Positions 1 through 64,000 of a stretch of DNA of 64,000 nucleotides are shown here, piece after piece. How positions within the stretch are numbered: the stretch's first letter is position 1; each line of letters starts with the position of its first letter. The notes below the pieces were generated by a model, which saw only the letters and a program-made list of their open reading frames with translations, searched no databases and had not been told where the DNA came from. The stretch is from Candidatus Doriopsillibacter californiensis (GTDB taxonomy: Bacteria > Pseudomonadota > Gammaproteobacteria > Tethybacterales > Persebacteraceae): NCBI GenBank assembly GCA_030386295.1, contig JANQAO010000001.1, positions 135,546 through 199,545 of the forward strand. The letters are read 5' to 3'. Made by a program: the position numbers and the translations under genes.

Positions 1-1154
1 CCGCCATCATTGCCGCTGCTGAAATTACTAACGCCGAAGCCATTCACCCGGGCTACGGATTGCTGTCCGAAAACGCCGAATTCGCCGATCAGGTACAAAA
101 AAGTGGTTTCGTTTTTATTGGTCCAGACGCGCAAACAATTCGCTTGATGGGAGACAAAATCGCGGCCAAAAAGACAATGCAAAAACTCGGCATCAAAACA
201 GTACCCGGTTCCGGAGATGCCTTGCCGCAACAACAAGACGAAGCCGTCCGTATGGCGACGGCAGTGGGCTTTCCATTGGTAGTCAAGGCAGCGGCGGGCG
301 GTGGTGGACGTGGAATGCGCGTGGTACACAATGAATTGAGTCTGAAAAACATCATACCCATACTGCAACGAGAGGCGCAAACCGCTTTTGGCAATGACAC
401 ACTTTATGCGGAACGATTTTTGGATAATCCGCGGCATGTTGAAGTGCAAATACTCGGCGACGGTAAAGATGCCGTACATTTAGGCACCCGCGACTGTTCC
501 TTGCAGCGGCGCAATCAAAAAGTGATTGAGGAAGCACCAGCCCCTAATATCTCCCCGAAACGCTTGCGGGCAATTTGTGAAGATTGCGCCGCTGCCTGCC
601 GCAAAATAAAATATACTAGTGCCGGCACTTTTGAATTCTTGTATGACGGTAACGATTTCTTTTTTATTGAAATGAACACCCGCTTACAAGTAGAGCACCC
701 GGTAACGGAAATGATTACTGGCGTAGATATCGTACGTGAGCAAATTTACATTGCTTCTGGGATACCGCTGCGGTTGCGGCAAAAAAATATTGAATTTCGC
801 GGCCACGCCTTGGAATGCCGCGTCAACGCCGAAGATCCACACACATTCACCCCGTCACCGGGGCGAATAAATGAATATCATCCGCCCGGCGGAACCGGCG
901 TACGGGTGGATTCGCACGCTTATCGCGGTTATGTGATGTCGCCATTTTATGATTCTTTACTGGCCAAGTTAGTTACTCATGGTGAAGATCGTTCCCACGC
1001 CATTGCGCGAATGAAAAGCGCTATCCGTGAATACATAGTAGACGGAATTTCCACCAATTTAGAATTGCACAATATGCTATTGGCAGATGAAAAATTTGCT
1101 GCTAGTGATTTTGGCATTCGCTACTTAGAAGAGCGACTACAGCAACAAAAATAG
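1..1154 (+). CDS. accC: Biotin carboxylase (acetyl-CoA carboxylase subunit), 5'-truncated by the window edge
   Basis: In-frame translation from nt 3 (..AIIAAAEITNAEAIHPGYGLLSENAEFADQV..) matches the AccC ATP-grasp core, with GGGGRGMRVV and EMNTRLQVEHPVTE motifs. The ORF runs to the stop at 1154 and the start lies outside the window. Confidence 0.9.
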   Translation, partial: AIIAAAEITNAEAIHPGYGLLSENAEFADQVQKSGFVFIGPDAQTIRLMGDKIAAKKTMQKLGIKTVPGSGDALPQQQDEAVRMATAVGFPLVVKAAAGGGGRGMRVVHNELSLKNIIPILQREAQTAFGNDTLYAERFLDNPRHVEVQILGDGKDAVHLGTRDCSLQRRNQKVIEEAPAPNISPKRLRAICEDCAAACRKIKYTSAGTFEFLYDGNDFFFIEMNTRLQVEHPVTEMITGVDIVREQIYIASGIPLRLRQKNIEFRGHALECRVNAEDPHTFTPSPGRINEYHPPGGTGVRVDSHAYRGYVMSPFYDSLLAKLVTHGEDRSHAIARMKSAIREYIVDGISTNLELHNMLLADEKFAASDFGIRYLEERLQQQK

Positions 1155-1195
1155 CCGATGGGAATTCCCTATTAAGGTCGGTTACAATACTTAAA

Positions 1196-2296
1196 ATGAC
1201 TGAAGAAAACGCACACATTGTTTTTGACCAAGTACAAAAGTCTTATGATGGCAAGACACTGATTGTTGAAGGCCTGAGTTTATCCATTGCCAAAGGCGAA
1301 TTTTTAACGCTACTTGGCCCGTCGGGCTCAGGTAAAACTACCAGCTTGATGATGCTGGCCGGATTCGAAACGCTCACAAGCGGAGAAATTTACATTAATA
1401 ATCAGCCCATCAGCTCCATACCGCCACACAAACGCGGTATCGGCATGGTGTTTCAAAATTATGCGCTTTTTCCACACATGACAGTGCAAGAAAATCTCGC
1501 TTTTCCTCTAGAAGTGCGCAAACTGTCACCAGATGAAATCACACGCAAAGTAGCACGAACATTAGACATGGTGCGATTGAGTGGCTTCGAAAACCGCCGA
1601 CCAGCGCAATTGTCGGGCGGACAGCAGCAACGCGTAGCAGTAGCGCGAGCACTCGTATTTGACCCATCTCTGGTTTTGATGGATGAACCGCTGGGAGCTT
1701 TGGACAAAAATTTACGTGAACAAATGCAGTTTGAGCTCAAACATATTCACGAAGAACTGGGCGTGACAGTGGTGTACGTAACTCACGATCAAGGGGAAGC
1801 ACTAACGATGTCTAATCGTATTGCCGTTTTTAATGAAGGCGTTATTCAACAACTGGCTGCGCCAAACACGCTGTACGAAAAACCTGAAAATGCTTTTGTC
1901 GCCCAATTTATCGGAGAAAACAACCGTTTTGTCGGTACTGTAGAAGCGGGTTTGGATAACGAACTTTGCCGAGTACGGATTGGCGGCGGTCAAGCTGACG
2001 TTACTGCTTTACGGGTGCGGGCAGAAAATAACGAAGCAACAATATTATCTTTGCGTCCGGAGCGAGTGCAAATTGGCAAACCTGAAGCGACAGTAGAAAA
2101 TCACTTTGACGGGGTAATCCGCGAGCTTATTTATATGGGTGATCATATTCGGGTACGTTTATCATTGCTCGGAGTGGAAGATTTTATTGTCAAAGTGCCA
2201 AATAAAAGCCACCATACCGACATGCAGGTAGGAAAAACGGTGCCTTTAAGCTGGGCGGCAACAGACTGTCGGGCATTGGATTGTCCAGCAAATTAG
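1196..2296 (+). CDS. ABC transporter ATP-binding protein, PotA/polyamine-importer-like ATPase with a C-terminal TOBE-like domain
   Basis: Walker A GPSGSGKTT, signature LSGGQQQRVAVARAL, Walker B LVLMDEPLGALD and an H-loop are present. No cognate permease or binding-protein gene is adjacent. Confidence 0.8.
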   Translation: MTEENAHIVFDQVQKSYDGKTLIVEGLSLSIAKGEFLTLLGPSGSGKTTSLMMLAGFETLTSGEIYINNQPISSIPPHKRGIGMVFQNYALFPHMTVQENLAFPLEVRKLSPDEITRKVARTLDMVRLSGFENRRPAQLSGGQQQRVAVARALVFDPSLVLMDEPLGALDKNLREQMQFELKHIHEELGVTVVYVTHDQGEALTMSNRIAVFNEGVIQQLAAPNTLYEKPENAFVAQFIGENNRFVGTVEAGLDNELCRVRIGGGQADVTALRVRAENNEATILSLRPERVQIGKPEATVENHFDGVIRELIYMGDHIRVRLSLLGVEDFIVKVPNKSHHTDMQVGKTVPLSWAATDCRALDCPAN

Positions 2297-2399
2297 TTTT
2301 TTACACCGTCAAAAATACGTGAGAAATTTATATTTTCTAGAAAAAACGACAATATTAATTACGAAGTATTGCGTTTATCAGAAGCAATATTTCCAGTTA

Positions 2400-4892
2400 T
2401 TATTTCTTGGCTGCTGTTTTTTTAGCGGCTCGCGGCGGGAAATCAAAAGTTAATGCACCGCTTTTGTCTTCTTTGTTAATTTTTAGCCGTGCTTTGAATG
2501 GTCGACGATTCTTTTTTGAAATAAAGCCATCCAAAAAATCAGTCTGCCCGTCAGCTAACAATTTTTGCATTTCTGCTGGCAACAATTCCCGTTGCAAAAT
2601 ACGCCGCGGAAAAGAAAAATCACAAGTACCATCATCAACCTTGCGTTTGCACACATAAACTCCCACATCACGCACGGAAGCAGTGCATTTAGGACAAGCG
2701 CCCACCGTTTCTTTATCTTGCAAATCAGCAGCGGTTAACTCTTTGCCTCCATTATTGTCAAAGTCAAAAATGGCCTTCCAATTGCCATCATCATCTTTAC
2801 GCAAAAACATGGGCGCAGAAAATTCGCGTCCCATCTTGCTACGAAACCCTTCCAGCTCTACGGTTTCTCGCTTGGATAATAACTCTTCAACCTCGGCAAC
2901 AGAAAATTCGCGTCCCGCCACCGCTTTCCATAGAAAAAATTCACACGACTGGCATGAAAATCGTCGATGACTTTCACGCACAGTACCGCCACAAGAGGGA
3001 CATGGCGATTGCAGAGTAGCATAATCTCCTGCTAATTTTTCCACTTCGCCGCAAGCTTTGGCGGCGTCAACTATGCGTGTTGTCAATTTTCGTATCTCTT
3101 TCATAAACTGTTCATGATCAAAGTCAGCACGCTCCATGCGGCGTAATTTATACTCCCAATCGCCGGTCATTGCTGGTAACGTCAAATCTTCCACCTTGAG
3201 TGCCCGCAACAACCGCAACAGCGACTGAGCTTTCGGGGTGGGAACCAATTCACGTCCATCACGTATTAAATACCGCTCACGCACTAGACCCTCAATAATT
3301 GCTGCCCGCGTAGCCGGCGTGCCAATACCACGCTCGCGCATGGCCTCACGCAATTCTTCATCTTCTACAAATTTACCCGCGCCTTCCATTGCCGACAGCA
3401 GTGTCGCCTCACTATAACGTGGTGGTGGCACCGTGCGCTTTTTCTCAGATTCAATACCTACCACCGTTGCCGTCTCTTCGGCCGTTACCGCCGTGATAAT
3501 AGCGTCTTTTGGCAATTGACCAGCTGCTTCGCGCCAGCCAGAATCCAATAAAATTCGCCCTTTCGTTTCAAACACATGAGTGCCTACCGTAGTGCGCCGC
3601 TCAGTAACTTCATAACGCGTCGGTGGATAAAATACCGACAAAAATCGCCGCAAAATCGCCTGATATACTTTGCGCTCTATATCTTTGAGAGAATCTTTGG
3701 GCAACACACCGGTCGGCACAATAGCGAAATGATCAGATACTTTAGCATCATTAAAAATTCGCTTGTTTCCGCCGTTAACCCATTGTTTATCTAAAATCTT
3801 TTGCGCAAACACCCCGGTTTCTGCCTCGGTACTCAACGATTGCAGGGTTTTATTGACGACCGCCGGATAATCACTCGGCAGCACCTTGGAATCAGTCCGC
3901 GGATAAGTAATCATTTTATGGCGCTCATACAGCGCTTGCGCCGCCCCCAGTGTTGCCCGTGCCGATAACCCAAAACGAGCGTTAGCCTCTCGCTGCAACG
4001 ACGTTAAATCAAATAGTGCCGGTGGAGATTCGGAAGAAGGCTTTTTCTTCTCAACAATTTTTCCACTACCGCCTTCGCACTCAGCGACAATTTGTTGTGC
4101 TCGTTCGCCATCAAAAATACGCTCTAGCCGTTTTTCATCGTCTTTACCAGCTTGAGGGGGTCCGACATTAAGCCACCGTCCCTCATACTCCCCAGCGGCA
4201 ACACTAAATTGCGCATTAACCTCCCAATAATCGCGCGACTCAAAAGCCACTCTTTGTTGCTCGCGCTCGACAATAATTGCCAACGTCGGCGTCTGCACCC
4301 GCCCAACCGTAGTAAGCATAAAACCACCGCCAACCGAATGCAATGCCGTCATTGCCCGCGTGGAGTTAATGCCCACTAGCCAATCTGCTTCTGAACGGCA
4401 TACTGCCGCTCGCTGTAGCGGCACCATATCGGCATCATCTTGCAATTTGTCAAAACCCGCACGAATTGCCGTCGGCGTCATGGAACTCAGCCATAGTCGA
4501 CGCACCGGCTTTTTGTTATGCTTGCCGTTGAGGTGGCGCATTAAATTGTAAAAAATAAGCTCTCCCTCACGTCCGGCATCGCAAGCATTGACGATTTCGG
4601 TAACATCAGCGCGCTTATACAATTTTTTTATCACTTGTAGCCGAGCGGCGCCTGTCTTTATTGGCGCCAGATCAAAATAATCGGGCAGTACTGGCAAATT
4701 AGGCAAACTCCACTTACCACGCTTGACTTCAAACTTTTCTGGTGCCACCAATTCCAACAAATGTCCCACAGCGGAACTCACTACATAACTTTCGTTTTCA
4801 TAAAAATCTTTTTGTCGTGTCATGCCGCCTAGGGCACGGGCAATATCACCCGCCACCGACGGTTTCTCGGCAATTATTAATGTTTTGCTCAT
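2400..4892 (-). CDS. topB: DNA topoisomerase III with a C-terminal zinc-ribbon extension (830 aa)
   Basis: The N-terminus LIIAEKPSVAGDIARALGG carries a Toprim domain. The topo IA core is followed by CPSC..C..C and CPKC...C..C zinc-ribbon-like repeats. Confidence 0.8.
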   Translation of the reverse strand: MSKTLIIAEKPSVAGDIARALGGMTRQKDFYENESYVVSSAVGHLLELVAPEKFEVKRGKWSLPNLPVLPDYFDLAPIKTGAARLQVIKKLYKRADVTEIVNACDAGREGELIFYNLMRHLNGKHNKKPVRRLWLSSMTPTAIRAGFDKLQDDADMVPLQRAAVCRSEADWLVGINSTRAMTALHSVGGGFMLTTVGRVQTPTLAIIVEREQQRVAFESRDYWEVNAQFSVAAGEYEGRWLNVGPPQAGKDDEKRLERIFDGERAQQIVAECEGGSGKIVEKKKPSSESPPALFDLTSLQREANARFGLSARATLGAAQALYERHKMITYPRTDSKVLPSDYPAVVNKTLQSLSTEAETGVFAQKILDKQWVNGGNKRIFNDAKVSDHFAIVPTGVLPKDSLKDIERKVYQAILRRFLSVFYPPTRYEVTERRTTVGTHVFETKGRILLDSGWREAAGQLPKDAIITAVTAEETATVVGIESEKKRTVPPPRYSEATLLSAMEGAGKFVEDEELREAMRERGIGTPATRAAIIEGLVRERYLIRDGRELVPTPKAQSLLRLLRALKVEDLTLPAMTGDWEYKLRRMERADFDHEQFMKEIRKLTTRIVDAAKACGEVEKLAGDYATLQSPCPSCGGTVRESHRRFSCQSCEFFLWKAVAGREFSVAEVEELLSKRETVELEGFRSKMGREFSAPMFLRKDDDGNWKAIFDFDNNGGKELTAADLQDKETVGACPKCTASVRDVGVYVCKRKVDDGTCDFSFPRRILQRELLPAEMQKLLADGQTDFLDGFISKKNRRPFKARLKINKEDKSGALTFDFPPRAAKKTAAKK

Positions 4893-4902
4893 TTCCGCCT
4901 TT

Positions 4903-7335
<2,433 letters not shown>

Positions 7336-7348
7336 TTATCCAAATAAA

Positions 7349-8485
7349 TTACATACGTACTGGCATTACAACATACTGAAAAGATGGCTCACCGTCACCA
7401 GCTGGTTCTATTAATACACTACTTGATTCCTCTAAAAGACGCATTTTAAAAACATCTTCCTCCACAGCGGACAATATATCCAATAGAAAATTAATATTAA
7501 AACATAATTTAATTGCATCATTTTCATATTTAGCGTCAGTCTCTTCTACCGCGCTTTCATTCTCTTTATTTACACACTCTAGTTTCATCCCTTCGGGGGA
7601 AAGCGATACGATAACAGTTGCGCCACGTTCCTCAGCCAACACAGAGACTCGTTGCAGGCTGGCTAAAAAAGACCTCCGTTCCACTAAGGCTATTTTGTCA
7701 TTATTACGAGGAATAACCGAACGATAGTCAGGAAAAGTCTCCATAATAATATTAGACGTCAACTCAAATGTGTCACCACAAAACCGTACTACCCGATTGC
7801 CTGCTTCAATTTTTATTTCGTTTTCTCCTTCTGCTGACAAATTACGAATAAGCTCGTTAACACTTTTTCTTGGTAATATCAGTTGAGCATCATCTGCCAT
7901 CTTTTCCGGCGTCAGAACTTTCATTGCTAAGCGATGCCCATCCGTTGCTACAAACCGCAAACCATCAATAGAGCTTTCTAAAAACACTCCATTAAGATTG
8001 GTGCGGTGGGATTGTTGAGCAGAAGCATAATGTACTTGCCGAAGCGATTCTAATAACGTTTTTGCTTGCACGTTGAGCAACGGTTTAATATCTGTACTTT
8101 TTCCCATTAACGGAAAATTTTCTGCTGATAAAGTTTGTAATTTATATTTACCGCGCCCAGCAGTCAGTTGCATAAGAAGCTGTTTTTCTCCACCATCGTT
8201 TTTTTCTTCTTCAAATACCAAACTAACTTCCATCCCTTTTTCTAATTTTCTAATGATATCTTGGAGTTTTTTAGCGGGTACGGTTATGCCGAACTCAGCA
8301 TCTGTCTCCACATTACAAGATGACATAATTTGCATTTCTTGATCTATCGCGGTCATGCTAAGGGATGAGCCGGCTGCCTGTAATAAAACGTTAGCAAAAA
8401 TCGGGTTAATTACAGTTCCTTGGGTAACCCCACTAACTTTATCTAGACAGTGTAACAACGAACTTTGATTTGTTGTAATTTTCAC
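7349..8485 (-). CDS. dnaN: DNA polymerase III beta sliding clamp
   Basis: 378 aa with three-domain beta-clamp architecture, located immediately downstream of dnaA. Confidence 0.93.
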   Translation of the reverse strand: MKITTNQSSLLHCLDKVSGVTQGTVINPIFANVLLQAAGSSLSMTAIDQEMQIMSSCNVETDAEFGITVPAKKLQDIIRKLEKGMEVSLVFEEEKNDGGEKQLLMQLTAGRGKYKLQTLSAENFPLMGKSTDIKPLLNVQAKTLLESLRQVHYASAQQSHRTNLNGVFLESSIDGLRFVATDGHRLAMKVLTPEKMADDAQLILPRKSVNELIRNLSAEGENEIKIEAGNRVVRFCGDTFELTSNIIMETFPDYRSVIPRNNDKIALVERRSFLASLQRVSVLAEERGATVIVSLSPEGMKLECVNKENESAVEETDAKYENDAIKLCFNINFLLDILSAVEEDVFKMRLLEESSSVLIEPAGDGEPSFQYVVMPVRM

Positions 8486-8618
8486 AACGACTTCTCCTTC
8501 TTATTAAATATTAATATTAATTAAATGTTAATGATGATGTACCCTGTATAAAAACATAAAAACTATTATCCTTCATTGAAATAAAAGGAGTTGAGCTTTA
8601 TTATCTTATGTATAAAGC

Positions 8619-8627
8619 TGTGTATAA
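8619..8627. promoter_or_regulatory. Perfect DnaA box (TGTGTATAA, i.e. TTATACACA) in the AT-rich 235 bp dnaA-dnaN spacer, with a weaker TTATCCTTC at 8566-8574
   Basis: Read directly from the sequence. The spacer 8486-8720 is strongly AT-rich with repeated TTAATATTAA-type motifs (DUE-like). Confidence 0.4.
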
Positions 8628-8720
8628 CAGGTGTGTGATTATTGATAGAATAATTTTGGTTATTAAATTGCACAGAGTTATGTTTATACTGTGAAAGGGT
8701 TTTATACATGTTATCAAGCA

Positions 8721-10052
8721 TTAAGATTTAATGAGCATTTCTAAGATTTGTATTTCTTCTTGGGTTTTTGAATTGGCTTTAAGTTCTTTTTCTATTTTAC
8801 GGCAGGAATGTAATACAGTAGTATGTTCTCTATCGCCGAACTGAGCGCCAATTTCTGGCAGACTAAGGTTAGTTAGTTGTCGGCAGAGGTAGATAGCAAA
8901 GTGACGTGGTTGTGCTATTGAACGGTGACGGCTACGAGAAGATAAATCAGATACACGTAAGCGGAAAAAATCAGCTACTTTCTTTTTTATGATATCTACG
9001 TTAACTGTTTCTTTTGCGGATTCTAATAAATCGGTTAGTGCTTCGTGGCAAATTTCTAAAGAAGGCGGCTTGCCAGAAAATGTGCAGGCAGCTAAAATGC
9101 GATGTAACGCACCTTCCAGTTCACGTACGTTGGATTTTATTCGTTCAGCAACAAAACGGGTAACTTTTTCGTCCAATTTAACACCCCGGGCCAACGCTTT
9201 TTTATGCAAAATAGCTTCACGTAATTCCAGCTCAGGGGGAGCTAAATGTGTGGGTAAACCACAACGCAGACGAGAAGTTAAACGCTCCGGTAAATCACGA
9301 ATTTGTGAAGGAGCGCGGTCGCTAGTGATAATGATAATTTTATTTTCATCGTGTAATTTGTTGAAAAGAAAGAAAAATTCTTCCTGAGTGCGTTCCATAT
9401 TACCGCCGATATATTGAATATCGTCCACAATTAGTAAGTCTAGACCATCGTAACGACGTTTAAACTGGGCATGCTGATTTAAACGGCAAGCGTTAATAAC
9501 ATCGGTCATAAAGTCACGTGCCATTACATAACGCACTTTACGCGTAGGATGCAAAGATAAATAGTGGTTGGCAATAGCCTGTGCTAAATGAGTTTTGCCA
9601 AGTCCTGTGCGGCCATAAAGAAGTAACAGCGGGCTCATGTGGTCTACCGTGCCACTGCTGATAGCGCGTCCGGCAACTAAGGCAATTTCGTTTGCCCGAC
9701 CAGGCACAAAAGAGTCAAAAGTGAGATCGGCGCGCAGATTAGTTGTACGGTCTACCTGCGTTTTAGTACGCGCTGAAGGCGATGTTTTTGATGCCGGTTT
9801 TGAAATGGATTGAGCCATATCGGTCTGAAAATCTATTTGGATGTCTTTGCCAAAATGTTGTTGTGCCATTTCTCGAACTGACGGCTTAATGTTTTCAGAT
9901 AACCAGCGCACAGTAGCTTCGTTTGGTGCCTGCAACAGTAAGTGGGTATTGTCCGTCATTTTCGCCTGAGTCGGAGAAATAAAAGCGTCAAAAACCGTGT
10001 CACCAAACTGGAGACGTAACTGGGAAACACAAGATGACCAAAAATTTTCCAT
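8721..10052 (-). CDS. dnaA: Chromosomal replication initiator DnaA
   Basis: AAA+ Walker A (GRTGLGKTHL), an LLIVDDIQY box, sensor motifs and a C-terminal DNA-binding helix-turn-helix domain. 443 aa. Confidence 0.95.
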   Translation of the reverse strand: MENFWSSCVSQLRLQFGDTVFDAFISPTQAKMTDNTHLLLQAPNEATVRWLSENIKPSVREMAQQHFGKDIQIDFQTDMAQSISKPASKTSPSARTKTQVDRTTNLRADLTFDSFVPGRANEIALVAGRAISSGTVDHMSPLLLLYGRTGLGKTHLAQAIANHYLSLHPTRKVRYVMARDFMTDVINACRLNQHAQFKRRYDGLDLLIVDDIQYIGGNMERTQEEFFFLFNKLHDENKIIIITSDRAPSQIRDLPERLTSRLRCGLPTHLAPPELELREAILHKKALARGVKLDEKVTRFVAERIKSNVRELEGALHRILAACTFSGKPPSLEICHEALTDLLESAKETVNVDIIKKKVADFFRLRVSDLSSRSRHRSIAQPRHFAIYLCRQLTNLSLPEIGAQFGDREHTTVLHSCRKIEKELKANSKTQEEIQILEMLIKS

Positions 10053-10057
10053 AAATA

Positions 10058-10657
10058 TTATTCTGAAAAAACAAAAAAAACTGGTCTATCATGAGACTCT
10101 GCAGGCACACAAGACACTTTCTGACATGAAAACACGGGAGCGCAGGAGAATGTTGAGGAGAGACCAAACATAAATGTATCATAAAAACCGCCACCATAAC
10201 CGAGACGGTAATGTGCGGCGTCTACCGCAACAGCTGGGATAATAGCAAAATCAAAGAGTTGCGATTTTTGTATAACAACTGAATGTGGATAAGGCTCAGC
10301 AATACCCTTGAATCCGATTTGTAATTCGTGTCGGGCGAGTACTTGATGAAACTGCAATTGTCGTTTTCCGGTTACTCGAGGAAAAAAAAGCTGCTTGTTA
10401 TTTTTCCAGCAGTCTGTCAGCAATGGCCATATATTGACCTCTTCTTCCATCGGCGCAAAAGCAGCGATAACGGTAGCTTGTTGAAATGCAGGTAACGCGG
10501 CAATTTGCGAACAAATACGCCGAGAAGCTTTCTCTCGTAAGGGAGTACCCATTTTGTGACGCGTAGCCAATATTCGCTTGCGCAAGACACTTTTTTGTCG
10601 GCTAAGCCGAGATGGATTAGAAGAGGCCGCTAATGTTGCCGTCATCATCCACGTCAA
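10058..10657 (-). CDS. 5-formyltetrahydrofolate cyclo-ligase (MTHFS family)
   Basis: C-terminal GYGGGFYD and E..HDRPV motifs typical of 5-FCL. It overlaps the fhs stop and ends 5 nt upstream of the dnaA start, so the true start may be an internal Met. Confidence 0.7.
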
Positions 10658-12290
10658 TAGCGCAAGCAGCGGGTGTTTTTGGTAGTCCAGGCATAGTCAT
10701 AATATTGCCACCGAGTAGCACAATAAATTCGGCACCCGTATTCAAACGAGCGCCCGATACATGAAAACTGTAACCATCTTTGGGAATACCGCGGTTGAGT
10801 GGATTGTTAGTAAAAGCATACTGTGTTTTGGCGATACAAATTGGAAAATGTCCGTGGGTTTCTTGCCATTGTTCCAAGTCTGCCGACACTTTAGGGTCAG
10901 AACTCACTGCGTCAGCGCCATAAATTTTATGTGTAACCGCTTCTGCTTTTTGCTTAAGAGGCAAAGAGTCATCATACAGATTATTCATTTTAACGTCGCT
11001 ATTAGCTAAGGCGGCTACTTTTTCTGCCAGTTCAACGGCGCCCTTGCCACCATTTGCCCAATGGTAGCAGATGCTCATATCTGCCCCTTCTTCCTCACAG
11101 AGAGAGCGGAACGTCGCAATTTCGTCATCCGTGTCGTGGGTGAAGTGGTTAAGTGCGATAACAACCGGTAAGCCGTAATGGGTACGGATGTTGCGCAAAT
11201 GACGGCGGACATTTTCAAAGCCGTCACGAACCGCCTGCGTATTTTCCTTGTTCAAGTCATCACGGGTTATGCCGCCGTGATATTTGACGGCGCGCAGAGT
11301 GGCAACTAGTACAGCGGCATCAGCGGCTAGCCCGCTTTTGCGGCATTTAATGTCCACAAATTTTTCTGCGCCTAAGTCTGCGCCAAAGCCTGCTTCGGTG
11401 ACAACATAATCAGCCATTTTGAGTGCCATGCGGGTAGCTAAAACAGAATTACATCCGTGGGCAATATTAGCGAAAGGACCACCATGTACAAAAGCAGGAT
11501 TATTTTCTAACGTCTGCACCATATTAGGCGATAGTGCATTTTTGAGCAAGGCGGTCATGGCACCGGCGACACCCAGTTCGTCAGCGGTGACCGGTGTTTT
11601 ATCGGTGTCAAGACCGACCGTGATTTGCGCAATGCGTCGTTTGAGGTCGGTTAACGACTCGGAAAGGCACAAAATTGCCATAATTTCAGACGCCACCACG
11701 ATATCAAAACCATCACTGCGAGGAAAACCATTACCAGGGCCGCCCAAGCCAACTACTAATTGGCGCAGAGCTCGGTCATTCATATCTACTACCCGCCGCC
11801 AGAGTATGCGACGACTGTCTAGGCGTTTGGCGTTGCCGTGATGCAGGTGGTTGTCGATAATTGCTGCAAGCAAATTATGTGCCAGCGAAATAGCGGAAAA
11901 ATCGCCGGTGAAATGAAGGTTAATATCTTCCATGGGGACAACTTGCGCATAACCACCACCGGCGGCACCGCCTTTCATTCCAAAAACAGGGCCGAGCGAG
12001 GGTTCTCGTAGAGCGACGGCAGCGTTTTTTCCAATATGGTTGAGCGCGTCTGTGAGACCGACGGAAGTCGTTGTTTTTCCCTCACCGGCAGGGGTGGGGG
12101 TGATGGCGGTGACAAGAATTAATTTACCGTCAGGTTTTTCGGCGTGAGTCCTCAGCAAATCAAGAGAAAGCTTGGCCTTGTAGTGGCCAAACGGTTCCAT
12201 TTCAGTGGCGGGTAGATCAAAGCGTTCGGCGGCTAGTTCAATAATGGGCCGCATAGTTGCCTGTCTGGCAATATCAATATCGGTGGGCAT
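10617..12290 (-). CDS. fhs: Formate--tetrahydrofolate ligase
   Basis: [17 protein letters not shown]-loop and full-length (557 aa) similarity to the FTHFS family. Confidence 0.9.
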
Positions 12291-12429
12291 AAGGTTCCTT
12301 TCTCCTGATACAGACTGCTATTATATTTGAAAGCGTTCCAGAGAGCTTTGTGCTCGCTATGATTTTTGTTAATTGACAATTTATTAGGAATTAGAAGAGG
12401 CCTATTAACAAGTTGCGATATTAATTTTA

Positions 12430-12849
12430 TTAAGGCGTTTTTGAGATGCGCCACGTATGATTGACGGCGGCAGTTTTATTAAGCATGGCCAATGCGGAAC
12501 AATATTTTTCAACACTTAACTGCACCGCGCGAGCGACTGACGCCGGCTTTAAGTGGTCGCCGACTAAGACAAAATGTAAGGAAATACAGGTAAATACATT
12601 GGGAACAGCGTCTGTTCGTTCAGCTTCAATATTAATTTGAAGTGACAGTGGCTCTTGCTGCATTTTTTTGAGAATGTGTACCACATCAAAAGCACTACAA
12701 GCCGCAGCGGCTGATAACATTCCTTCCATCGGGCGCATCCCGCAATTTTTCCCGCCGTGTTCGGGAGGCCCATCAAAAATAATTTGGTTGCCGTTAGTAT
12801 TTGCAACTTCAAAAGCAACGTTTTCTAGCCAACGTAAAGTAAGGTTCAT
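12430..12849 (-). CDS. OsmC/Ohr family peroxiredoxin-like protein
   Basis: 139 aa with OsmC-like organisation and two conserved Cys regions. Confidence 0.75.
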
Positions 12850-13118
12850 TTGGCGGGAGGAACGTAGCCGGATGCGGTTTCCGCACCATCGCCAAAAAAG
12901 TGTCTTTCTGTTTGCTCGGCAAGATATTCGCGGGCGCGGCGGTCGGCCATGTTAAGGCGGTATTCATTGACTAGCATTTTTTGGTGCTCTAACCAATGCC
13001 GCCATGCTTCGGCGGAAACATTGCTAAGCAGGCGTTGTCCGAGTTCGCCCGGATAGGGAGGCGCGACCATTGCTTCAGCTTCTTTTTTTAATTTAATACA
13101 AAAAACGGTTTTGCTCAT
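12846..13118 (-). CDS. yggX: Fe(2+)-trafficking / oxidative-damage protection protein YggX
   Basis: 90 aa with strong resemblance to YggX (..[10 protein letters not shown]....YPGELGQRL...VS.EAW..W...Q.ML.NE..LN..). 4-nt overlaps with both neighbours. Confidence 0.8.
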
Positions 13119-14320
13119 GGGATGATTTTCTCCTGGGATGTTTCATGTGAAACCAATTGTTCGGCAATATGGGCGATTAATGCTTGAGCTGCTTGGGGCT
13201 TGGGTTGGCGCGGTAACGAAATTTCCCCTGCGGAAGAAATAATCAGTAGTTCACTGTCATTTTTGCCTGCATCGCTGAGTGCGTTGGCGGCAATGACGGA
13301 TAATTTTTTTTGCTGTCGTTTTTTGCGGGCGGCTGTGGCGCGGGTGGTGGCATTACCGCTTTGGGCGGCGAAGCCGACGGCAAATAATCGTGGGTATTGT
13401 TCGGTAATAGCGCTGAGGATGTCGGTTGTCGGGTTGAGTTGTAATATTAATACGCCTTCTTTGTGGGCAATTTTCCCTCGTTTGGGCGTAGAGGGACGAA
13501 AGTCCGCCACCGCCGCTACGGAGATGAAGACGTCCGCACGACGGCATTCCTCAATGGCAGCGGCGAGCATTTCTTTGCCGCTTAGTGCGCGTCGCAGAGG
13601 TAACGGTGGTGGTGGTGCGGTAGTTTGTCCAGCAAGAATAACGACCTCCGCGCCTGCCTGGTGGGCGGCTTCGGCAATGCAAAAACCCATGCGCCCACTG
13701 CTCATATTGCTGATAATTCTCATATCATCCAAGTATTCCACCGTGGCTCCGGCGCTGATAACAAAGCGCAGACCGTTCAGAGGTCGAGTTAATCGATTTT
13801 TCAATTGTTGAATAATATTTTCGGGTTCTGACATTCTTCCTTCGCCGTTTTCACCACAGGCTTGTACGCCGCTATTTGGTCCGATGACAGTAACGCCGTC
13901 CGCTAGGAGTTGTTGGATATTGCGCTGAGTAGCCGCGGCCCGCCACATTTGTTGATTCATTGCCGGCGCGACTAGGCGTGGAATGTCTGCGGCTAAAAAA
14001 GTTGAAAGTAAACTGTTATCGGCAATACCAGCGGCGGCTTTAGCTAAAAAATCAGCGCTAGCAGGTGCTATCAGTAGTGCTGTGGCCGAACGAGAAAGAT
14101 GGATATGGTCCATACCATCTGCGGATAGTGGTGCATTCCATTCATCTGTGGCAACGGCCCGCCCGCTTAATGCGCGAAAAGAGGCGGTGCCGACAAAACG
14201 TGTTGCCGCTGGAGTCATAATGACTTGCACTTCATCACCTTGTGCCGTCAGGAGCCGAGTTAATGCCGCCGCTTTGTAGCAGGCAATGCTACCGCAGACG
14301 CCTAAGATTATGGTTCCCAT
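13115..14320 (-). CDS. coaBC: Bifunctional phosphopantothenoylcysteine decarboxylase / phosphopantothenate--cysteine ligase
   Basis: N-terminal flavoprotein domain ([20 protein letters not shown]) plus a C-terminal DFP/CoaB domain. 401 aa. Confidence 0.9.
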
Positions 14321-14814
14321 AATTTAAATTGTAGCATTGCACATCAAGATGACAGAATATAAAAGAGAGAGTAAAATATCGTAGAGAACGAAAAAAGAAG
14401 AGTTCAACCGCTGACGGTGTTGATGGCGCCAATCATTCCGGCTGTAACCGACAGCGAAATAGAATAATTGCTTTTTGCCGCCGCTACTGCTGGCGCACAG
14501 CATGCCGGTTATGTGGTGTTGCGGCGGCCACACGAAGTAAAAATGTCTTTGAAGATGGGCTTCATTAGCATCTACCGCTCCGAGTGCAAAGGGTTATGTC
14601 ACAGGTGCGCGAGATTACAATCCCGAATTTTTTCCCCGCCAAGGGGCGTGGAGTATTGGCAGATCTTATTGCTACACGCTCTACTGCGGCGCGGCATCGC
14701 TATGGGTTGAATTTGCCGCGTCGCCAAGAATTGTGCTGCGATCTGTTTCGTCCACCATCGGGGGACAATTGAGGTTGTTATAAGGAAATTATAAAAGTCA
14801 ATGCCGAATTGCTT

Positions 14815-15861
14815 TTAATTCGGTTGCCGCATCGCCGCTCGTTTGAGACGATCGGTTACGGCTGTCCATTGTGGCGGTGGTGATTCCACCCAGATAATGT
14901 CAGCTTGCATGGCATCTAATTCGCGTAATAGTGCGTACAGCCGGTGTGCATAATCATCAATATTGTCTGTCGCCTGCCGCCACAATGGTTTGGGCACGGC
15001 GTCTGGACGGTGGCGTGACAATGCGGCAATTGTTTTTGCGGGAGGGCGCTGCCAGGCCACATCGGGGGCAAGCAACAGAGGTGTGTTTGGAGCGTAGTGG
15101 CAAGGTAATCCTCCTGGAACTCGTAAAAAGCCAGACGGTGGCAATAATTCACCGTTCGCGGCAGTAGTAATGTCATCAGCGGACAACATGCCGGGACGCA
15201 TGATAGACAAACGTTCATTAAGGCAACTGACGATAGTTGATTCGATTCCCACCGTACAACTGCCACCGTCTAAAATATACAAATCTTCTACAGTGGAAAA
15301 CTCTTCTCGTACATGAGCAGCGGTGGTTGGACTGAGCCGCCCAAAACGGTTGGCGGATGGTGCTGCTACGCCGCCACCAAAAACGGCGAGTAATTGTTGC
15401 GCTTGCGGATGTGCTGGCACACGTAAAGCGACAGTTTTACCACCACCGGTGGTATGTGCTGCCGCTGGACCTGCGGGTAGTAGCAGCGTGAGCGGACCCG
15501 GCATAAAAGCGGCCGCTAATTTTTTTGCTACTTGTGGAATTTCTGCTGCCCACAGCGAAGCTGCGGAAAAGTCTGCTAAATGAATAATTACCGGATGGTT
15601 GCGGGGGCGTTTTTTGAGCGCATACAGTCGTTCCACCGCTTCCGGATTTTGAGCATCTGCGCCCAAGCCGTATACCGTTTCTGTGGCAAAAGCGACAAGC
15701 TTTCCTGCACATAACTGTGCCGCACCTGTTTCAATTTTCGTGCCGATAACGGGCATTTTAGTCGTGCAATTTTTTGGACCAAAAACCCACATCATGTGGA
15801 GCACCAAACTTCCAGCCGGCACCGGACAGTGTGCCGCTGTGGACAAAATCAAACTTTTCAT
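14815..15861 (-). CDS. tsaC: L-threonylcarbamoyladenylate synthase, Sua5-type (YrdC domain plus Sua5 C-terminal domain)
   Basis: ETVYGLGADAQNPEAVERLYALKKRPRNHPVIIHLAD YrdC motif followed by a Sua5 C-terminal domain. The true start is probably the internal Met near 15756, which would remove the overlap with the upstream GNAT gene. Confidence 0.8.
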   Translation of the reverse strand: MKSLILSTAAHCPVPAGSLVLHMMWVFGPKNCTTKMPVIGTKIETGAAQLCAGKLVAFATETVYGLGADAQNPEAVERLYALKKRPRNHPVIIHLADFSAASLWAAEIPQVAKKLAAAFMPGPLTLLLPAGPAAAHTTGGGKTVALRVPAHPQAQQLLAVFGGGVAAPSANRFGRLSPTTAAHVREEFSTVEDLYILDGGSCTVGIESTIVSCLNERLSIMRPGMLSADDITTAANGELLPPSGFLRVPGGLPCHYAPNTPLLLAPDVAWQRPPAKTIAALSRHRPDAVPKPLWRQATDNIDDYAHRLYALLRELDAMQADIIWVESPPPQWTAVTDRLKRAAMRQPN

Positions 15862-16261
15862 GCATTCTCACGCTGGCCGAGTTAGGCAATGCAATGACCG
15901 CTACCGCTAAGCGAACATCGCTTGCTGCCAACGCTTGAAGTAAGCCGCTCAAAAGCTTCCCGCCGATTCCTTCGCCTAGTCGTGTGGCTTGCACGTACGC
16001 ACTTACTTCCACCGTATAACGGAAGGCACATCGAGTGCGCCAGATATCGGCGTAAGCATAACCAACAACGTCATCTCCTTCAGCAGCAGCTAAAAATGGC
16101 GAGACAATATCAGCTTTTTCAATAAGATAAGAAAAATGTGATGGGGGCAAAGGCTTTTCCTGAAACGTGTTGGTGGTGTGCAACACGTAATGTTCATAAA
16201 TTGCAGCACAAGTAGCGGCGTCGGCAGTGATGGCATCGCGTATGATTAAGGTGTGGGACAT
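15758..16261 (-). CDS. GNAT N-acetyltransferase, phosphinothricin / methionine-sulfoximine acetyltransferase (PAT/YwnH) family
   Basis: 167 aa PAT-like fold with an acetyl-CoA binding motif (GEGIGGKLLSGLL). Confidence 0.7.
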   Translation of the reverse strand: MSHTLIIRDAITADAATCAAIYEHYVLHTTNTFQEKPLPPSHFSYLIEKADIVSPFLAAAEGDDVVGYAYADIWRTRCAFRYTVEVSAYVQATRLGEGIGGKLLSGLLQALAASDVRLAVAVIALPNSASVRMHEKFDFVHSGTLSGAGWKFGAPHDVGFWSKKLHD

Positions 16262-16351
16262 GCTATTAATTTTAACGTACTGTTGGTAACGACTATCGCG
16301 GTCTGACTTATTTTCACAGAAAGATGGCTTTTTTCAGCATTGCGCTAATGG

Positions 16352-17665
16352 TTAGCAAATGACTAGGTCTACGGGGTAAGTTGACAATCGTTCCACGCCG
16401 GTTTGGGTAATTAGGACTTGCTCTTCATATTTAACGCCTTCGCCACCGTCACGCCGACCAATGTAGCTTTCTACACATATCACCATGCCGTCTTTCACGC
16501 CGTCTTCAAGAACCTCATCTTCCCATTGGTGTGGATAAGGTACGGCAGGATATTCGTCACATAACCCTACCCCGTGGTACAGCACTGAATAATGGCGATA
16601 AGTCTCATGCGGATACACTAGCGCGCGTTTTACCAACTCTTCCCAGCTTATGCCGGGACGCAGTAGAGAAATGTTGTTTTGTACCTGTTCCAAAGCACGT
16701 TCGTAAAGATCTTTTTGCGCTGGCGAAGGGTTGTCTGCGCCAACTAGCCAAGTGCGGGAAATATCTACGCAAACTCCATAAGGACCGATTAGATCGGTGT
16801 CAAACGCTAACATCTCTCTGGCTTGCACGGGCCGAGAGGAACTTTCTTGAAACCACGGATTGGTACGTGGTCCTGCTGATAAAACGCGTGTTTCAATCCA
16901 TTCTCCACCACGGGCGATATTTTCGGCGTGTAAATATGACCACAGTCGGTTTTCGCTGACGCCCGGCTGGACATGTTCGCGCATGACATTAATAGCGGAA
17001 TCGCAGGCAGCGTTAGCACAACGCATCGCAGCAATTTCATCGGGACACTTGATTAGGCGAGCGTTTTCCATAAGCTCTTCACCGTTGACGATTTTTACGT
17101 CAAATTGGCTTAAATGTGACGCCCCTTCCGGATTGATACGGTCAACTGCTAACCGCATGCCACCGGTGCCGCGCATCAAATCGGCAATTTCTGCCGCCCA
17201 TTCACGGGCATGGCGGTCAACGGCGGCACCGGAAGAAAAATAAAACCAAGAGCGTGCCGGCCGTACCTCGTCAATTAGTGGATTATGTGTTGAAAGATGT
17301 TCGCATTCATGATAATCAAAAACAATGACGGGTCCTTCTGCGGCGACAAAGCAATAACGAGCGGCATCATGCATTGTCCACAATTGCATGTTGGTGGAAT
17401 CGGTGGCATAGCGAATGTTGAGCGGATCAAATAGCAATATCGCCGTCAAATTTCGCTCCCGCAGCATTTGCTGCACCCGCTGTAGGCGATAGGCACGTAC
17501 GGTATCCATATTTGGTAGCGGTAGACCCAGCGCTTGCCATTCCGATAAGGCGGGCTCTCCCGGCCCCAGCAAGTGCATGTTGAGAGCGGAATCGTAATCA
17601 TAAGGAATGGTAGGCTTTTGGCGAGCGCCTATTTTTGCTTGGTGCCGAGCTGTTATTTCAGTCAT
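16352..17665 (-). CDS. M24-family metallohydrolase (creatinase / Xaa-Pro peptidase-like, 437 aa)
   Basis: Creatinase_N-like N-terminus plus a pita-bread C-terminal domain with metal ligands (HGVGL, E..L). The subfamily (prolidase, ectoine hydrolase or DddP-like) cannot be resolved by eye. Confidence 0.65.
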
Positions 17666-17747
17666 GAACGTAATTCCTTACCGTTCATCTAAGTCGGTTA
17701 ATGATATTATTGCGGCTTTAATATCTTTTTTTAGAAAGGTAAATTGC

Positions 17748-18764
17748 ATGAATATATATTACCAAAAAGACGCCAATTTAGAACTGTTGGCACAGAAGAA
17801 AGTTGCCGTTATCGGCTACGGTTCGCAGGGGCACGCACACGCTAACAATTTGAAAGAAAGCGGTATTTCTGTTGTTGTCGGCTTGCGTAAAGATGGTGCA
17901 TCATGGAAAAAAGCAAAAGCTGCGGGATTGGAAGTAGCGGAAATTTCAGCTGCCGCCGCTGCTGCCGATGTAGTAATGCTTCTCATGCCTGATGAACTGC
18001 AGGGAGATATGTATCGTGAGCACATACACGGCGTTATCAAAGAAGGTGCCGCGCTGGCTTTTGCGCACGGCTTCAACATTCACTATAACCAGATAGAGCC
18101 GCGTGAAGATTTAGACGTTATTATGATAGCACCGAAAGGTCCCGGGCACTTAGTGCGCTCCACTTACGTTGGTGGCGGTGGTGTGCCCTGTCTTATCGCT
18201 ATGGCACAGGATAAAAGCGGTAACGGGCGCGACATCGCACTTGCTTACGCTGCCGCTATCGGTGGTACACGAGCAGGCGTGATTGAGACTACCTTTCGCG
18301 ATGAAACTGAAACGGATTTGTTTGGTGAGCAAGTCGTTTTGTGCGGCGGTATGGTGTCGCTACTAGAGGCTGGCTTTGAAACGTTGAACGAGGCTGGCTA
18401 TGCTCCGGAAATGGCATATTTTGAATGTTTGCACGAACTTAAGTTAATTGTTGATTTGTTATACGAGGGGGGCATTGCCAACATGCAATATTCCATTTCT
18501 AACACGGCGGAATACGGTGCGATTAGCCGTGGCCCACGCATTGTCAATGAGCAAGCCAAAGCGGAAATGAAAAAGATTTTGACCGAAATTCAAAACGGTT
18601 CTTTTGCTCGTGAGTTTATTACCGAATGTCGCGCCAACAGCCCGACACTCAAAGCCACTCGCCGCCGCACTGCTGCTCAACCAGTAGAGCAAGTGGGCGA
18701 GCGCTTGCGCGCGATGATGCCGTGGATTAGCCAAAACCGTCTTGTTGACCGAGATAAAAATTAA
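17748..18764 (+). CDS. ilvC: Ketol-acid reductoisomerase
   Basis: [35 protein letters not shown] Rossmann N-terminus. The ORF-track start at 17607 is an upstream extension and the Met at 17748 fits the family N-terminus. Confidence 0.9.
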
Positions 18765-18821
18765 TTCGCTGTTTGCCGCGAAAGCGGCATTAACTGTATT
18801 TTTATTCCAGCGGTTTGTGAA

Positions 18822-19460
18822 GTGCCGTCGGAACGTGGCATGACGATTGCACCAGAGGGTAGATGGATTGTTAGCGGCGTAGTCGCGCTGGCTGTTGCGT
18901 GTTTTTGGATATGGGGATGGGCGTCTTGGCCTTTGTGGCTGCCGTCAATTGTAATTATCCAATTTTTTCGAGAACCTGCGCGTCATATCAACGCGGACAA
19001 TGATGCAATTCTTTCGCCTGCCGACGGACACGTTGTTTTTGTGGGCAAGGAAAAATCTCCTATTGACGGTTCGCCGGCGGTCAAAATTAGCGTATTTATG
19101 AGTGTGTTTAATGTACATTCCAACCGTAGTCCGGTAGCAGGTATTATTTTGCAATCCGAACGCTTTGCGGGCAGTTTTTTTAACGCCGCATTAGATAAAG
19201 CGTCTCACAATAATGAGCGACATCTGATTGAAATTAACAGCCCTCATGGACGCGTTGTTTGTGTGCAGGTAGCGGGCTTGTTAGCGCGTCGCGTGCTGTG
19301 TTATTTGAAGACCGGCGATACCGTTAAAGCGGGACAACGTTACGGTTTTATCCGTTTTGGTTCCCGTGCAGATTTATATTTGCCGCCGCATTGCGTGCCG
19401 TTGGTGGCGTTGGGTGATAGTGTGAAAGCAGGCATTACCTGCATGGCAACAGTGGCGTGA
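18822..19460 (+). CDS. psd: Phosphatidylserine decarboxylase-related protein (short, archaetidylserine-decarboxylase-like form)
   Basis: 212 aa with an N-terminal TM segment and a C-terminal GSR/GST-type self-cleavage region (FGSRAD). It sits adjacent to pssA. Confidence 0.7.
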   Translation: MPSERGMTIAPEGRWIVSGVVALAVACFWIWGWASWPLWLPSIVIIQFFREPARHINADNDAILSPADGHVVFVGKEKSPIDGSPAVKISVFMSVFNVHSNRSPVAGIILQSERFAGSFFNAALDKASHNNERHLIEINSPHGRVVCVQVAGLLARRVLCYLKTGDTVKAGQRYGFIRFGSRADLYLPPHCVPLVALGDSVKAGITCMATVA

Positions 19461-20209
19461 GCGCTATTCGTCGACCGCGGCATGCAGTATATTTGTTGCC
19501 CAATGCGTTTACGACGGCGGCGCTATTTGCCGGCTTTTTTGCTATTTTACAAGCTGTGCAGGGAAACTGGCAGGCGGCAGCACTGGCCGTGGTGGTGGCG
19601 GCAGTACTAGACGCTTGTGACGGACGTGTGGCGCGTTGGACCGGAACTCAAAGCTCCTTTGGTGCAGAATATGATTCGCTAGCAGACGTTATTTCTTTTG
19701 GTGTGGCGCCAGCGTTGATTATGTATCAATGGTCTTTGATGGCGTTGGGGAAAATTGGTTTGGGTGCGGCGTTTTGCTATTGCGCAGCGACGGCTTTGCG
19801 ATTGGCACGATTTAACGTTCAAAGTGGCGGCGACAAACGGTTTTTTATTGGCTTTCCGTCGCCGGCGGCAGCGATATTGTCGGTGTCGGTCGTGGCTACC
19901 ATTGATGCTGTCTACGGGGTTGATTACATCGTAAGTGTGGGGACAGCGGTGTTGGCAATATTGCTTGCCGGAACAATGGTAAGCGGTGTGTTGTTTTACA
20001 GTTTTAAAGATGTCAATATAAAAAAACGTATTCCTTTTCGTTATGTGGTATTTTTCTTTCTCGCCGCCGCCGGCGTGTACCAGATTGCCGATAATTTAAT
20101 GGAAGTATTGTCTGTTTTGCTAGGTGGTTATTTTGCTTCCGGCTACGGTATTTTGTTTTGGAAAAAATTAATTCGCAAGCAAGCCACTCATCCGCCGCGC
20201 CGAGAATGA
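19457..20209 (+). CDS. pssA: CDP-diacylglycerol--serine O-phosphatidyltransferase (CDP-alcohol phosphatidyltransferase family)
   Basis: D..AR....S..G...D...D motif (DACDGRVARW...GAEYDSLADV) in a multi-TM protein, overlapping the psd stop. Confidence 0.8.
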   Translation: MSAIRRPRHAVYLLPNAFTTAALFAGFFAILQAVQGNWQAAALAVVVAAVLDACDGRVARWTGTQSSFGAEYDSLADVISFGVAPALIMYQWSLMALGKIGLGAAFCYCAATALRLARFNVQSGGDKRFFIGFPSPAAAILSVSVVATIDAVYGVDYIVSVGTAVLAILLAGTMVSGVLFYSFKDVNIKKRIPFRYVVFFFLAAAGVYQIADNLMEVLSVLLGGYFASGYGILFWKKLIRKQATHPPRRE

Positions 20210-20406
20210 ATGCTCAATAAGGCTGTTGTAAACTTACATTTAACGGAGGTTTAAATTTGATTGCGGTGAATGCGATAAATAAAAACAAAGAAATTATTAC
20301 TGTCTAGAAAAAGTGAAAAGTGGTTTTTCCCACTAGCCATTAGTGTTTGATATCGGCGTAAAAAAACGCGAAAGTTATTTTTGATCAAACAAGAAAGACG
20401 TCAAAA

Positions 20407-20886
20407 TCAACGCATTTCCAGCACTGCCGTCAATACTGTAGCAGCGTGATTTTCAATAGATTTGATATTGCGCCATTCATGCGCTAACCGACCTTCTTTG
20501 TCGATCACGAAAGTACTGCGCACGATGCCTCGAACGGGTTTGCCGTACATTGTTTTATTTTTCATTACGTCAAATTGATTGCATATCGTTTCATCAGGGT
20601 CGGCTAACAGGTGGTGGCTGTAGGCGTATTTAGCGCGAAATTTTTCGTGCTTTTTTAACGTATCGCGTGAGATACCCAACACTGTGGCGTTAGCTGCAGC
20701 AAATTTTGGTAATAGCGTTGAAAATTCGTTGCCTTCAATCGTACATCCCGGGGTGTCATCGCGTGGGTAAAAAAATAGCACGACACTCCCGCCACGCAGG
20801 GCAGATAATTGAAAGTCTCCGCCAGTGCTAGCTAAAGTAAAATCATCAACGGCGTTGCCAATATTCATAAGTTTTTCCTCAATCAA
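20407..20886 (-). CDS. bcp: Thiol peroxidase Bcp (peroxiredoxin Q)
   Basis: FYPRDDTPGCT peroxidatic Cys motif. 159 aa. Confidence 0.85.
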   Translation of the reverse strand: MIEEKLMNIGNAVDDFTLASTGGDFQLSALRGGSVVLFFYPRDDTPGCTIEGNEFSTLLPKFAAANATVLGISRDTLKKHEKFRAKYAYSHHLLADPDETICNQFDVMKNKTMYGKPVRGIVRSTFVIDKEGRLAHEWRNIKSIENHAATVLTAVLEMR

Positions 20887-21529
20887 GTAGGCGAATATTA
20901 AGCCACTCGTTTAAATCTTGCAATTCTTCAGACGAAATGGCGTGTGCGATAGGGTATTCTTTATAAGTTATCGGCCAGCCGCCAGCTATCAGCCAGTCTC
21001 GGCACTGCGTCGCCCACTTCGGCAACACCACTGGATCAAGCGTTCCGTGTGCTTGAAAAATCGGTAATTTTCGATTGGCCGCTGCTGCATCTTTTTCCAG
21101 TGTTTTTTCCAACAGTAGATAGCCGGATAGTGCCGCTACGCCACCTAGTGATTCGGTATGACGTAACCCTGCATACAGCGATATGGCGGCACCTTGCGAA
21201 AAACCGGCAAGAAATAGGCGGTGCGACTCTACGCCACGGCTTTTTTCTACGGCTAGTAGATTTTCTATAAAGGCGGTTGCTTCACGTGCTCCGACGGCAT
21301 CTTGTCGCGACGCTAAGTCGGCACCGACAATGTCGTACCAAGCCGGCATTTGCCAGCCGCCGTTGACGGTTATCGCCCGTGTTGGAGCGGTTGGAGATAT
21401 TACGCGCAAGCGTCCACCCGCCAGTTGCTGTGCTAGAGGATGCAAATCGGCACCGTTGGAGCCTAATCCGTGCAGCAAAATTAAGCTGCCTATAGGTTTC
21501 GGCGGGTTGTATTCAAGGGCGTCCGTCAC
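20879..21529 (-). CDS. Carboxylesterase / phospholipase family alpha/beta hydrolase
   Basis: LILLHGLGSNGADL, nucleophile elbow GFSQGAA and a downstream His. PF02230-like. Confidence 0.75.
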   Translation of the reverse strand: MTDALEYNPPKPIGSLILLHGLGSNGADLHPLAQQLAGGRLRVISPTAPTRAITVNGGWQMPAWYDIVGADLASRQDAVGAREATAFIENLLAVEKSRGVESHRLFLAGFSQGAAISLYAGLRHTESLGGVAALSGYLLLEKTLEKDAAAANRKLPIFQAHGTLDPVVLPKWATQCRDWLIAGGWPITYKEYPIAHAISSEELQDLNEWLNIRLLD

Positions 21530-22085
21530 AATGGGTTCCTATTAGTTTGAATAATTTTTCCCAATCAAATGCTGGACCGGGATCGGTTTTTCGTTTGGGA
21601 GCAATATGTTCGTGCCCGGCTACCGCTAATGGTGTGTAGCAGGCGGCAAGAGACTGAATGAGTGTGGTCAACTTTGTATATTGCACGGTTTCGTAAGGAA
21701 TGTCATCAGTGCCTTCCAATTCTACGCCGATGGAAAAATCATTAACTTTTGTTTTCCCGCGCCAACACGATTCACCAGCATGCCAAGCGCGGCGGTTGCA
21801 AGATACAAATTGTGTTAATTGTCCGTCTCGCCGCAACAAAAAATGTGCTGAGACTCGCAAATTTCGTAAGGTATTGTAAAACGGATGAGAGTCACAGTCC
21901 AAAGTGTTTCTGAACAAATGTTCAATAGCATCACCATCAAACATTCCCGGAGGTAGCGAAATACCGTGCACTACCAGCAAGCGAACAGCTTTATCGGAAC
22001 GATCGTCTTGATTGGGGCTGTACAAATGAACGGTGTCGCTCATCCAGCCGTTGTTATCTAAATTCATAATGGAATAATTATGCAA
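21513..22085 (-). CDS. ampD: 1,6-anhydro-N-acetylmuramyl-L-alanine amidase
   Basis: Amidase_2 fold with the conserved HGISLPPG..., AWHAGES zinc-ligand region. Confidence 0.8.
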   Translation of the reverse strand: MHNYSIMNLDNNGWMSDTVHLYSPNQDDRSDKAVRLLVVHGISLPPGMFDGDAIEHLFRNTLDCDSHPFYNTLRNLRVSAHFLLRRDGQLTQFVSCNRRAWHAGESCWRGKTKVNDFSIGVELEGTDDIPYETVQYTKLTTLIQSLAACYTPLAVAGHEHIAPKRKTDPGPAFDWEKLFKLIGTHCDGRP

Positions 22086-22953
22086 AAGCCGCCGCTAACC
22101 CAGCAAAAACAAAAGCACCAAACCAATGATTGGCGCGAAAAGCTGACAAGCAAGCAGCGGGTTGGCGGGTACGATATAACTGCCAAAAGCGAAAAACCAA
22201 CGACATGGCAGCGATTAACGCCACTTGATAAGCCGTACCCAGCACATACCAGACACCAAGAAAGGACAGCCACAGCACCGCCGCTGCATACAATAAACTT
22301 ATTGCCGTGACATCATTGTTATCTAGCCATACCGCGCTACTCTTGGCCCCGGCTTTAATGTCATCGTCGCGGTCACACATAGCGTAAATGGTGTCATAAG
22401 CGAGTACCCAAAGCCAATTAGCGACCACAAACAGCCACGCTTGCAGTGGTGGTGATTCTCCACGCACGGCGGCATAAGCGATGGGGATGCCGAAACTAAA
22501 AGCCGCACCCAAGACCATTTGCGGCACAGCAAATATTCGTTTGGCCAGCGGATACGCCGCCGCCAGTGCTAGTCCAGCCAGAGCCCACAATTGAGCAATA
22601 GCGGGTAATTGTAAAAATAACGCCGCCGCGATGAGTAAAAAAAATGCGGCGACCATTGCTGCTTCCGCTACGCTAATACGCCTTGCTGCCAATGGTCGAG
22701 TGCGGGTACGCGCCACTTGCGCATCCAGTTTTCGGTCAACAATGTCGTTGACGGCGCAACCAAAGGCGCGCATGGCGAAGACGCCGGTAACAAAAATCAC
22801 CAGCCAGCGTGAGCCTGGCCAGCCTTCTGCCGCGAGCCATAGTCCCCACAGAGTCGGCCACAGTAGTAGCAGTGAGCCAATCGGTTTGTCAAAGCGAGCA
22901 AGTGATAGATAATCCAACAGTCGTAACATGGCGATTGGGAAATAATATTGCAA
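22078..22953 (-). CDS. ubiA: 4-hydroxybenzoate polyprenyltransferase
   Basis: N-terminus LDYLSLARFDKPIGSLLLLWPTLWGLWLAA, an NDxxDxxxD motif (VNDIVDRKLD) and a multi-TM profile. Confidence 0.9.
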   Translation of the reverse strand: MQYYFPIAMLRLLDYLSLARFDKPIGSLLLLWPTLWGLWLAAEGWPGSRWLVIFVTGVFAMRAFGCAVNDIVDRKLDAQVARTRTRPLAARRISVAEAAMVAAFFLLIAAALFLQLPAIAQLWALAGLALAAAYPLAKRIFAVPQMVLGAAFSFGIPIAYAAVRGESPPLQAWLFVVANWLWVLAYDTIYAMCDRDDDIKAGAKSSAVWLDNNDVTAISLLYAAAVLWLSFLGVWYVLGTAYQVALIAAMSLVFRFWQLYRTRQPAACLSAFRANHWFGAFVFAGLAAAFA

Positions 22954-23100
22954 GAAAATGTGTCATTACTAGTATGGCATAAACAGGCAACGCATTGTAC
23001 CCGCTTTGCGGTGGGTGCTTTGCATCAACTGTGCCGCGCATGATATAAAGTCTTGTTTGCCAAGCATCGCCGTCTTCTTTTCATTATGGACTTTTGTATT

Positions 23101-23166
23101 ATGAAAAAAATGCTTTTACTGTGCATGTTTCTCTCATTCGTGCGGAGAGAGAGGGCTTTTTTCTAG
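23101..23166 (+). promoter_or_regulatory. Possible leader-peptide/attenuator: a 21-codon ORF (MKKMLLLCMFLSFVRRERAFF) ending in a hairpin plus T-run (TCTCTC-N9-GAGAGA GGGCTTTTTT), 1 nt upstream of the GNAT gene start
   Basis: Seen in the sequence. A + strand intrinsic-terminator-like structure with no upstream + strand gene to terminate. Confidence 0.2.
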
Positions 23167-23167
23167 A

Positions 23168-23896
23168 ATGACATATCAACTCAACAGTGTCGTTGTTACG
23201 TCGCCGCCGCCATCCGCTCCCGCACCTACCATACTAAGGGGAAAATACATCACGCTTGAGCCTCTGACCAATGATGGTGCGTTATTTGAACGTTTGTACG
23301 ACGTGTCACACGGTGATGTCACTCGCGAAAAGGTGTGGTATTTTTTGCCGTATGGTTCTTTTGCTAGCGCCAAAGAGATGCGGTGTCATTATGTGGAGCT
23401 GTCCAGCGGTAAAGACCCGATGTTTTATGCGGTACGTCATCATGATGATGAGCAAGTGGCGGGAATAGTAAGTTACTTGCGCATTCAGCCGGCGGCGCGC
23501 AGCATAGAAATCGGGCACATATGGCACGCCACGGCACGCCAGCGTGGTCGCGCTAATACCGAAGCGGTATTTTTGTTGATAAAAAACGCTTTTGCGCTCG
23601 GATACCGGCGATTGGAATGGAAATGTAACGCACTTAATGTGCGCTCACGACAGGCAGCGTTGCGATTGGGATTGGCTTTTGAAGGTGTGTTTCGTCAATG
23701 TACTGTCGTCAAAGGCAAAAATCGTGATACAGCGTGGTTTGCCTTATTGGACGTGGATTGGTTGGTGGCGCAGCAAAACATGGAACAATGGTTGGAAGCA
23801 CCCTTGGGTGAAATTTCGTTGACGGAATGCAATTTGCCATTGGTCAAATGGTCGTTGCCGGCGCATGACGCATGGGCGGTTAGCAAAACCGTTTAA
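23168..23896 (+). CDS. GNAT family N-acetyltransferase (RimJ/RimL-like)
   Basis: 242 aa with an acetyltransferase core. Confidence 0.65.
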   Translation: MTYQLNSVVVTSPPPSAPAPTILRGKYITLEPLTNDGALFERLYDVSHGDVTREKVWYFLPYGSFASAKEMRCHYVELSSGKDPMFYAVRHHDDEQVAGIVSYLRIQPAARSIEIGHIWHATARQRGRANTEAVFLLIKNAFALGYRRLEWKCNALNVRSRQAALRLGLAFEGVFRQCTVVKGKNRDTAWFALLDVDWLVAQQNMEQWLEAPLGEISLTECNLPLVKWSLPAHDAWAVSKTV

Positions 23897-23980
23897 TTTG
23901 GCGGGCAAAACACGCTTATGGATGGTGAATGTGATATGATTATTTTCTGCCGTAAATTCCACCGTACTGGAGTATAAAAC

Positions 23981-25195
23981 ATGAAAACCCCTATTTATTT
24001 TGATTATTCTGCGACTACGCCTGTTGATTCTCGTGTTGCCGAAAAAATGATGCAATGCCTTACAACCGAAGGAAATTTTGGTAATCCAGCCTCTCGGTCA
24101 CATGCTTTTGGTTGGGAAGCCGAAGAAGCCGTTGAAACCGCTCGCAAACAGGTCGCCACGCTTATCGGCGCTGATTCACGAGAAATTGTTTGGACTTCAG
24201 GAGCAACCGAATCTAACAATCTTGCTATTAAGGGGAGTGCTCATTTCAATCACAAAAAAGGCAAACACGTTATTACATTAAAAACCGAACATAAGGCGGT
24301 GCTGGACACGGTACGCGAACTAGAGCGGGAAGGGTTTGAGGCGACTTACCTAGAGCCGGAGACAAACGGCCTGTTAGATTTAAATAAACTTAAAGCGGTG
24401 ATTCGAGAAGATACTACTCTTATTTCCGTTATGTGGGTGAACAATGAAATCGGTGTTATTCAGCCTATCGCCGAAATCGGAAAAATTTGTCGTGAACGAG
24501 GTATTGTTTTTCACGTGGATGCGGCGCAAGCTCCGGGCAAAATTAAAATGAATGTCAATGACGCCAATATTGATTTATTATCACTGTGTGCGCACAAAGT
24601 GTACGGTCCTAAAGGTGTCGGCGCGCTGTACGTGCGGCGCAAACCGCGAGTACGTTTAGTAGCGCAAATACACGGCGGCGGTCATGAGCGTGGCATGCGT
24701 TCTGGCACTTTGCCAACACATCAACTAGTGGGCATGGGCGAGGCTTTTCGTTTGGCAGAAGAAGAATTTGAGGCCGAAAACGCCCGTGTGTTGGCGTTGC
24801 GTAATAAGCTGTTGCAGGGCGTGGAAAGCATGGAAGAAATTTATGTCAATGGTGATCTGGAACATCGGGTTGCACACAATCTCAACGTATCATTTAATTT
24901 TGTTGAAGGAGAATCATTGATTATGGCAATTAAAGACGTAGCCGTTTCCAGTGGTTCTGCCTGCACTTCAGCATCTCTAGAGCCGTCTTACGTGTTGCGG
25001 GCGTTGGGGCGAAACGACGAACTTGCCCATTCATCTATTCGCTTTACTATCGGACGTTTTACCACCGAAGAAGAAGTGGATTTTTTGATTGATTTGTTGC
25101 ACGACAAAATTCAGCGGTTGCGTGATTTGTCACCATTGTGGGAAATGCACAAAGAAGGTATTGATCTTGACACTGTGGAATGGGCGGCGCACTAA
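23981..25195 (+). CDS. iscS: Cysteine desulfurase IscS
   Basis: 404 aa with the SSGSACTS active-site Cys loop, a PLP Lys region ([18 protein letters not shown]) and the family C-terminus LSPLWEM..GIDL..VEWA.H. Confidence 0.9.
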
Positions 25196-25356
25196 TTTTC
25201 CGTATGAGTTTGATCGTCCGTCACTCGTAAAGGTAGTCGCGGTAATCGACTACGGTTTCTCTGCGGCATCCTGTATGTCGTAGTCCTGTTTGTATTTTAC
25301 CGGACGTACAAAAGGTATCTTTCGTTACCAGATACCGAATAACTTGTGATGGTACG

Positions 25357-28047
25357 ATGAATTTTTTTTCGCATGAAAGCGGGCATAATTCGCTCATGCG
25401 CCTGCTCATTGTTGATGCCACGGGCTATTTATTTCGTGCATTTCACGCCATGGGAGACTTTCGTACCAAAGAAGGCGTGCCAACCGGTGCCATTTACGGC
25501 TTGGTGAACATGCTGGATAAATTGCAGCGAGATTGGCCGGCGCAGCGCGTTGCTTGTGTCATGGATGCGGCGGGCAAAACGTTTCGCCACAAGATGAGCA
25601 GTGATTACAAAGCTAATCGGCCGCCGCTCAATCCTGATTTGCGAACGCAAATAGAACCATCCAAACATTTTATTGCGGCGCTGGGTTGGCCGCTGCTGTG
25701 CGAAACCGGTGTAGAAGCGGATGATGTTATTGCTACCCTTGTCTTGCAAGGACAGGCTGCTGGTATGGAAGTTGTCATCGCTTCCGCCGACAAAGATCTC
25801 ATGCAACTAGTAAATGAAAAAGTAAGCCTTTTTGACGGATTCAAAGATAAGTCGTACGATAGTGATGGTGTGCGGGAGAAATTTGGCGTATTGCCAGAGC
25901 AAATGGCCGATTATTTGGCGCTCACGGGCGATTCATCGGACAACATTCGTGGCGTTACCAAGGTCGGCGCCAAAACGGCGGCTAAGTGGCTTAACATCTA
26001 TAGTTCACTGGATAATCTTATCTCCCACGCTGATGAAATTAAAGGTGTTGTTGGTGATAATCTGCGAACGGCTATTACTGATGGCACATTGGATTTGGCA
26101 CGACGGTTAGTCACGCTCAAGACTGATGTGCCGTTACCGAGCCGAGCCGATTCTCTATCACCACGCCCTCCTGACGCGACACGTTGGCGGGAATTGTGTA
26201 CACAATATGAATTTCGCCACTTTGCGGCGCTGACGGAAACGACAACACTTAGTGCTCGTGCCGTTGTGAAAACAATTACGACAATTACCGAATTGCAAGC
26301 ATGGGTAGATGCGGCACGTCGCAATCGGGCTGTAGCATTAGATACCGAAACTGATGGCTCACCAGTTATGCAGGCCACATTGGTGGGGTTTTCGCTGGCA
26401 TTGGACGATAACCGTGCCGCGTATGTGCCGCTGGCGCATCGTGTTGAGCTGGGAAGCGACAGCACGCAATTGGCCATTAAAACGACACTGGCAATATTAA
26501 AACCGTTACTTGAAGACAAAAACACAGTAAAAATTTTTCACAACGCAAAGTACGATTTGCATGTTTTGGCTAATTACAATTTGCAAGTGTGTGGCGTGGT
26601 GGAAGACACCAAAGTTGCCGCTTATGTGCTATCGCCGGACAAGGCAACGAATATGGACGCACTGGCTGCTCATTACTTGGATATTAAAACCGTTAGTTAC
26701 CGTGATGTAGTGGATGGCAAAACACTTAAGCATTTTTCCCAAACCGATATTGAAACTGCCAGCCGCTATGCCGCCGAAGATGCCGAAGTCACTTGGAAAT
26801 TACGTAAGCCAATTATTGACGGCTTAACCGGCAACCAAGCGGATGTGTATAAAAATATTGACCGGCCACTCATCGGCGTGCTGATGGAGGTAGAGCGTGC
26901 TGGTGTGCGGCTTGATGAGGCGGCGCTCAACAATTTTGCCAACGCTATGCGGGCGCGCATGAAAGAATTAGAAACAGAAGCGCATCGTGCTGCCGGCGAA
27001 CCATTCAACCTTAATTCACCGCGTCAACTAGAGACGTTGTTGTTCGACAAACTTAAGGCTTTGCCTTTGCGTAAAACCACGGGCGGTAAGGCGCGTTCCA
27101 CCAACCAAGTGACGTTGGAAAAATTAGCGGCGGATTATCCGTTGGCGCGGATTGTGCTGGAATATCGCGGGCTGGCCAAACTTACCGGCACATATGCCGA
27201 AAAACTACCGCGCATGATTAATCCAAATACTAAACGAGTACATACCGATTTCAATCAGACTTGGGTGATTACCGGACGAGTATCTTCCTCAACACCTAAT
27301 CTGCAAAATATTCCCATTCGCACAGCAGAGGGGCGGCGTATCCGTCAGGCATTTGTGGCATCGCCGGGCGCACTCATCATTAGCGCTGATTATTCACAAA
27401 TTGAATTGCGAATCATGGCGCATATCGCCAATGATGCCGCATTAATTGATGCGTTTGCCGCTGATGCTGACATTCATCGGCGCACGGCAGCGGAAATTTT
27501 TGGCATTGCCGAAAATGCGGTTAGCGGTGAGCAGCGGCGCGCTGCCAAAGCAATTAATTTTGGGCTCATCTATGGCATGTCGGCATTTGGTTTGTCGCGC
27601 AGCATAGATGCTACACGCGAGCAGGCTCAACACTACATAGACCGTTATTTCAGCCGTTATCCGCAAGTAGCAAAATTTATGGCGCAAACTCGTGCCTGCG
27701 CGATGGAACAAGGCTTTGTAGAAACTTTGTTTGGTCGCCGTATTCCGACACTTGCCGGCGTTGACAGGCAGGCGGCGGAGCGTGCCGCCATCAACGCTCC
27801 CATGCAAGGCAGTGCTGCTGACATTATCAAACTTGCGATGTTAGCAACCCACCAGTGGTTGCACGGCAACAATATGCAAACGCGCATAATTTTGCAAGTG
27901 CACGATGAATTGGTGCTGGAAGCGCCAAAGACAGAAGTGGATGAAGTGTTAGAAAAACTACCATCAATTATGTGCGGTGTTGTTGAACTGCGCGTACCAT
28001 TGAAAGTGAGTATTAGCGCTGGTAAAAATTGGGATATTGCACATTAA
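25357..28047 (+). CDS. polA: DNA polymerase I
   Basis: 5'-3' exonuclease, 3'-5' exonuclease and family-A polymerase domains (motifs A and B, RRAAKAINFGLIYG, QVHDELVLE). The start may be the internal Met at about 25396. Confidence 0.95.
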   Translation: MNFFSHESGHNSLMRLLIVDATGYLFRAFHAMGDFRTKEGVPTGAIYGLVNMLDKLQRDWPAQRVACVMDAAGKTFRHKMSSDYKANRPPLNPDLRTQIEPSKHFIAALGWPLLCETGVEADDVIATLVLQGQAAGMEVVIASADKDLMQLVNEKVSLFDGFKDKSYDSDGVREKFGVLPEQMADYLALTGDSSDNIRGVTKVGAKTAAKWLNIYSSLDNLISHADEIKGVVGDNLRTAITDGTLDLARRLVTLKTDVPLPSRADSLSPRPPDATRWRELCTQYEFRHFAALTETTTLSARAVVKTITTITELQAWVDAARRNRAVALDTETDGSPVMQATLVGFSLALDDNRAAYVPLAHRVELGSDSTQLAIKTTLAILKPLLEDKNTVKIFHNAKYDLHVLANYNLQVCGVVEDTKVAAYVLSPDKATNMDALAAHYLDIKTVSYRDVVDGKTLKHFSQTDIETASRYAAEDAEVTWKLRKPIIDGLTGNQADVYKNIDRPLIGVLMEVERAGVRLDEAALNNFANAMRARMKELETEAHRAAGEPFNLNSPRQLETLLFDKLKALPLRKTTGGKARSTNQVTLEKLAADYPLARIVLEYRGLAKLTGTYAEKLPRMINPNTKRVHTDFNQTWVITGRVSSSTPNLQNIPIRTAEGRRIRQAFVASPGALIISADYSQIELRIMAHIANDAALIDAFAADADIHRRTAAEIFGIAENAVSGEQRRAAKAINFGLIYGMSAFGLSRSIDATREQAQHYIDRYFSRYPQVAKFMAQTRACAMEQGFVETLFGRRIPTLAGVDRQAAERAAINAPMQGSAADIIKLAMLATHQWLHGNNMQTRIILQVHDELVLEAPKTEVDEVLEKLPSIMCGVVELRVPLKVSISAGKNWDIAH

Positions 28048-28282
28048 AGACGTTGTGTGTGACATCAGAAAATGCCACAGATAATGTTAAATAAACGAGT
28101 GAAAAGATAAAAAGATAATGCAGTTACGAATTTTAGAGGCCTATTGCAACATGCCGTTGATTAAGTCGTTTTCTCGCTAATCTATCGATCACATTCCTGC
28201 GCTACCAAACACAATGTTAAAATGCACCTCTTATTATTTGGTCAACTTACCGTTAACTCCCATACTAGATGGAAAACTATAA

Positions 28283-29437
28283 ATGATTCGTAAAAAATTA
28301 ATTACCCTATTATTGTGTTTGTCATTTCCAGCAGCTGCGGCACCGCCATTGCCAGAAATTGAATCGGAATCGTATATCTTAATGGATGCCGATACGGGAG
28401 TTGTGCTGGCCGAAAAAAATCCCGACTTGCGGTTGCCACCAGCGTCCTTAACCAAAATCATGACCGCGTATGCGGGCTTTAAGGCAATTTCCGAAGGACG
28501 TGCCGAATTGCAGCAACAGGTACGAGTATCACGTAATGCTTGGGCACAAAGTGTTGCGGGTTCAAAGATGTTTTTAGAGGTAGACACTGATGTGCGCATT
28601 GAAGAATTATTGAGAGGTATCATTATTCAATCTGGTAATGATGCTTCCATTGCCTTGGCAGAATCGCTTGTCGGTGATGAAGCTGCTTTCGCACAGTGGA
28701 TGAATGAGCAGGCGGAAAAGTTAGAGTTGAAAAATAGTCATTTTGTCAACGCTACGGGTTTGCCGGACGAGCAGCATTATTCTTCTGCACGAGATATGGC
28801 ATTGCTGGTGCGTCGCACTGTGTTGGATTTTCCGGACTTTTATAAAATGTACGCCGAGCCGGAGTACACCTACAACAACATTCGCCAAGAAAATCGCAAC
28901 GGACTGCTTGATAGTTTTGCTGGCGCTGACGGCGTTAAAACCGGTTATACCAAGGCGGCCGGTTATTGTCTGGCAGCATCTGCAGTGCGCAACGGACAGC
29001 GCTTAATTTCAGTGGTAATGAAAACTGCATCCATCCGTAAGCGTGAAATTGCCAGCAGCAAGTTGTTAGCATATGGATTCAACCATTTCAAACAAGAGCG
29101 CCCTTTTGACGACAAAAAAACGCGCAAATTACCTGTGGCAGAGGGAGTTGAGAAAATGGTTACAGCAAAGCCGACCGTTCCGGTACTAATGACCATAGAG
29201 CGTGGGCAGAAAGTGAAAGCTTTATTTCATCCGGTTACTCCGCTAATTGCTCCTATCAATAAAGACATGGTGGTGGGCTTTATTGAAATTAGTGTGGATA
29301 ATGCGGTGGTGGGTACCGTCACTGTGGCGGCGGTAACAGATGTGGCAGCGGTAGGACGGTTCAAACGGTGGGCTGATATTGCCAAAAGTTATTTTTCAGG
29401 GGATAAAGATCATGACTTTGTGTTATCTGAATGGTGA
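28283..29437 (+). CDS. dacA: D-alanyl-D-alanine carboxypeptidase (PBP5/6 family) with signal peptide
   Basis: SLTK (SxxK) active-site motif, SGN and KTG triads, and an N-terminal signal peptide. Confidence 0.85.
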   Translation: MIRKKLITLLLCLSFPAAAAPPLPEIESESYILMDADTGVVLAEKNPDLRLPPASLTKIMTAYAGFKAISEGRAELQQQVRVSRNAWAQSVAGSKMFLEVDTDVRIEELLRGIIIQSGNDASIALAESLVGDEAAFAQWMNEQAEKLELKNSHFVNATGLPDEQHYSSARDMALLVRRTVLDFPDFYKMYAEPEYTYNNIRQENRNGLLDSFAGADGVKTGYTKAAGYCLAASAVRNGQRLISVVMKTASIRKREIASSKLLAYGFNHFKQERPFDDKKTRKLPVAEGVEKMVTAKPTVPVLMTIERGQKVKALFHPVTPLIAPINKDMVVGFIEISVDNAVVGTVTVAAVTDVAAVGRFKRWADIAKSYFSGDKDHDFVLSEW

Positions 29438-30263
29438 AATTGAGCATCTGAAAGACGCACGAGTATCGGTTTTAGATCGCGGTTTTCTTTTTGGTGATGG
29501 TGTGTATGAAGTGGTGCCCGTATATGCGGGCAAGCCGTTTTACTGGGAGCGGCACATGGAGCGGCTGGCGCGGAGCTTAAAAAAAACCGGAATTGAAGCC
29601 AAAACGGAGTTATTAGAGCAGTCCGTACAAGAGCTTATTTCCCGTGCTGACAGCGACTATCTAGCATTGTATATCCAGATTACCCGTGGTGCAGCGGCAA
29701 CAAGAAAACACTTTTTTCCCCGCCCTGCTCCTTCGCCTACGGTGTTTATGATGGCCACGCCGCTAGCGCCGGTAGCAGCGGAAAAAATTCAAAACGGCGT
29801 TTGTTGCAGAAGTGAAAAAGATTTTCGTTGGCAGCGCGGTGATATTAAATCCATATCGTTGTTGGGTGCTGTGCTTGTCTCTGAAGAAGCGACTGCTGGC
29901 GGTTATGAAGAAACAATATTTGTGCGCGACGGTGTAGTCACTGAAGCGGCCGCCTGTAATATTATTGTCGTACAAGATAAAAATCATGTTGTCACACCGG
30001 TTGCTGATGAACGTATTTTGCGCGGTATTACTCGCGACGTTGTACTGGAGATTGCGCGCAGTCTGGATATTGAGGTAGTGGAGCGAGACGTCACGCGCGC
30101 TGAATTGGCGGTAGCGCCCGAAGTTTGGATTACGTCTTCTACTCGCGAAGTGCTACCGGTGACAGAATTAGACGGAGTCGCTATTGGGAGTGGAAAACCG
30201 GGTGCGGTTTTTCAAAAAGTGTATGCGGCGTTGCGACGGCATATTGAAAATGGGGGCTTTTGA
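29412..30263 (+). CDS. Class IV aminotransferase (D-amino-acid / branched-chain type)
   Basis: Fold-type IV PLP enzyme with catalytic Lys region and E..RG...DGVYE pattern. The start was chosen at the internal Met (the ORF track gives 29379). Confidence 0.7.
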   Translation: MTLCYLNGEIEHLKDARVSVLDRGFLFGDGVYEVVPVYAGKPFYWERHMERLARSLKKTGIEAKTELLEQSVQELISRADSDYLALYIQITRGAAATRKHFFPRPAPSPTVFMMATPLAPVAAEKIQNGVCCRSEKDFRWQRGDIKSISLLGAVLVSEEATAGGYEETIFVRDGVVTEAAACNIIVVQDKNHVVTPVADERILRGITRDVVLEIARSLDIEVVERDVTRAELAVAPEVWITSSTREVLPVTELDGVAIGSGKPGAVFQKVYAALRRHIENGGF

Positions 30264-31086
30264 TATTTCTTTGAGCGAACAAGTCACAGTAGATGTGGTG
30301 GCGGCATTGAAAGAAGATGTGGGTAGCGGTGATATTAGCGCTCCGTTGGCACTGGAGAATGAGCGGCGTTGTGGTGTGCTTTATGCCCGCCAAGAAGCCG
30401 TGTTTTGCGGGCAGTCGTGGTTTGAGGCGTGTTTTTGTCAATTAGATGATAAAGCCATTTTTGACTGGCGGCTACAAGACGGGGAGCAGCTGTCATCGGA
30501 TATCGTTGTGTGCGAAGTGCAGGCACAAATTCGTGCCTTGCTAGCGGCGGAACGTAGTGCGCTTAATTTTGTTCAAACGTTGTCAGCGACAGCAACTCTC
30601 ACTCATCGCTGGCAGGCGCTTGTGGGCGATGTTGTCATTACCGATACCCGAAAAACATTGCCCGGCCTACGGGTGGCACAAAAATATGCGGTGCGAGTAG
30701 GCAGTGGTACTAATCATCGCATGGGCTTGTTTGACGAAATTCTCATCAAAGAAAATCATATCGCTGCGGCAGGCGGCATAAAAGCGGCGCTGACAAAAGC
30801 GTGCACGCTGACGGATATAAAAAATATTCAAATTGAAGTTCGTTCGCTTGCTGATTTGGACATCGCCTTAGCGGCGGGTGCGCGCCGTGTGTTGTTAGAT
30901 AATTTTTCTTTGCCGTTGCTGAAAGATGCCGTGCAGCGGTGTAGTGGACAAGCCGAACTGGAAGCTTCTGGCAATGTCACAGAAGATAAACTTGCCGCTA
31001 TAGCTGCTACGGGCGTGCATCGAATTTCTGTCGGCGCGCTTACTAAAAATGTGCAGGCCGTTGATTTTTCTTTTCTGATTAACTAA
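30250..31086 (+). CDS. nadC: Nicotinate-nucleotide pyrophosphorylase (carboxylating)
   Basis: QPRTase family, about 279 aa from the internal Met. The ORF-track start is at 30184. Confidence 0.85.
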   Translation: MGAFDISLSEQVTVDVVAALKEDVGSGDISAPLALENERRCGVLYARQEAVFCGQSWFEACFCQLDDKAIFDWRLQDGEQLSSDIVVCEVQAQIRALLAAERSALNFVQTLSATATLTHRWQALVGDVVITDTRKTLPGLRVAQKYAVRVGSGTNHRMGLFDEILIKENHIAAAGGIKAALTKACTLTDIKNIQIEVRSLADLDIALAAGARRVLLDNFSLPLLKDAVQRCSGQAELEASGNVTEDKLAAIAATGVHRISVGALTKNVQAVDFSFLIN

Positions 31087-31204
31087 TTAATGGCGAGTTA
31101 TTTTGAAGACACTGTTTTTCCAAAATATGGATTGTTATCTTGTTTTACATTAAAAATCTATGTTTTCAAAATAGTGCTTCGTAATAAACGAAATAAAATA
31201 TTGA

Positions 31205-32233
31205 TTAGTTGGGGATAGAATAATCTACGTTTTCACCGGCTTCCAATAATTCGCGGCGACGTTCGCGTAGATAAGCGCTATAAGTTGGGTAAGCTTTGCG
31301 CCCGCCGATGGTCACGTAGCGTACCGCCTCGCGGAAATGATAATGATTTAACAAACCAGTGATACGAAAAATTTCCGCACCCATTTCATCAAAAAAAACA
31401 ACGCCAGGGCGGTAATGTAAATTTAAATCTGCTGCAAATTGTCGGGCCGTCGTCTTTTTTCCTGATGGTGTGATGAGTGGCGCATCCGATAACGCATCCA
31501 CCCGCGCCACCGTTAGTTGTTGCATCTGTTCTCGCACGTCAACAAGATTCAAAATATTATCGTGTAGCCAGTTACAGCCATGACAATTATTATCTTCTAC
31601 TAATACCATGAGCGGATGATGACGGACAGATAAATCATCGTTTTTGGTAAAGAGTGGGTCATCACGTAAATGGTACACCGGTTCGCTTGTGTCGCGTACA
31701 CGGTAATCGTTATAGGACATGGTTTTGTAGGCGCCGTTGTGGACGTATTCTAGCGCTTGCCTTAGTGCCGGCGGCGAACGGTAGCCGTTAATTTCCAGTA
31801 CGGTATTGCCGTTGGCGGCCATAAATAACAAAGTAGGAGTGTATTGTACGTTTGCATAACGGGCGTACTTTTTTTCAGTCATGGTATTGCCGTTGATAGT
31901 CACTTCTCGAGCACCACGAATGTTAATGTCCACGATGTCAAAATGAGAGCGGCTAAAAATTTGATTGGCGGCACCATCAGCAAATGAGTCTTCTAGCATT
32001 TTGGCACAATAAGGACAATCTTTTAGATGAAAAAATACCAACAAATGACGTCCTGCTAGTGCTGCTTCAGCGGAGTCTTCGTTAATGTCCAAAAAACTGT
32101 CTTTAAACCAATTAGGAATATCGTAATTTTTTGTTCCTATGATACGTCCGTCGGCGTGACCTCCTATCGTAACGGTGAACAGAGCTATAACGGCAAACAG
32201 CCGTTGCAGAGATAAAAAATTATGGGCGTTCAT
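31205..32233 (-). CDS. Secreted thioredoxin-fold protein with two Trx-like modules (CPYC and CHGC motifs)
   Basis: N-terminal signal peptide and two CxxC motifs within thioredoxin-like contexts. 342 aa. Confidence 0.55.
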   Translation of the reverse strand: MNAHNFLSLQRLFAVIALFTVTIGGHADGRIIGTKNYDIPNWFKDSFLDINEDSAEAALAGRHLLVFFHLKDCPYCAKMLEDSFADGAANQIFSRSHFDIVDINIRGAREVTINGNTMTEKKYARYANVQYTPTLLFMAANGNTVLEINGYRSPPALRQALEYVHNGAYKTMSYNDYRVRDTSEPVYHLRDDPLFTKNDDLSVRHHPLMVLVEDNNCHGCNWLHDNILNLVDVREQMQQLTVARVDALSDAPLITPSGKKTTARQFAADLNLHYRPGVVFFDEMGAEIFRITGLLNHYHFREAVRYVTIGGRKAYPTYSAYLRERRRELLEAGENVDYSIPN

Positions 32234-32612
32234 TTTAATTTTGCTTGCCGATATTGCTTATCATTGATATTTGATTTTTTTGATTAGGAGAAAAAATAAA
32301 TATACACGTTTTCAACGTGGCATAAAAATTATGTTGACTCAAATATAAAGTAAAAAGTGACGATGTTTTGTATTATTGCTTCTTGCCTTATGGCGCAGTT
32401 TTTAGCTGTTTTTGAATATCCAGTAAGGTGTTGTATTTGTTAACTGCCATAGCTGTCTATAATATAAAAAATCTGTTTCAATTTTAGATATTAAAGATAA
32501 TCGCATTAAAATATTTTGCAGCTTAAATAACATCGTTTCTGTTACAGTGTCTGTGCGCAGAAAAATTTATTGGCTACGTTTTTTATCTTGAAAGTTAGTA
32601 AAATCATAAAAA

Positions 32613-34175
32613 ATGAAAATAACTGTTCCCGACATCGGCGATTTTCAAGATATAGCCGTTATTGAAGTGTTAGTGCAACCGGGCGATACCGTTGCTGTTG
32701 AAACCTCACTGCTTACCTTGGAATCGGACAAAGCTACTATGGAGGTGCCGTCTCCAGTTGCTGGGCGAATTGCCGCTGTGCATGTGAAAGCAGGTGACAA
32801 AGTTAGTATGGGCTCCCACATTGTTGATTTGGAAGATGCTGCCACGTCAAGCTCGGAAACGAAAAGTCCCGTGGGGGAGTCTGTAGTTCCTGTATCGCCG
32901 CCGCCCGCCGCATCAACATCAGGAGAAGTAATGGAAGTGCGAGTGCCGGATATTGGTGATTTTAATGATGTAGCGATTATTGAAGTATTAGTGCAGCCGG
33001 GCGATGCCATTGTCGCAGAGGCTCCGTTGCTTACCTTAGAATCGGACAAAGCAACCATGGAGGTGCCGGCGCCTTTTGCTGGCATAGTGCAAGAAGTGCT
33101 AGTTAAAACCGGAATCAAGATCAACATGGGTGACTTAATTGCTCGCGTTACCGTCACCGATGCGCCTATTATTGCTCTGCAAGTAGCTGAAGAGCCGCCC
33201 ATATCACCGGCACCATCGGGGCCTGTTCCGGAATTGCGCAATGCGCCTCTACCGCCGGTAGTGGAGCCTGCAATCAGCAGTAAGCCTCACGCCAGCCCTT
33301 CTGTTCGCCGTTTTGCGCGTGAGTTGAGCGCGGATTTGAGTAAAATTAAAGGCAGCGGTCCGCGTGGGCGTATTCTCAAAAGTGATGTACAAGCTTACGT
33401 AAAAGCAGTACTAAAAAGTGGTGACGAAAGCAGTGGTCGCGGCTTACCTAAAGTGCCACCGATTGATTTCTCGCAATTTGGCGATATTGAGTTGCACCCA
33501 CTGTCGCGTATTCGCCAGTTATCCTCCAGCTATCTGCACCGTAATTGGGTAGTTGCGCCGCACGTAACACAGTTTATTGAAGCCGACATTACCGACATGG
33601 AAGATTTCCGCCAATCGCTTGCCGAGGAAGCAAAAAAAGAGGGCTATCGTATGACACCGCTGGCCTTTTTTATTCGCGCGGCAGTCATGGCACTTAAACA
33701 ATTCCCGCATTTCAACGCTTCTCTGCACGAAGATGAAAAATGTTTGGTGTACAAAAAATATTTCAATATTGGCGTGGCGGTAGACACTCCCAGCGGTTTG
33801 CTGGTGCCGGTGTTGCGCAATGCTGATAAAAAAGGGCTCGCTGATATTGCCCGTGAGTTGGCAGAAATCAGCGCTCGTGCCCGTGAAGGAAAAATTAAAG
33901 CTGAAGAAATGCAAGGCGGTTGTTTTACCATTTCGTCACTGGGTGGTATTGGTGGTTTGTTTTTTACTCCGATACTGAATTTGCCAGAGGTAGCAATTTT
34001 GGGGGTGTCACGCGCCGCCACACGCCCGCATTGGGACGGCAAGGCGTTTGTACCGCGCTTGATGCTACCATTGTCATTGTCATATGATCACCGGGTTATA
34101 GATGGTGCTGATGGTGCTCGCTTTATCATGTATTATTCTGAGTTATTGAGTGATATTCGGCGACTGGCACTGTAA
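32613..34175 (+). CDS. aceF: Dihydrolipoamide acyltransferase (E2) with two lipoyl domains, a subunit-binding domain and a catalytic domain; aceF-like but orphan
   Basis: Two ESDKATMEVP lipoyl-Lys motifs, a subunit-binding region and the C-terminal DHRVIDGADGARF catalytic motif. No E1 or E3 gene is nearby. Confidence 0.85.
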   Translation: MKITVPDIGDFQDIAVIEVLVQPGDTVAVETSLLTLESDKATMEVPSPVAGRIAAVHVKAGDKVSMGSHIVDLEDAATSSSETKSPVGESVVPVSPPPAASTSGEVMEVRVPDIGDFNDVAIIEVLVQPGDAIVAEAPLLTLESDKATMEVPAPFAGIVQEVLVKTGIKINMGDLIARVTVTDAPIIALQVAEEPPISPAPSGPVPELRNAPLPPVVEPAISSKPHASPSVRRFARELSADLSKIKGSGPRGRILKSDVQAYVKAVLKSGDESSGRGLPKVPPIDFSQFGDIELHPLSRIRQLSSSYLHRNWVVAPHVTQFIEADITDMEDFRQSLAEEAKKEGYRMTPLAFFIRAAVMALKQFPHFNASLHEDEKCLVYKKYFNIGVAVDTPSGLLVPVLRNADKKGLADIARELAEISARAREGKIKAEEMQGGCFTISSLGGIGGLFFTPILNLPEVAILGVSRAATRPHWDGKAFVPRLMLPLSLSYDHRVIDGADGARFIMYYSELLSDIRRLAL

Positions 34176-34517
34176 ACAACAAGGTGGACGGGAGGTGTTG
34201 TCGCAACCATCAGTCATACAACTCAATGGAGCGTTATTAAAATCAATTATGGAGACAAATTCGTGACTACGTACGCAACCGTAGTGCCATGTTATAGTTA
34301 TGAACCAGTTCGGAAAAATCTTCTATGCAGATTAACCAGCTAACCGAAAGCAAACAAAAAACCACCAGCTCGTGGGGTTTTCTAATTAAATGTATTTGAC
34401 ATGCTTTCTCAAAGGTGCCGGCGGAGTGTCAGCACACGGCAACCAGAATTCTAAGTTGAACGCTAACTGCCGAGTTGACTCTCCTGACCCGTACCGCCGA
34501 TAAATAGCACTTTCGCT

Positions 34518-35453
34518 GTGCGCATATGGCTGATGGACAGCGGTGGTGCTGGTTTTCGCGCACAAACGGCAGGACTTGGCAATGCCATTGCCGCCCGCCA
34601 TCCACAAACGGCAATAACCACAATAACGGTTTCGTCTCGATTGTGGCCGCGGTTGTTTTTATCAGCGTCGTTGCCCGATAAGGATAGACCCGACGTAGTG
34701 ATTGCCTGCGGTCGTGCTGCTGTTGTTCCGGCATTAGCGGCTAAACGCCGACATGGCGCCTTTACTGTGTACATCCAGCGTCCACCGAAGGCTAACGCTT
34801 TTGACGCTGTTGTCTGCGGATTACATGACAATTTAACTGGTGACAATGTGCTGCCGATTATTGGTTCCGTTGGCGGTTTTTGTGCTAATACTCTGGTACA
34901 TCGTCGCCACGCTGCCGAAAAAATATTTGCGGCAGTGCCAGAGCCGCGTACCGCTGTACTTATTGGCGGCAGCAACCGCGCTTTTAATTTTACTCCAGAA
35001 GATTGCCGACAACTGGCGGCAGAAATTAAAGAAACAGCTGGCGACAGCGGGTTGTTGGTGAGTGTTTCCCGTCGTACCGGAAAACAAAACACCGCAATTT
35101 TTGATACGGCTTTTGCTGGTAGCAAGCATTTTTTTTTCAACGGCAACGGTGACAATCCTTATACCGACATGTTGGCCGTTGCCGACCGTTTTGTAGTGAC
35201 CGGTGACTCAGTTAACATGCTTAGTGAAGCTTGCACCGCGGGCAAGCCGACTTATATTTTTCCGCTGCGGAAAAAATTTATATGCGTCACTGCCGCTAAA
35301 TTTCATCGGTTTCATCACCTGCTTATTGATAATGGTTATGCCCGCTTATGGGAAAAACGGTTTGATGAATGGAGTTCGCCCGCATTCAACGAAACTGCGC
35401 GTGCGGCTGACTTTGTTTTGCGCCGCTATCATGAGTGGTGCCAACGCGGATGA
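34518..35453 (+). CDS. ELM1/GtrOC1-family (DUF1022) putative glycosyltransferase
   Basis: 311 aa. The N-terminus RIWLMDSGGAGFRAQTAGLGNAI and overall pattern resemble the bacterial 'mitochondrial fission ELM1' family. This is a recognition-based call. Confidence 0.55.
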   Translation: MRIWLMDSGGAGFRAQTAGLGNAIAARHPQTAITTITVSSRLWPRLFLSASLPDKDRPDVVIACGRAAVVPALAAKRRHGAFTVYIQRPPKANAFDAVVCGLHDNLTGDNVLPIIGSVGGFCANTLVHRRHAAEKIFAAVPEPRTAVLIGGSNRAFNFTPEDCRQLAAEIKETAGDSGLLVSVSRRTGKQNTAIFDTAFAGSKHFFFNGNGDNPYTDMLAVADRFVVTGDSVNMLSEACTAGKPTYIFPLRKKFICVTAAKFHRFHHLLIDNGYARLWEKRFDEWSSPAFNETARAADFVLRRYHEWCQRG

Positions 35454-35468
35454 TATAATTATTTTCAT

Positions 35469-36122
35469 ATGAACGCCGTCGTCAGCGCTATAGATTGGGA
35501 TGTTTTGCAGCAAACTTCGGTGCAAAAATCTCCTTTTCCGCATCTCATTGTTCCAGGTTTTATTGCAGCGGCACAGAAGGATGTGGTTAACCGCGATTTT
35601 CCTGACATTCAATCACCGGGTTCTTTTCCCGCGGCTACGTTGCACTGTGGTGATGCTTTTTCAGGTTTGTTGGAGGAATTACGAGGGGCGCGCTTGGCGA
35701 CTTTAATAGGCGAAAAATTTGGTATGGAACTTGGTGATCGTGAAACCATGATTACTGTGCGTGGTCAGTGTCGTTCCACCGATGGCAAAATTCATCTAGA
35801 TTCAAAAGGCAAGCTTATTACCATATTGATTTATATGAATGGTCCGTGGGAATCCGACGGTGGTCGTTTGCGATTACTCAACGGACCTGATGATATTGAA
35901 GATTATTTTGCAGAGACACCGCCGTCACAAGGAACGATGCTGGCTTTTGCTTGCGCTGATAATGCTTGGCACGGACACAAAAGTTTTTCTGGTCGGCGTC
36001 GTGCCATTCAACTTAACTGGGTGCGGGATGAGCGCTACCTACGCCGCGAACGCCAGCGTCATACTGTTAGTGCCGCACTCAAAAAAGTAAGCCGTTTTTT
36101 TAGGCTGCAAAAAAAGACTTGA
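35469..36122 (+). CDS. 2OG-Fe(II) oxygenase superfamily protein (P4H-like small dioxygenase)
   Basis: HLD...H...R motif set (HLDSKGK ... AWHGHK ... GRRRAIQLNW) on a roughly 217 aa DSBH scaffold. Confidence 0.6.
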   Translation: MNAVVSAIDWDVLQQTSVQKSPFPHLIVPGFIAAAQKDVVNRDFPDIQSPGSFPAATLHCGDAFSGLLEELRGARLATLIGEKFGMELGDRETMITVRGQCRSTDGKIHLDSKGKLITILIYMNGPWESDGGRLRLLNGPDDIEDYFAETPPSQGTMLAFACADNAWHGHKSFSGRRRAIQLNWVRDERYLRRERQRHTVSAALKKVSRFFRLQKKT

Positions 36123-36141
36123 TTCGACTGGTAAAACAATA

Positions 36142-38034
36142 ATGGCATTGCCCATCCAAACGTTTAGCAATCAATCCGGCGGATTTTCTTATTTTAAGGC
36201 GCTTGGTCATCCTTTGGCGGTTACTGGTGGAGCCGCTATTTTGAAAAAAATTCGCACAGCTCGGCGAGCTGCCGTCTATGACCCACTGGGGCAGTTAACG
36301 GCTTTTTCCGCATTGCACGGCTTGCGAACCGATGATTTTACTGATTGTTTCGTCCGTGACACGTTTTTACTTAATGAACAAACGCTGGGGCATGACCATC
36401 GTCCAGTTACCGAGCTTGCGCACGCGGATATAGATGTATTGTTTATGCCGGTTTTTGACGCCGGGTTGCTGTTAGATCAAATCAGCGGGCTGTTGCCTGC
36501 CGGTTGCGTTACGGTGACGCTGGACGAGATGCGCATTCCTGGGCGATTGCTCACCAACAAACGCAATTATTTAGACAAACTTAATTTCGCCACCAATTTT
36601 GCTTTCTTTCGTGATGAAGCGGGTAAACATTCGCGGCTGGTCACCGCCAACTATTGGGGAGGCTATGGTGCAAAAGGTACATTTTTATGGTGTCGCTTGT
36701 TTGCAGGTAGCGGTGACGTGTTGCTGGATTTTGAAGTGCCGCTGCAACACGCTAATCAAACCGTGGTGATTGATAGTCGCCAATTGCGTGCTGAGCATGG
36801 GTTGTCCGATTTTTGTGGACAATTATTTATTTCAGTGGTTAATGGTGCCGGGCACGATATCGTCAAGTATGTAATTGATACGGGCGGCGGCGAAGAAGAA
36901 GTTAGTTGTACGCATGATGCTAACGCTTGGCCGGCGGATTTGTACGCTGGGTTGCCTGCGCCCATGGCGGATGAAAAGGTGTTGCTGTGGGTGCAAAATT
37001 CGCATCCCGTTCCGATTGCTGCAAGTGAAATCGGGTTAAATCTGATGGGTGATAACAATATTGCTTGGCTGGACGAAGAAATTGCTCCCTTTGCTAGCTG
37101 TGCTGTAGACGTGTCATCTTTGCTACCTAACGCGCGCTGGCCACAGCAATTGGAAATTCAAGCTGGCAAGTGGTTTGTGCGTCCACGTTATGAAATTATT
37201 AAAGCGGGTCGGAGTCGTATTAATCATCCCAATGTAGAGCGCAATGACTTGCAGCACGATGAGAACATTCGCCGTTTGACCGCACACTTGGGTAAAGGTT
37301 TTATCTTGCCTGCACCGATTTTGCCGCCAGATGAATTCGTTAGTGAGTGTTTGCCCACGCCGATGTCTACGGCGCAAACCTCTTTGCCTATTATTACCGT
37401 TGCCTATGATGCTGACGGTAATGAAATCGCCCGCGAAGCTTTAGGCAATCTGCCGCGCAATCATACTCGGCAAGTAGATTTAACAGCGCTCGCCGCTAAC
37501 ATCCCCGCTGGTGGTGGTCATGTGGAATTGCAGTACGATTTAGATGCGAATGGAGTGATGGATGGTTGGCTGCATGCATTGTTTCGTTACACGGACAAAC
37601 GTTCTGGTCACGGCGCTGACACTAGTTTTGGCGCACACTTATTCAATCACATCATGACTTTTCGCAGTGAACCGCAGTCTTACAAAGGTCCGCCACCGGG
37701 ACTCAGCACCCGTCTATTTTTGCGCTTGATGCCAGCGCCGGCACGCGTTTTTTGCCATCTAACTTACGCGGTTTGTTCACAATGGCATGCGTATTCCAGC
37801 ACTATACTGGAGCTCAAAAATGCAGCTGGAGAAGATGTATCCCGTACTGCTTTTTCTATTCCTGCCAACGGCTCGCGGTTGTTTTTTGCTGATGAAATGT
37901 TCAATGCTACTGATTTGCAGCAGGCTGGCGACAATGGCTATATTTTGGTGCGTGATAGTACCTGCCGTCTGTTTGGTTATCACGGTGTCCGGCAGAACAG
38001 CGGTTTTGCGCTAGATCATATGTTTGGCTTTTAA
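36142..38034 (+). CDS. Large hypothetical protein (630 aa) with no family I can recognise; no signal peptide or TM segments apparent
   Basis: Long uninterrupted ORF with genome-typical codon usage and tight spacing to its operon neighbours (19 nt upstream, 18 nt downstream). Confidence 0.7.
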   Translation: MALPIQTFSNQSGGFSYFKALGHPLAVTGGAAILKKIRTARRAAVYDPLGQLTAFSALHGLRTDDFTDCFVRDTFLLNEQTLGHDHRPVTELAHADIDVLFMPVFDAGLLLDQISGLLPAGCVTVTLDEMRIPGRLLTNKRNYLDKLNFATNFAFFRDEAGKHSRLVTANYWGGYGAKGTFLWCRLFAGSGDVLLDFEVPLQHANQTVVIDSRQLRAEHGLSDFCGQLFISVVNGAGHDIVKYVIDTGGGEEEVSCTHDANAWPADLYAGLPAPMADEKVLLWVQNSHPVPIAASEIGLNLMGDNNIAWLDEEIAPFASCAVDVSSLLPNARWPQQLEIQAGKWFVRPRYEIIKAGRSRINHPNVERNDLQHDENIRRLTAHLGKGFILPAPILPPDEFVSECLPTPMSTAQTSLPIITVAYDADGNEIAREALGNLPRNHTRQVDLTALAANIPAGGGHVELQYDLDANGVMDGWLHALFRYTDKRSGHGADTSFGAHLFNHIMTFRSEPQSYKGPPPGLSTRLFLRLMPAPARVFCHLTYAVCSQWHAYSSTILELKNAAGEDVSRTAFSIPANGSRLFFADEMFNATDLQQAGDNGYILVRDSTCRLFGYHGVRQNSGFALDHMFGF

Positions 38035-38052
38035 AATTAACAAGAATTTATT

Positions 38053-38580
38053 ATGAATATTACGCTTTCCAAATTTAACGCACTTGCCGCTGCTAAATTA
38101 ACATTGATGGCGGTGATGATGTTTGGTTTTGGTTATGCGATGGTGCCGCTGTATTACAAAATCTGTCAAGTAACGGGCATTAAAAATTTACTTAATCCTG
38201 CCGACACGGATGATATTGCCGTTGATCCCAATCGCCGCTTGCGGGTGGAATTGGACACCAACGCCCGCGGATTGGTGTCAATGAGTCCCAGTGTGCGGCT
38301 AATGGACAGTGTGGAGTCGGGACAAACATACAGTGTTATCTATACGCTTAAAAATCTTAGCAATCGTCGCTTGGTTGGTCAGGCTATTCCATCTTATGCT
38401 CCGGCGCGTGCCGGAGCGTGGTTCAAAAAAATTCAATGTTTTTGTTTTGATCAGCTAACAATGGAGCCCGATGAAGTGCGGGAGGCACCGGTGGTGTTTA
38501 TTATTGATGCTGCCATGCCTGAGGATATCAACACGGTGGCGTTGTCATATACTTTTTTTGAGGTAGAAGGCGCTCAGTGA
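38053..38580 (+). CDS. ctaG: Cytochrome c oxidase assembly copper chaperone Cox11/CtaG
   Basis: N-terminal TM anchor plus the Cu-binding CFCF motif (IQCFCFDQ). 175 aa. Confidence 0.85.
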   Translation: MNITLSKFNALAAAKLTLMAVMMFGFGYAMVPLYYKICQVTGIKNLLNPADTDDIAVDPNRRLRVELDTNARGLVSMSPSVRLMDSVESGQTYSVIYTLKNLSNRRLVGQAIPSYAPARAGAWFKKIQCFCFDQLTMEPDEVREAPVVFIIDAAMPEDINTVALSYTFFEVEGAQ

Positions 38581-38756
38581 AAGCCTTTTTGCTTGCTGCT
38601 AAAACTGTTATTTTCGCTTTTTTTGGGGTTCGCCGCAAAAATGCTGCAGCAACTGATTGGAATACACTTAAGCCGCATCATGTCATTATTGCCGGAATTT
38701 TTATGGCAGCATTATTTATCGCTATTATCTTGACCGTGGTAGATTTAATCGTTTAA
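38577..38756 (+). CDS. DUF2970-like small membrane protein (59 aa, GTG start overlapping the cox11 stop)
   Basis: Translation VKAFLLAAKTVIFAFFGVRRKNAAATDWNTLKPHHVIIAGIFMAALFIAIILTVVDLIV. It is absent from the ORF track (under 60 aa) and resembles small proteins found in oxidase assembly clusters. Confidence 0.5.
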   Translation: MKAFLLAAKTVIFAFFGVRRKNAAATDWNTLKPHHVIIAGIFMAALFIAIILTVVDLIV

Positions 38757-38836
38757 TCTAACGTGAGTGCCTGTTCGCACAACGGTTGCTAAAAATGCAC
38801 AACATTTGAGGGCGGTGTTTTTTAAAGCAAGACAAG

Positions 38837-39907
38837 TTGTGTCACATGAAAAAACAACCGTTCTGTGTTGTTCGTCAGTGCGAGGAGCCGCTTTTTAGCC
38901 TTTTGTATCGGGCACGGGTAAAATACACGATGATGACGCAAGTGCCTTCTGGATCCAATGTCGCTGGTATGCAGACGGATTCGTTTCGCCGCCCATGGTG
39001 GCTGTTTTCCGGTCATATGGAAACCATTGCATCACTTTATGAACGCAATCAAGAGTCATTTGAAAATCGTGTTATTCCAACACCGGAAGGCGATGAAATT
39101 TTACTTAGTTATGTAATGGGCGATGAAAAAATGCCCTTGCTAACTTTGTTTCATGGATTAGAAGGATGTGCGCAAAGTCACACCATACGCCTACTGGCAT
39201 CTTATTTTATCGCTCAAGGGTGGACAGTGGCGGTGCCACATTTTCGTTCTTGTGGCCACATGAATCGATTGCCGCGCGCCTATCACGCCGCCGACGGTGC
39301 CGAGGTGCGCTGGATGTTAAATTGGTGTCGTGCTGCTTTTGTTCGGCCGTACACCTTTGCCGCTGGTGTGTCATTAGGTGGCAATGCGCTGATTCGTTGT
39401 TTGGACTCTACTGATGAAACAGAGTCGTGTTGTGCAGCGGCAACCGTGAGTGCGCCGCTGGACTTAACTGCCGCTGCTTATCATCTCAATAGTGGTTTTC
39501 CGCACCTGCTATATGGGCGGCATTTTTTAAAACTACTACGTGCTAAAGTGCTGGTTAAGGCGGCACGCTACCCGTCAATATGTGATTTAAAAAAGCTGCG
39601 CCGTGCCCGCACTATTGGCGATTTTGATGAACTATACACTGCACCAGTACATGGTTTTTCCAGTGCCCAAGCATACTGGCGGCGAGCATCAGCCTATACT
39701 GCCCTGTTGCGAATGAAAACGCCGTTGTTGTGTATAAACGCGCAAAATGATCCAATGGTACCAGTAGCCTCGCTACCAGTTAAGGCGTCATCAGCGGTTA
39801 GTTTTTGTCGTCCTCGGCACGGTGGACACGGCGCTTTTTTTGGTAAGCCGGCTAATTGGCTGGCCGCTACGATGGGCGATTTTTTCAACCAATATATGAA
39901 TTCTTAA
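38837..39907 (+). CDS. YheT-type alpha/beta hydrolase
   Basis: HGLEG...nucleophile elbow GVSLGGN; abhydrolase family. The start is uncertain (alternative Met at about 38927). Confidence 0.7.
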   Translation: MCHMKKQPFCVVRQCEEPLFSLLYRARVKYTMMTQVPSGSNVAGMQTDSFRRPWWLFSGHMETIASLYERNQESFENRVIPTPEGDEILLSYVMGDEKMPLLTLFHGLEGCAQSHTIRLLASYFIAQGWTVAVPHFRSCGHMNRLPRAYHAADGAEVRWMLNWCRAAFVRPYTFAAGVSLGGNALIRCLDSTDETESCCAAATVSAPLDLTAAAYHLNSGFPHLLYGRHFLKLLRAKVLVKAARYPSICDLKKLRRARTIGDFDELYTAPVHGFSSAQAYWRRASAYTALLRMKTPLLCINAQNDPMVPVASLPVKASSAVSFCRPRHGGHGAFFGKPANWLAATMGDFFNQYMNS

Positions 39908-39940
39908 TCAATTTTAAATTTCAAATACTAGAATAAAACA

Positions 39941-41299
39941 ATGACAATTGCGGCTAATATTTTTAAAGCAAACGATATTCGCGGTATTTATAATGATACG
40001 CTTACTGATGATGCGGCGCGCTCCATTGGTCGTGCTCTCGCCGCCGAGGCCTTGGATGCCGGTGCCACCAGTATGGCATTGGCGCGCGATGGACGATTGT
40101 CTAGCCAGCCGCTGACCGTGGCACTAACGGAAGGACTGTGTGCCGGCGGGGTATCGGTTGTTGATATTGGTATGGCGCCGACGCCGGTATTGTATTTTGC
40201 CGCGCAAACACTGTGTAGTGGGAGTGGCGTGATGGTTACCGGCAGTCATAATCCGCCCGCTCACAATGGCATGAAAATGCTTATTGCTGGGCGTACATTA
40301 AAAGGTGATGGCGTTCAGGAATTGAGGCGACGTATTGAAACAGGAGATTATGGTAGCGCGCCAACAGCAGAGGGACAAAACGTTGATGTATTGGAAAACT
40401 ATATTGCCGCTGTGTGCTGTGCTGTGCCCACTGCACGGGCGCTGCATTTAGTAGTGGATGCCGGTAACGGCGTGGCAGGTGCCTATGCACCGATGCTGTA
40501 TAAAAAACTAGGGCATCAGGTGACGTCGTTATATTGTGATGTGGACGGGAATTTTCCTAATCACCACCCCGACCCTGCGCAGCCAGAAAATCTTATTGCC
40601 GCCCGCAAAAAATTGAATGAAACCGACGCTGATATAGCGATAGTATTTGACGGCGATGGCGATCGTTTGGGCGTGTTACTACCCGGGCGGGAAGACTGGG
40701 TTTTTCCCGATAGGCTATTGATGTTGCTGGCACAAGATATGTTGAGTCGCCACCATGGCGGACGGGTGGTATTTGATGTCAAATGTAGTGCTAATTTAGC
40801 GCCGTGGATTGAACAGCATGGCGGCATTGCCGACATGCAGCCGACGGGGCACGCCTTTATCAAATCGCGTATGAGAGAGACTGGTGCACTGTTGGGCGGT
40901 GAAATGAGCGGGCATTTTTATTTTGCCGAACAATGGTTTGGTTTTGATGATGCGTTACTTGCCGGTGCTCGGTTGGTTGCCATTATTGGCAACAATCCCC
41001 ATGTGATGAGGGACATTCCCTCAAGCGCGGCCTCACCAGAAATTGTGGTGTCCATTGGTGCACGAGACGGCCACGCTTTTGTGCGTGATTTGCGAAACAA
41101 AGTGCACTTTCCCGACATGAAAAAAATAGTAGATATTGACGGGTTGCGGGTGGAATATGCTGATGGCTTTGGCTTGGTGCGGGCTTCCAACACGACCGCT
41201 TCTTTGGTGTTGCGCTTTGAAGGTAACAATGATGAAGCGTTGCAGCGTATTACCAATGATTTTAAAAAATTTCTGGCAGCAGAAGGAATTGTTTTTTAG
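39941..41299 (+). CDS. algC: Phosphomannomutase / phosphoglucomutase
   Basis: Active-site TGSHNPPAHNGMK phospho-Ser loop, DGDGDR metal loop and GEMSGH sugar-binding loop. Confidence 0.9.
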   Translation: MTIAANIFKANDIRGIYNDTLTDDAARSIGRALAAEALDAGATSMALARDGRLSSQPLTVALTEGLCAGGVSVVDIGMAPTPVLYFAAQTLCSGSGVMVTGSHNPPAHNGMKMLIAGRTLKGDGVQELRRRIETGDYGSAPTAEGQNVDVLENYIAAVCCAVPTARALHLVVDAGNGVAGAYAPMLYKKLGHQVTSLYCDVDGNFPNHHPDPAQPENLIAARKKLNETDADIAIVFDGDGDRLGVLLPGREDWVFPDRLLMLLAQDMLSRHHGGRVVFDVKCSANLAPWIEQHGGIADMQPTGHAFIKSRMRETGALLGGEMSGHFYFAEQWFGFDDALLAGARLVAIIGNNPHVMRDIPSSAASPEIVVSIGARDGHAFVRDLRNKVHFPDMKKIVDIDGLRVEYADGFGLVRASNTTASLVLRFEGNNDEALQRITNDFKKFLAAEGIVF

Positions 41300-41384
41300 A
41301 AAAAGATATTCCGATTACAACGCTTGCGAGAATGGTTAAATAAAAAAGATAATTTGCCGCGATAAATAGGAAGCTGGCGGTATG

Positions 41385-41573
41385 TTATTTGGGAAAAAGC
41401 CCAAACTGAGAGGAAACAATAATAAACACGAATAGCAAAACCGACAATCCTACGCGAATAGTGAGCGCCCGCACGGTTTTGTTGCTGCCGCTGCGATCAC
41501 GCAACATATGAAATAAGCCGATAAACAAATTAATAAAAATAAAACACAACAAAAGGATGAAAATAATGCGCAT
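41385..41573 (-). CDS. Twin-transmembrane-helix small protein (DUF2909-like, 62 aa)
   Basis: Two hydrophobic helices separated by RDRSG. This family is commonly found in aa3-oxidase assembly clusters. Confidence 0.45.
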   Translation of the reverse strand: MRIIFILLLCFIFINLFIGLFHMLRDRSGSNKTVRALTIRVGLSVLLFVFIIVSSQFGLFPK

Positions 41574-41686
41574 GCGAACATTTTACTCTATCCAGCAATA
41601 GGCATGGCGGTTACTAATACATAAAAAACATAAGTAAATGTGATGACGCTGTACGGACAACTTTGCGCTATTGAGTCGGGCGGTGA

Positions 41687-42601
41687 TTAGTGTGAAAGAT
41701 TTTCCTGTTGTTGAATCAGTGACACATAAATGCCGGCGGCAATAATTAGCATAATGCCAACGGTGGTGTTAGCGGTTGGCAATTCATTAAACAGCCACCA
41801 ACTTAGGGTGGAGGCGCCGATAATTTCGGTGTAATGAAAAGGTGCGACTTGTGAAGCACCGGCATATTTGCACGATTTAGCAATGGTGAAATGCCCCAGT
41901 GCCGATAGTCCGCCCATGGTGATTATTAACAGCCAGTCGCCAGCGGTAGGTGCTTGCCAGTCTAAAAAGGCTAGCGGGGTGCTGATGATGGCGGCGGTGA
42001 GCATCGCCATAAATGCTGTGTGTCCGTCGCCGCCGGCACTACGGCTTTGAGCATATCGTGTAGCTATAATATAACCGCCATAGCAAAGACCTGCTACTAA
42101 CGCCAAAGATAGTGCCGGCGAAAAATCATCGGCAGCTGGGCGCAGCACAATAAGTACACCGATAAACCCGACTGCACTTGCCGCCACGCAACGAAATGAA
42201 AAAGCTTCACCCAGTAGTAGTGGTGCAGTAATAGTGACAAATAGCGGCGCGATAAATATTAGTGCTAACGCATTGGGTAGCGGGTTATCTTTGATTGCGG
42301 CAAAGAAAAATAAAGACGCTCCCGCCCAGCAAGTGCCACGTAGCCAATGCGGACGCAGTGCATGCCAAACGGCGCGTTTGCCGCTACGCAACGGTAGAGA
42401 AGAAGCGCCCAGTGGTAGTAAAAATAGCGTGCCCACTGCCAACCGCGCCCACGCGACTTGCGCAACACCCAAGCCACTGTTAGCAGTGAGTAATTTGGCA
42501 ATGGCGTCTGTGATGGGAACGATTTGCATAGCCAACGTCATCAGCGCCATTCCCCACAGCACTCGGCGACTAGATGTCATGCTAATCGGTAAGCTCAACA
42601 A
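41687..42601 (-). CDS. EamA/DMT-family transporter
   Basis: 304 aa, about 10 TM segments, duplicated EamA domains. Confidence 0.75.
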   Translation of the reverse strand: MLSLPISMTSSRRVLWGMALMTLAMQIVPITDAIAKLLTANSGLGVAQVAWARLAVGTLFLLPLGASSLPLRSGKRAVWHALRPHWLRGTCWAGASLFFFAAIKDNPLPNALALIFIAPLFVTITAPLLLGEAFSFRCVAASAVGFIGVLIVLRPAADDFSPALSLALVAGLCYGGYIIATRYAQSRSAGGDGHTAFMAMLTAAIISTPLAFLDWQAPTAGDWLLIITMGGLSALGHFTIAKSCKYAGASQVAPFHYTEIIGASTLSWWLFNELPTANTTVGIMLIIAAGIYVSLIQQQENLSH

Positions 42602-43292
42602 TCACGCGGTGGTTGATACGACCTTTATTTTCAATTTTAATTACTCGTGCCGTGCCAATTTCTTCGGTTCGGGCAACATGTGTGCCGCCGCAGGCTTGCA
42701 AATCAATACCGGCAATTTCCACCAGTCGAATGGTACCGGAACCGCGTGGTGGCGATACCGACAGCGTTCTCACCAGCGACGGATTATCGTCCAGTTCTTT
42801 TTCATCTACCCAGCGGGTAGTGACTGGCACGTCGGCATGCACCCAGTTATTTATTTTTTCTTCTAAAGCCATTTTGTCGGTGGTGCCGTCGTTGTCAAAA
42901 TCAATGCGACCGCGCAACGGTCCCGAAATATTACTGCCGGTAACCGGCGCATTAACGGCGGCGCACAACAGGTGCATAGCGGTGTGCGTACGCATGAGTT
43001 GATGTCGTCGTTGCCAGTCCAAAATAAGAGAAGCCATATCGCCAACAGCTGGAGCTACATCGCCTTGTAAATGATGCCAGATGATGTTGTGTTCGCGCTC
43101 GCGGGTGGTGTTAATAATTTTAAAAGTGTGTCCGTTGATGATGAGTTGTCCAGTATCTCCGGGTTGACCGCCGCCGTGTGGATAAAAAACAGTTTGGTTG
43201 CAGGTAATTTTAATTCCATCTGTAGCCGTTTCTACTTGAGTAATAACGGTGCAAATGTCGCGGCGGTACGGCTCATCCCAATATAAAGTCAT
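42582..43292 (-). CDS. AlaX-like tRNA editing protein (alanyl-tRNA synthetase second additional domain)
   Basis: HTAMHLL and CGGTHV zinc-binding motifs of the Ala/Thr-tRNA editing domain. 236 aa. Confidence 0.75.
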   Translation of the reverse strand: MTLYWDEPYRRDICTVITQVETATDGIKITCNQTVFYPHGGGQPGDTGQLIINGHTFKIINTTREREHNIIWHHLQGDVAPAVGDMASLILDWQRRHQLMRTHTAMHLLCAAVNAPVTGSNISGPLRGRIDFDNDGTTDKMALEEKINNWVHADVPVTTRWVDEKELDDNPSLVRTLSVSPPRGSGTIRLVEIAGIDLQACGGTHVARTEEIGTARVIKIENKGRINHRVIVELTD

Positions 43293-43313
43293 GGCGACGA
43301 TTATAAGGGGGAT

Positions 43314-44000
43314 TTATAAACAATCTTTGTTGTCAATACCGGCTGCAGCGGGTAATTCGTGTAAGTCAGTAATAACAGTGGTAGGTGCATAATCTGACCA
43401 CCGGTCGGGTGTTTCTCCGTCCCGGCGCACCCACGCTGTGCGCCAGCCAGCGGCACTTGCTCCGAGCACATCAAAATTATTACCTGACACTAACCATGTT
43501 TCATTGGCATTGGCATGGGCGCGTCGCAAAAAATGTGCATACACTTCGGGTGCCGGTTTAAACAAGCACACGTCTTCTACGCTTATTACATCGATAAATA
43601 ATTCTGCAATGTCATTCACTGTAAGCAAGTCCTGTACCGCTGTCTGAGCACCATTGGAAAAGGCAAATAATTTACAATTTGCGGCGGCTAACGCGGTCAA
43701 TGTATTTTTTACGTCGGCAAACAGCGGCAATTTTGCATAAGCGTCCATCAGTGTATTCCGAATGGTAGGCGTTAAATTTGAGGCTCGTTCTAAACAAACA
43801 TAATTTAACGCCTCGCGGGTACACTGCTCAAAAGGTTGATAACGACGCATTAATCCTCGTCGGAAGGAATATTCCAGTTGTTTGTCACGCCAGCGAGAAG
43901 CAAAGGCGGTAGCGTCATCGCCTACGTGCGTGGCTAAAGCCTTGCTAATACCGGAAGTATCTACAAGAGTGCCGTACACGTCAAAAGCAAAAAAGAGCAT
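43314..44000 (-). CDS. HAD-superfamily hydrolase (haloacid dehalogenase type II-like)
   Basis: FDVYGTLVD motif I, plus SNG and other HAD motifs. Confidence 0.75.
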   Translation of the reverse strand: MLFFAFDVYGTLVDTSGISKALATHVGDDATAFASRWRDKQLEYSFRRGLMRRYQPFEQCTREALNYVCLERASNLTPTIRNTLMDAYAKLPLFADVKNTLTALAAANCKLFAFSNGAQTAVQDLLTVNDIAELFIDVISVEDVCLFKPAPEVYAHFLRRAHANANETWLVSGNNFDVLGASAAGWRTAWVRRDGETPDRWSDYAPTTVITDLHELPAAAGIDNKDCL

Positions 44001-44153
44001 ATTTACAATGGATTAAAAATATTGATAACGATGAATCAGATAAATGTCATTATGAGGTAAATGCTCAATTTTTTAGCTAGATTACGAATAGCGAAAAAGA
44101 GGCCTTTTATGTTCACCCGTAGCAGAGCAAGCAAACGGCTATAATTTATCCTT

Positions 44154-44786
44154 ATGCTAACTTTGGCGATTTCGCGCGGGCGCATTTGGCAGGAAGCACT
44201 GTCGTTGTTGCAGGCACTCGGCTTTTCGCCGAATGAGGAGGCATTGCGTTCGCGGCAGCTAATTATTCCTACCGCATCGGACAATGTTCGTTTGGTGCAG
44301 GTTCGGGCACAGGATGCGCCAGTGTTTGTCGCCCGTGGTGCAGCACAGGCTGGTATTGCTGGCGGTGATGTGTTGGCTGAAAAACCTATGTCAGAAATTG
44401 TTTCGCCACTGGACTTGCGCATTGCCACCTGTCGGTTAGTTATTGCCACGCCACTTGGTTTTGATGAAAATACTGCAGGCAATCGTCCGGCGATGGTGGC
44501 AACAAAGTATCCTAATTTAACAAAAGCGCACTTTGCCGCTCGTGGTCGGCAGGTAAATATTGTCAAATTGCACGGTGCTATGGAATTGGCGCCACTGGTG
44601 GGATTGGCTGATATGTTGGTAGATGTAGCTGACAGTGGTCGGACGTTGCGCGAAAATGGCTTGATAGAAAAAGAAAAAATTATGGATATTTCTGCCATGC
44701 TTATTGTCAATCGTACGGCGACGCGACGTCTTCCTGCTGTGGCTGCATTGCAGCGTGATATGGCGGCACTACTAGAAAAATCATGA
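44154..44786 (+). CDS. hisG: ATP phosphoribosyltransferase, short (HisZ-dependent) form
   Basis: 210 aa lacking the C-terminal regulatory domain; family motifs are present. Confidence 0.9.
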   Translation: MLTLAISRGRIWQEALSLLQALGFSPNEEALRSRQLIIPTASDNVRLVQVRAQDAPVFVARGAAQAGIAGGDVLAEKPMSEIVSPLDLRIATCRLVIATPLGFDENTAGNRPAMVATKYPNLTKAHFAARGRQVNIVKLHGAMELAPLVGLADMLVDVADSGRTLRENGLIEKEKIMDISAMLIVNRTATRRLPAVAALQRDMAALLEKS

Positions 44787-46072
44787 TTCCTCAATTGCGC
44801 ACAAGCGCACCTGATTTCGCTAATTCTTTTGCGGTACTGCGGCGGCAGTTGAATGACGAAGATGTCAGTGCTGTCGTTGCTAATATTATTGAACGAGTGC
44901 GTGCCGACGGCGATAAGGCATTGCTGGAACTGACTGTACAGTACGACCGTGCGCCGCTAGAGTCGGCAAAAAAATTGGTAGTGCCTGCGGAAACATTATC
45001 TCAAGCACATGAGTCGTTGGCGCCAGAACTGCAAGCGGCATTGCGTGCGGCGGCGGAGCGAATTGAAGAATACCACCGGCGGCAGTTGCCTCAGTCATGG
45101 CAGTACACCGATTTCAATGGTAATACGTGTGGAGAACGTATTACGCCGGTAGCGCGGGCAGCGGTGTACGCGCCGGGCGGGCGGGCGGCATATCCATCTT
45201 CGGTGCTGATGGGCGTCATTCCCGCAAAAATTGCTGGTGTGCGTGAGATTACATTATTAACGCCAGTGGCAGATGGTGCGGTACCGCCAATTACGTTAGC
45301 TGCGGCTAAAATTGCTGGTGCGGACAAAGTATTTACTTTGGGTGGCGCTCAGGCAGTGGCTGCCGCTGCGTTGGGTACGGACACAGTCCCGCGTGCTGAT
45401 GTTATCGTCGGCCCCGGCAATGCTTATGTAGCCGAAGCCAAGCGACAATTGTGCGGTATCGTAGGCATTGACTCTTTGGCAGGTCCTTCCGAAGTATTAA
45501 TTGTTTGTGATGACACCGCTAATCCTGAATGGGTGGCTGCGGATATGCTCGCTCAAGCCGAACATGACGAACGAGCGCAATGTATTACCGTCAGTCCCGA
45601 CGCTGCACTGCTAAACCAAGTAGCGGCGGCTCTTGTAAGGCAGTTGGAAACGGCACCACGAGCGGCGATTGCACGTCACTCACTGGTGTCGCGAGGTGCG
45701 CTTATCACGGCGGCGAATATTGGTGAATGCTGCCAATTGGCTAATGATATTGCTGCCGAACATGTACAGGTTATGTGTGCCGATGCGCCGGCAGTGGCGG
45801 CAAATATTCACAACGCTGGTGGCTTATTTATTGGCGCATACTCGTGTGTACCGTTAGGAGATTACGGTGCCGGTCCTAACCATGTGTTACCGACGGCACA
45901 AACGGCGCGGTTTGCGTCACCGCTGGGAGTTCACCACTTCATCAAACGCACGGGTATTTTTCAAGCTACAGCGGCGGGGGCACGTATCCCTGCCGCTGAT
46001 GCCGTCACACTGGCTCGCGCCGAAGGATTATTTGCGCATGCGGAGGCTGCCGCCTTGCGCACGAAAGCGTAA
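44783..46072 (+). CDS. hisD: Histidinol dehydrogenase
   Basis: 429 aa with Zn/NAD motifs and a 4-nt overlap with hisG. Confidence 0.9.
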   Translation: MIPQLRTSAPDFANSFAVLRRQLNDEDVSAVVANIIERVRADGDKALLELTVQYDRAPLESAKKLVVPAETLSQAHESLAPELQAALRAAAERIEEYHRRQLPQSWQYTDFNGNTCGERITPVARAAVYAPGGRAAYPSSVLMGVIPAKIAGVREITLLTPVADGAVPPITLAAAKIAGADKVFTLGGAQAVAAAALGTDTVPRADVIVGPGNAYVAEAKRQLCGIVGIDSLAGPSEVLIVCDDTANPEWVAADMLAQAEHDERAQCITVSPDAALLNQVAAALVRQLETAPRAAIARHSLVSRGALITAANIGECCQLANDIAAEHVQVMCADAPAVAANIHNAGGLFIGAYSCVPLGDYGAGPNHVLPTAQTARFASPLGVHHFIKRTGIFQATAAGARIPAADAVTLARAEGLFAHAEAAALRTKA

Positions 46073-46193
46073 CAAAATACAACGGTTTGTTGGGAAATAG
46101 TCGCTTTTCAAGAAGACTATGAGCGAACGAGAGTAAAATTAGAAAAGGTGTAAATATTTTTATCAAATTAACATTCTAAATAAGGACATCATT

Positions 46194-46874
46194 ATGAAAA
46201 AGCAAGCTATTTTTTTTACTGCTCTTGCCTTGTGTAGCAGCGCTCAATCTGAAAGCTTTATTGCGCGAGCGCGAGTTATAGAATACTCTCCCATCGTTGA
46301 AACTGTCTATGAATCGGTGGAAGTCTGCCATTATGAAAATCGCCGAGCAAAACAAACAACTTCTTCCTCTTCTTCAACGCAAGACAAAATCATTGGCGGA
46401 ATAATTGGTGGTGCAGCTGGTAGTGCTATTGGTGGTGGTAGTGGGCGTGATGCGGCTGCCGGTGTGGGTGTGTTGTTGGGTAGTGAAATTGCTGCTGATG
46501 ATGGAGGTATTACAGAAGGAGAGATTATCGGCGGCATTGCCGGTGGTATTATTGGTAACCAAGTGGGTGGAGGCAGTGGTAAAACTGCAGCAACCGGCGT
46601 AGGTGTACTCATTGGTTCTATTGTTGGCAATCAGTTGCAAAACGGCGCAACTACTGAAGATACTGTACATACTGTCAGAAAACCGAACAAAAAACGGCGA
46701 GTGTGTGTACACGAAGAGCGTCCCAAAAAAATTATTACCGGTTATGATGTAACCTACGAATACAGCGGTAGAAGCTCCAACGGTTATTTACCTTATCGTC
46801 CGGGTGAGTTTGTTGATGTGAGTGTAAATTTTGATATTGTTGAAGACCGCACTGAGACCGGCGTTAATTACTGA
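46194..46874 (+). CDS. Glycine-zipper (2TM) lipoprotein with Ser/Gly-rich repeats (Rick_17kDa/SlyB-like)
   Basis: Lipobox LALC-S and two GxxxGxxxG glycine-zipper blocks (IIGGIIGGAAGSAIGGGSG...). Confidence 0.65.
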   Translation: MKKQAIFFTALALCSSAQSESFIARARVIEYSPIVETVYESVEVCHYENRRAKQTTSSSSSTQDKIIGGIIGGAAGSAIGGGSGRDAAAGVGVLLGSEIAADDGGITEGEIIGGIAGGIIGNQVGGGSGKTAATGVGVLIGSIVGNQLQNGATTEDTVHTVRKPNKKRRVCVHEERPKKIITGYDVTYEYSGRSSNGYLPYRPGEFVDVSVNFDIVEDRTETGVNY

Positions 46875-46897
46875 TATAGAAACAAGCAATATTTGGG

Positions 46898-47869
46898 TTG
46901 CTTGAGCGGACGATTTTTTCTGTGCGTTTTCTCTTTATCACCGACTCGCTGTCGCGGTTGAAGCCTCAAAAAGACTCCACTGTCGCACTGATGCGGGCTG
47001 CGGCTCGTGCCGGCGATGAGATTTATGCTTGCGAACTTGCCGATTGGAGTCTGCATGACTGCGGTGTGCAGGTAAGCGCTCAAAAGTTGCGAGTCGTTGA
47101 AGAGCACGCTTCTTGGTATACGGTAGAAGAATCTGGCGATTATGCAGCAGACTTTTTTAATCTCGTATTAATGCGCAAAGAACCGCCGGCAGATGCAGCA
47201 TTTATGATGAATACGTTATTGTTGGATGCGGCGATAGCAATGGGAACGCCGGTCGTCAATGCACCGCGAGCGTTGCGTGAATATAACGAAAAACTTTCTA
47301 TTTTTCGTTTTCCGCACCATATTGCTCCCACTATGGTGAGTGCCGACGCCAAGGCACTTGCGGATTTTCATGCCGCGCATGATGGTGCAGTTATTAAACC
47401 GTTGGATGGTATGGGAGGACGAGGAGTGTACGTATCGCCACCACAAGACAAAAATTTTCCTGCTATTGTAGATTTGCTCAGCAGTGACGGACGTGATTTG
47501 ATTATGGCGCAGACTTATCTACCGGCGGCGCGTGAGGGTGATAATCGCGTATTTGTTATTGGTGGCAAACCGGCACCATGGATGTTGGCGCGGTTGCCGC
47601 GAGAAAACGACCATCGTGGCAACATGGCTGCGGGTGGGCTGGCAGAGGCGCGACCGCTTAGTGTTGCGGCACGGCGCATTGCCGAAGATATCGCTCCCAC
47701 GTTGTTGGCAGCGGGTATTATTTTTGCCGGCTTGGACGTGCTTGGCGAGCACTTAACAGAAATTAATATCACTTGCCCTACTGGCTTGCGAGAGGTGCGC
47801 GATCAAACGGGAGATGACCTGGCCGAAGATGTGCTGGATACAGTCCGTGCGGTGTTGGTGCCGGCTTAG
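46898..47869 (+). CDS. gshB: Glutathione synthetase (prokaryotic ATP-grasp type)
   Basis: N-terminal ..FITDSLSRLKPQKDSTVALMRAA and ATP-grasp motifs. The start may be GTG 46922. Confidence 0.85.
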   Translation: MLERTIFSVRFLFITDSLSRLKPQKDSTVALMRAAARAGDEIYACELADWSLHDCGVQVSAQKLRVVEEHASWYTVEESGDYAADFFNLVLMRKEPPADAAFMMNTLLLDAAIAMGTPVVNAPRALREYNEKLSIFRFPHHIAPTMVSADAKALADFHAAHDGAVIKPLDGMGGRGVYVSPPQDKNFPAIVDLLSSDGRDLIMAQTYLPAAREGDNRVFVIGGKPAPWMLARLPRENDHRGNMAAGGLAEARPLSVAARRIAEDIAPTLLAAGIIFAGLDVLGEHLTEINITCPTGLREVRDQTGDDLAEDVLDTVRAVLVPA

Positions 47870-48851
47870 CCTCGTCATTGTTTTGTTGTTGGCGGGGTGT
47901 GCTGGCCCGCCATCTGTCGTACGCGAAACTGAAATTTTTGGTACTCGTGTAAAGATAACTGTTAACGGTTTGCCAGAAGCACGGGCGGCGGCAGTGATTG
48001 CCGAAGTTTTTACGTATTTTGGAAGCATACACCGACGTTTTCATGCTTGGCGTGAGGGTGAGTTGCTGGCGGTTAACCGAGCAATTGCTACCCAAAACTT
48101 GCCGTTTACACTCAGCGAGCCGATGGCGGTCATGCTGGTGCAGGCGGCAGATTATTCCGAACGCAGTAGTGGTTTGTTTAATCCCGCTGCCGGCAGACTG
48201 TTTGCTTTGTGGGGATTTCATTCTGATAAACCACCCACTGCGCCACCACCGCCTTCCTCTGTGAAACAATATCTGGCCAATGCGCCCAGTATGGCGGCTG
48301 TTAATATTCAAGCACAGCAGTTACGGATAGCGCACCCGCTAACGCAGTTTGATTTTGGCGCGTTGGCAAAAGGGGTGGCGTTGGATGCGGCACGCGACAT
48401 GTTGCACCATCACGGTGTTCGCGATGCGTTAATTAATATTGGCGGTAATATTCTCGCTATGGGTGCCAACAATGGTCGGCCGTGGCGAGTACGCATCCAG
48501 CCGGCGACTGATGCAGGTGCGGTTGGCACAATCAATCTTGCCGATGGTGAAGCCATTGCCACATCGGGTGGTGGAGAGCGCTTTTTTATTCACGACGGAC
48601 GCCGCTATCATCATGTGATTGACCCGCGCAGTGGCATGCCAGCGAAACGTAACCGTGTCGCTACGGTTATCAGCGCACACCAGCAACACGCCGGCGCTAT
48701 TAGCGATGCTGCGGCTACGGCATTGTTAATCGCTAATGATGAAGAAGCAGCGGTTTTGTTGCGTCGGTTTAAAATAAAAGCAGCACTGCGCGTGAGTGCT
48801 GATAATCAGCTGTTACCGACGGCAATGATGCAGATGCGGTTGGCGTTATAA
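47847..48851 (+). CDS. apbE: FAD:protein FMN transferase ApbE, lipoprotein
   Basis: Lipoprotein signal (RCWCRLSLVIVLLLAGC from a GTG start) plus ApbE family body. The ORF-track start at 47814 overlaps gshB more. Confidence 0.8.
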   Translation: MRCWCRLSLVIVLLLAGCAGPPSVVRETEIFGTRVKITVNGLPEARAAAVIAEVFTYFGSIHRRFHAWREGELLAVNRAIATQNLPFTLSEPMAVMLVQAADYSERSSGLFNPAAGRLFALWGFHSDKPPTAPPPPSSVKQYLANAPSMAAVNIQAQQLRIAHPLTQFDFGALAKGVALDAARDMLHHHGVRDALINIGGNILAMGANNGRPWRVRIQPATDAGAVGTINLADGEAIATSGGGERFFIHDGRRYHHVIDPRSGMPAKRNRVATVISAHQQHAGAISDAAATALLIANDEEAAVLLRRFKIKAALRVSADNQLLPTAMMQMRLAL

Positions 48852-48869
48852 TAGCTAGACAACTTAAAC

Positions 48870-49224
48870 GGGGGCGCATTTTGGGCTTTGACGTGAGTTG
48901 CAAAGCAGACGGAGCATGCCAAGCTAAGACGCCTTGTAAAACCGTTTTAAAAAAAAACATAAACGCGAATGACCAGCGTTTCGCTTTAGCCGCTTAATCC
49001 GGCTAAGCCTTCACCCCAGAGGGTTCGCACTCTGGTCAGTGGAGTCATCTTGCGAACTCGCTATTTATTGTGCTGTCTAATAAATAGTTAAACTTTTGAT
49101 GGCTGGCGTTGTGTTCGCTACGTTTAGCGGGCCTGCACAATGCGACAACGAACGCTAAACTAAGCATGTAGCGCCGGTTGTGTAGCCCTTGCGGACGGGG
49201 GTTCGAATCCCCCCGCCTCCACCA
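48870..49224 (+). ncRNA. ssrA: tmRNA (SsrA), about 355 nt; the tag reading frame encodes ANDQRFALAA*
   Basis: 5' GGGGGCGCAUUUUGGGCUUUGACG..GCAUGCC. Resume codon and tag GCGAATGACCAGCGTTTCGCTTTAGCCGCTTAA. The conserved AAACUAAGCAUGUAG motif and the tRNA-like 3' end GGACGGGGGUUCGAAUCCCCCGCCUCCACCA are present. Confidence 0.88.
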
Positions 49225-49273
49225 ATAAATTTTCCAGTAACATACACTGAAATCCATAAAAGCCAATTAGGTT

Positions 49274-49295
49274 AAGCCTTTCTGGCTTTTTTATT
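49274..49295 (+). terminator. Probable ssrA intrinsic terminator (AAGCC-TTTCT-GGCTT followed by TTTTATT)
   Basis: Short GC stem plus T-tract 50 nt after the tmRNA 3' CCA. Confidence 0.35.
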
Positions 49296-49403
49296 GTCCA
49301 ATGCTTTCCACTAAGATAGAATAAGATGTATCTCTATGACTGAGGTATATTTTCGGAGTATATCTCGACTTGAAAAACTGATGCTCCACTTTAGAGTGTA
49401 AGC

Positions 49404-49574
49404 ATGGATAAACTTACAGCATTAACCGCTAGCAAGCAAAACCACAAGTAAGAGCTACAGGGCTTTTTACCTCCTGATACAGAAGAAGATAAGTTGGAAC
49501 GTTTAGCTAAACTTATCAAAGCCGATAGCCAAACGTACTTTGAACAAAAAGAGACAGTTCAATTAATGTTTTAA
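49404..49574 (+). pseudogene. Small ORF interrupted by an in-frame TAA (MDKLTALTASKQNHK*ELQGFLPPDTEEDKLERLAKLIKADSQTYFEQKETVQLMF) in the AT-rich tract next to ssrA; possible decayed antitoxin-like or island-remnant gene
   Basis: Translated directly. Stop at 49449-49451 inside an otherwise open 56-codon frame, in a 546 bp non-coding AT-rich region. Confidence 0.2.
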
Positions 49575-49770
49575 GCCAATTATTTAATTCTTGCTCCCCC
49601 CCATTTTTTTAAATTATCCGAACGCACTTAATAAAGATAAATATGCAATATTAGGAAAATTATTTTTAATACGGTTAATCTACGTTTATTGCCTAATTAA
49701 TCAATAAATAATATGCTCTGAAACAATCGGTAAAACAAAGCGTGATTTTCTATAGTGCTGCCGTTGTTGC

Positions 49771-50571
49771 TTATGCAAAGTTAATAACGGTTTCTTTTGG
49801 TGCTGTGCGCCATGCGATGGCGTACACTATTTCATAAGTTGCAGGGACTCGCCCTGCTTCATCGGCAAACAATTTTTCATACTCCGTCATTGCTGCTTGC
49901 CATTGTCGTCGTCCAGTAAGTCCTCGCCGCCGCGTTTGTAGTGCGCAGCCTGCTCCCCAATTATGTACTTCGCGCAACGCATCTTCGGCGGCGGCATAGG
50001 TTAATGTTAATTGTTCCATTTCTAACATCGGCTCGCTAAAACCGGTTTGTACTAGCAAGTCGCCAATGTCGTGCATGTCCATAAACGTGTGCATCCGCAG
50101 TGGTGCATCTGGTTCTGTTTTGGCAAAAGCAGCGCGCGCTTCTCGCAGAGTGTCTGGTCCTAGTGTACTGAATATTAGCAGCCCTGTTTCGGGCTTAAGT
50201 GTGCGCGCAGCTTCTTTTAATGTTTGTTTTATGTCCGCCCATTCAAAACACAAGTTGGACCACAGCATATCCAAAGAAGCTGACTGTAGTGGCAAAAATT
50301 CAGCATCGGCCAGCACACGATAGCCCGAAGCGTGATGCAATACCGGCAGAGCAAAGTCCAGTGCAATTACTTGCGCTGTTGGATAGTGTTTTTGTAATGC
50401 TTTTCCGTCACCGCCAATATCTGCGGCCCATTGCGGATTAATGTCAATGCAAACCAGTCGTTCGGCTAGCCGTTCTCCGATAACAGCTGTCGCATCATCT
50501 GCTATCGCTCGAGAAAAGGCTCGACGTACCTGCGCTTTGTCAGTTGCGACGCTCATCCTCTTGAGTGTCAT
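49771..50571 (-). CDS. bioC: BioC-like class I SAM-dependent methyltransferase (malonyl-ACP O-methyltransferase family)
   Basis: DAEFLPLQSASLDMLWSNLCFEW and RTLKPETGLLIFSTLG blocks typical of BioC. The glycine-rich SAM loop is atypical. Confidence 0.55.
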   Translation of the reverse strand: MTLKRMSVATDKAQVRRAFSRAIADDATAVIGERLAERLVCIDINPQWAADIGGDGKALQKHYPTAQVIALDFALPVLHHASGYRVLADAEFLPLQSASLDMLWSNLCFEWADIKQTLKEAARTLKPETGLLIFSTLGPDTLREARAAFAKTEPDAPLRMHTFMDMHDIGDLLVQTGFSEPMLEMEQLTLTYAAAEDALREVHNWGAGCALQTRRRGLTGRRQWQAAMTEYEKLFADEAGRVPATYEIVYAIAWRTAPKETVINFA

Positions 50572-50950
50572 TAATAATTTGTGCTTCTGCTTCTACTATG
50601 CCGTCATCGGTGGGTCGGTTTGGTGTCGGCTGAGCTTTCACCGGAAAAAGTGCAATGGCGAGTGCTAATACATCGCTTAAATAGCCGGGAAAAAATAACA
50701 ATATGCCAACTGCCCACAATTTGCCAAATCCGATAAGGGCTCCCAATCCAGCACCGCTTTGTTCGCGCATAATGCGAATGATTTCACCAAATCCGATTTT
50801 GGCAACTTTGATTAGTAACGCGCCCAGCCCCATGGTGATAAACAAATATAGCAGTGCCACCAGCGGTGATTCCACTACCCAACTGATGAGTAGGTAAATT
50901 TCTAACACGGGCAGCAGTAGTACAATAAAAAATAATAATGAAAACGGCAT
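50540..50950 (-). CDS. fxsA: FxsA family inner-membrane protein
   Basis: N-terminal helices with LEIYLLI and the PG(F/Y)LSD motif. 136 aa. Confidence 0.75.
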   Translation of the reverse strand: MPFSLLFFIVLLLPVLEIYLLISWVVESPLVALLYLFITMGLGALLIKVAKIGFGEIIRIMREQSGAGLGALIGFGKLWAVGILLFFPGYLSDVLALAIALFPVKAQPTPNRPTDDGIVEAEAQIINDTQEDERRN

Positions 50951-51279
50951 GGACTTTCTCGCAAGGTGCGCGCGTCGTTGTGTTTTGCAACGCGCCGGAT
51001 GATTTTTGCGCGCAAAACATCGCGCGGCGGCTGGTCAATGACAAAATTACAGCCTGCGTTAATATTTTACCTGCCTGTCGCTCCATTTACCAATGGGAAG
51101 GAAAATTAAAGGAAGAAAATGAAATCCCACTGTTAATTAAAACCACCGCCGAACGGATAAGTGATGTGGAAACCACTATTCGCCAACTGCATCCTTATGA
51201 AATGCCGGAAATTATCGTACTGCCGATTGTTGGCGGTGGCGATGACTATTTGCGCTGGGTGAGTGAACAATGCGGTTAA
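50938..51279 (+). CDS. cutA: Divalent-cation tolerance protein CutA
   Basis: VVVFCNAPD...ACVNILP....Y.WEGK...E...LIKTT CutA1 signature. 113 aa. Confidence 0.85.
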   Translation: MKTAWTFSQGARVVVFCNAPDDFCAQNIARRLVNDKITACVNILPACRSIYQWEGKLKEENEIPLLIKTTAERISDVETTIRQLHPYEMPEIIVLPIVGGGDDYLRWVSEQCG

Positions 51280-53012
51280 TTTTCGCACTGTTTGCACTGC
51301 TGATTTTTGGCACGGTTTTCGCTGAACGACTGGATCCGTTGCCGCCGGAAGAAGCTTTTGTATTTTCGGCAACGGCTACCAGCGATGGTGTACAAGTGGT
51401 GTACGCCATGCCAGAAGATTTATATTTGTATCGTACGCGTTTTTCGCTGACTACGGCAACTCCTGGGTTTTCGGTAAAACAGGTGGATTATCCACCGGGA
51501 ATCTGGCATGACGATCTCTATTTCGGAAAAATGGAAGTGTATTACGGTCTCGTAACATTACGGGCGCAAATAGCCGGAGAGGGGGAATTTAATCTTGTTG
51601 TCATTTCCCAAGGTTGTGATGAACAACTGGGTATTTGTTATCCGCCACGGGAAGATACAGCATTGTTGCGAGTAGCAGATGGTCAATTGTCGCTCCCGTC
51701 TTCTACACCGACTGCCAATGATGCTGCACCTGCTGATGAGGCCGCCGCCGCCGCCGCCGTTGTTGGTGATAACCTATGGCGGGCGATTATTGTGTTTTTT
51801 GGCTTTGGGTTGTTACTGGCGTTTACTCCTTGTGTACTGCCAATGATCCCGGTGCTTTTGGGAGTTATCAGCGGTGGTGCTCGCGAACGCCGTCGCGTGA
51901 TGGCGCTTACGATTGCCTATATTATTGGCGTTTGTGTGACTTTTACCGTATTAGGCGTTATTGCTGGATTATCTGGACAACTGTTATCTGCTACCTTGCA
52001 ACAGCCGCCGGTTTTGGCGGTATCAGCGCTAATTTTTGTTGCGCTGGCGTTATCGCTGTTTGGTTGGTACGACTTACAAGCGCCAGCATTTTTGCGTAAC
52101 CGGTTAGCTAAAAGCGGTACCGGTAGCATCGGTGGTGCGGTGGCGATGGGAGCTTTTTCGGCAGTGGTAGTTAGCCCTTGTGTGGCGGCACCGCTGGTTG
52201 GTGCGCTTATTTATATTGGCAATACCGGTGATGCTTTTGGCGGTGGCGTATCATTATTTGCGCTGTCTTTGGGAATGAGTGTGCCACTGATAATTGCCGG
52301 TGCTACTGCGGGCGCTGCGCTACCTAAGGCCGGCGAGTGGATGAATGACATCAAGCGGATATTGGGTGCGTTGATGCTTGGGGCGGCAGTGTGGGTGGCG
52401 TCTTCGCTGCTGTTTGCCACAGTGGTGGTATTTCTATACGGTGCCGTGCTGATTCTCATCGGTATTTTTATGCGTGTATTAGAGCCGTTGCCAGCTGCTG
52501 CCGGGAGTGTGGCGCGTATTGTCAAAGCACTGGGTGTTCTCTCCCTACTGTGGGGTAGCGCTATGGTTATAGGTGCGGCAAGTGGCAGCCGCGATTCGCT
52601 AGCGCCGTTGTCACACTGGCGTAGTGATGGTGCGATTGTATCGGTGACGGCATTAGATTTTTTGCCGGTGCAATCAGAAAATGAATTGCAAAAAGCAATT
52701 AACGCTGCTGGTGGGCGTTTGGTTATGCTGGAGGTGTACGCCGATTGGTGTGTGTCGTGTAAGGAAATGGAGCGGTTTACATTTTCCAATGAACAAGTAC
52801 AGAAAAAACTGCAACAGATGGTGTTGCTCAAAGCCGACGTTACTGCCAATAGCGAAGCTCACCAAATCTTGCTCAAGCATTTTGGTTTGTTTGGGCCGCC
52901 GGCAATTATGTTTTTTGATGGAGACGGTCAGCTAATTAAAAATGTCCGCGTAACGGGTTATCAATCTGCTGCTGATTTTTTGCGCACACTCAATGCTGCC
53001 GGCATTGGTTAA
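51270..53012 (+). CDS. dsbD: Thiol:disulfide interchange protein DsbD
   Basis: N-terminal periplasmic alpha domain, central TM beta domain with Cys pair, and C-terminal thioredoxin domain with WCVSC. Confidence 0.9.
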   Translation: MRLIFALFALLIFGTVFAERLDPLPPEEAFVFSATATSDGVQVVYAMPEDLYLYRTRFSLTTATPGFSVKQVDYPPGIWHDDLYFGKMEVYYGLVTLRAQIAGEGEFNLVVISQGCDEQLGICYPPREDTALLRVADGQLSLPSSTPTANDAAPADEAAAAAAVVGDNLWRAIIVFFGFGLLLAFTPCVLPMIPVLLGVISGGARERRRVMALTIAYIIGVCVTFTVLGVIAGLSGQLLSATLQQPPVLAVSALIFVALALSLFGWYDLQAPAFLRNRLAKSGTGSIGGAVAMGAFSAVVVSPCVAAPLVGALIYIGNTGDAFGGGVSLFALSLGMSVPLIIAGATAGAALPKAGEWMNDIKRILGALMLGAAVWVASSLLFATVVVFLYGAVLILIGIFMRVLEPLPAAAGSVARIVKALGVLSLLWGSAMVIGAASGSRDSLAPLSHWRSDGAIVSVTALDFLPVQSENELQKAINAAGGRLVMLEVYADWCVSCKEMERFTFSNEQVQKKLQQMVLLKADVTANSEAHQILLKHFGLFGPPAIMFFDGDGQLIKNVRVTGYQSAADFLRTLNAAGIG

Positions 53013-53719
53013 TTTATTGAGTTAATGTGGATGATTTCAATATCATCGGAACGTAAGTCCGCATAACCGGGTGCGGTCTCCCAGTCTGGCAGGCAACAAC
53101 GAGTGAACGAGCGCTCACTCTCTGTCCATTTCTCTAATTCTGGTGTGTGAGTGTGTCCGTGTACCAACGTTGTGCAATTGTGTCGTTGCATCGCCGCCGT
53201 TGCCTGAGAATGATCAATTGTCGCTGGCTGCCGGCGTTTTTGGCTTTGTCGCCGTATTGCCTGTGCGAGCCATTGTCGCCAAGTTAGTGGTAAAGCGTTA
53301 CTAATGGCGACAAAAACTGTGCTATGAACCAGCTGACGATAACGCAAGTAAGCAGCATTAGCACATAGCGTGTCACCGTGCATTAATAACATTCCTGCTA
53401 TCGCATATTCATCGGGCAGTAATTGTGCACCAGCAGCCTTGCAAAAGCGCGCGCCCAATAAAAAGTCTCGATTGCCGTGTTGAATGCATATCCGCACCCC
53501 GGAGGCACTTAATGCGGCAAGTTCATCTACCGTATTAATGGCAAGTGGGCTGTTGTCGTTATCGCCCAGCCAAACGTCAAAAATATCGCCCAGTAGATAT
53601 AGCTCGTCCGCCTGTGATGCAGTATGGCGTAAAAATTCATAAAAAAGTGTTGTGCGCGCCGATTCAACTGCGCTTAAATGTACATCAGCAACCGCCAGTC
53701 GGCGGGGGAGTAAACTCAA
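53009..53719 (-). CDS. lpxH: UDP-2,3-diacylglucosamine pyrophosphatase
   Basis: Calcineurin-like metallophosphoesterase motifs (VADVHLS, GDIFDVW, GNRD, GHTH). Confidence 0.85.
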   Translation of the reverse strand: MSLLPRRLAVADVHLSAVESARTTLFYEFLRHTASQADELYLLGDIFDVWLGDNDNSPLAINTVDELAALSASGVRICIQHGNRDFLLGARFCKAAGAQLLPDEYAIAGMLLMHGDTLCANAAYLRYRQLVHSTVFVAISNALPLTWRQWLAQAIRRQSQKRRQPATIDHSQATAAMQRHNCTTLVHGHTHTPELEKWTESERSFTRCCLPDWETAPGYADLRSDDIEIIHINSIN

Positions 53720-54234
53720 GTGCTGTCTTCTTCAACGAGGTCTACCGATTCAATAACTACGTCTTGTTCGGGGACGTCGGAGTGACCGGAGCGCTCGCCA
53801 GTGGCAGCTTCGCTGATGGTTATGCTTACATCGGTACCGTTTATTACCTTGCCAAATACACAGTAACCAAAACCTTCGTCGGTAGGCGCTGTGTAATCCA
53901 AAAAGTCGTTGTCGCAGACATTGATAAAAAACTGACTGGATGCCGAATGCGGTGCCGGCAAGCGTGCCATGGAAAGAGTGAATTTTTTGTTTTTGAGTCC
54001 GTTGGCTGCTTCGTTAAGAATGGGCTCTTCGGTCGCTTTAAGATACATGCCACGTTCCAAACCACCACCTTGAATCATAAAATTGGGAATGGCGCGGTGA
54101 AATAGCGTGTTGGTATAAAAACCACTTTTAGCATAACGCAAAAAATTAGCTACTGTTGCCGGTGCTTGTTCGGGATACAGCTCGGCAACTATCACGCCGT
54201 AGTTGGTAAGAATGCGGACGAGGGGATTGCTCAT
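53716..54234 (-). CDS. ppiB: Peptidyl-prolyl cis-trans isomerase B (cytoplasmic cyclophilin)
   Basis: Cyclophilin signature FHRAIPNFMIQGG and SMAR. Confidence 0.9.
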   Translation of the reverse strand: MSNPLVRILTNYGVIVAELYPEQAPATVANFLRYAKSGFYTNTLFHRAIPNFMIQGGGLERGMYLKATEEPILNEAANGLKNKKFTLSMARLPAPHSASSQFFINVCDNDFLDYTAPTDEGFGYCVFGKVINGTDVSITISEAATGERSGHSDVPEQDVVIESVDLVEEDST

Positions 54235-54836
54235 TGTGCCGATTTCTTTTCTACAATTATTGCTTTTTCAATGATGACCGAAGTTGCAGGGACATCGGCA
54301 AAAGGTCCGACATTTTTTGTGGGTGCGGCAGCAATGGCGTCAACTACTTCCTGTCCCTCAACTACTTTACCAAATACTGCATAACCGGGATTAGACGGCG
54401 AACGATCTAAGTTACCATTGTCGTTTAGATTGATAAAAAACTGACTGGTTGCCGAATGTGGATCATTGGTGCGTGCCATAGATAGGCTATAGCGTAAATT
54501 TTTAAGTCCGTTGCCGGCTTCATTTTGAATTGGTGCAGCAGTTTCTTTTTGTTTCATTTCAGGACTGAACCCGCCGCCTTGGATGACGAATCCCGGAATT
54601 ACGCGGTGAAAAATAAGTCCATCAAAAAAGCCGTTTTCAACGTAAGAAATAAAATTAGCGGCGGTGAGAGGGGCGTTTTTTTTGTCTATTTCTATTAACA
54701 TTACCCCTTTGTTTGTAGTCATTTCAACCCAAGCAGTTGTGGTGTCATTAGCAGCGGAAGTGCCATTTTCCTGTGCTTGGGCGACCCCGAAAGGCGCTAG
54801 GATAAAGGCAATAAGTGATACGAAGGCTTTTTTCAT
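54231..54836 (-). CDS. ppiA: Peptidyl-prolyl cis-trans isomerase A (periplasmic cyclophilin, signal peptide)
   Basis: Signal peptide followed by cyclophilin motifs (FHRVIPGFVIQGG, SMAR). Confidence 0.9.
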   Translation of the reverse strand: MKKAFVSLIAFILAPFGVAQAQENGTSAANDTTTAWVEMTTNKGVMLIEIDKKNAPLTAANFISYVENGFFDGLIFHRVIPGFVIQGGGFSPEMKQKETAAPIQNEAGNGLKNLRYSLSMARTNDPHSATSQFFINLNDNGNLDRSPSNPGYAVFGKVVEGQEVVDAIAAAPTKNVGPFADVPATSVIIEKAIIVEKKSAQ

Positions 54837-54879
54837 GGCAAAATCTCTTTTTTCAACGACATAATTCTATCTAATTCTC

Positions 54880-56259
54880 TTGTCTATCTCCAAAACACCG
54901 ATTCGCACCCGTTTTGCACCCAGCCCTTCTGGTTTTTTGCATTTGGGAAATATTCGTGCAGCATTATTTAATTGGTTGCTCGCCAAATCATTGGGTGGCA
55001 CTATGTTGTTGCGCATTGAAGATACCGATGCCAATCGTAGCGGCGATAATTATGCGGCAGCGATTGAAGACGATCTCAGCTGGCTTGGATTGGATTGGGC
55101 AGGAACTCCTATTCAACAATCGCAGCGAACAACGGAATATAACCAAGCGTTGCAAACACTGCTGAATAATGAAAAAGCCTATCATTGTTTTTGTTCGCCA
55201 GAAGCACTGAAAGCAGAACGTGCTCGGCAGCTTCAGGCTGGGCAACCACCACGTTATTCGGGTGTGTGCGCGCGCGGGTCGGTACAAGAAGCGCAACGGC
55301 GATTGAATAACGGGGAGCCGGCTGTGGTGCGCTTTCGCATGCCAGCGACAGAAATTGAATTTAATGACATTGTTTACGGGAGCATGAATTTTGACGGCGG
55401 TGACATTGGCGATTTTGTGTTGCGGCGAGCGGACGGTACGTTTTCATTTTTCTTTGTTAATGCGGTGGATGACGCATTGTGCGGTGTTACTCACGTTTTG
55501 CGTGGTGCTGATCACTTGGCTAACACGCCACGGCAGGTAGCACTGCTATCGGCATTGATGCTGAAATTTCCGACATATGGTCACGTACCATTAATAAATG
55601 ATGTTGACGGTAGACCTCTGTCCAAACGCAATGACCGTGACGGTATGTCTTCGTTGCGAGATTTGCGAAAGAAAGGCTATATACCAAAGGCAATTGTGAA
55701 TTATTTGGCGCGGTTGGGGCACACCATTGCCGATAACCAGTTGTTGACGTTGGCAGAATTGGCATCAATTTTTAACACAGAGGCACTGAGTAAAGCGCCG
55801 TCTAAATATGATGGTGCACAGTTAGCACACCGCCAAAAAGAAGCGACATTGATACTGGATGCGGCGGAATGGCGGAGTTGGTTGTGTTCAGTATTGCCGG
55901 CGACGTTGGTGGACAATCCGGTTTTTTATGAAGGAGCACGCGAAAACATTGTTTTGTTCAAAGAGGCCAAAGAGTGGGCGGCAGTAGTGGATGCTGAAAA
56001 CCTACAATTTACCGAAGCAGCACAGCAGGCATTGGCGGATGCGAATTTTTATCATGCGGCGTTGGCAGAATTACAAGATGATATGGAGTGGAAGTCGTTT
56101 TGTGTCCGCGTGGGCAGCGTAACTGGAAAAAAAGGCCGTGAGTTGTTTTTGCCATTGCGGGCAGCGCTGACTGGGCGCACTGACGGACCGGTCATGGGAC
56201 CGTTATTTACGTTAATAGGCAAAAAAATGGCGCACGCGCGAATTTGCCAGCACACCTAA
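54880..56259 (+). CDS. gltX: Glutamate--tRNA ligase
   Basis: RFAPSPSGFLHLGNIRAALF HIGH region and KLSKR-type motif (PLSKRN). 459 aa. Confidence 0.95.
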   Translation: MSISKTPIRTRFAPSPSGFLHLGNIRAALFNWLLAKSLGGTMLLRIEDTDANRSGDNYAAAIEDDLSWLGLDWAGTPIQQSQRTTEYNQALQTLLNNEKAYHCFCSPEALKAERARQLQAGQPPRYSGVCARGSVQEAQRRLNNGEPAVVRFRMPATEIEFNDIVYGSMNFDGGDIGDFVLRRADGTFSFFFVNAVDDALCGVTHVLRGADHLANTPRQVALLSALMLKFPTYGHVPLINDVDGRPLSKRNDRDGMSSLRDLRKKGYIPKAIVNYLARLGHTIADNQLLTLAELASIFNTEALSKAPSKYDGAQLAHRQKEATLILDAAEWRSWLCSVLPATLVDNPVFYEGARENIVLFKEAKEWAAVVDAENLQFTEAAQQALADANFYHAALAELQDDMEWKSFCVRVGSVTGKKGRELFLPLRAALTGRTDGPVMGPLFTLIGKKMAHARICQHT

Positions 56260-56409
56260 TTTCATCAAAAATAATATGTTGATAAACAGCACGTTAAATT
56301 TAGTTTTATCTGTCTTTAAAATTAATTTTCGTGCTTGGTGGACTCGCACAAAGAGTCCAATTAAAAATGGTATTATTGATATCGTCCGCACCAACAGAAA
56401 GGCAAATAT

Positions 56410-57369
56410 ATGAAAATCGGATTTATCGGATTGGGCAATGCGGGTGGTAAGTTGGCGGGTAGTTTATTGCGTAAAGAATTTGATTTGACTGTGCACGATT
56501 TGCAGCCTGCCGCGGCTAAACCCTTGCTAGATAACGGCGCCAAGTGGGCGCAAACACCGCGTCAAGCGGCAGTGGATGCCGATATGATAATTACTTGTCT
56601 GCCCTCGCCTGCTGCTAGCGCTGCTGTGATGGAAAACGCTGACGATGGGGTGTTGTCGGGACTCAAGGCAAACGTTGTGTGGGGGGAAATGAGCACTACG
56701 GACGAATCGGAAGTGCGTCGTTTAGGCGTTAAAGTATTAGCTGCCGGTGGACAAGCGCTGGATTGTCCAGTATCGGGTGGCTGTCATCGTGCCGCCACCG
56801 GAAATATTTCTATTTTTGTGGGTGGTGAGCGGCACACGTTTGAGCGCGTGCTGCCGGTACTCAAAGCGATGGGGCGGGACATTTTGCATACGGGTGGGTT
56901 GGGTTCAGCGTCGGTGCTGAAAGTGCTGACAAATTATTTGGCGTCGGCAAACCTTGTGTCATTGTGTGAAGCGTTGGTTGTTGCCAAATTGGCGGATATG
57001 GATTTAAATGTGGCTTATGAGGCTATTCGTATTTCATCCGGCAATTCTTTTGTCCACGAAACGGAGAGTCAAGTGATTTTGAACGGTAGTCGCAATATTG
57101 ATTTTACGATGGACTTGGTGCTCAAAGATGTTTCTCTATTTCAAACTCTTGCTGACAGGATAGGGGCACCATTGGAGTTGTCGCCGTTACTGGTTTCTAT
57201 TTTTAAAGATGGCGCTGCTCGTTATGGTAAACGGGAATGGTCATCCAACATTATTCGCCGTCTAGAAGATGCCTGTAATACCAGTGTCCGTGCGCCGGGT
57301 TTTCCGGCACAGATGATTGATAATGAGCCAGAGACGACGGGAGCCGAAGTCATTCCCAATCGTTCATAA
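56410..57369 (+). CDS. NAD(P)-dependent oxidoreductase, 3-hydroxyisobutyrate / 2-hydroxy-3-oxopropionate reductase family
   Basis: MKIGFIGLGNAGGKLAGSL Rossmann motif plus a 6PGD-like C-terminal domain. Confidence 0.8.
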   Translation: MKIGFIGLGNAGGKLAGSLLRKEFDLTVHDLQPAAAKPLLDNGAKWAQTPRQAAVDADMIITCLPSPAASAAVMENADDGVLSGLKANVVWGEMSTTDESEVRRLGVKVLAAGGQALDCPVSGGCHRAATGNISIFVGGERHTFERVLPVLKAMGRDILHTGGLGSASVLKVLTNYLASANLVSLCEALVVAKLADMDLNVAYEAIRISSGNSFVHETESQVILNGSRNIDFTMDLVLKDVSLFQTLADRIGAPLELSPLLVSIFKDGAARYGKREWSSNIIRRLEDACNTSVRAPGFPAQMIDNEPETTGAEVIPNRS

Positions 57370-57374
57370 CTGTT

Positions 57375-58175
57375 GTGACCGCCGAAGCAATAAAAGTCGC
57401 CACGTGGAATGTGAATTCTGTTCGCGCTCGCCTGCCGCATGTGCTGTTGTGGTTGCAAGAAGTAAAGCCCGATGTTTTACTGTTACAGGAAACTAAAAGT
57501 ATGGACGATAAATTTCCATATGTAGACATTGAAGCGGCGGGGTACGAGGTGGCGCACTATGGTCAGCCGGCCTATAACGGCGTCGCTATTATCAGTCGCT
57601 TACCATTAACAGAAATTATCCAAGGGATGCCAACCCGTGCCGATGACCCGCAGGCACGGGTACTGGCTGCTACGATAAAGCCAGCGGATAAGCCGGTACG
57701 ATTAGTATGTGCATATGTGCCCAACGGACAAAGTGTGGGCTCGGACAAATATCTCTACAAATTAGAGTGGTTGGCCGATTTTTGCGATTATCTGTCAGAT
57801 GCTCGTGCCCGTTATACGCGGGTGGTCGCCGGTGGTGATTACAACATCGCACCGGAAGCCTCGGATATTTATGATGCCGAAGCGTGGGGAGAAGAAGTGC
57901 TGGCTTCACCGCCGGAGCGTGCGGCATTGAAACGGATTTTGGACGTTGGTTATGCGGACGCACACCGTTTATTTGAACAACCGGAAAAAAGCTTCTCGTG
58001 GTGGGATTATCGAGCTGCCGCATTTCGCCGCAACATAGGAGTGCGTATAGATTTACTGCTGTTATCGGCAGACTTGAGCAAAAAATGTGTGTTTTGTGCC
58101 CCCGACATCACGCCACGTAGCTGGGAACGGCCATCTGACCATGCGCCGGTAGTGGCGAATTTATTGCTAAATTAA
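57375..58175 (+). CDS. xthA: Exodeoxyribonuclease III
   Basis: VATWNVNS..., LQETK and EEP nuclease catalytic motifs. 266 aa. Confidence 0.9.
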   Translation: MTAEAIKVATWNVNSVRARLPHVLLWLQEVKPDVLLLQETKSMDDKFPYVDIEAAGYEVAHYGQPAYNGVAIISRLPLTEIIQGMPTRADDPQARVLAATIKPADKPVRLVCAYVPNGQSVGSDKYLYKLEWLADFCDYLSDARARYTRVVAGGDYNIAPEASDIYDAEAWGEEVLASPPERAALKRILDVGYADAHRLFEQPEKSFSWWDYRAAAFRRNIGVRIDLLLLSADLSKKCVFCAPDITPRSWERPSDHAPVVANLLLN

Positions 58176-58319
58176 ACGAGCTTTTATTTCAGTAGATGGG
58201 TGGTATTGATAAGCACACTGGGAGTGAACAATGTACACGACCTCATTCAGTTTGGTAAGTATAGAAAGATGAGTGCGAGTTTGTGCACATGTAGTAATTT
58301 AGTGTTATAAGTCTGTATT

Positions 58320-61300
58320 GTGTGGGATTTTTGGATTGACAGAGGCGGTACTTTTACCGATATTGTTGCGCGACGCCCCGACGGCGGTTTGGAAACACGC
58401 AAGTTGTTGTCCGACAATCCGGAACAGTACGAAGATGCCGCCGTAGCCGGAGTGCGTGATTTATTAGGATTGGCAGCCAATGCGTCGTTGCCAGCCAATG
58501 CGGTCAATGTCATCAAAATGGGTACTACGGTTGCTACTAATGCTCTTTTAGAGCGCGTGGGAGCTCGCACTGTTTTATTGATTACCGCAGGTCTTGCAGA
58601 CTTGCCGTATATTGGTGAACAAAATCGCCCACGGTTGTTTGATTTGCATATTTGCCGTCCCAACATTTTGCCTGAGCGAGTAGTTGGCATTTCTGGGCGA
58701 TTGGACGCGGAAGGAGGTATTATCACTCCGCTGGATGAATCGGCAGTGCAGACGGTATTGCAGGCAGCATTTGATAATGGTATTCGCAGCGTGGCAATTG
58801 CTTTTATGCACAGCTATCTCAATCCGGTACACGAGAAGAGGGCAGCGACGATTGCAAAAGAAATTGGTTACACGCAAATATCAATCGGTCACGAGACCAG
58901 CCAGCTTATTAAAATTGTCCCTCGTGCTGATACGGCTGCACTGGACGCTTATCTGACACCGCTCTTGCGTCACTATGTAGATGGTGTAGGACGAATGCTG
59001 GGTGCGTCTTGCGGTGGTCGGTTGTTGTTTATGCGATCTAACGGTGGGCTTGTCGCCGCTAATTTGTTTCAGGGGCGAGATGCGATTCTTTCGGGGCCTG
59101 CCGGCGGTGTGGTGGGTATGGCACGCACTGCCGTTGCGGGAGGGTATGACAATGTTATCGGGTTTGATATGGGCGGCACGTCCACTGATGTTTGCCACTA
59201 TGCTGGAGAATTTGAGCGCAGCAGTGACAGTGAAATTAGTGGTTTGCGGTTACGCACGCCTATGATGCGTATTCATACAGTGGCAGCCGGTGGAGGTTCC
59301 ATATTGCGTTATGAAGACGGACGCTGCCAAGTAGGACCGCAAAGCGCTGGTGCTAATCCTGGTCCTGCCTGCTATCGCCGCGGTGGGCCGCTGACAGTAA
59401 CTGATTGCAATGTCATGTTGGGACGTATTCAGCCGACACATTTTCCTCGTGTTTTTGGTAAGAACGGAGATAAATTATTAGATGCGGCAGTAGTTAAAAA
59501 ACAATTTATTGCCTTGGCACAGACCGTTGCCGAAGAGTCTGGCAACTCTCCCTTGTCACCTGAAGAAACGGCGGTTGGATTTCTTCGCATTGCCATAGAA
59601 AACATGGCCAATGCCATTAAAAAAATTTCAGTGCAGCGCGGTTATGATATTACGTCGTATGTACTTAACAGTTTTGGCGGAGCCGGAGGCCAACACGCTT
59701 GCCAGGTTGCCGATGCGTTGGGAATGAAAACAGTTTTTACACACCCTTTCGCTGGTGTTTTATCGGCTTATGGAATGGGGCTTGCCGATATTCGCGCGCT
59801 ACGGGAACGACAATTTGAGTGCTTGGTAGATGCTGTTGTTGAAGCGGATGCAGCGCTGGCGGATATGGTAGAGGGGGCGGTGGCGGAAGTCATTGGTCAA
59901 GGCGTCGCCGAAGCTGGTATTGATATCGTCAAGCGTGTTCGCCTGCGTTACGAGGGGTCACACCAGACGTTGACTGTTCCCTTTGGCACTGCAGAAAAAA
60001 TGCGGGTAGATTTTTCAGCAACTCATAAAGTTCGATATGGATTTGTTGCTGACGAACGGGCGCTTGTTATGGAAGCGCTAGAAGTGGAGGTAATTGGTCG
60101 CAACACACTGCCGCCTGAAAATGTCTGTGAGTCGGTAACAACATTGCCAATTCCGACCGATACAGTGCGCGCTTATATTGATGGCGAATGGCGGCAGACG
60201 CCCCTGTATCGCCGAGGTGATTTGCTGTCTGGACAATCATTAGAGGGGCTTGCCATTATTAGCGAAGAGACGGCTACCACCGTGGTAGAAGACGGCTGGC
60301 AGGCGCATGTTAATTCCTACGGACATTTGATTCTTCAGCGCATTCGGATGCGTGCCAAAGAAAATATTGCTGGTGGGTGTCCTGACCCAGTTATGTTGGA
60401 AGTGTTTAATAATTTATTTATGTCTATTGCCGAACAGATGGGCTGGACATTAGCCGATACCGCGTATTCGGTCAACATTAAAGAGCGGTTGGATTTTTCG
60501 TGTGCATTATTTGACGCTGGCGGTGGACTAGTTGCCAATGCTCCGCATGTGCCGGTACATTTGGGTTCTATGGGCGAGTCGGTGCGTACCGTCATTCGCC
60601 AATGTGGTGACACTATGCAGCCGGGTGATTCGTTTATGCTCAACTCGCCCTTTGATGGTGGCACTCATCTTCCCGACATTACCGTTGTCTCGCCGATTTT
60701 TGATGATACTGGTGTGCATATTCGCTTTTTTGTCGGATCGCGTGGTCACCATGCTGACATCGGCGGACGAACTCCCGGCTCAGCTCCGCCCGACAGCCGT
60801 CACATTCAAGAAGAAGGAGTGCTTATTAGATGTTTCAAAATGGTGAGTGGTGGGAAATTGCGTGAAAAAGCCATTCGTGCTTTATTAGCTGTCGGACCCT
60901 ACCCTTGCCGTAATATTGCACAAAATATTGCTGACTTGCAGGCGCAACTGGCGGCCAACGAAACTGGCATCCGCGAAACTCAAAAAATGCTTGCACAATT
61001 TGGGTGGGAGGTAGTGCGCGCATACATGACACATGTGCAGGACAACGCTGAAGAATCCGTGCGCCGTGTTATCAAAAACCTAAATGGAGGAACTTATGTT
61101 TATCCGCTGGATAGTGGCGCGAAAATTTTGGTACGTGTTGACATAGACCGTGCAGCACGCACGGCGTGCATAGATTTTTCTGGTACTTCATTGCAGAATT
61201 CCGGTAACTACAACGTGCCGTCGGCGGTGTGCCGTGCGGCAGTATTGTATGTATTGCGTACACTTGCTGGTGCCGACATCCCGCTCAACGAAGGCTGTCT

Positions 61301-61922
61301 TAATCCTGTTAGCATCATCACGCCGGCAGGTAGTATGCTTAATCCAGACTATCCAGCGGCGGTTATCGCCGGCAATACCGAAGTTAGTCAGGCGATTGCC
61401 AACTGTCTGTTGGCGGCGGTGGGAGCACAAGCTAATTCGCAGGGAACAATGAATAATTTTGCGTGGGGAGATGAAACATTGCAAAATTACGAAACCATCG
61501 GTGGTGGCACTGGTGCTGGCCCGGACTTTGACGGTGCCAGTGCGGTGCAATCACATATGACTAATACTCGCATGACTGACCCAGAAGTATTGGAAAGGCG
61601 TTTTCCGGTGCGATTGGAAGAAATGTCTATTCGCACCGGTTCTGGCGGGTGTGGAAAATATAAAGGTGGTTGCGGCACAGTGCGGCGGTTGCGTTTTTTG
61701 CGACCAATGACAGTAACCGTATTGACATCACACCGCCGTACGCCGCCCTTGGGTATGGTTGGTGGCGGTAATGGTATGACAGGAGAAAATAGTGTGTGCA
61801 AAGCGGACGGTACGATGGTTTACTTGCGTGGTAATGATGAATGCCAAATGGAGGCGGGGGATGTTTTTGTCATGAAAACGCCGGGCGGTGGCGGGTGGGG
61901 AAAAACCAGTAATGCCGATTAG
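58320..61922 (+). CDS. 5-oxoprolinase (ATP-hydrolysing), fused hydantoinase A/B (HyuA-HyuB) type, 1200 aa
   Basis: N-terminus [14 protein letters not shown] and hydantoinase_A and _B regions in one polypeptide. Confidence 0.85.
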
Positions 61923-62109
61923 GTTGCTCGGCGTACGCCGTTGGAAAGAATTTGGGTATTGTGTGGTGAGTCATGAATAATAAGATTTTTGATATTATTG
62001 CTAAATTGTAAAAAACGAATAATGACTCAATTTATGGTACAACTTTTTCCGCAAAAACGGATGAAGATTCTAACCACGAAGAAATTGCGGCGTGGCGTGG
62101 CGGTATCTT

Positions 62110-62550
62110 ATGTCTAATTTATTTTCAATCATTCACGGACCCAATCTAAACATGCTTGGCAAGAGAGAAATCGGCATTTATGGGAAGGAAACGATGGACG
62201 ATATTAATGCTGAAATTAATCGCGAAGCGGATCGGATTGACGTTGCAGTTGATTTTTTTCAATCCAATTCAGAAGGTGAGTTGGTAACGCACATGCAGCA
62301 ATGCCGAGAAAGAGCTAAAGGCGCCGTGCTCAACGCTGGAGCGTACACGCATTATTCAATCGCTTTGCGCGATGCCATTTCGGCGGCGCAGATTCCAGTT
62401 ATTGAAGTGCATATATCCAACGTTTACAAGCGGGAAAGTTTTCGCCATGTGTCAGTGATTGCGCCTGTGTGCGCCGGGCAAATTTGTGGTTTTGGTTCGC
62501 AAGGATATATCTTGGCGCTTAAAGTGTTGGCTGAAAAATTTGATATTTAA
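62110..62550 (+). CDS. aroQ: 3-dehydroquinate dehydratase, type II (catalytically intact)
   Basis: HGPNLNMLGKREIGIYG (Arg/Tyr), NAGAYTHYS and EVHISNVYKRESFR with all canonical catalytic and binding residues. The ORF-track start at 62092 is an upstream extension. Confidence 0.9.
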   Translation: MSNLFSIIHGPNLNMLGKREIGIYGKETMDDINAEINREADRIDVAVDFFQSNSEGELVTHMQQCRERAKGAVLNAGAYTHYSIALRDAISAAQIPVIEVHISNVYKRESFRHVSVIAPVCAGQICGFGSQGYILALKVLAEKFDI

Positions 62551-62555
62551 TTGAT

Positions 62556-63011
62556 ATGAAAAACAGTGAAAAATTGAAAAAAATCCTAGTCATATCAGGA
62601 CCTAATATAAGCTTTTTGGGAGCGGATGAAACTTCCATTGATGAGCAAATTTTTTTAAAAGAAATTCATAGCACATTAAATTCGATTGGTAGTGAATTTA
62701 ATGTTGAAGTCGTTTGCGTTCAATTTGATCAAGAAAAAGAAACAATAGACTGTTTACAAAAAGCCACTGATGCGTTTAGGGGAATTATTATTAACGCAGG
62801 TATTTTGGCGCGCAATGGTTATGCACTTCGTAACGCCATTGAGGCGTTGGCTGTGCCCTGTGTTGAGGTTTTTGTTTCCAATGTTCATGCCAGTGAAGAA
62901 TGCCGCCACCAGTCTGTTATCGCTTCCGCTTGCGTTGGTGTCATCGGTGGTTTTGGTATCAAAAGTTATATTTTGGCGCTACAAGCATTAGTCCATCTGA
63001 GGGAAGTTTGA
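62556..63011 (+). CDS. Type II dehydroquinase-like paralog lacking the catalytic residues (probable pseudo-enzyme), with noticeably lower GC
   Basis: Same fold-length and GPN/NAG/SNV scaffolding, but Arg19 and Tyr24 become D/D (LGADETSID), His81 becomes R (NAGILARNG), His101 becomes F (EVFVSN) and Arg108 becomes S. AT-rich codon usage. Confidence 0.75.
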   Translation: MKNSEKLKKILVISGPNISFLGADETSIDEQIFLKEIHSTLNSIGSEFNVEVVCVQFDQEKETIDCLQKATDAFRGIIINAGILARNGYALRNAIEALAVPCVEVFVSNVHASEECRHQSVIASACVGVIGGFGIKSYILALQALVHLREV

Positions 63012-63166
63012 TGACATATGGTGGAAGCGTGTTGACGGTATGCGCCGGGTATACGCCACAAAAAATCGCAAATAATATTGCGAGTCAACATTTTTTTATT
63101 CTCAAAGAATATTGTTGCGCACAAAAATCGGTTGGTGATTTTTTTACTAGAAGCTAGAAGATTGGT

Positions 63167-63763
63167 TTATCGCCTTGGATCAGTTTGTGTTAATGAACTT
63201 CGTGGAGCGATATTTTCAAACCATGCCGTCAATGCAGGATTAGTGGTGCGCCAGTCATAGTCTGGTATTCGAAAAGAGAGCATGTCCAGTAGGCAAAAAC
63301 AACCGACATCGCTCAGATCAAAACTATCGTTGCGTGTGGCTATGTCTTTATTTAAATACGCTAAAACACTGCCAACCTTAGACATAAGCCAGTCACGCCA
63401 CGCAGCCGAGTCCATTTCTGGCGCTACACGTTTGGCCATAATAATACTCAACATTGAATCCAGAGCGCCTTCTACCAGTGCGGTTCGGTTTTTTACCGCG
63501 GCTCGTGCTTTTGGTTCCGTGGGCAAAAAAGGTGGCGTGCTATTTAAGCTGTCTAAATATTCACAAATCGTGCGTGAATCTATAATGATTTCGCCATCGT
63601 CGGCAATGAGTACCGGTACTTTGCGCAATGGATTAGTGGCGAGCAATTGCTCGTCATTTTCCCACGGTGAAGCGGGCGTTATTTCGCAATTAATGCCTTT
63701 TTCCAAAATAATAACGTGTGCTTTGCGGGCATAAGGGCTGGTGGGGGTCATAAGTAATTTCAT
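63167..63763 (-). CDS. Glutathione S-transferase
   Basis: N-terminal thioredoxin-like GST domain ([24 protein letters not shown]...VPVL) plus a C-terminal helical domain. Its start ATG overlaps the aroC stop (ATGA). Confidence 0.8.
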
Positions 63764-64000
63764 GAGTTGTACCTCGAGGTGATTAATAAATTTCCGCATT
63801 GACCGCGGTGACGCAAAGCGTGGTCGACTAATGTCAGAGCCAGCATTGCTTCAGCTACTGGTACGGCGCGGATACCGACACAAGGGTCGTGACGACCTAA
63901 TGTGGAGACTGTGGTTTCTTCATCTTTTTTGTTTAACGTGCGGCGTGGCAGGCGAATGCTGGAGGTTGGTTTGATTGCCAATCGCGCAACAATATCCTGT
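63760..64000 (-). CDS. aroC: Chorismate synthase, 3' end only (the gene continues beyond the window)
   Basis: The C-terminal peptide ..[33 protein letters not shown].. matches the AroC family C-terminus. Confidence 0.85.

Follow-up and report, generated by a model that had tools for sequence, protein, structure and literature searches.

Which of the eight closely packed genes at positions 34518 to 41573 of this window of Candidatus Doriopsillibacter californiensis DNA belong together, and what might they do? The window, by which we mean the whole 64-kb stretch that was analysed, is the dnaA-dnaN-gyrB origin region with its housekeeping genes. ORF scans combined with Pfam and NCBIfam scans bore out the eight reading frames of the original prediction, both in position and in domain content. 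Its view that all spacers measure 15 to 35 nt or are overlaps holds for most junctions (15 nt from the glycosyltransferase to the oxygenase gene, 19 nt from there to the gene for the 630-aa protein, 18 nt from the latter to cox11, a 4-nt overlap of the Cox11 and DUF2970 genes, and 33 nt between the hydrolase and phosphomannomutase genes) and fails 5' of the hydrolase gene, where the gap is at least 80 nt for the full ORF. The true gap is probably about 170 to 210 nt, with the real hydrolase start probably at about 38927 to 38969, since the family match covers the ORF only from residue 58 onwards and that interval holds the first ATG codons. A promoter and terminator scan found nothing in the intergenic spacers of the region, and because the counts equalled shuffle expectation, co-transcription is neither shown nor excluded; Rfam and tRNA scans of the same region gave no matches.

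Our results show that the functional unit is formed by the first three genes (34518-38034), which encode an ELM1/KdoT-family GT-B-type glycosyltransferase (hereafter ELM1), an Fe(II)/2OG oxygenase, and the 630-aa protein, which we call X630, and that this trio is a conserved, self-contained module of Alpha-, Beta-, and Gammaproteobacteria. Among 80 sampled species loci, the ELM1 gene adjoins X630 in 72 and the oxygenase gene does so in 54; where enough flanking sequence was available (n = 61), the two counts become 58 and 41, respectively. The genes are adjacent in five different arrangements, the flanks of the trio are wholly different between lineages, and on one contig the oxygenase, a linker, and X630 are fused in frame, a single case that could also reflect a lost stop codon. 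The predicted functional linkage of these three genes is therefore strongly supported. The oxygenase is dispensable in some loci, as 22 of the 80 keep ELM1-X630 with no oxygenase gene within 10 kb. The module has been retained in small symbiont genomes, including reduced ones from symbionts of sponges and nudibranchs. It was rightly described as not being a textbook operon, in that no textbook pathway claims the trio, and literature searches on PasI, 9BLQ, and bacterial ELM1 or GtrOC1 returned nothing on X630 or on the three genes together.

The remaining genes, which had been counted into the same module, were followed in 83 related loci. The Cox11/CtaG copper chaperone (38053..38580, plus strand; Pfam E 2e-38; NCBIfam PRK05089 above cutoff) has an N-terminal transmembrane helix and an intact CFCF motif, and it is a lineage-specific neighbour outside the conserved module. 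The DUF2970 miniprotein (38577..38756, plus strand; Pfam E 1.4e-15), whose gene overlaps the Cox11 stop codon, pairs with Cox11 and has no tie to the trio. The YheT-like alpha/beta hydrolase (38837..39907, plus strand; NCBIfam PRK10985 E 1e-55, below cutoff, over ORF residues 58-355) is an unrelated neighbour. The AlgC/PgmG-like phosphomannomutase/phosphoglucomutase (39941..41299, plus strand), with four PGM_PMM domains and scores below the NCBIfam equivalog cutoffs, is a housekeeping sugar-phosphate mutase that has no conserved tie to the trio; it recurs only in the closest relative (L004), about 9.5 kb off and on the opposite strand. The gene for the DUF2909 twin-transmembrane-helix miniprotein (41385..41573, minus strand; Pfam E 1.4e-19; NCBIfam twin_helix above cutoff) is convergent with the phosphomannomutase gene and likewise lies outside the module.

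It is very improbable that the seven-gene run acts in its entirety, with Cox11, DUF2970, and DUF2909, as one unit, for example in a copper- or oxidase-related cofactor modification, and the neighbourhood survey largely refutes this idea. The close spacing of X630 and Cox11, the overlap of the Cox11 and DUF2970 genes, and the recurrence of Cox11 after X630 in L004 would suit such a unit, as would the fact that the ORFs annotated in the 64-kb window include no oxidase subunit genes (coxA/coxB/coxC); within this window the claim that aa3 oxidase genes are absent stands. However, L004 is the only one of the 83 related loci in which Cox11 adjoins X630, so that a Cox11-centred module was rejected; in Ca. 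Persebacter, which belongs to the same family, the gene order differs and no Cox11 gene lies nearby; DUF2970, the hydrolase, and DUF2909 recur in none of the 83; the gap 5' of the hydrolase is probably wide; and a reduced symbiont genome would be expected to be tightly packed. We take Cox11, DUF2970, the hydrolase, the phosphomannomutase, and DUF2909 to be housekeeping neighbours that merely lie close together in this small symbiont genome.

One clue to the function of the trio comes from its glycosyltransferase (34518..35453, plus strand), whose start codon may be either a GTG (34518) or an ATG (34533). This protein belongs to PF06258 (Mito_fiss_Elm1, E 1.2e-76), which it matches over its full length (profile positions 1-304 of 304) with 258 bits against a curated cutoff of 27. 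The only characterised bacterial member of this family is Acinetobacter baumannii KdoT (A1S_2903), which, judged by locus position, is the gene called gtrOC1. KdoT is a CMP-Kdo:Kdo2-lipid IVA transferase in vitro that adds a third Kdo from CMP-Kdo onto Kdo2-lipid A, and a Rickettsia homologue complements a kdoT mutant (PMC10936431, PMC12856342). KdoT and the window protein have a similar size of about 300 aa and carry the C-terminal SRRT donor-binding motif at an equivalent position; this motif was defined in KdoT, where R180 is needed for activity (PMC12856342). In the window protein it is S184-R185-R186-T187, and D7, H103-D104, and SRRT are collinear with D8, H109-D110, and S178-T181 of KdoT, a comparison based on published KdoT residue numbers. 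SRRT is present in 74 of 75 X630-linked ELM1 homologues. In the Alphaproteobacteria, SAR11 among them, the carAB-greA block contains the ELM1 gene, a synteny that points to ELM1 as an old housekeeping gene.

In Acinetobacter, KdoT acts with GnaT/LpsB in a split inner-core Kdo pathway, in which it is followed by GnaT, a GT4 enzyme that uses UDP-GlcNAcA (PMC10936431, PMC12856342), and several X630 loci mirror this arrangement. Directly behind X630, abutting or overlapping its stop codon, seven beta- or gammaproteobacterial or unclassified loci (L005, L007, L041, L048, L053, L057, and L083) carry a GT4 gene, and these genes represent at least three non-orthologous types. Five of the seven also have other LPS or polysaccharide genes nearby, namely GT9 heptosyltransferase genes (L041, L048, L057, and L083), a Wzy_C O-antigen ligase gene (L048), or a TviB-like UDP-GlcNAc 6-dehydrogenase gene (L005 and L083). 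In contrast, the published Acinetobacter core locus lists neither a 2OG oxygenase nor an X630-like gene, both of which are present in the trio, and most alphaproteobacterial X630 loci have no LPS genes nearby. No LPS-core genes (GnaT-like GT4, GT9, or O-antigen ligase) were seen in the 64-kb window either.

The oxygenase (217 aa; 35469..36122, plus strand) falls into the P4H-like family PF13640 (2OG-FeII_Oxy_3), with a DSBH fold that holds an HxD...H iron triad and a basic 2OG-binding residue (H109-x-D111, H168/H170, and R177), as well as a C-terminal helix that is long and basic (188-216). The name "SM-20-related" is used for the enzyme in some sources. Its model is closer to the structures of PolD and PasI, both small 2OG oxygenases with a P4H-like fold, than to protein prolyl hydroxylases, and PolD is also its best PDB sequence match (E 2e-9), although its identity to the two enzymes is only 16 to 22%. 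PolD comes from the polyoxin pathway, encoded in a Streptomyces antibiotic gene cluster, and its substrate is octosyl acid, an eight-carbon sugar-acid nucleoside (PMC5365060, PMC12614342). A literature search found no function or substrate for PasI.

A second comparison is with KdoO, an Fe(II)/2OG Kdo 3-hydroxylase of Burkholderia and Yersinia that was reportedly described by Chung and Raetz in 2011; it turns the outer Kdo of Kdo2-lipid A into Ko. Both enzymes are O2- and 2OG-dependent oxygenases, with inner-core Kdo as the setting in which the window enzyme would act too, and the latter is a plausible functional analogue of KdoO. It is not a member of the KdoO family: Pfam and NCBIfam scans gave the PF13640-type window enzyme no match at E <= 0.01 to that family, Kdo_hydroxy, so that only a functional analogy is possible. 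Moreover, KdoO works alone, whereas the window oxygenase is coupled to a 630-aa partner, to which it is fused on one contig.

This partner, X630 (36142..38034, plus strand), is no orphan, contrary to the original prediction, as its homologues comprise 4,274 cluster matches and are encoded by the genomes of at least 598 alpha-, beta-, and gammaproteobacterial species. It is predicted to be cytoplasmic, with an N-terminal Rossmann-like alpha/beta domain (about 1-130) and beta-sandwich regions (about 150-370 and 385-630). It matched no Pfam or NCBIfam model, and Pfam scans of divergent or longer members were empty. A profile search of PDB sequences gave nothing at E <= 10, and one of 1.84 billion representatives yielded mostly fragments, with no distant paralogues or informative fusions. 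Foldseek comparison of the model with the PDB returned only spurious multi-beta-sandwich matches (TM about 0.1), and no recognisable catalytic fold was found in the model. Nevertheless, X630 looks like an enzyme because an alignment of 42 sequences has about 130 invariant positions, with His, Asp, Cys, and Arg frequent among them and invariant Trp also abundant, and identity between proteobacterial classes remains at 51 to 54%. The same features argue against the earlier proposal that it serves as a passive substrate or scaffold.

That proposal was part of a hydroxylation-then-glycosylation logic, in which the oxygenase would hydroxylate a proline or lysine of X630, a translation factor, or a ribosomal protein and the ELM1-like enzyme would glycosylate the same residue. 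We consider this improbable. Membership of the oxygenase in PF13640, with its occasional SM-20-related name, would agree with it, the very high conservation of X630 would suit contact with a conserved macromolecule, and the module is kept in small symbiont genomes. However, the best structural matches of the oxygenase include the small-molecule enzyme PolD, the sole characterised ELM1-family enzyme acts on lipid A-core, the invariant polar residues of X630 look catalytic, and the seven GT4-flanked loci border on LPS or polysaccharide genes and never on translation genes. Since 22 loci keep ELM1-X630 without the oxygenase, hydroxylation is no obligatory first step. The Skp1 PhyA/Gnt1 and collagen LH3 pairs also differ from the trio, both in their glycosyltransferase family and in modifying proteins, whereas the trio has no evident target protein and occurs in LPS-related contexts.

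The alphaproteobacterial loci point in another direction. A LysR-type regulator is conserved downstream in about 45 of them and an Lrp-type regulator lies upstream; single-linkage clustering of the flanking ORFs was noisy, with spurious high-GC ORFs chained together, yet the LysR, Lrp, and carB synteny remained visible. Such flanks are more typical of a regulated metabolic pathway, and X630 and the oxygenase might make or tailor a metabolite that the ELM1-like enzyme glycosylates or transfers. That PolD, one of the two closest oxygenase structures, is a natural-product enzyme agrees with a regulated small-molecule or non-LPS glycoconjugate pathway of this kind, which might concern a glycolipid, osmolyte, or modified nucleotide sugar. 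We nevertheless regard it as rather unlikely, as the regulators may be inherited synteny in the sampled alphaproteobacterial lineages, no transporter or further biosynthetic gene is consistently linked, and the neighbours that are not inherited, where present, are LPS-core genes.

Our results lead us to propose, with a probability of about 0.5, that the trio is a module for Kdo-related modification of the LPS inner core and that its neighbours in the window are unrelated to this function. This reading draws on PF06258/KdoT membership, the SRRT motif, the GT4, GT9, and ligase neighbours, and the closeness of the oxygenase to PolD with its eight-carbon sugar-acid substrate. The module would act at the cytoplasmic face of the inner membrane during inner-core assembly, where the ELM1/KdoT-like enzyme would transfer Kdo or a Kdo-derived ulosonic acid, while the oxygenase and X630, the latter as a catalytic or substrate-binding partner, would oxidatively modify an eight-carbon sugar acid, possibly by Ko-type hydroxylation or by PolD-type oxidative tailoring, on either the activated donor or the lipid-linked core. 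Counted against LPS inner-core modification are the scarcity of alphaproteobacterial LPS neighbours, the LysR and Lrp regulators, the missing Kdo_hydroxy match, the oxygenase-free loci, and the lack of a recognisable catalytic fold in X630. A bolder and more doubtful version is that X630 founds a new enzyme family which, together with the PolD-like oxygenase, modifies Kdo oxidatively in the inner core of hundreds of proteobacterial species, with a KdoT-type transferase installing the product. In such a scheme, Ko could arise independently of KdoO, or Kdo could be converted into a dicarboxylic or shorter ulosonic acid.

Even if the trio proves to have no role in LPS, it is a well-defined, widespread gene module that is amenable to knockout in cultivable carriers such as Azospirillum, Nitrospirillum, Pelagibius litoralis, and Sulfuriferula multivorans. 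If the LPS reading is true, the X630 family, which has no Pfam model, solved relative, or name, would be placed in a pathway, and the KdoT branch of inner-core assembly, a recent discovery in Acinetobacter and Rickettsia, would reach into many Alpha-, Beta-, and Gammaproteobacteria. One would also predict an O2-dependent core modification distinct from that of KdoO. The chemistry of the inner core influences both the integrity of the outer membrane and host recognition, which would be relevant here because symbionts of sponges and nudibranchs have kept the module in their reduced genomes.

The conserved unit in this region is a trio of plus-strand genes (34518-38034), encoding an ELM1/KdoT-like glycosyltransferase (34518-35453), a 2OG-Fe(II) oxygenase (35469-36122), and a 630-aa protein, X630 (36142-38034), because a neighborhood survey, in which all ORFs of 83 related loci were translated and searched with 14 proteins of the window, keeps these three together while the other genes do not recur. 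The ELM1-like gene adjoins X630 in 72 of 80 species loci (58/61 with enough flank) and the oxygenase gene in 54 of 80 (41/61), as the predicted co-occurrence would have it. The order ELM1-2OG-X630 is found in 34 loci, 2OG-X630-ELM1 and 2OG-ELM1-X630 in 7 each, a divergent ELM1 in 2, and ELM1-X630 with no nearby oxygenase in 22, while the flanks differ by lineage and are unrelated (complex I, riboflavin genes, tra genes, carAB-greA). Sequence identity between classes is highest for X630 (51-54%), then for the oxygenase (47-54%), and lowest for ELM1 (33-36%). In locus L002, the complete sequences of an oxygenase and X630 share one frame, joined by a 25-residue linker (4059-6683; P0116, 874 aa), although this is one contig and could reflect a lost stop codon. 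L042 holds a similar long ORF whose oxygenase part is frameshifted, possibly through an assembly error. In two Azospirillum loci (L065 and L082), neither an ELM1 nor an oxygenase gene lies within 10 kb of X630, and the module is therefore split in this genus.

The original prediction had joined seven plus-strand genes in one unit, which the survey essentially refutes in its Cox11-centered form; the genes outside the trio are neighbors only. Its ORFs, seven on the plus strand and one convergent on the minus strand, lie exactly where it placed them, and Pfam and NCBIfam searches bear out its domain assignments: ELM1 (PF06258, E 1e-76), the oxygenase (PF13640, 2OG-FeII_Oxy_3), Cox11/CtaG, DUF2970, a YheT-like alpha/beta hydrolase, and a four-domain PMM/PGM, with DUF2909 on the minus strand (41385-41573). 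The tight spacing of 15-35 nt or overlaps was found as spacers of 15, 19, 18, and 33 nt and a 4-nt overlap, but not before the hydrolase gene, where the gap measures 80 nt or more, probably some 170-210 nt, since the match to the family covers the ORF from residue 58 onward and ATG codons first occur at ~38927-38969. Consensus promoter and terminator scans gave counts at chance level, and no RNA families or tRNAs were found in the trio/operon region. Cox11, intact with its TM helix and CFCF motif, and DUF2970 occupy 38053-38756, and no annotated ORF in the 64-kb window encodes a cytochrome oxidase subunit, so the stated absence of an aa3 oxidase operon holds for this window. Among the 83 related loci, Cox11 follows X630 solely in L004, the closest relative (68% identity), PMM recurs once, about 9.5 kb off and on the other strand, and DUF2970, the hydrolase, and DUF2909 do not recur; in Ca. 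Persebacter, of the same family as our organism, the order is 2OG-X630-ELM1 and Cox11 is missing.

Far from being an orphan, X630 has 4,274 homologous clusters in a word-indexed search, the best 120 of which are all full length, 52-73% identical, and nearly all unnamed or "hypothetical." With one genome scanned per species, at least 598 species encode it, mainly Alphaproteobacteria (Azospirillum, Nitrospirillum, Pelagibius, Thalassobaculum, Kiloniellaceae, and others), with betaproteobacterial (Sulfuriferula, Methylophilaceae, Thiobacillus) and gammaproteobacterial carriers (Competibacteraceae, sponge symbionts). An exhaustive search with a profile, covering 1.84 billion representatives, turned up no distant paralogues and no more than about 20 full-length clusters at 50% identity. 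Neither Pfam (2025 copy) nor NCBIfam (2026) has a model that matches X630, and no description of it or of the trio was found in the searchable literature. An alignment of 42 sequences has a mean column identity of 59% and about 130 invariant positions, many of them His, Asp, Cys, Arg, or Trp, with conserved stretches SCTHDANAWP, QNSHP, HPNVER, TSFGAHxFNH, and C-terminal DHMFGF. The AF2 model, which is of high confidence (pLDDT 91.8, pTM 0.91), places a Rossmann-like domain at the N terminus and beta-sandwich regions after it, a fold that offers no catalytic clue.

In bacteria, the ELM1 family long went without annotation. Recently, the Acinetobacter baumannii member KdoT was described as an inverting GT-B enzyme that moves a third Kdo from CMP-Kdo onto Kdo2-lipid IVA, after which the GT4 enzyme GnaT/LpsB attaches GlcNAcA; KdoT needs an invariant SRRT motif, R180 above all, and a Rickettsia homologue complements the mutant (PMC10936431, PMC12856342). 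SRRT lies at residues 184-187 of our ELM1 protein, whose D7 and H103-D104 are collinear with KdoT D8 and H109-D110, and is present in 74 of 75 X630-linked homologues. The alphaproteobacterial ELM1 gene sits inside a carAB-greA block, and ELM1 adjoins carB in SAR11 genomes as well (PMC12816887), which suggests that ELM1 is an old housekeeping gene that the oxygenase and X630 joined later.

What the data show is membership in families, conserved motifs, and linkage of genes; our best reading, in which substrate and chemistry are inferred, is that the trio is an LPS inner-core module, in which the KdoT-type transferase would act alongside an oxygenase/X630 pair that would oxidatively tailor Kdo or a Kdo-derived residue. 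PolD, the best PDB sequence match of the oxygenase (E 2e-9), belongs to the 2OG enzymes of polyoxin biosynthesis that act on octosyl acid, an eight-carbon sugar-acid nucleoside (PMC5365060, PMC12614342). Kdo is likewise an eight-carbon sugar acid and is carried by CMP. In our oxygenase, the HxD...H triad and 2OG-binding Arg are all invariant, and the C terminus is a long basic helix that could bind the membrane or X630. Oxidative Kdo tailoring is limited by the fact that the oxygenase falls outside the KdoO family and by the 22 loci in which ELM1 and X630 have no oxygenase close by. Hydroxylation followed by glycosylation of a protein is a less likely reading, the fold class of the oxygenase being the one point in its favor; in the structure ranking, PasI and PolD come ahead of OGFOD1/Tpa1 (about 17), the EF-Tu hydroxylase PPHD (15.5), and the PHDs (about 15).

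Independent context evidence for the LPS reading comes from non-alphaproteobacterial loci. A GT4 gene, of at least three non-orthologous types, abuts or overlaps the X630 end in L005, L007, L041, L048, L053, L057, and L083, accompanied by GT9 heptosyltransferase genes (L041, L048, L057, L083), a Wzy_C O-antigen ligase gene (L048), and a TviB-like UDP-GlcNAc 6-dehydrogenase gene (L005, L083), an enzyme type that produces UDP-GlcNAcA; L085 has more GT genes, a sugar-phosphate nucleotidyltransferase, and PGI. Directly beside this L085 cluster, in a Ca. Porifericomitaceae chromosome, lie the F-type conjugation genes traG, traH, traF, and traN (10244-15896, minus strand), hinting that the region may be mobile. 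In L005, from a 2-Mb gammaproteobacterial MAG, an ankyrin-repeat protein, a type frequent in host-associated bacteria, follows the GT4 and dehydrogenase genes (14298-14933, plus strand). LPS genes are missing from the vicinity of most alphaproteobacterial loci; instead, about 45 of them have, downstream of X630, a LysR-type orthologue of strong conservation (pairwise phmmer E 1e-103 to 1e-171; the most similar NCBIfam models, GcvA/YafC, score under cutoff), and upstream of ELM1 is an Lrp-type regulator (e.g., L003 5373-5867, minus strand, and 9978-10889, plus strand; L066 3719-4621, plus strand). The trio may thus serve a regulated metabolic pathway, or these regulators may be mere inherited synteny.

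The oxygenase protein shows 100% identity to one listed at NCBI under "Candidatus Persebacteraceae bacterium Df01," which is Ca. Doriopsillibacter californiensis, a symbiont that inhabits the skin of the nudibranch Doriopsilla fulva (PMC10262491). The window encodes dnaA-dnaN-gyrB, polA, hisGD, gshB, and dsbD and probably spans the chromosomal replication origin, since gyrB, dnaN, and dnaA follow one another (4903-10052, minus strand) and GC skew, negative at 2-8 kb, is positive from 8 kb onward. It also carries a tmRNA gene (48870-49224, plus strand; tag peptide ANDQRFALAA) and, near gshB (46898-47869), a 1,200-aa fused hydantoinase A/B gene of 5-oxoprolinase type (58320-61922, plus strand). 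A 252-aa ORF without family match (44036-44794, minus strand) was rejected as spurious antisense to the true hisG (44154-44786, plus strand), which runs into hisD.

Our findings reduce the seven-gene interpretation to three genes with a putative function, best classed as a form of LPS-core assembly that uses a KdoT-type transferase and centers on an enzyme family not described so far. This X630 family combines wide distribution with strong conservation, and cultivable bacteria now allow it to be tested.

Follow-up and report, generated by a model that had tools for sequence, protein, structure and literature searches.

We found that the open reading frame at positions 36,142–38,034 (+) of the window, the whole 64,000-nucleotide stretch of DNA analysed here, encodes a complete, soluble protein of 630 aa, the dedicated genomic companion of a KdoT-type (ELM1/GtrOC1) transferase and, in the majority of lineages, of a 2OG/Fe(II) oxygenase. 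It belongs to a widespread, strongly conserved and previously uncharacterised family that, judging from its database matches, is restricted to Proteobacteria. Because the gene almost always stands beside a Kdo-transferase-type gene, we propose that the family probably marks an undescribed step in the building of the lipopolysaccharide (LPS) inner core. Our tentative reading of the protein itself, to which we give slightly less than an even chance, is a cytoplasmic, sugar-binding protein that acts on the Kdo region of LPS as an enzyme or as a specificity subunit.

The frame begins with ATG and runs uninterrupted to its stop codon, and both ends are supported because family conservation reaches the first and the last residue: the N-terminal MALxIxTFSN and the LDHMFGF preceding the stop fit the consensus of 40 homologues. 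The product has a mass of 69 kDa and a pI of 5.8, and sequence analysis revealed neither a transmembrane segment nor a signal-peptide-like N-terminus, the highest 19-residue Kyte-Doolittle mean (1.49) falling within a strand-helix region of the N-terminal domain. The gene is tightly packed in its operon, with gaps of 15, 19 and 18 bp between the ELM1-like, oxygenase, target and Cox11 genes; scans for an operon promoter and terminator gave no signal above chance, and no Rfam element was found within 31–42 kb. The original prediction of a long, clean frame in mid-operon, encoding a cytoplasmic protein free of signal peptide and transmembrane helices, is therefore confirmed. It had also drawn attention to acidic stretches, of which GGGEEEVSCTHD is indeed present at residues 248–259, but the acidic part is variable across the family. 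The S-C-T-H-D-x-N-x-W-P that follows it is invariant in 40 homologues, and H258, D259, N261, W263 and P264 are still invariant across 48.

Searches with the whole protein and with four segments returned no Pfam match at E<=10, NCBIfam and PADLOC gave zero matches, and neither the single sequence nor a 40-sequence family profile matched any PDB sequence at E<=10. The protein had been singled out as the key unknown of the operon, with no recognisable family, and these searches, which turned up no characterised family, leave it in that position. The frame is not a chance one, since more than 4,274 homologues exist, over 4,000 of them full-length and 50–73% identical, in at least 589 species of Alpha-, Beta- and Gammaproteobacteria; the named homologues come almost entirely from these three classes, which are LPS makers. 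Culturable carriers of the gene include Azospirillum lipoferum Sp59b, A. oryzae COC8 and Pelagibius litoralis DSM 21314. A deep profile search of 1.84 billion representatives yielded 745 matches, mostly fragments and all of the same tight family, and no distant paralogue. The residue types most often invariant are Trp (67% of all Trp), Tyr (56%), His (42%) and Arg (33%), a mix typical of acidic-sugar binding sites. Across 48 sequences, down to 42% identity, about 25 polar residues are invariant over the three beta-domains described below, including 7 His and 4 Arg.

The most informative neighbour, overlooked in the original prediction, lies two genes upstream (34,518–35,453, +) and encodes an ELM1/GtrOC1-family (KdoT-type) GT-B glycosyltransferase that matches PF06258 over its full length (E 1.2e-76). 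Taken over 80 genome (species) loci, the ELM1-like gene adjoins the target in 72, and five of the eight others lie on contigs that are short or truncated. In three Azospirillum loci, both the ELM1-like gene and the oxygenase are missing within 8 kb of the target. The same ELM1-like and target arrangement recurs in loci L081–L085, L087 and L088. The window protein carries SRRT at residues 184–187 together with H103-D104, and among the ELM1-like neighbours SRRT is kept in 70/71 and H-D in 71/71. In A. baumannii, KdoT (PF06258) moves KdoIII from CMP-Kdo onto Kdo2-lipid IVA, and R180 of its SRRT motif is needed (PMC12856342, PMC10936431), this arginine being modelled as contacting the Kdo carboxylate (PMC12856342). 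Other Acinetobacter homologues and a Rickettsia homologue complement a kdoT mutant in vivo (PMC12856342); KdoT activity is thus demonstrated for Acinetobacter, with the Rickettsia complementation in addition, and the window protein is putatively KdoT-type by family and motifs. A. baumannii KdoT is active in vitro without any 630-aa-type partner and shows in vivo an unexplained dependence on downstream steps (PMC12856342), and the published descriptions of Acinetobacter OC loci list no gene comparable to the target.

The second conserved partner is a prolyl-4-hydroxylase-like 2OG/Fe(II) oxygenase (35,469–36,122, +; PF13640) with an intact H-x-D...H triad and Arg, whose gene adjoins the target on the same strand in 49 of the 80 loci. 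The full set of three genes is present in about 43 loci. Divergence of the target correlates with that of the ELM1-like protein (r = 0.83) and of the oxygenase (r = 0.85), and among these proteins the target has diverged least, with a mean pairwise identity of 0.59 against 0.49 for the ELM1-like protein and 0.55 for the oxygenase. One natural oxygenase-target fusion was found (P0116 / L088), colinear and with neither a stop codon nor a target start codon between the two parts, in a single metagenomic assembly and with a possible internal start codon. The link to an oxygenase suggested earlier is well borne out by the adjacency, the correlation and this fusion. The closest PDB sequences in a profile search are of P4H/PHD type (9blq, 9ei6, 6ey1 and 4iw3, the last of which is the Pseudomonas prolyl hydroxylase solved with EF-Tu), and a literature search on PDB 9BLQ, 9EI6 and 9EI7 found nothing relevant. 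The similarity to prolyl hydroxylases is weak, with E values of 1e-9 to 1e-14 to uncharacterised entries and above 1e-3 to the PHDs themselves. KdoO (PF11004) is reportedly an Fe(II)/2OG-dependent Kdo 3-hydroxylase that makes Ko; to our knowledge it hydroxylates the outer Kdo only and needs no 630-aa partner. The window oxygenase did not match the KdoO family, PF13640 being its sole Pfam match, and no Kdo hydroxylase appeared in the PDB profile search.

At about a dozen loci the trio lies among GT4, UDP-GlcNAc 6-dehydrogenase, GT9, GT25, PAP2 and ArnT-like genes. A GT4 gene stands immediately 3' of the target in L002, L004, L035, L042, L047 and L051; L002 and L084, the latter with a full glycan cluster, carry a TviB-type UDP-GlcNAc 6-dehydrogenase (E 1.8e-138), L042 adds a GT9 heptosyltransferase-like gene and L082 a pair of GT25 genes, and in five Stellaceae/Aliidongia loci genes for a PAP2 phosphatase and for an ArnT-like GT-C protein separate the ELM1 gene from the target. 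In Acinetobacter, UDP-GlcNAc 6-dehydrogenase makes the donor for the GT4 enzyme GnaT, which acts after KdoT (PMC12856342, PMC10936431). The family of the partner and these additional neighbours together suggest that the target belongs to the LPS pathway. Most loci, mainly alphaproteobacterial, place the trio amid housekeeping genes (carB, greA, lrp, lysR, trxB), where the LPS assignment derives almost wholly from the family to which the ELM1-like partner belongs. We also considered, and rejected, a defence-system or phage origin of the target, given the lack of a PADLOC match and the housekeeping surroundings.

This same neighbourhood bears on whether the oxygenase hydroxylates a protein that the GT-B enzyme then glycosylates, with the 630-aa protein as substrate adaptor or substrate, by possible analogy with Skp1 in protists and with the hydroxylation of EF-Tu by Pseudomonas PPHD. 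The P4H/PHD names of the nearest solved relatives of the oxygenase and the frequent position of the trio beside translation-related or housekeeping genes such as greA would fit this scheme, but the similarity to prolyl hydroxylases is weak, and greA and carB are part of ordinary alphaproteobacterial synteny. Moreover, the GT partners retain SRRT, with the arginine that in KdoT is modelled as touching the Kdo carboxylate, and LPS and lipid A genes recur next to the trio; we regard modification of a protein as quite improbable.

On the other side of the target lies the gene for a Cox11/CtaG copper chaperone (38,053–38,580, +; PF04442, NF003465), which combines a membrane anchor with the copper motif CFCF. 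It is co-transcribed with the target here but is not a conserved partner: it adjoins the target in one of the 80 loci and, beyond these, in the two nearest metagenomic relatives (L081 and L082), where the order target-Cox11-DUF2970-COX3 forms the tail of a cytochrome-oxidase operon. These two relatives carry a 59–63 aa PF11174 gene at the position of the 59-aa membrane ORF that follows Cox11 in the window (38,577–38,756, +), and by this analogy the ORF is probably a DUF2970 gene and a remnant of the cox11-DUF2970-coxC block. In other loci the genes downstream of the target are glnA, aceE, lysR/trxB or GT4. The copper domain of Cox11 faces the periplasm, which makes Cox11 an unlikely partner of a cytoplasmic target. 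The weight that the original prediction placed on this neighbour is thus not upheld, and Cox11 beside the target is a coincidence of local gene order.

A His-rich beta-sandwich target served by Cox11, either as a cuproprotein or as an oxidase assembly factor, would accord with the co-transcription across an 18-bp gap, with the 7–10 invariant histidines and with the existence of beta-sandwich copper enzymes. Neither a conserved linkage to Cox11 or cox genes nor a compatible compartment was found, however, since adjacency outside the single genome locus is confined to the nearest relatives, within cox11-DUF2970-coxC, and Cox11 is membrane-anchored with its copper domain in the periplasm, whereas the target has no signal peptide. 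The fold search, in turn, returned no cupredoxin, PHM or tyrosinase fold. We rejected the copper reading on linkage and topology; it is largely refuted, and we give it next to no chance.

The AF2 model of the target (pLDDT 91.2, pTM 0.91) shows a small N-terminal alpha/beta domain (about aa 1–140; 36,142–36,561, +) and a compact beta-body (aa 141–630; 36,562–38,031, +) of roughly three beta-sandwich domains, a division that is our reading of the strand pattern rather than a computed parse. The sandwiches are not recent duplications of one another, as no hhalign comparison between any of the four segments exceeded a probability of 8%. Most invariant residues sit in the beta-body, namely H238, K242, H258, D259, N261, W263, N286, H288, Q336, R347, R349, Y350, E351, H362, N364, R367, D373, W476, H478, H499, N502, E510, S513, Y514, D605, R609 and H626. 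Two loops, at residues 1–14 and 510–520, stand out as invariant. The N-terminal domain has a Rossmann-like fold and is the least conserved part, with 7% of positions invariant, among them I5, T7, F8 and G14 in the flexible N-terminal peptide. The glycine-rich phosphate loop is absent after its strand 43–46; the sequence there reads VYDPLGQL, in which D47 alone is invariant and Y46 and P48 are nearly so.

These features weigh on a donor-side role, in which the target and the oxygenase would make a modified ulosonic acid or nucleotide sugar in the cytosol (e.g., a hydroxylated Ko-type sugar) for the ELM1-like enzyme to install, rather than act on a lipid-linked intermediate. Such a role would be compatible with the solubility of all three proteins, including a target free of transmembrane segments, and KdoO, as far as we know, leaves any but the outer Kdo untouched. 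In Acetobacteraceae, Ko is bound directly to lipid A and the reporting paper assigns no gene to it (PMC8036547). The weak conservation of the N-terminal domain and its want of a nucleotide loop speak against a donor-side role, as does the fold search, which found no kinase, cytidylyltransferase or aldolase-like fold in the target. We consider this alternative unlikely.

Every significant fold match is to a binding module, namely ASRT/TM1070, CBMs, galectins and the Asp2/Asp3/Gap3 glycosylation accessory proteins. The target contains an eight-stranded beta-sandwich that superposes on TM1070 / ASRT in fold comparison; at the sequence level the ASRT model (PF07100) gives no match at E<=10, and the family profile misses PDB 1nc7 and 2ii7. 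No catalytic domain of the types searched for (GT-A, GT-B, GT-C, beta-propeller sialidase, jelly-roll lyase) was matched, and Foldseek of the model against PDB returned spurious multi-Ig strings only (TM ~0.1). Such a protein could be a non-catalytic, ASRT/TM1070-like sensor or scaffold that binds a sugar metabolite or nascent glycolipid and regulates the KdoT-like enzyme and the oxygenase or organises them, a view favoured by the binding-module matches, by the lack of a catalytic fold and by the in vivo dependence of KdoT on downstream steps, which suggests coupling at the pathway level (PMC12856342). Against it, the target is more conserved than both enzyme partners, its roughly 25 invariant polar residues over three beta-domains fit an active site better than a scaffold, and it has no DNA-binding or signalling output domain, so that we doubt a purely non-catalytic role.

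In the preferred reading, the 630-aa protein would work at the inner membrane, on its cytoplasmic side, where the Kdo (inner-core) region of LPS is assembled or modified. Its beta-sandwich body, of carbohydrate-binding type, may form a pocket of invariant His, Arg, Tyr, Trp, Asp and Asn, and this hypothetical pocket would have an anionic sugar as its ligand, whether an activated ulosonic acid or the Kdo-lipid A intermediate that is the product or the substrate of the KdoT-like enzyme. The protein might then catalyse a further conversion itself or, as a specificity subunit, present the substrate to the oxygenase for hydroxylation, a coupling that is likewise hypothetical. As no catalytic fold or motif was recognised, it could be non-catalytic. 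A bolder version, for which we see a small chance, is that the target represents a new, beta-sandwich-only enzyme class that, together with the P4H-like oxygenase, modifies a Kdo or inner-core sugar by a novel reaction, such as a route to Ko, or to another hydroxylated ulosonic acid, that bypasses KdoO.

The assembly of the LPS inner core passes for well charted, yet not until 2024–2025 was ELM1-like KdoT recognised as a Kdo transferase (PMC12856342, PMC10936431), and in hundreds of proteobacterial species a KdoT-type gene travels with two more genes, one of which encodes a 630-aa protein that surpasses either enzyme partner in conservation and has no known fold-function relationship. If this protein acts on the Kdo region, it would mark a missing biochemical step of the outer membrane in plant-associated (Azospirillum) and marine bacteria and in sponge symbionts, including the source organism, a Ca. 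Persebacteraceae bacterium; the step could bear on resistance to acid or antimicrobial peptides and on innate immune recognition, and the protein would be a candidate new architecture among carbohydrate-active enzymes. Were the new enzyme class real, it would imply an undescribed, widespread inner-core step in Alpha-, Beta- and Gammaproteobacteria and could account for the direct attachment of Ko to lipid A in Acetobacteraceae. Even as a scaffold or sensor alone, the protein would be relevant to the coupling between Kdo transfer and subsequent steps in vivo, a coupling still unexplained in Acinetobacter.

Among known systems, the N-terminal domain resembles the TcaB9 C-3'-methyltransferase (3ndi), the WbpM-type 3nkl, FkbM (2py6) and Rex at fold level only and, unlike Rossmann NDP-sugar enzymes, is poorly conserved and has no glycine-rich nucleotide loop. 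ASRT proteins (PF07100) are stand-alone, small-molecule-binding domains of about 115 aa, with an ASRT/ASRAH signature of a Trp opening strand 1 and an Asn closing strand 2 (PMC2739507), whereas the target is a 630-aa multidomain protein likened to them by fold alone, whose conservation reaches well past one sandwich. The closest system in gene content is the KdoT/GnaT module of A. baumannii: the constant neighbour of the target belongs to the Pfam family of KdoT and keeps its SRRT and H-D landmarks, and the GT4 and UDP-GlcNAc 6-dehydrogenase genes that come after the target at several loci of beta- and gammaproteobacteria mirror the succession from KdoT to GnaT, a UDP-GlcNAcA user. The Acinetobacter module has neither a 630-aa partner nor a 2OG oxygenase (PMC12856342, PMC10936431), whereas the window system has both. 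The target itself is homologous to neither KdoT nor GnaT. For its oxygenase, which belongs to PF13640 (P4H-like) and so to a different family from KdoO (PF11004), KdoO nonetheless offers a precedent for the proposed role, being a 2OG/Fe(II) oxygenase of the cytoplasmic face that works on the LPS Kdo region.

The target ORF (36142-38034, + strand) opens with ATG and encodes a 630-aa protein of 69 kDa with a pI of 5.8. Its termini (MALPIQTFSN and LDHMFGF-stop) agree with the 40-homologue consensus right to the last residue at each end, which shows that the ORF is correctly delimited, and the long, clean frame of the original prediction is a real gene. The highest 19-residue hydropathy mean is 1.49 and no signal-peptide-like N-terminus was found, in agreement with the cytoplasmic protein lacking signal peptide and transmembrane helices that had been proposed; from its sequence, the protein is predicted to be soluble. 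Gaps of 15, 19 and 18 bp separate the co-directional ELM1-like gene of the PF06258 family (34518-35453, +), the 2OG oxygenase gene (35469-36122, +), the target and cox11 (38053-38580, +). A scan of the target block for promoters and terminators gave nothing above chance, and no Rfam elements were found between 31 and 42 kb of the window.

The target had been described as having no recognisable family, and database searches agreed: the whole protein and four segments gave no Pfam match at E<=10, NCBIfam and PADLOC returned nothing, and neither the sequence alone nor the family profile matched any PDB sequence. Over 4,274 full-length homologues of about 630-650 aa were nevertheless retrieved, with 52-73% identity and every one labelled hypothetical, and among the GTDB species genomes scanned the family is encoded in at least 589. 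When 1.84 billion representatives were searched exhaustively with the profile, 745 matches were obtained, mostly fragments of the same family, and no distant paralogues. Named carriers are Alpha-, Beta- and Gammaproteobacteria, including Azospirillum, Nitrospirillum, Pelagibius, Thalassobaculum, Stellaceae, Kiloniellaceae, Methylophilaceae, Thiobacillus, Sulfuriferula, Competibacteraceae and sponge symbionts. A few unexpected taxon labels (Anaerolineae, Bdellovibrionales) belong to MAG bins, and the gene spacing and identities of locus L007 equal those of L006, an alphaproteobacterial locus. The family is genuine, widespread and uncharacterised, with a new architecture.

The structure prediction that had been proposed as a check, run with AlphaFold2 and a 40-sequence alignment, yielded a two-part model (pLDDT 91.2, pTM 0.91) in which residues 141-630 form an almost wholly beta body. 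This body, which folds equally well when modelled alone (pLDDT 92.0, pTM 0.91), would comprise about three sandwiches, judging the strand pattern by eye. Conservation is concentrated here, with 22-26% of positions invariant, most often Trp, Tyr, His and Arg. Across 48 sequences with identity down to 42%, the invariant polar set comprises H238, K242, H258, D259, N261, N286, H288, Q336, R347, R349, Y350, E351, H362, N364, R367, D373, H478, H499, N502, E510, S513, Y514, D605, R609 and H626. Of the acidic stretches noted originally, the one at residues 248-259 is present but varies across the family, while all 40 homologues compared share the motif S-C-T-H-D-x-N-x-W-P that comes after it. Two segments, residues 1-14 and about 510-520, are invariant in sequence yet modelled with low confidence, and would suit lids or partner-contact peptides.

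Gene neighbourhoods were counted in the best 80 species loci of the family. An ELM1-family gene adjoins the target in 72 of them, and a P4H-like oxygenase lies directly upstream in 49; of the eight loci that lack an ELM1 gene, five lie on short or truncated contigs. The other three are Azospirillum loci (L059, L072, L075; target at 8001-9926) with neither partner within 8 kb, unlike A. cavernae (L074), which has both within 4 kb. Divergence is correlated among the three proteins (r = 0.83-0.85), of which the target is the most conserved. One locus, L088, encodes a colinear oxygenase-linker-target fusion (P0116, 4059-6683) with no stop codon between the parts and another codon in place of the usual target start. 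An ATG in frame occurs 25 codons before this point, and the fusion is known from one Logan assembly. Its neighbours are an ELM1 gene 5' and ribulose-phosphate 3-epimerase and heparinase II/III-like genes 3'. The position beside the oxygenase, which had been considered meaningful, is thus upheld by upstream placement, co-divergence and fusion. The surroundings change from carB-greA-lrp ... lysR-trxB in Alphaproteobacteria to grpE-dnaK-dnaJ in Betaproteobacteria, and elsewhere to glnA (L083), aceE (L086) or recN-type genes (L085); the conserved unit is therefore the target pair or trio itself.

In the window, aceF (E2; 32613-34175) lies upstream of the ELM1-like gene with no adjacent aceE, and in L086 aceE (E1; 12017-14761) is directly downstream of the target. 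The cassette is flanked by pyruvate dehydrogenase genes in two lineages and may have been inserted into or beside an ancestral aceEF operon. Divergently oriented between nadC and aceF is a gene for a 342-aa Thioredoxin_2 and Thioredoxin_7 protein (31205-32233, - strand), matched over two stretches and weakly similar to DsbH/DsbD-type proteins. The class IV (D-amino-acid/branched-chain) aminotransferase ORF (29379-30263) and nadC (30184-31086), both with TTG starts, overlap by 80 bp as listed; the NadC model match begins at residue 38, so the true nadC start is probably downstream. The window oxygenase shares 100% identity with a protein of "Candidatus Persebacteraceae bacterium Df01", so the window most likely derives from this sponge-symbiont (Tethybacterales) lineage or is nearly identical to it. 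The close homologue contigs L083, L084 and L086 carry ankyrin- and EGF-repeat genes typical of symbionts.

The Cox11 side of the position did not hold up: Cox11 adjoins the target in one of the 80 loci. The two nearest relatives (L081 and L082) have the order ELM1-2OG-target-Cox11-DUF2970-COX3, and the window Cox11 is membrane-anchored and carries a CFCF motif, so the adjacency reflects local synteny with an oxidase operon tail rather than functional coupling. The window retains an orphan cox11 and a 59-aa membrane DUF2970-like ORF (38577-38756, +; GTG start, overlapping the cox11 stop), followed by a YheT-like alpha/beta hydrolase (38837-39907) in the COX3 place, which suggests that 38053-38756 is a broken oxidase operon tail lacking COX3. 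A Cox11- or copper-related role was rejected and appears extremely improbable.

For a long time the ELM1 family bore no annotation other than "mitochondrial fission ELM1" or, in Acinetobacter outer-core loci, the putative glycosyltransferase GtrOC1 (PMC4172580). Its A. baumannii member A1S_2903 (KdoT), characterised in 2024-2025, is a CMP-Kdo:Kdo2-lipid IVA KdoIII transferase with an essential arginine in a C-terminal SRRT motif; the GT4 enzyme GnaT acts after it, adding GlcNAcA, and a Rickettsia KdoT homologue complements the mutant (PMC10936431, PMC12856342). The window protein has SRRT at residues 184-187 and H103-D104, and among 71 ELM1-like neighbours of the target SRRT is kept in 70 and H-D in all. 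The target family stands in firm association with a family of LPS enzymes that has only recently become understood. The window gene labelled 'mitochondrial fission ELM1' by Pfam thus bears KdoT's landmarks. Plant ELM1 is located on the mitochondrial outer membrane, and Arabidopsis mitochondria retain a lipid A/Kdo pathway; descent of plant ELM1 from a Kdo transferase may deserve a look. The oxygenase has an intact H-x-D...H triad plus Arg; sequence-level searches found no KdoO match, the closest entries being of prolyl-4-hydroxylase/PHD type (9blq, 9ei6, 6ey1, 4iw3). A protein hydroxylation-glycosylation system would draw on this likeness and, set beside the Kdo-transferase landmarks of the neighbouring protein, seems very unlikely.

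We propose, with slightly less than even confidence, that the target is a dedicated partner of the KdoT-type Kdo transferase and acts at the cytoplasmic face, where it would help to assemble or modify the inner core (Kdo region) of LPS. The substrate bound would be an acidic sugar, in keeping with the modelled architecture and the conserved aromatic residues, histidines and arginines. That the protein is so highly conserved speaks for a catalytic role or an exacting one that involves several ligands; an ASRT-like sensor or scaffold that binds sugar without catalysis is unlikely. A cytosolic enzyme on the donor side, producing a modified ulosonic acid or nucleotide sugar, would suit a soluble protein and is likewise improbable. 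The LPS assignment rests largely on the partner gene's family identity; KdoT activity is proven only in Acinetobacter (PMC12856342), and most target loci sit amid housekeeping genes. The chance that the target represents a genuinely new class of enzyme and a new LPS modification is small.

Envelope-glycan genes accompany the unit in several loci. A GT4 gene lies directly 3' of the target in L002, L035, L042, L047, L051 and L004; a GT9 heptosyltransferase-like gene is also present in L042, two GT25 genes in L082 and a whole glycan cluster in L084. In five Stellaceae/Aliidongia loci the ELM1 gene and the target are separated by genes for a PAP2 phosphatase and an ArnT-like GT-C protein, a pair typical of lipid A dephosphorylation and glycosylation. 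In the gammaproteobacterial loci L002 (3288-6306) and L084 (5910-9287), an FkbM-type methyltransferase and further glycosyltransferases lie divergently beside the ELM1-like gene, pointing to methylation of a core or O-chain sugar in these symbionts.

The association with an oxygenase suggests that hydroxylation is coupled; KdoO, which converts Kdo to Ko, sets a functional precedent without being homologous. In Acetobacteraceae Ko is bound directly to lipid A and the reporting paper (PMC8036547) assigns no gene, which makes a KdoO-independent route attractive. Acinetobacter KdoT differs in working in vitro without a partner protein such as the target. The GT4 gene of L002 and L084 has a TviB-type UDP-GlcNAc 6-dehydrogenase gene (E 1.8e-138) behind it; this enzyme makes UDP-GlcNAcA, and the arrangement mirrors the KdoT/GnaT logic of Acinetobacter. 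The system as a whole is best regarded as an inner-core module of KdoT type that has two additional components.

Follow-up and report, generated by a model that had tools for sequence, protein, structure and literature searches.

The cytochrome c oxidase assembly gene ctaG (cox11) of Candidatus Doriopsillibacter californiensis and two small companion genes, encoding proteins of the DUF2970 and DUF2909 families, are very probably ordinary, functional biogenesis and accessory genes of an aa3-type (A-family) oxidase encoded elsewhere in the genome, the operon that once joined them having been dispersed by rearrangement. The three genes lie in a stretch of 64 kb (the window), whose Cox11 protein is 100% identical to an NCBI protein of 'Candidatus Persebacteraceae bacterium Df01', the same organism as Ca. 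Doriopsillibacter californiensis and called Df01 here. Df01 is a Tethybacterales skin symbiont of the nudibranch Doriopsilla fulva. Its reduced genome of 1,532,643 bp (1.53 Mb) is 99% complete and encodes SOX and sulfide oxidation, without nitrate reduction (PMC10262491).

Three oxidase accessory genes in the window

The first of the three genes, ctaG (38053-38580, + strand), encodes a protein of 175 aa from a family of periplasmic, membrane-anchored copper chaperones that deliver CuB into subunit I of aa3-type oxidases. It covers the whole PF04442 profile (1-148 of 148) in a Pfam scan, with E=2.2e-38 and 132 bits against a cut-off of 25, and reaches 188 bits with NCBIfam NF003465 (cut-off 162), while residues 30-172 match the CtaG structure PDB 1SO9 (E=1e-23). 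Proteins of the Cox11 type have an inner-membrane anchor and a periplasmic domain with a Cu(I)-binding CFCF motif. Both features can be recognized in the window's protein, where a hydrophobic segment at residues 16-34 provides a single N-terminal membrane anchor, and the copper site is kept as Cys38 and C129-F-C131-F, invariant in seven aligned sequences. The protein retains 50 of the 50 invariant columns of this alignment, which includes the window's own sequence. The second gene, encoding a small DUF2970 membrane protein of 59 aa (38577-38756, + strand), starts with a GTG codon that overlaps the ctaG stop by 4 nt (GTGA), as read from the sequence. Its product matches PF11174 with E=1.4e-15 and 57.3 bits (cut-off 27) and has a strong hydrophobic segment at residues 31-59. 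The third gene (41385-41573, - strand) encodes a DUF2909 protein of 62 aa with two predicted hydrophobic helices (segments 1-26 and 33-62), which matches PF11137 with E=1.4e-19 and 70.2 bits (cut-off 31.4) and NCBIfam NF033233, 'twin transmembrane helix small protein', with 54.8 bits (cut-off 49). We also considered DUF2909 as a relative of HIG1 and rejected this, as a permissive Pfam scan returned no second family. With all three proteins above the curated family cut-offs, the assignments made in a first-pass annotation of the window hold.

That annotation had further remarked that no ctaC, ctaD or ctaE lies within at least 20 kb of these genes, and here the absence proved to be wider still. 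The window was searched by tblastn with COX1, COX2, COX3, SURF1, COX15, CtaB, SCO1 and PCuAC from Paucimonas (L009), and with COX1 and COX2 from a second locus with the canonical order (L021). In all 64 kb, these queries found no ctaC, ctaD, ctaE, SURF1, CtaA or SCO1, the matches being the three accessory genes and one UbiA-family gene, so that the region free of other oxidase genes spans 38 kb upstream and 22 kb downstream of the ctaG region. The UbiA-family gene (22078-22953) was examined as a candidate CtaB; it is 27% identical, against about 50% for true orthologues, and by its sequence it most likely encodes a UbiA-type prenyltransferase rather than CtaB.

Oxidase subunits I and III elsewhere in the genome

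The three genes had been described as belonging to an assembly pathway without an oxidase, and this description fails at the level of the genome, where subunits I and III are encoded on other contigs of Df01. The ctaE gene (P0122) encodes a subunit III of 281 aa, 79% identical to a relative's ctaE, and stands alone between mutY and thrS (L010). Likewise, ctaD (P0511, MDM5147491.1) stands on its own, flanked by a glyoxalase-like gene and tusA (L024), and encodes a subunit I of 541 aa in which all CuB and heme motifs are intact, with WFFGHPEVY, WAHHMF and VAHFHYV present. Two JGI sorted-cell samples connect these loci to the window, as the window region occurs together with ctaE in sample 3300036137 (L001, L010) and together with ctaD in sample 3300036229 (L002, L025). 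The Df01 ctaD was recovered via the members of 90%-identity clusters; when homologues were sought with the nearest canonical COX1 (L021), Df01 was not among the best 120, in which Rhodocyclaceae-like sequences with 74-77% identity predominate. Missing neighbors in one window are weak evidence of absence from a genome, especially in the rearranged genomes of symbionts.

Cox11 acts in trans when it inserts CuB into newly forming subunit I. Given this established behavior, the Cox11 of Df01 would act in trans on the subunit I encoded by the distant ctaD, and since it acts in trans, linkage to ctaD would not be needed. DUF2970 and DUF2909 would presumably act on the oxidase complex that they accompany. 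Eukaryotes offer a comparable case in nuclear COX11 and mitochondrial COX1, in which chaperone and client are likewise unlinked and work in trans, although the compartments differ and the comparison is an analogy only.

The first-pass annotation had proposed a search of the whole genome for ctaCDE, SURF1 and SCO; this was successful for ctaD and ctaE, while no COX2 match for ctaC (subunit II) was obtained in the Df01 loci examined, including the window and the sequence within 10 kb of ctaD, and SURF1, CtaA, CtaB and SCO1 were not found in the window. The papers on Tethybacterales and nudibranch symbionts are silent on terminal oxidases, with the exception of Table S7 of PMC8546597, where coxA, coxB and coxC (KEGG) are each scored in three or four of five Persebacteraceae MAGs (coxB in four of the five) and neither the cbb3 catalytic subunit (ccoN) nor cytochrome bd genes are scored. 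Because nitrate reduction is absent and no ccoN or cytochrome bd is scored in the family, the aa3 enzyme is probably the only terminal oxidase of Df01. Taken together, the sequences support the view that Df01 may respire aerobically through this oxidase, which fits its sulfur-oxidizing, non-denitrifying gene content. The activity of the oxidase, like any co-transcription of the accessory genes with their neighbors in the window, is an inference from sequence.

These data also bear on the proposal that the three genes are relics. If the oxidase were being lost in the course of genome reduction, the accessory genes would be its decaying leftovers, and the reduced genome, the complete fragmentation of the operon and the lack of a ctaC match in the Df01 loci examined could all be read in this way. 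Nevertheless, we regard this as highly improbable. The three reading frames are intact and above the curated cut-offs, Cox11 keeps its copper-binding cysteines and every residue invariant in the seven sequences, ctaD and ctaE are intact as well, and the oxidase in question is probably the only terminal oxidase. Moreover, ctaG, DUF2970 and ctaE cannot be called relics because they are under purifying selection, with dN/dS values against the closest relative (L007) of 0.16, 0.17 and 0.05, respectively, which are approximate, dS being saturated.

Probable break-up of the cta operon in Tethybacterales

The canonical beta/gamma-proteobacterial locus has the order ctaC-ctaD-ctaG(cox11)-DUF2970-ctaE-DUF2909(-)-surf1-...-ctaA-ctaB-sco, as in Paucimonas lemoignei (L009) and a Thiotrichales MAG (L017), both with ctaC-ctaD upstream of ctaG, and the first-pass annotation was right to place the three families in aa3 operons. 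The same ctaC-ctaD-ctaG-DUF2970-ctaE order occurs in L021 and L022, and the nearest canonical operon that we found lies on a sponge-metagenome contig. In Bordetella, the cta1 locus is ctaCDFGE1 with a DUF2970 gene (PMC11257404), and the synteny of COX11 and COX3 has been described (PMC4013037). Df01 resembles this arrangement in having the same three accessory families, the order and coupling of ctaG and DUF2970, the Cox11 copper site, and a DUF2909 gene downstream of ctaG-DUF2970 on the opposite strand. In contrast to it, the accessory genes of Df01 adjoin no structural gene, ctaD and ctaE are solitary elsewhere, the place of ctaE is taken by a hydrolase gene and a phosphomannomutase (PMM) gene, and SURF1, CtaA, CtaB and SCO are not found nearby.

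Tethybacterales-like relatives, represented mostly by ENA assemblies, with one NCBI assembly (L014) and sponge-symbiont MAGs, have a partly split locus with the order (ELM1-like)-ctaG-DUF2970-ctaE. In all seven relatives' genomes examined (loci including L007, L008, L014, L015, L016 and L020), ctaG is detached from ctaC-ctaD, and such genomes still encode subunit I (e.g., P0521, probably from the L020 genome). Df01 shares with them the separation of ctaG from ctaC-ctaD, the preserved ctaG-DUF2970 pair and a recurring ELM1-like neighbor. However, ctaE directly follows DUF2970 in most relatives, whereas it has moved away in Df01 and, independently, in the L008 genome, where it is solitary too (L019). 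The slot that it occupies in relatives is filled in Df01 by two genes, neither of which is an oxidase gene. One encodes a YheT-like alpha/beta hydrolase (38846-39907, + strand, with the start taken from the JGI gene call; PF00561, 1.6e-6; NF008218, 1.4e-55, under its cut-off), and the other a phosphoglucomutase/phosphomannomutase of the AlgC/PgmG-like type (39941-41299, + strand) with four of four PGM_PMM domains, whose best NCBIfam match, PgmG (2.9e-120), is under its cut-off.

The DUF2909 gene lies between the PMM gene and an EamA transporter gene, away from its usual ctaE/surf1 position, and it keeps, relative to ctaG-DUF2970, the orientation of its canonical counterparts, which follow ctaE in the order ctaE-DUF2909(-)-SURF1 (L009, L017 and L018). 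In a genome of 1.53 Mb, a DUF2909 gene would fall within 3 kb by chance in about 0.4% of cases, and its position suggests retained synteny. DUF2909 was not found near ctaG among the relatives' loci examined. A scan for DUF2909 with one genome per GTDB species had only a Thiotrichales MAG and a Steroidobacteraceae contig among the matches listed, and Df01 was not one of them.

These comparisons suggest a path by which the present arrangement may have arisen. An ancestral operon of the canonical order would have been broken by rearrangement in the Tethybacterales lineage, and the break-up would have gone further in Df01, with ctaD and ctaE becoming lone genes on other contigs. The window would then hold the remaining stump, ctaG-DUF2970 and DUF2909(-), with two unrelated genes in the ctaE slot. 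Of the readings offered in the first-pass annotation, the one that placed the oxidase elsewhere and regarded these genes as relocated comes closest, since ctaD and ctaE are indeed elsewhere, though as lone genes at two further loci rather than in an intact operon.

Upstream neighbors and the ctaG-DUF2970 pair

Upstream of ctaG, at the canonical place of ctaC-ctaD, is a gene for a 630-aa protein of an uncharacterized family (36142-38034, + strand), which ends 18 nt before ctaG. The protein is predicted to be soluble, as no hydrophobic segment was found in it, and it has no match in Pfam, NCBIfam or PDB sequences. The family has 558 representative homologues, and an AF2 model (pLDDT 91.8), which finds fold matches at the domain level only, combines a Rossmann-like domain with beta-sandwich domains and has no cupredoxin or oxidase match. 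Further upstream, and co-directional, are an ELM1-like gene and a 2OG-Fe(II) oxygenase gene (34518-36122, + strand; PF06258, 1.2e-76, and PF13640, 1.6e-8). In L008 and L015 the ELM1-like gene is the direct upstream neighbor of ctaG, and it lies nearby in L007, which also carries the 2OG-oxygenase and 630-aa genes upstream of ctaG and is the only relative with the 630-aa gene in the same position.

One could speculate from this proximity, shared with the closest relative, that Cox11 has been recruited to another copper protein and delivers copper to the product of an adjacent gene, such as the 630-aa protein or the 2OG-Fe oxygenase. This scarcely seems credible to us. The copper domain of Cox11 is periplasmic, and no hydrophobic stretch fit to be a signal peptide or membrane anchor is present in the 630-aa protein, the oxygenase or the hydrolase; despite the 558 homologues, the 630-aa gene is not beside ctaG in L008, L014, L015, L016, L020 or L021, leaving two genomes in which it is linked to Cox11; and Df01 has the normal client, a subunit I with a complete CuB site. 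As a new copper client, a soluble protein without a cupredoxin-like model is implausible.

A second possibility is that ctaG-DUF2970 has joined a new regulatory unit, co-transcribed with the ELM1-like, 2OG-oxygenase, 630-aa, hydrolase and PMM genes, which would couple oxidase assembly to a sugar or envelope-modification pathway. Between the seven co-directional genes lie gaps of 15, 19, 18, -4, 89 and 33 nt, terminator-like sites were looked for in the intergenic gaps and none was found, and L008, L015 and L007 likewise have the ELM1-like gene upstream of ctaG. However, promoter-like sites are no commoner than in shuffled sequence, tight spacing is normal for a reduced genome, and the neighbors are different in L014, L016, L020 and L021, and we consider such a unit very unlikely. 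Under dispersal of the cta operon, which we prefer, the setting of the accessory genes among sugar-metabolism and housekeeping genes would be a by-product of rearrangement rather than a new functional coupling.

As an instance of operon break-up by genome rearrangement, the case is ordinary, and in itself the finding matters little. For specialists, its use lies in the ctaG-DUF2970 pair, which is also adjacent in L007, L008, L014, L016, L021 and L009. Its stop and start codons overlap or nearly abut. No other linkage persists in almost all of the genomes examined, and this one does so even where ctaC, ctaD, ctaE, DUF2909 and surf1 are all scattered; a coupled pair within a dispersed cta operon is a usable hint to the function of DUF2970. 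We suggest, tentatively and with more doubt than confidence, that DUF2970 might be a partner dedicated to Cox11 when CuB is inserted, needed in fixed stoichiometry, and neither an oxidase subunit nor a passenger. If this is true, this lineage, with its broken-up operon, would provide a natural experiment on which of the cta linkages matter.

Integrity of the accessory genes and their surroundings

Cox11/CtaG is the chaperone of the CuB site. In the window, ctaG (38053-38580, 175 aa) lies within one co-directional plus-strand run in the ORF list (34518-41299), preceded by genes for an ELM1-like protein (34518-35453), a 2OG-Fe(II) oxygenase (35469-36122) and a 630-aa protein without family match (36142-38034), and followed by those for DUF2970 (38577-38756, 59 aa), a YheT-like hydrolase (38846-39907) and a phosphoglucomutase/phosphomannomutase (PMM; 39941-41299). 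The DUF2909 gene (41385-41573, 62 aa) is on the minus strand, convergent to the run; the hydrolase and PMM were assigned by Pfam and NCBIfam. The seven plus-strand genes are spaced by 15, 19, 18, -4, 89 and 33 nt, the DUF2970 start codon overlapping the ctaG stop (GTGA). No terminator-like sites were found within the gaps of this run and promoter-like sites occur at background frequency; read-through transcription across it is plausible but unproven.

The first-pass annotation's assignment of Cox11, DUF2970 and DUF2909 is borne out by Pfam and NCBIfam, with scores above curated cut-offs. Window Cox11 can be aligned with 1SO9, a solved structure of CtaG (E=1e-23), retains the membrane anchor, Cys38 and the copper site C129-F-C131-F, and has 50/50 invariant columns of a seven-sequence Cox11 alignment. 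Against L007, the closest relative's ctaG locus, dN/dS is 0.16 for ctaG, 0.17 for DUF2970 and 0.05 for Df01 ctaE, rough values given saturated dS, and all clearly well below 1. Because of this low dN/dS together with the intact motifs, we reject the suggestion that the accessory genes are relics of a lost oxidase.

Both these genes and their organism are known, and existing annotation names the genes accordingly. Window Cox11 is 100% identical to the NCBI 'cytochrome c oxidase assembly protein' of Candidatus Persebacteraceae bacterium Df01, and the contigs carrying it are JGI sorted-cell assemblies from the study describing Ca. Doriopsillibacter californiensis. This member of the Tethybacterales lives as a skin symbiont on the nudibranch Doriopsilla fulva and has a genome of 1,532,643 bp in five scaffolds, 99% complete (PMC10262491).

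The remaining window genes are housekeeping (dnaA-dnaN-gyrB-topA, polA, aceF, hisGD, DsbD, ApbE, tmRNA and others). The dnaA-dnaN-gyrB-topA cluster occupies 2400-10052 (-), with a cumulative GC skew minimum near 6-8 kb, and the replication origin of the chromosome probably lies within the window or beside it, about 28 kb from ctaG. The tmRNA gene (48870-49224, +; tag peptide ANDQRFALAA) lies directly 3' of the ApbE-family gene. Two type II 3-dehydroquinase paralogues stand in tandem, 5 nt apart (62092-62550 and 62556-63011, +), which is unusual in a reduced genome of 1.5 Mb.

Oxidase subunits at other Df01 loci

A tblastn search with the complete canonical gene set found no match to COX1, COX2, COX3, SURF1, COX15 or SCO1 in the whole 64 kb, and the reported lack of ctaC, ctaD and ctaE near the accessory genes holds for this entire stretch. 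However, Df01 encodes subunits I and III elsewhere, which for these two subunits refutes the reading of assembly genes without an oxidase. With the L007 COX3 as query, the second-ranked match was P0122, the Df01 'cytochrome c oxidase subunit 3' (281 aa, 79% identity), whose gene stands alone between mutY and thrS (L010). Around this ctaE (L010 10001-10846, downstream to about 20800) lie thrS, an HMGL-like/LeuA-like gene, a TctABC transporter, an aldehyde dehydrogenase and an AMP-binding enzyme. The antiSMASH file of the source paper places a COX3 domain within a predicted cluster region (ctg7_19; PMC10262491), and ctaE may therefore sit at the edge of a beta-lactone gene cluster.

Df01 was absent among the matches listed for a homologue search with the nearest canonical COX1; its 'cytochrome c oxidase subunit I', P0511 (MDM5147491.1, 541 aa), was found among members of 90%-identity clusters. 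P0511 carries WFFGHPEVY (the His-Tyr CuB motif), WAHHMF (CuB histidines) and HFHY (heme ligands). Its gene is also solitary, flanked by a glyoxalase-like gene and tusA (L024), with a 550-bp non-coding spacer (9452-10000) upstream, where ctaC would be expected; tblastn detected no COX2 within 10 kb and no remnant in the spacer. The window region occurs together with ctaE in sorted-cell sample 3300036137 and with ctaD in 3300036229; each such sample yielded one bin with essentially nil contamination (PMC10262491). These searches recovered ctaD and ctaE; ctaC, SURF1, CtaA, CtaB and SCO1 were not located among the Df01 loci searched.

A dispersed operon across the lineage

The Paucimonas locus has the order COX2-COX1-Cox11-DUF2970-COX3-DUF2909(-)-SURF1-x-COX15-CtaB-SCO1. 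A Thiotrichales MAG shares this core order without a DUF2970 match, a short Steroidobacteraceae contig carries its Cox11-to-SURF1 portion, and a sponge-metagenome contig (L021) has COX2-COX1-Cox11-DUF2970-COX3, with a Cox11 56% identical to that of the window. From these orders, the window is seen to keep the common skeleton Cox11-DUF2970-[slot]-DUF2909(-); the hydrolase and PMM genes occupy the COX3 place and the 630-aa gene that of COX2-COX1. DUF2909 would fall within 3 kb of DUF2970 by chance in about 0.4% of cases in a 1.53 Mb genome, so we infer that its position is retained synteny. The nearest canonical operon also has a 29-aa ORF between ctaD and ctaG (L021 5527-5616; L022 5500-5589; L023 285-374), which may encode a small protein for oxidase assembly; the window showed no counterpart of it.

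In 7/7 relatives' genomes examined, ctaG (Cox11 59-71% identical) is detached from ctaC-ctaD. The order is 2OG-630aa-Cox11-DUF2970-COX3 in L007, Cox11-DUF2970-COX3 in L014 and L016, ELM1-Cox11-x-COX3 in L015, and ELM1-...-Cox11-DUF2970 in L008, where COX3 is solitary about 24 kb away (L019). In the 4.1 Mb genome of L020, Cox11 accompanies a thioredoxin-like gene; there (9510-11091) an unannotated 164-aa ORF and an overlapping thioredoxin/AhpC-like gene, which may be a TlpA/SCO-like partner, flank ctaG in place of DUF2970. An ELM1-like (PF06258) gene recurs upstream of ctaG (window 34518-35453; L008 8281-9240; L015 8125-9120; L007 4159-5199) in several Tethybacterales-like genomes, unlike in canonical cta operons, and probably reflects lineage synteny rather than function. 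The relatives still encode subunit I; COX1 cluster members and Cox11 or COX3 sit on equally long contigs: 4,124,949 bp (COX1 member P0521 and L020 Cox11), 1,988,355 and 2,023,398 bp (each COX1 and Cox11) and 2,053,444 bp (COX1 and COX3). Relocation is supported for the subunits found, in a stronger form than first proposed: dispersal of the cta operon as a whole, across a lineage. Compared with known aa3 systems, Df01 differs in gene order only, its operon being fully dispersed.

Cox11 partners and the terminal oxidase

A third proposal was that Cox11 has been recruited to another copper protein. The upstream candidate, the 630-aa protein, is encoded 3' of the 2OG-Fe(II) oxygenase gene in both Df01 and L007 (8093-9985), the only genomes in which it adjoins ctaG. 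It has no sequence match in Pfam, NCBIfam or PDB and belongs to an uncharacterised family with 558 representative homologues. Its confident AlphaFold model (pLDDT 91.8, pTM 0.92) has matches among known structures for single domains only: the N-terminal domain is Rossmann-like, and several beta-sandwich domains resemble TM1070 or ASRT. The protein is predicted to be soluble, without any hydrophobic segment, and a cytoplasmic protein makes an implausible target for a copper chaperone that acts in the periplasm and has its normal client, subunit I, present in the genome. Since the neighbours of ctaG differ between relatives, we find nothing that points to a new functional coupling with them.

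One mildly interesting regularity of the dispersed operon is the persistence of ctaG-DUF2970, overlapping or a few nt apart in Df01, L007, L008, L014, L016 and L021 while other cta genes scatter, which hints that DUF2970 works with Cox11. DUF2970 has already been noted in the cta1 operon of Bordetella and Achromobacter (PMC11257404), and COX11-COX3 synteny has been described in proteobacterial COX operons (PMC4013037).

Df01 encodes SOX and sulfide oxidation, without nitrate reduction (PMC10262491). In five Persebacteraceae MAGs, KEGG counts are 1, 1, 0, 0, 1 for coxA, 1, 1, 1, 1, 0 for coxB and 1, 1, 0, 0, 1 for coxC, with none for cydAB or ccoN (PMC8546597 Table S7), so the family probably has the aa3 enzyme as its sole terminal oxidase.

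Follow-up and report, generated by a model that had tools for sequence, protein, structure and literature searches.

Near the end of the 64,000-nucleotide window analysed here, a stretch of the genome of the sea-slug symbiont Candidatus Doriopsillibacter californiensis (Df01), two dehydroquinase-like genes lie side by side on the plus strand. The first, ORF1 (62110..62550), encodes a 146 amino acid protein that its profile scores, residues and phylogeny assign to an A-type type II 3-dehydroquinate dehydratase (AroQ). The start codon with homology support is the ATG at 62110, in agreement with the JGI gene call and with the N-termini of orthologues; a sequence-only reading of this DNA had recognised the gene correctly but began it at a GTG at 62092, probably 18 nt too far upstream. 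ORF1 scores 198 bits against PF01220 (cutoff 23.3 bits) and 203.8 bits against TIGR01088, where the equivalog cutoff is 169.85 bits, and 12 of 12 key residues (P11, N12, R19, Y24, N75, H81, D88, E99, H101, S103, R108 and R112) are canonical. With every catalytic and binding residue in place and the equivalog cutoff exceeded, its description as an intact type II dehydroquinase holds. ORF1 falls within a monophyletic A clade, is 74–77% identical to the A genes of two loci designated L001 and L090 and 62–78% identical to A orthologues in other phyla, and has alterations at just one of 57 clade-conserved positions. The gene aroC is found two genes away. By these sequence features ORF1 is presumably the working dehydroquinase of the Df01 cell.

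A spacer of 5 nt (62551..62555, plus strand) separates the ORF1 stop codon from the ATG of ORF2 (62556..63011, plus strand; 151 amino acids), which we classify as a site-degenerate B-type AroQ paralogue. ORF2 belongs to the same family (PF01220, 131.5 bits) but its TIGR01088 score of 139 lies below the equivalog cutoff, and it shares 38% identity with ORF1 in a gap-free alignment. Its residues were checked in an ungapped alignment with the Mycobacterium tuberculosis enzyme (ORF2 position = M. tuberculosis number + 5) and in a multiple alignment, and the five substitutions reported previously (Arg19Asp, Tyr24Asp, His81Arg, His101Phe and Arg108Ser) are seen in both. Two further changes affect the essential, trans-acting aspartate (Asp88Asn) and Gly78 (Gly78Ile). 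The claim that essentially every catalytic residue has been lost is thus right about the five but slightly overstated, since Pro11, Asn12, Asn75, Gly77, Glu99, Ser103 and Arg112 are retained. Amongst the substrate contacts, Asn75, Ser103 and Arg112 are kept whilst His81 and Arg108 are the ones replaced.

Mutagenesis has shown that Arg19, Tyr24 and Asp88' are essential in type II dehydroquinases, with Tyr24 acting as the catalytic base and His101 as the proton donor (PMC6011038). ORF2 lacks all four, which supports its designation as a pseudo-enzyme: judged by these residues it is incapable of dehydrating dehydroquinate, and the ability to bind dehydroquinate has probably been lost too. The fold, by contrast, is kept, as had been proposed: an AF2 model has a pTM of 0.74 and its top Foldseek matches are all type II dehydroquinases (TM ~0.82), with confidence lowest at the lid (residues 18–31) and at 109–123. 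That ORF2 might nevertheless be an active dehydroquinase with its catalytic residues at shifted positions is barely credible. No evidence for this was found: alignments to the solved M. tuberculosis, Bacillus subtilis and Thermus thermophilus enzymes are ungapped over 136–139 residues, therefore there is no register shift, and neither the surroundings of the lid nor position 101 offers a Tyr, His or Arg. The catalytic residues are not conserved at shifted positions relative to the characterised enzymes.

Where did this pair come from? ORF1 and ORF2 are in tandem and ORF2 is, as noted previously, more AT-rich than its surroundings: its GC content is 0.386, where 56 ORFs of the window average 0.480 (sd 0.032; z = −2.9) and none of the others is lower, and its GC3 is 0.309 against 0.436. 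Both features would suit a gene copied from ORF1 recently and on the spot, or one taken up on its own from a foreign source and marked by its AT-richness; a duplication and a horizontal acquisition had both been suggested. The sequence comparisons argue strongly against either, however. ORF2 is 55–61% identical to B-type genes of other phyla and ORF1 is closer still to its own orthologues, whereas their mutual identity is that low 38%, which does not fit a local tandem duplication. Nor is a horizontally acquired decoy supported: the A tree and the B tree both place Df01 beside L001 (in a neighbour-joining tree ORF2, at the end of a long branch, pairs with the B of L001 as its sister), therefore the pair was inherited together. 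The same A-then-B order recurs at ~65 loci. Finally, AT-richness fails as a mark of foreign origin, given that dnaN, an essential gene of this window, matches ORF2 in both GC and GC3 and that intergenic GC is 0.384. We consider a duplicate or foreign ORF2 very improbable. On phylogeny and gene order, ORF1 and ORF2 instead represent both dehydroquinase-like members of a three-gene module of ancient origin.

This module comprises a canonical AroQ (A), a second AroQ (B) and a small TIM-barrel epimerase-like protein, and is found at ~65 loci within catabolic operons, mostly in Spirochaetota but also in several proteobacterial lineages. The operons look suited to the use of quinate- or shikimate-like acids. 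The third protein (~255 amino acids, AP_endonuc_2) has distant relatives among keto-sugar and inosose epimerases or isomerases and weakly resembles IolO and IolI. Like the A clade, the B clade is monophyletic; its mean column identity is 80%. In B proteins the proton donor His101 is replaced by Phe or Tyr and the trans-acting Asp88' by Ser, but Arg19 and Tyr24 of the lid are normally preserved, together with His81, Arg108 and Arg112, which contact the ligand; a signature of S9, K20, S88 and F101, with R19, Y24, H81 and R108 kept, is present in 45 sequences. Of this signature (Ser9, Lys20, Ser88, Phe/Tyr101) ORF2 has Ser9 and Phe101, with Asn at position 88 and, at position 20, a Glu that it shares with the gammaproteobacterial B genes of L019 and L020.

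An A-type gene lies directly upstream of every B-type gene (~48 GTDB species loci), and in samples seeded with A genes B is present at 16 of 17 loci. The exception, L173, has an A-clade gene (placed there in 100 of 100 bootstraps) but neither a B nor a remnant of one, so the proposition that A never occurs without B had to be abandoned. Natural A–B fusions are found at four loci (L035, L042, L076 and L099) in three genomes, L035 and L042 being two diverged copies in one genome. In NCBI and JGI annotation, all B copies are at present labelled type II 3-dehydroquinate dehydratase. Searches of the literature for type II dehydroquinases described as pairs, heteromers or pseudoenzymes returned nothing relevant and no paper describing the module, and the Df01 paper and its supplements do not mention aroQ, aroD or shikimate. 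The A/B/TIM two-dehydroquinase module is old, widespread and apparently undescribed.

In Df01 the module is incomplete. Where intact modules have the TIM-barrel gene, the window has only a 48-codon ORF (63011..63157, plus strand) that is called by JGI, has no Pfam match and is probably non-coding. Searches with five TIM proteins (tblastn) found no significant homologue or remnant downstream of ORF2 or anywhere in the window, the weak matches within the 48-codon ORF having E > 2. Between the convergent ORF2 and glutathione S-transferase (GST) genes is a palindromic hairpin flanked by runs of T and A (63066..63083). A terminator-like site is reported here on the minus strand, and on the plus strand a T-run follows the palindromic stem; by this match to the consensus, the hairpin is likely to be a shared transcription stop that ends the ORF1–ORF2 unit. 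The neighbourhood of ORF2 contains no new partner gene and no IolM- or IolN-type genes are present in the window, whilst the flanking oxoprolinase and GST genes show no synteny with other A–B loci.

Loss of the TIM gene and decay of the B site go together across the clade. At all 52 loci with a TIM gene, B keeps Arg19, Tyr24, His81 and Arg108. Where it is absent, B is degenerate in five independent lineages (the window, L044, L063, L076 and L099) and intact at four loci (Fisher p = 2e-5). ORF2, with all four residues replaced and no TIM gene downstream, conforms to this pattern. In each of the five lineages B is still open, and in two of them, L076 and L099, the degenerate B domain is fused to A. 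Read from this distribution, the loss of His101 is ancient and common to the whole B clade, whereas the other four losses are lineage-specific and track loss of the TIM gene. The proteobacterial relatives show several states: L001, L090 and L176 have the full operon; in L092 the TIM gene is cut to a 64-amino-acid internal-deletion relic beside an intact B; and at the Df01 locus the TIM gene has disappeared together with all of the catabolic surroundings, and the B site is degenerate.

Why, then, does ORF2 persist? By the comparisons above it is a dead B subunit left behind when the module was dismantled: a B gene that, its TIM partner and catabolic setting gone, has also shed Arg19, Tyr24, His81 and Arg108. 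The reading we prefer, whilst judging its chances to be no better than even, is that it is kept as a non-catalytic structural partner of the ORF1 product. According to this scheme, ORF2 would still be made, joining the ORF1 product as a structural subunit of the dehydroquinase oligomer. A scaffolding partner had been suggested from the sequence alone, and the idea is plausible. Such a role would explain why ORF2 is open after decay of its ligand site, as B is in four other lineages. The co-inheritance of A and B, the fusions and the five lineages with open but site-degenerate B genes all count in its favour; that L173 has A alone counts against it, as A can evidently exist without B.

A serious rival, to which we assign a lesser though appreciable probability, is that ORF2 no longer has a function. 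With the catabolic module dismantled, B would have lost its role, and the gene would be a slowly decaying relic that drifts towards mutational equilibrium and eventual deletion and has yet to acquire a stop codon or frameshift. The states described above can be read as a decay series with L173, which belongs to the A clade but lies outside this subclade, as its B-less end point. Several properties of ORF2 favour slow decay and weigh against a partner role. Its GC content equals that of intergenic DNA. It is the fastest-evolving B in the set, with a B/A distance ratio of 1.51 against a median of 0.75 and alterations at 20 of 72 B-conserved positions. No Shine–Dalgarno motif was found upstream of it, although this comparison does not discriminate because several intact B genes, some with overlapping stop and start codons (A–B spacing at other loci ranges from a 4-nt overlap to ~30 nt), likewise have none. 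In a substitution-only neutral simulation, moreover, the chance that ORF2 would still be open was 7–23%, and its intactness is thus weak evidence of selection.

Other observations are harder to reconcile with a relic. Against the B consensus ORF2 has no indel or stop codon over 146 aligned positions, despite ~45–65 inferred extra nucleotide substitutions, and its changes are concentrated at the active site (13 of 32 positions in active-site segments against 7 of 40 elsewhere; p = 0.037, post hoc). Degenerate copies that are far more diverged, with 54% (L063), 53% (L076) and 35% (L099) identity to the B consensus, are also open or in frame, two of them as fusions with A. In lineages without the TIM gene B is retained much more often than it is absent, open degenerate copies in four other lineages standing against the single complete loss in L173, and the low GC is not diagnostic in view of dnaN. 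Selection on ORF2 itself is not measurable, because dS is saturated or not computable in comparison with the sister locus L001 and because every Df01 contig, whichever of several samples it came from, has the pair in 100% identical form. A C-terminal block, SVIAPxCVGVIGGFGxxSYxLALxALVxL, is kept in all degenerate B copies. Special preservation of this end within ORF2 was considered and rejected: counted from the alignment with L001, any advantage of its C-terminal half over its N-terminal half in preservation is not significant, and preservation holds only as a pattern of the five degenerate copies. The GC content of the two halves is 0.316 (N-terminal) and 0.456 (C-terminal).

Alternatively, the pocket of ORF2, remodelled by Asp19, Asp24, Arg81, Asn88, Ser108 and Ile78, might bind another ligand, giving the protein a new function as a sensor, a regulator or an enzyme for a different reaction. 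Radical substitutions are grouped in the lid and pocket while the scaffold is preserved, and throughout the B clade the site is already remodelled yet strongly conserved (K20, S88, F101). Even so, we think this improbable. The five degenerate lineages share no new set of residues (D, G, E, a gap and P at position 19; D, Y, a gap, D and S at 24; S, G, L, R and D at 108), and without convergence the pattern looks like relaxation rather than adaptation. The lid and residues 109–123, moreover, are exactly where confidence in the AF2 model is lowest, and a new partner gene is missing from the neighbourhood.

How do ORF1 and ORF2 compare with known systems? Type II dehydroquinases are antibiotic targets, and the known enzymes are described as homododecamers encoded by one gene each. 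With canonical AroQ/DHQ2 proteins such as those of M. tuberculosis, Streptomyces coelicolor and Helicobacter pylori the pair shares the flavodoxin-like fold and the family (PF01220, TIGR01088), ORF1 as a full member. ORF2 differs in lacking Arg19, Tyr24, Asp88', His101, His81 and Arg108, as does the whole B clade in lacking His101 and Asp88', and B always adjoins a diverged A paralogue. The top PDB sequence match of ORF2 is B. subtilis YqhS (PDB 1GQO), a natural type II dehydroquinase homologue with a substituted lid tyrosine (segment EPEVFG, Phe at position 24). YqhS, however, has no paired gene, and it keeps Arg19, His81, Asp88, His101 and Arg108.

As a paralogue of an active-type enzyme that lacks the catalytic residues, ORF2 is prozyme-like. 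For the prozymes of trypanosomatid S-adenosylmethionine decarboxylase (AdoMetDC) and deoxyhypusine synthase (PMC5201418, PMC3663545), complex formation and activation are reported to have been shown biochemically. ORF2 and ORF1 are similar in that a dead paralogue is kept beside, and possibly assembles with, an active enzyme; the A–B association differs in being deduced from the fusions and from co-inheritance, and in L173 an A-clade gene stands alone. In Candida albicans Aro1, an inactive type I dehydroquinase domain is retained (PMC9074039). There too an inactive dehydroquinase module is kept, within a larger shikimate-pathway assembly, but the domain has the type I fold, is part of a pentafunctional protein and has its missing activity supplied by a separate enzyme. 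The likeness to the Thermotoga-type inositol enzymes IolM, IolN and IolO (NCBIfam NF041097, NF041098 and NF041099) concerns the genomic context of the module: spirochaete-type loci encode an equivalog-level IolN (497.7 bits; cutoff 245) and an IolM-like Zn-dependent alcohol dehydrogenase (Zn-ADH), whereas Thermotoga-type inositol pathways have no dehydroquinase-like proteins.

A wider and rather doubtful proposal, offered tentatively, is that A, B and the TIM protein form an undescribed hetero-oligomeric dehydroquinase-like system with B as a ligand-binding component, perhaps the core of an oxygen-independent route that cleaves the quinate/shikimate ring without first making an aromatic intermediate. 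A shikimate/quinate dehydrogenase, together with A, would convert quinate or shikimate to dehydroquinate. This would be oxidised further and its ring opened by hydrolysis, through IolM- and IolN-like enzymes in spirochaetes or a TPP enzyme in proteobacteria, giving products that retain the CH2-C(OH)(COOH)-CH2 core of quinate. This core could appear as 4-carboxy-4-hydroxy-2-oxoadipate, to be cleaved by a LigK-type aldolase, or as citryl-CoA, which citryl-CoA lyase would cleave. As a subunit without the catalytic His, B would bind a ligand, its site acting jointly with the TIM epimerase. A literature search for an IolN- or citryl-CoA-linked quinate pathway returned nothing relevant.

If the proposal is true, ORF2 of Df01 would be a natural 'site-dead' B that exposes a second, purely structural role of the subunit. 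ORF2 offers a clean natural case either of an active enzyme that depends on a dead paralogue or of gene loss caught part-way, and the strict link between the B ligand site and the TIM gene makes a catabolic module of anaerobic Spirochaetota and marine proteobacteria, so far uncharacterised, accessible to testing. Type II dehydroquinases are currently treated as single-gene homododecamers. A widespread clade in which A and B are obligate neighbours, in some cases fused, and in which B is strongly conserved although it lacks the catalytic His and the trans-acting Asp, would alter the reading of many 'aroQ' annotations.

The nudibranch Doriopsilla fulva hosts Candidatus Persebacteraceae bacterium Df01 (Ca. 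Doriopsillibacter californiensis), a symbiont that carries two aroQ genes on one strand, 5 nt apart. ORF1 most likely starts at the ATG at 62110 (146 aa), where the JGI gene call and ortholog N-termini agree, and at 203.8 bits against TIGR01088 (cutoff 169.85) its product is an equivalog-level type II dehydroquinase. ORF2 (62556-63011, 151 aa; PF01220, 131.5 bits) reaches 139 bits with TIGR01088, under the equivalog cutoff. The two proteins are 38% identical without gaps. ORF2 also aligns gap-free with the M. tuberculosis enzyme, so that its positions equal the M. tuberculosis numbers plus five, and the five substitutions reported by the sequence-only reading (R19D, Y24D, H81R, H101F and R108S) stand rather than being shifted residues; D88N and G78I can be added, whilst Pro11, Asn12, Asn75, Gly77, Glu99, Ser103 and Arg112 are retained. 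In DHQ2, three residues have been shown to be essential: Arg19, Tyr24 and Asp88', the last supplied by the adjacent subunit. Elimination of the C1 hydroxyl relies on His101 as its proton donor, and the C5-OH is bound by both His81 and Arg112. Besides binding the C4-OH, Asp88' takes the proton from Tyr24, whose pKa is lowered with the help of Arg108 (PMC6011038). Given these roles, ORF2 is predicted to be incapable of acting as a dehydroquinase, and the label of pseudo-enzyme is right for catalysis, with essential Arg19, Tyr24 and Asp88' and the donor His101 all replaced. The DHQ2 fold is kept in the AF2 model, as had been claimed (pTM 0.74, mean pLDDT 71.8; the lid, 18-31, and residues 109-123 are the only low-confidence stretches), and DHQ2 structures make up all of the best Foldseek matches, at TM ~0.82.

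The nearest homologues of ORF2 (55-61% identity) are not ORF1-like. They come from Spirochaetota, Desulfocapsaceae, SAR324, Oceanospirillaceae, Pseudomonadales and Prolixibacteraceae, and all have Phe, rarely Tyr, at position 101. Three unrelated long contigs encode DHquinase_II, DHquinase_II and AP_endonuc_2 consecutively, the upstream gene being 62-74% identical to ORF1. The same pair recurs across ~48 GTDB species representatives: an ORF1-like (A-type) gene lies directly upstream of every ORF2-like (B-type) gene and a ~255-aa TIM-barrel gene directly downstream of nearly all of them. A copies are fully canonical without exception in the residue table; the B pattern is Ser9, Arg19, Lys20, Tyr24, Asn75, His81, Ser88, Glu99, Phe101, Ser103, Arg108 and Arg112, within a strongly conserved clade (80% mean column identity). 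By these residues, the B clade is missing both the proton donor and the Asp that acts in trans, with lid and ligand contacts kept. In two otherwise intact proteobacterial B proteins the conserved Pro11 of the GPN motif, which holds a structural water, is replaced (SGVNLN at L090:6483-6935, SGANLN at L092:6459-6911).

In NJ trees, A and B form two separate monophyletic clades, and Df01 is sister to the comparison locus L001 in both, from which it follows that the pair was inherited jointly. These congruent trees exclude both local duplication of ORF1 as the source of ORF2 and separate acquisition of B by Df01; the suggestion of a horizontally acquired ORF2 was therefore wrong.

The AT-richness noted earlier is real: of the 56 window ORFs none has a lower GC than ORF2 (0.386; mean 0.480 +/- 0.032), whose GC3 is 0.309 against 0.436, although essential dnaN equals it in both GC and GC3. 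On the minus strand, dnaN (7349-8485, GC 0.390) and dnaA (8721-10052, GC 0.423) are both unusually AT-rich for the window, and their presence in region 7349-10052 probably places the chromosomal replication origin near 10 kb. The neighbours of the aroQ pair are an oxoprolinase-like gene on one side and a GST gene in convergent orientation on the other, with aroC just outside; the oxoprolinase-like gene, a fused hydantoinase A/B of 1200 aa directly upstream of ORF1 (58320-61922), adjoins an A-B pair in Df01 only. A JGI-called 48-codon ORF (63011-63157), whose ATG overlaps the ORF2 stop (TGATG), is probably not a gene, since a search for a family match found none and a terminator-like hairpin (63066-63083) lies inside it. 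Two Df01-derived assemblies, 100% identical over a common 11.4 kb, differ in gene order downstream of recJ (PPDK and pantothenate genes in L005:13800-20400, rpiA and a DAO/GCV_T gene in L004), reflecting either rearrangement or an assembly difference.

The TIM protein is distant kin of ketose 3-epimerases, IolI and 3-keto-glucoside 4-epimerase (E ~1e-6), with weak matches to IolO. Among 61 informative A+B loci, the B site is intact in all 52 with the TIM gene, and in four of the nine without it, the other five being degenerate (Fisher p = 2e-5). It follows that selection acts on the ligand-site residues of B only as long as the TIM enzyme is there. The degenerate cases (the window, L044, L063, L076 and L099) each represent their own lineage and have different replacement amino acids at ligand-site positions, which looks like relaxation rather than convergence on a new function. 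Intact B without TIM occurs in one gammaproteobacterial lineage (L019, L020 and L101) and in L092, where a 64-aa TIM relic (L092:6908-7102) bears a fresh in-frame internal deletion beside a complete B signature: the N-terminal ~27 residues, 74% identical to L090 TIM 5-27, are fused straight to the C-terminal ~32 (211-242).

Why, then, does ORF2 persist? In four loci A and B form one polypeptide: in L035:7506-8426 and L042:7329-8426, which are diverged copies from a single Spirochaetota genome, and in L076:7455-8363 and L099:1403-2386, where B is strongly degenerate and no TIM gene follows. All degenerate B proteins retain a B-specific C-terminal block (SVIAPxCVGVIGGFGxxSYxLALxALVxL). Aligned with the B consensus, ORF2 shows no insertion or deletion, and of the 20 clade-conserved positions at which it has changed, 13 lie in lid and active-site segments (13/32 against 7/40 elsewhere; p = 0.037, post hoc). 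Together these features favour a site-independent, probably structural, role of B with A, making the scaffolding partner of AroQ raised by the sequence-only reading plausible. ORF2 might, however, simply be a decaying relic. It is the fastest-evolving B of the set (B/A distance ratio 1.51, median 0.75); relative to L001, the distance excess of Df01 amounts to 0.273 in B but just 0.044 in A; 20/72 conserved positions are changed, against 1/57 in ORF1; and in the comparison with L001, B has a dN of 0.313 and A one of 0.175, although A and B resemble each other in other sister pairs (with dS saturated). Its GC equals that of intergenic DNA (0.384), and a substitution-only simulation gives a 7-23% chance of its still being open under neutrality. 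A plausible decay series runs from the full operon (L001, L090, L176) through TIM deletion (L092) to a dead B site (Df01). Beyond that group, B is wholly lost at L173:3001-3465, an A-clade dehydroquinase (100/100 bootstraps) without B or B remnant, followed 115 bp downstream by an outer-membrane efflux protein gene; A is thus not universally dependent on B. This is the only A without B found: A-seeded searches place B beside A in 16/17 informative loci, and those lone AroQs that share no more than 68% identity with the A consensus group outside the A clade. Weighing persistence against decay, we put an even chance on ORF2 persisting as a non-catalytic partner of A, and hold the relic to be a less likely but serious alternative.

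Where it is intact, the module occurs within catabolic operons of two types; the reading of this context is inference and reaches further than the original observation. The spirochaete type (L027, L029, L030, L033, L003 and L174) encodes shikimate/quinate dehydrogenase, an IolM-like Zn-ADH, an equivalog-level IolN ring-opening hydrolase (497.7 bits, cutoff 245), a LigK-type 4-carboxy-4-hydroxy-2-oxoadipate (CHA) aldolase (207.7, cutoff 179), Ldh_2, AFOR or aldehyde dehydrogenase, a TRAP transporter and a GntR regulator. The proteobacterial type (L001, L090, L091 and L176) encodes citryl-CoA lyase (408 bits, cutoff 261), a TRAP transporter, a second AP_endonuc_2 protein, acylating aldehyde dehydrogenase and a TPP enzyme. 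In each type the predicted end-product carries the CH2-C(OH)(COOH)-CH2 unit of quinate C2-C1-C6, and this gene content suggests an undescribed ring cleavage of quinate/shikimate that would proceed without an aromatic intermediate; our literature search found no paper on such a pathway or on paired DHQ2. None of this catabolic context is left in Df01. The conserved A/B/TIM module is the more interesting result, with ORF2 its naturally site-dead member.
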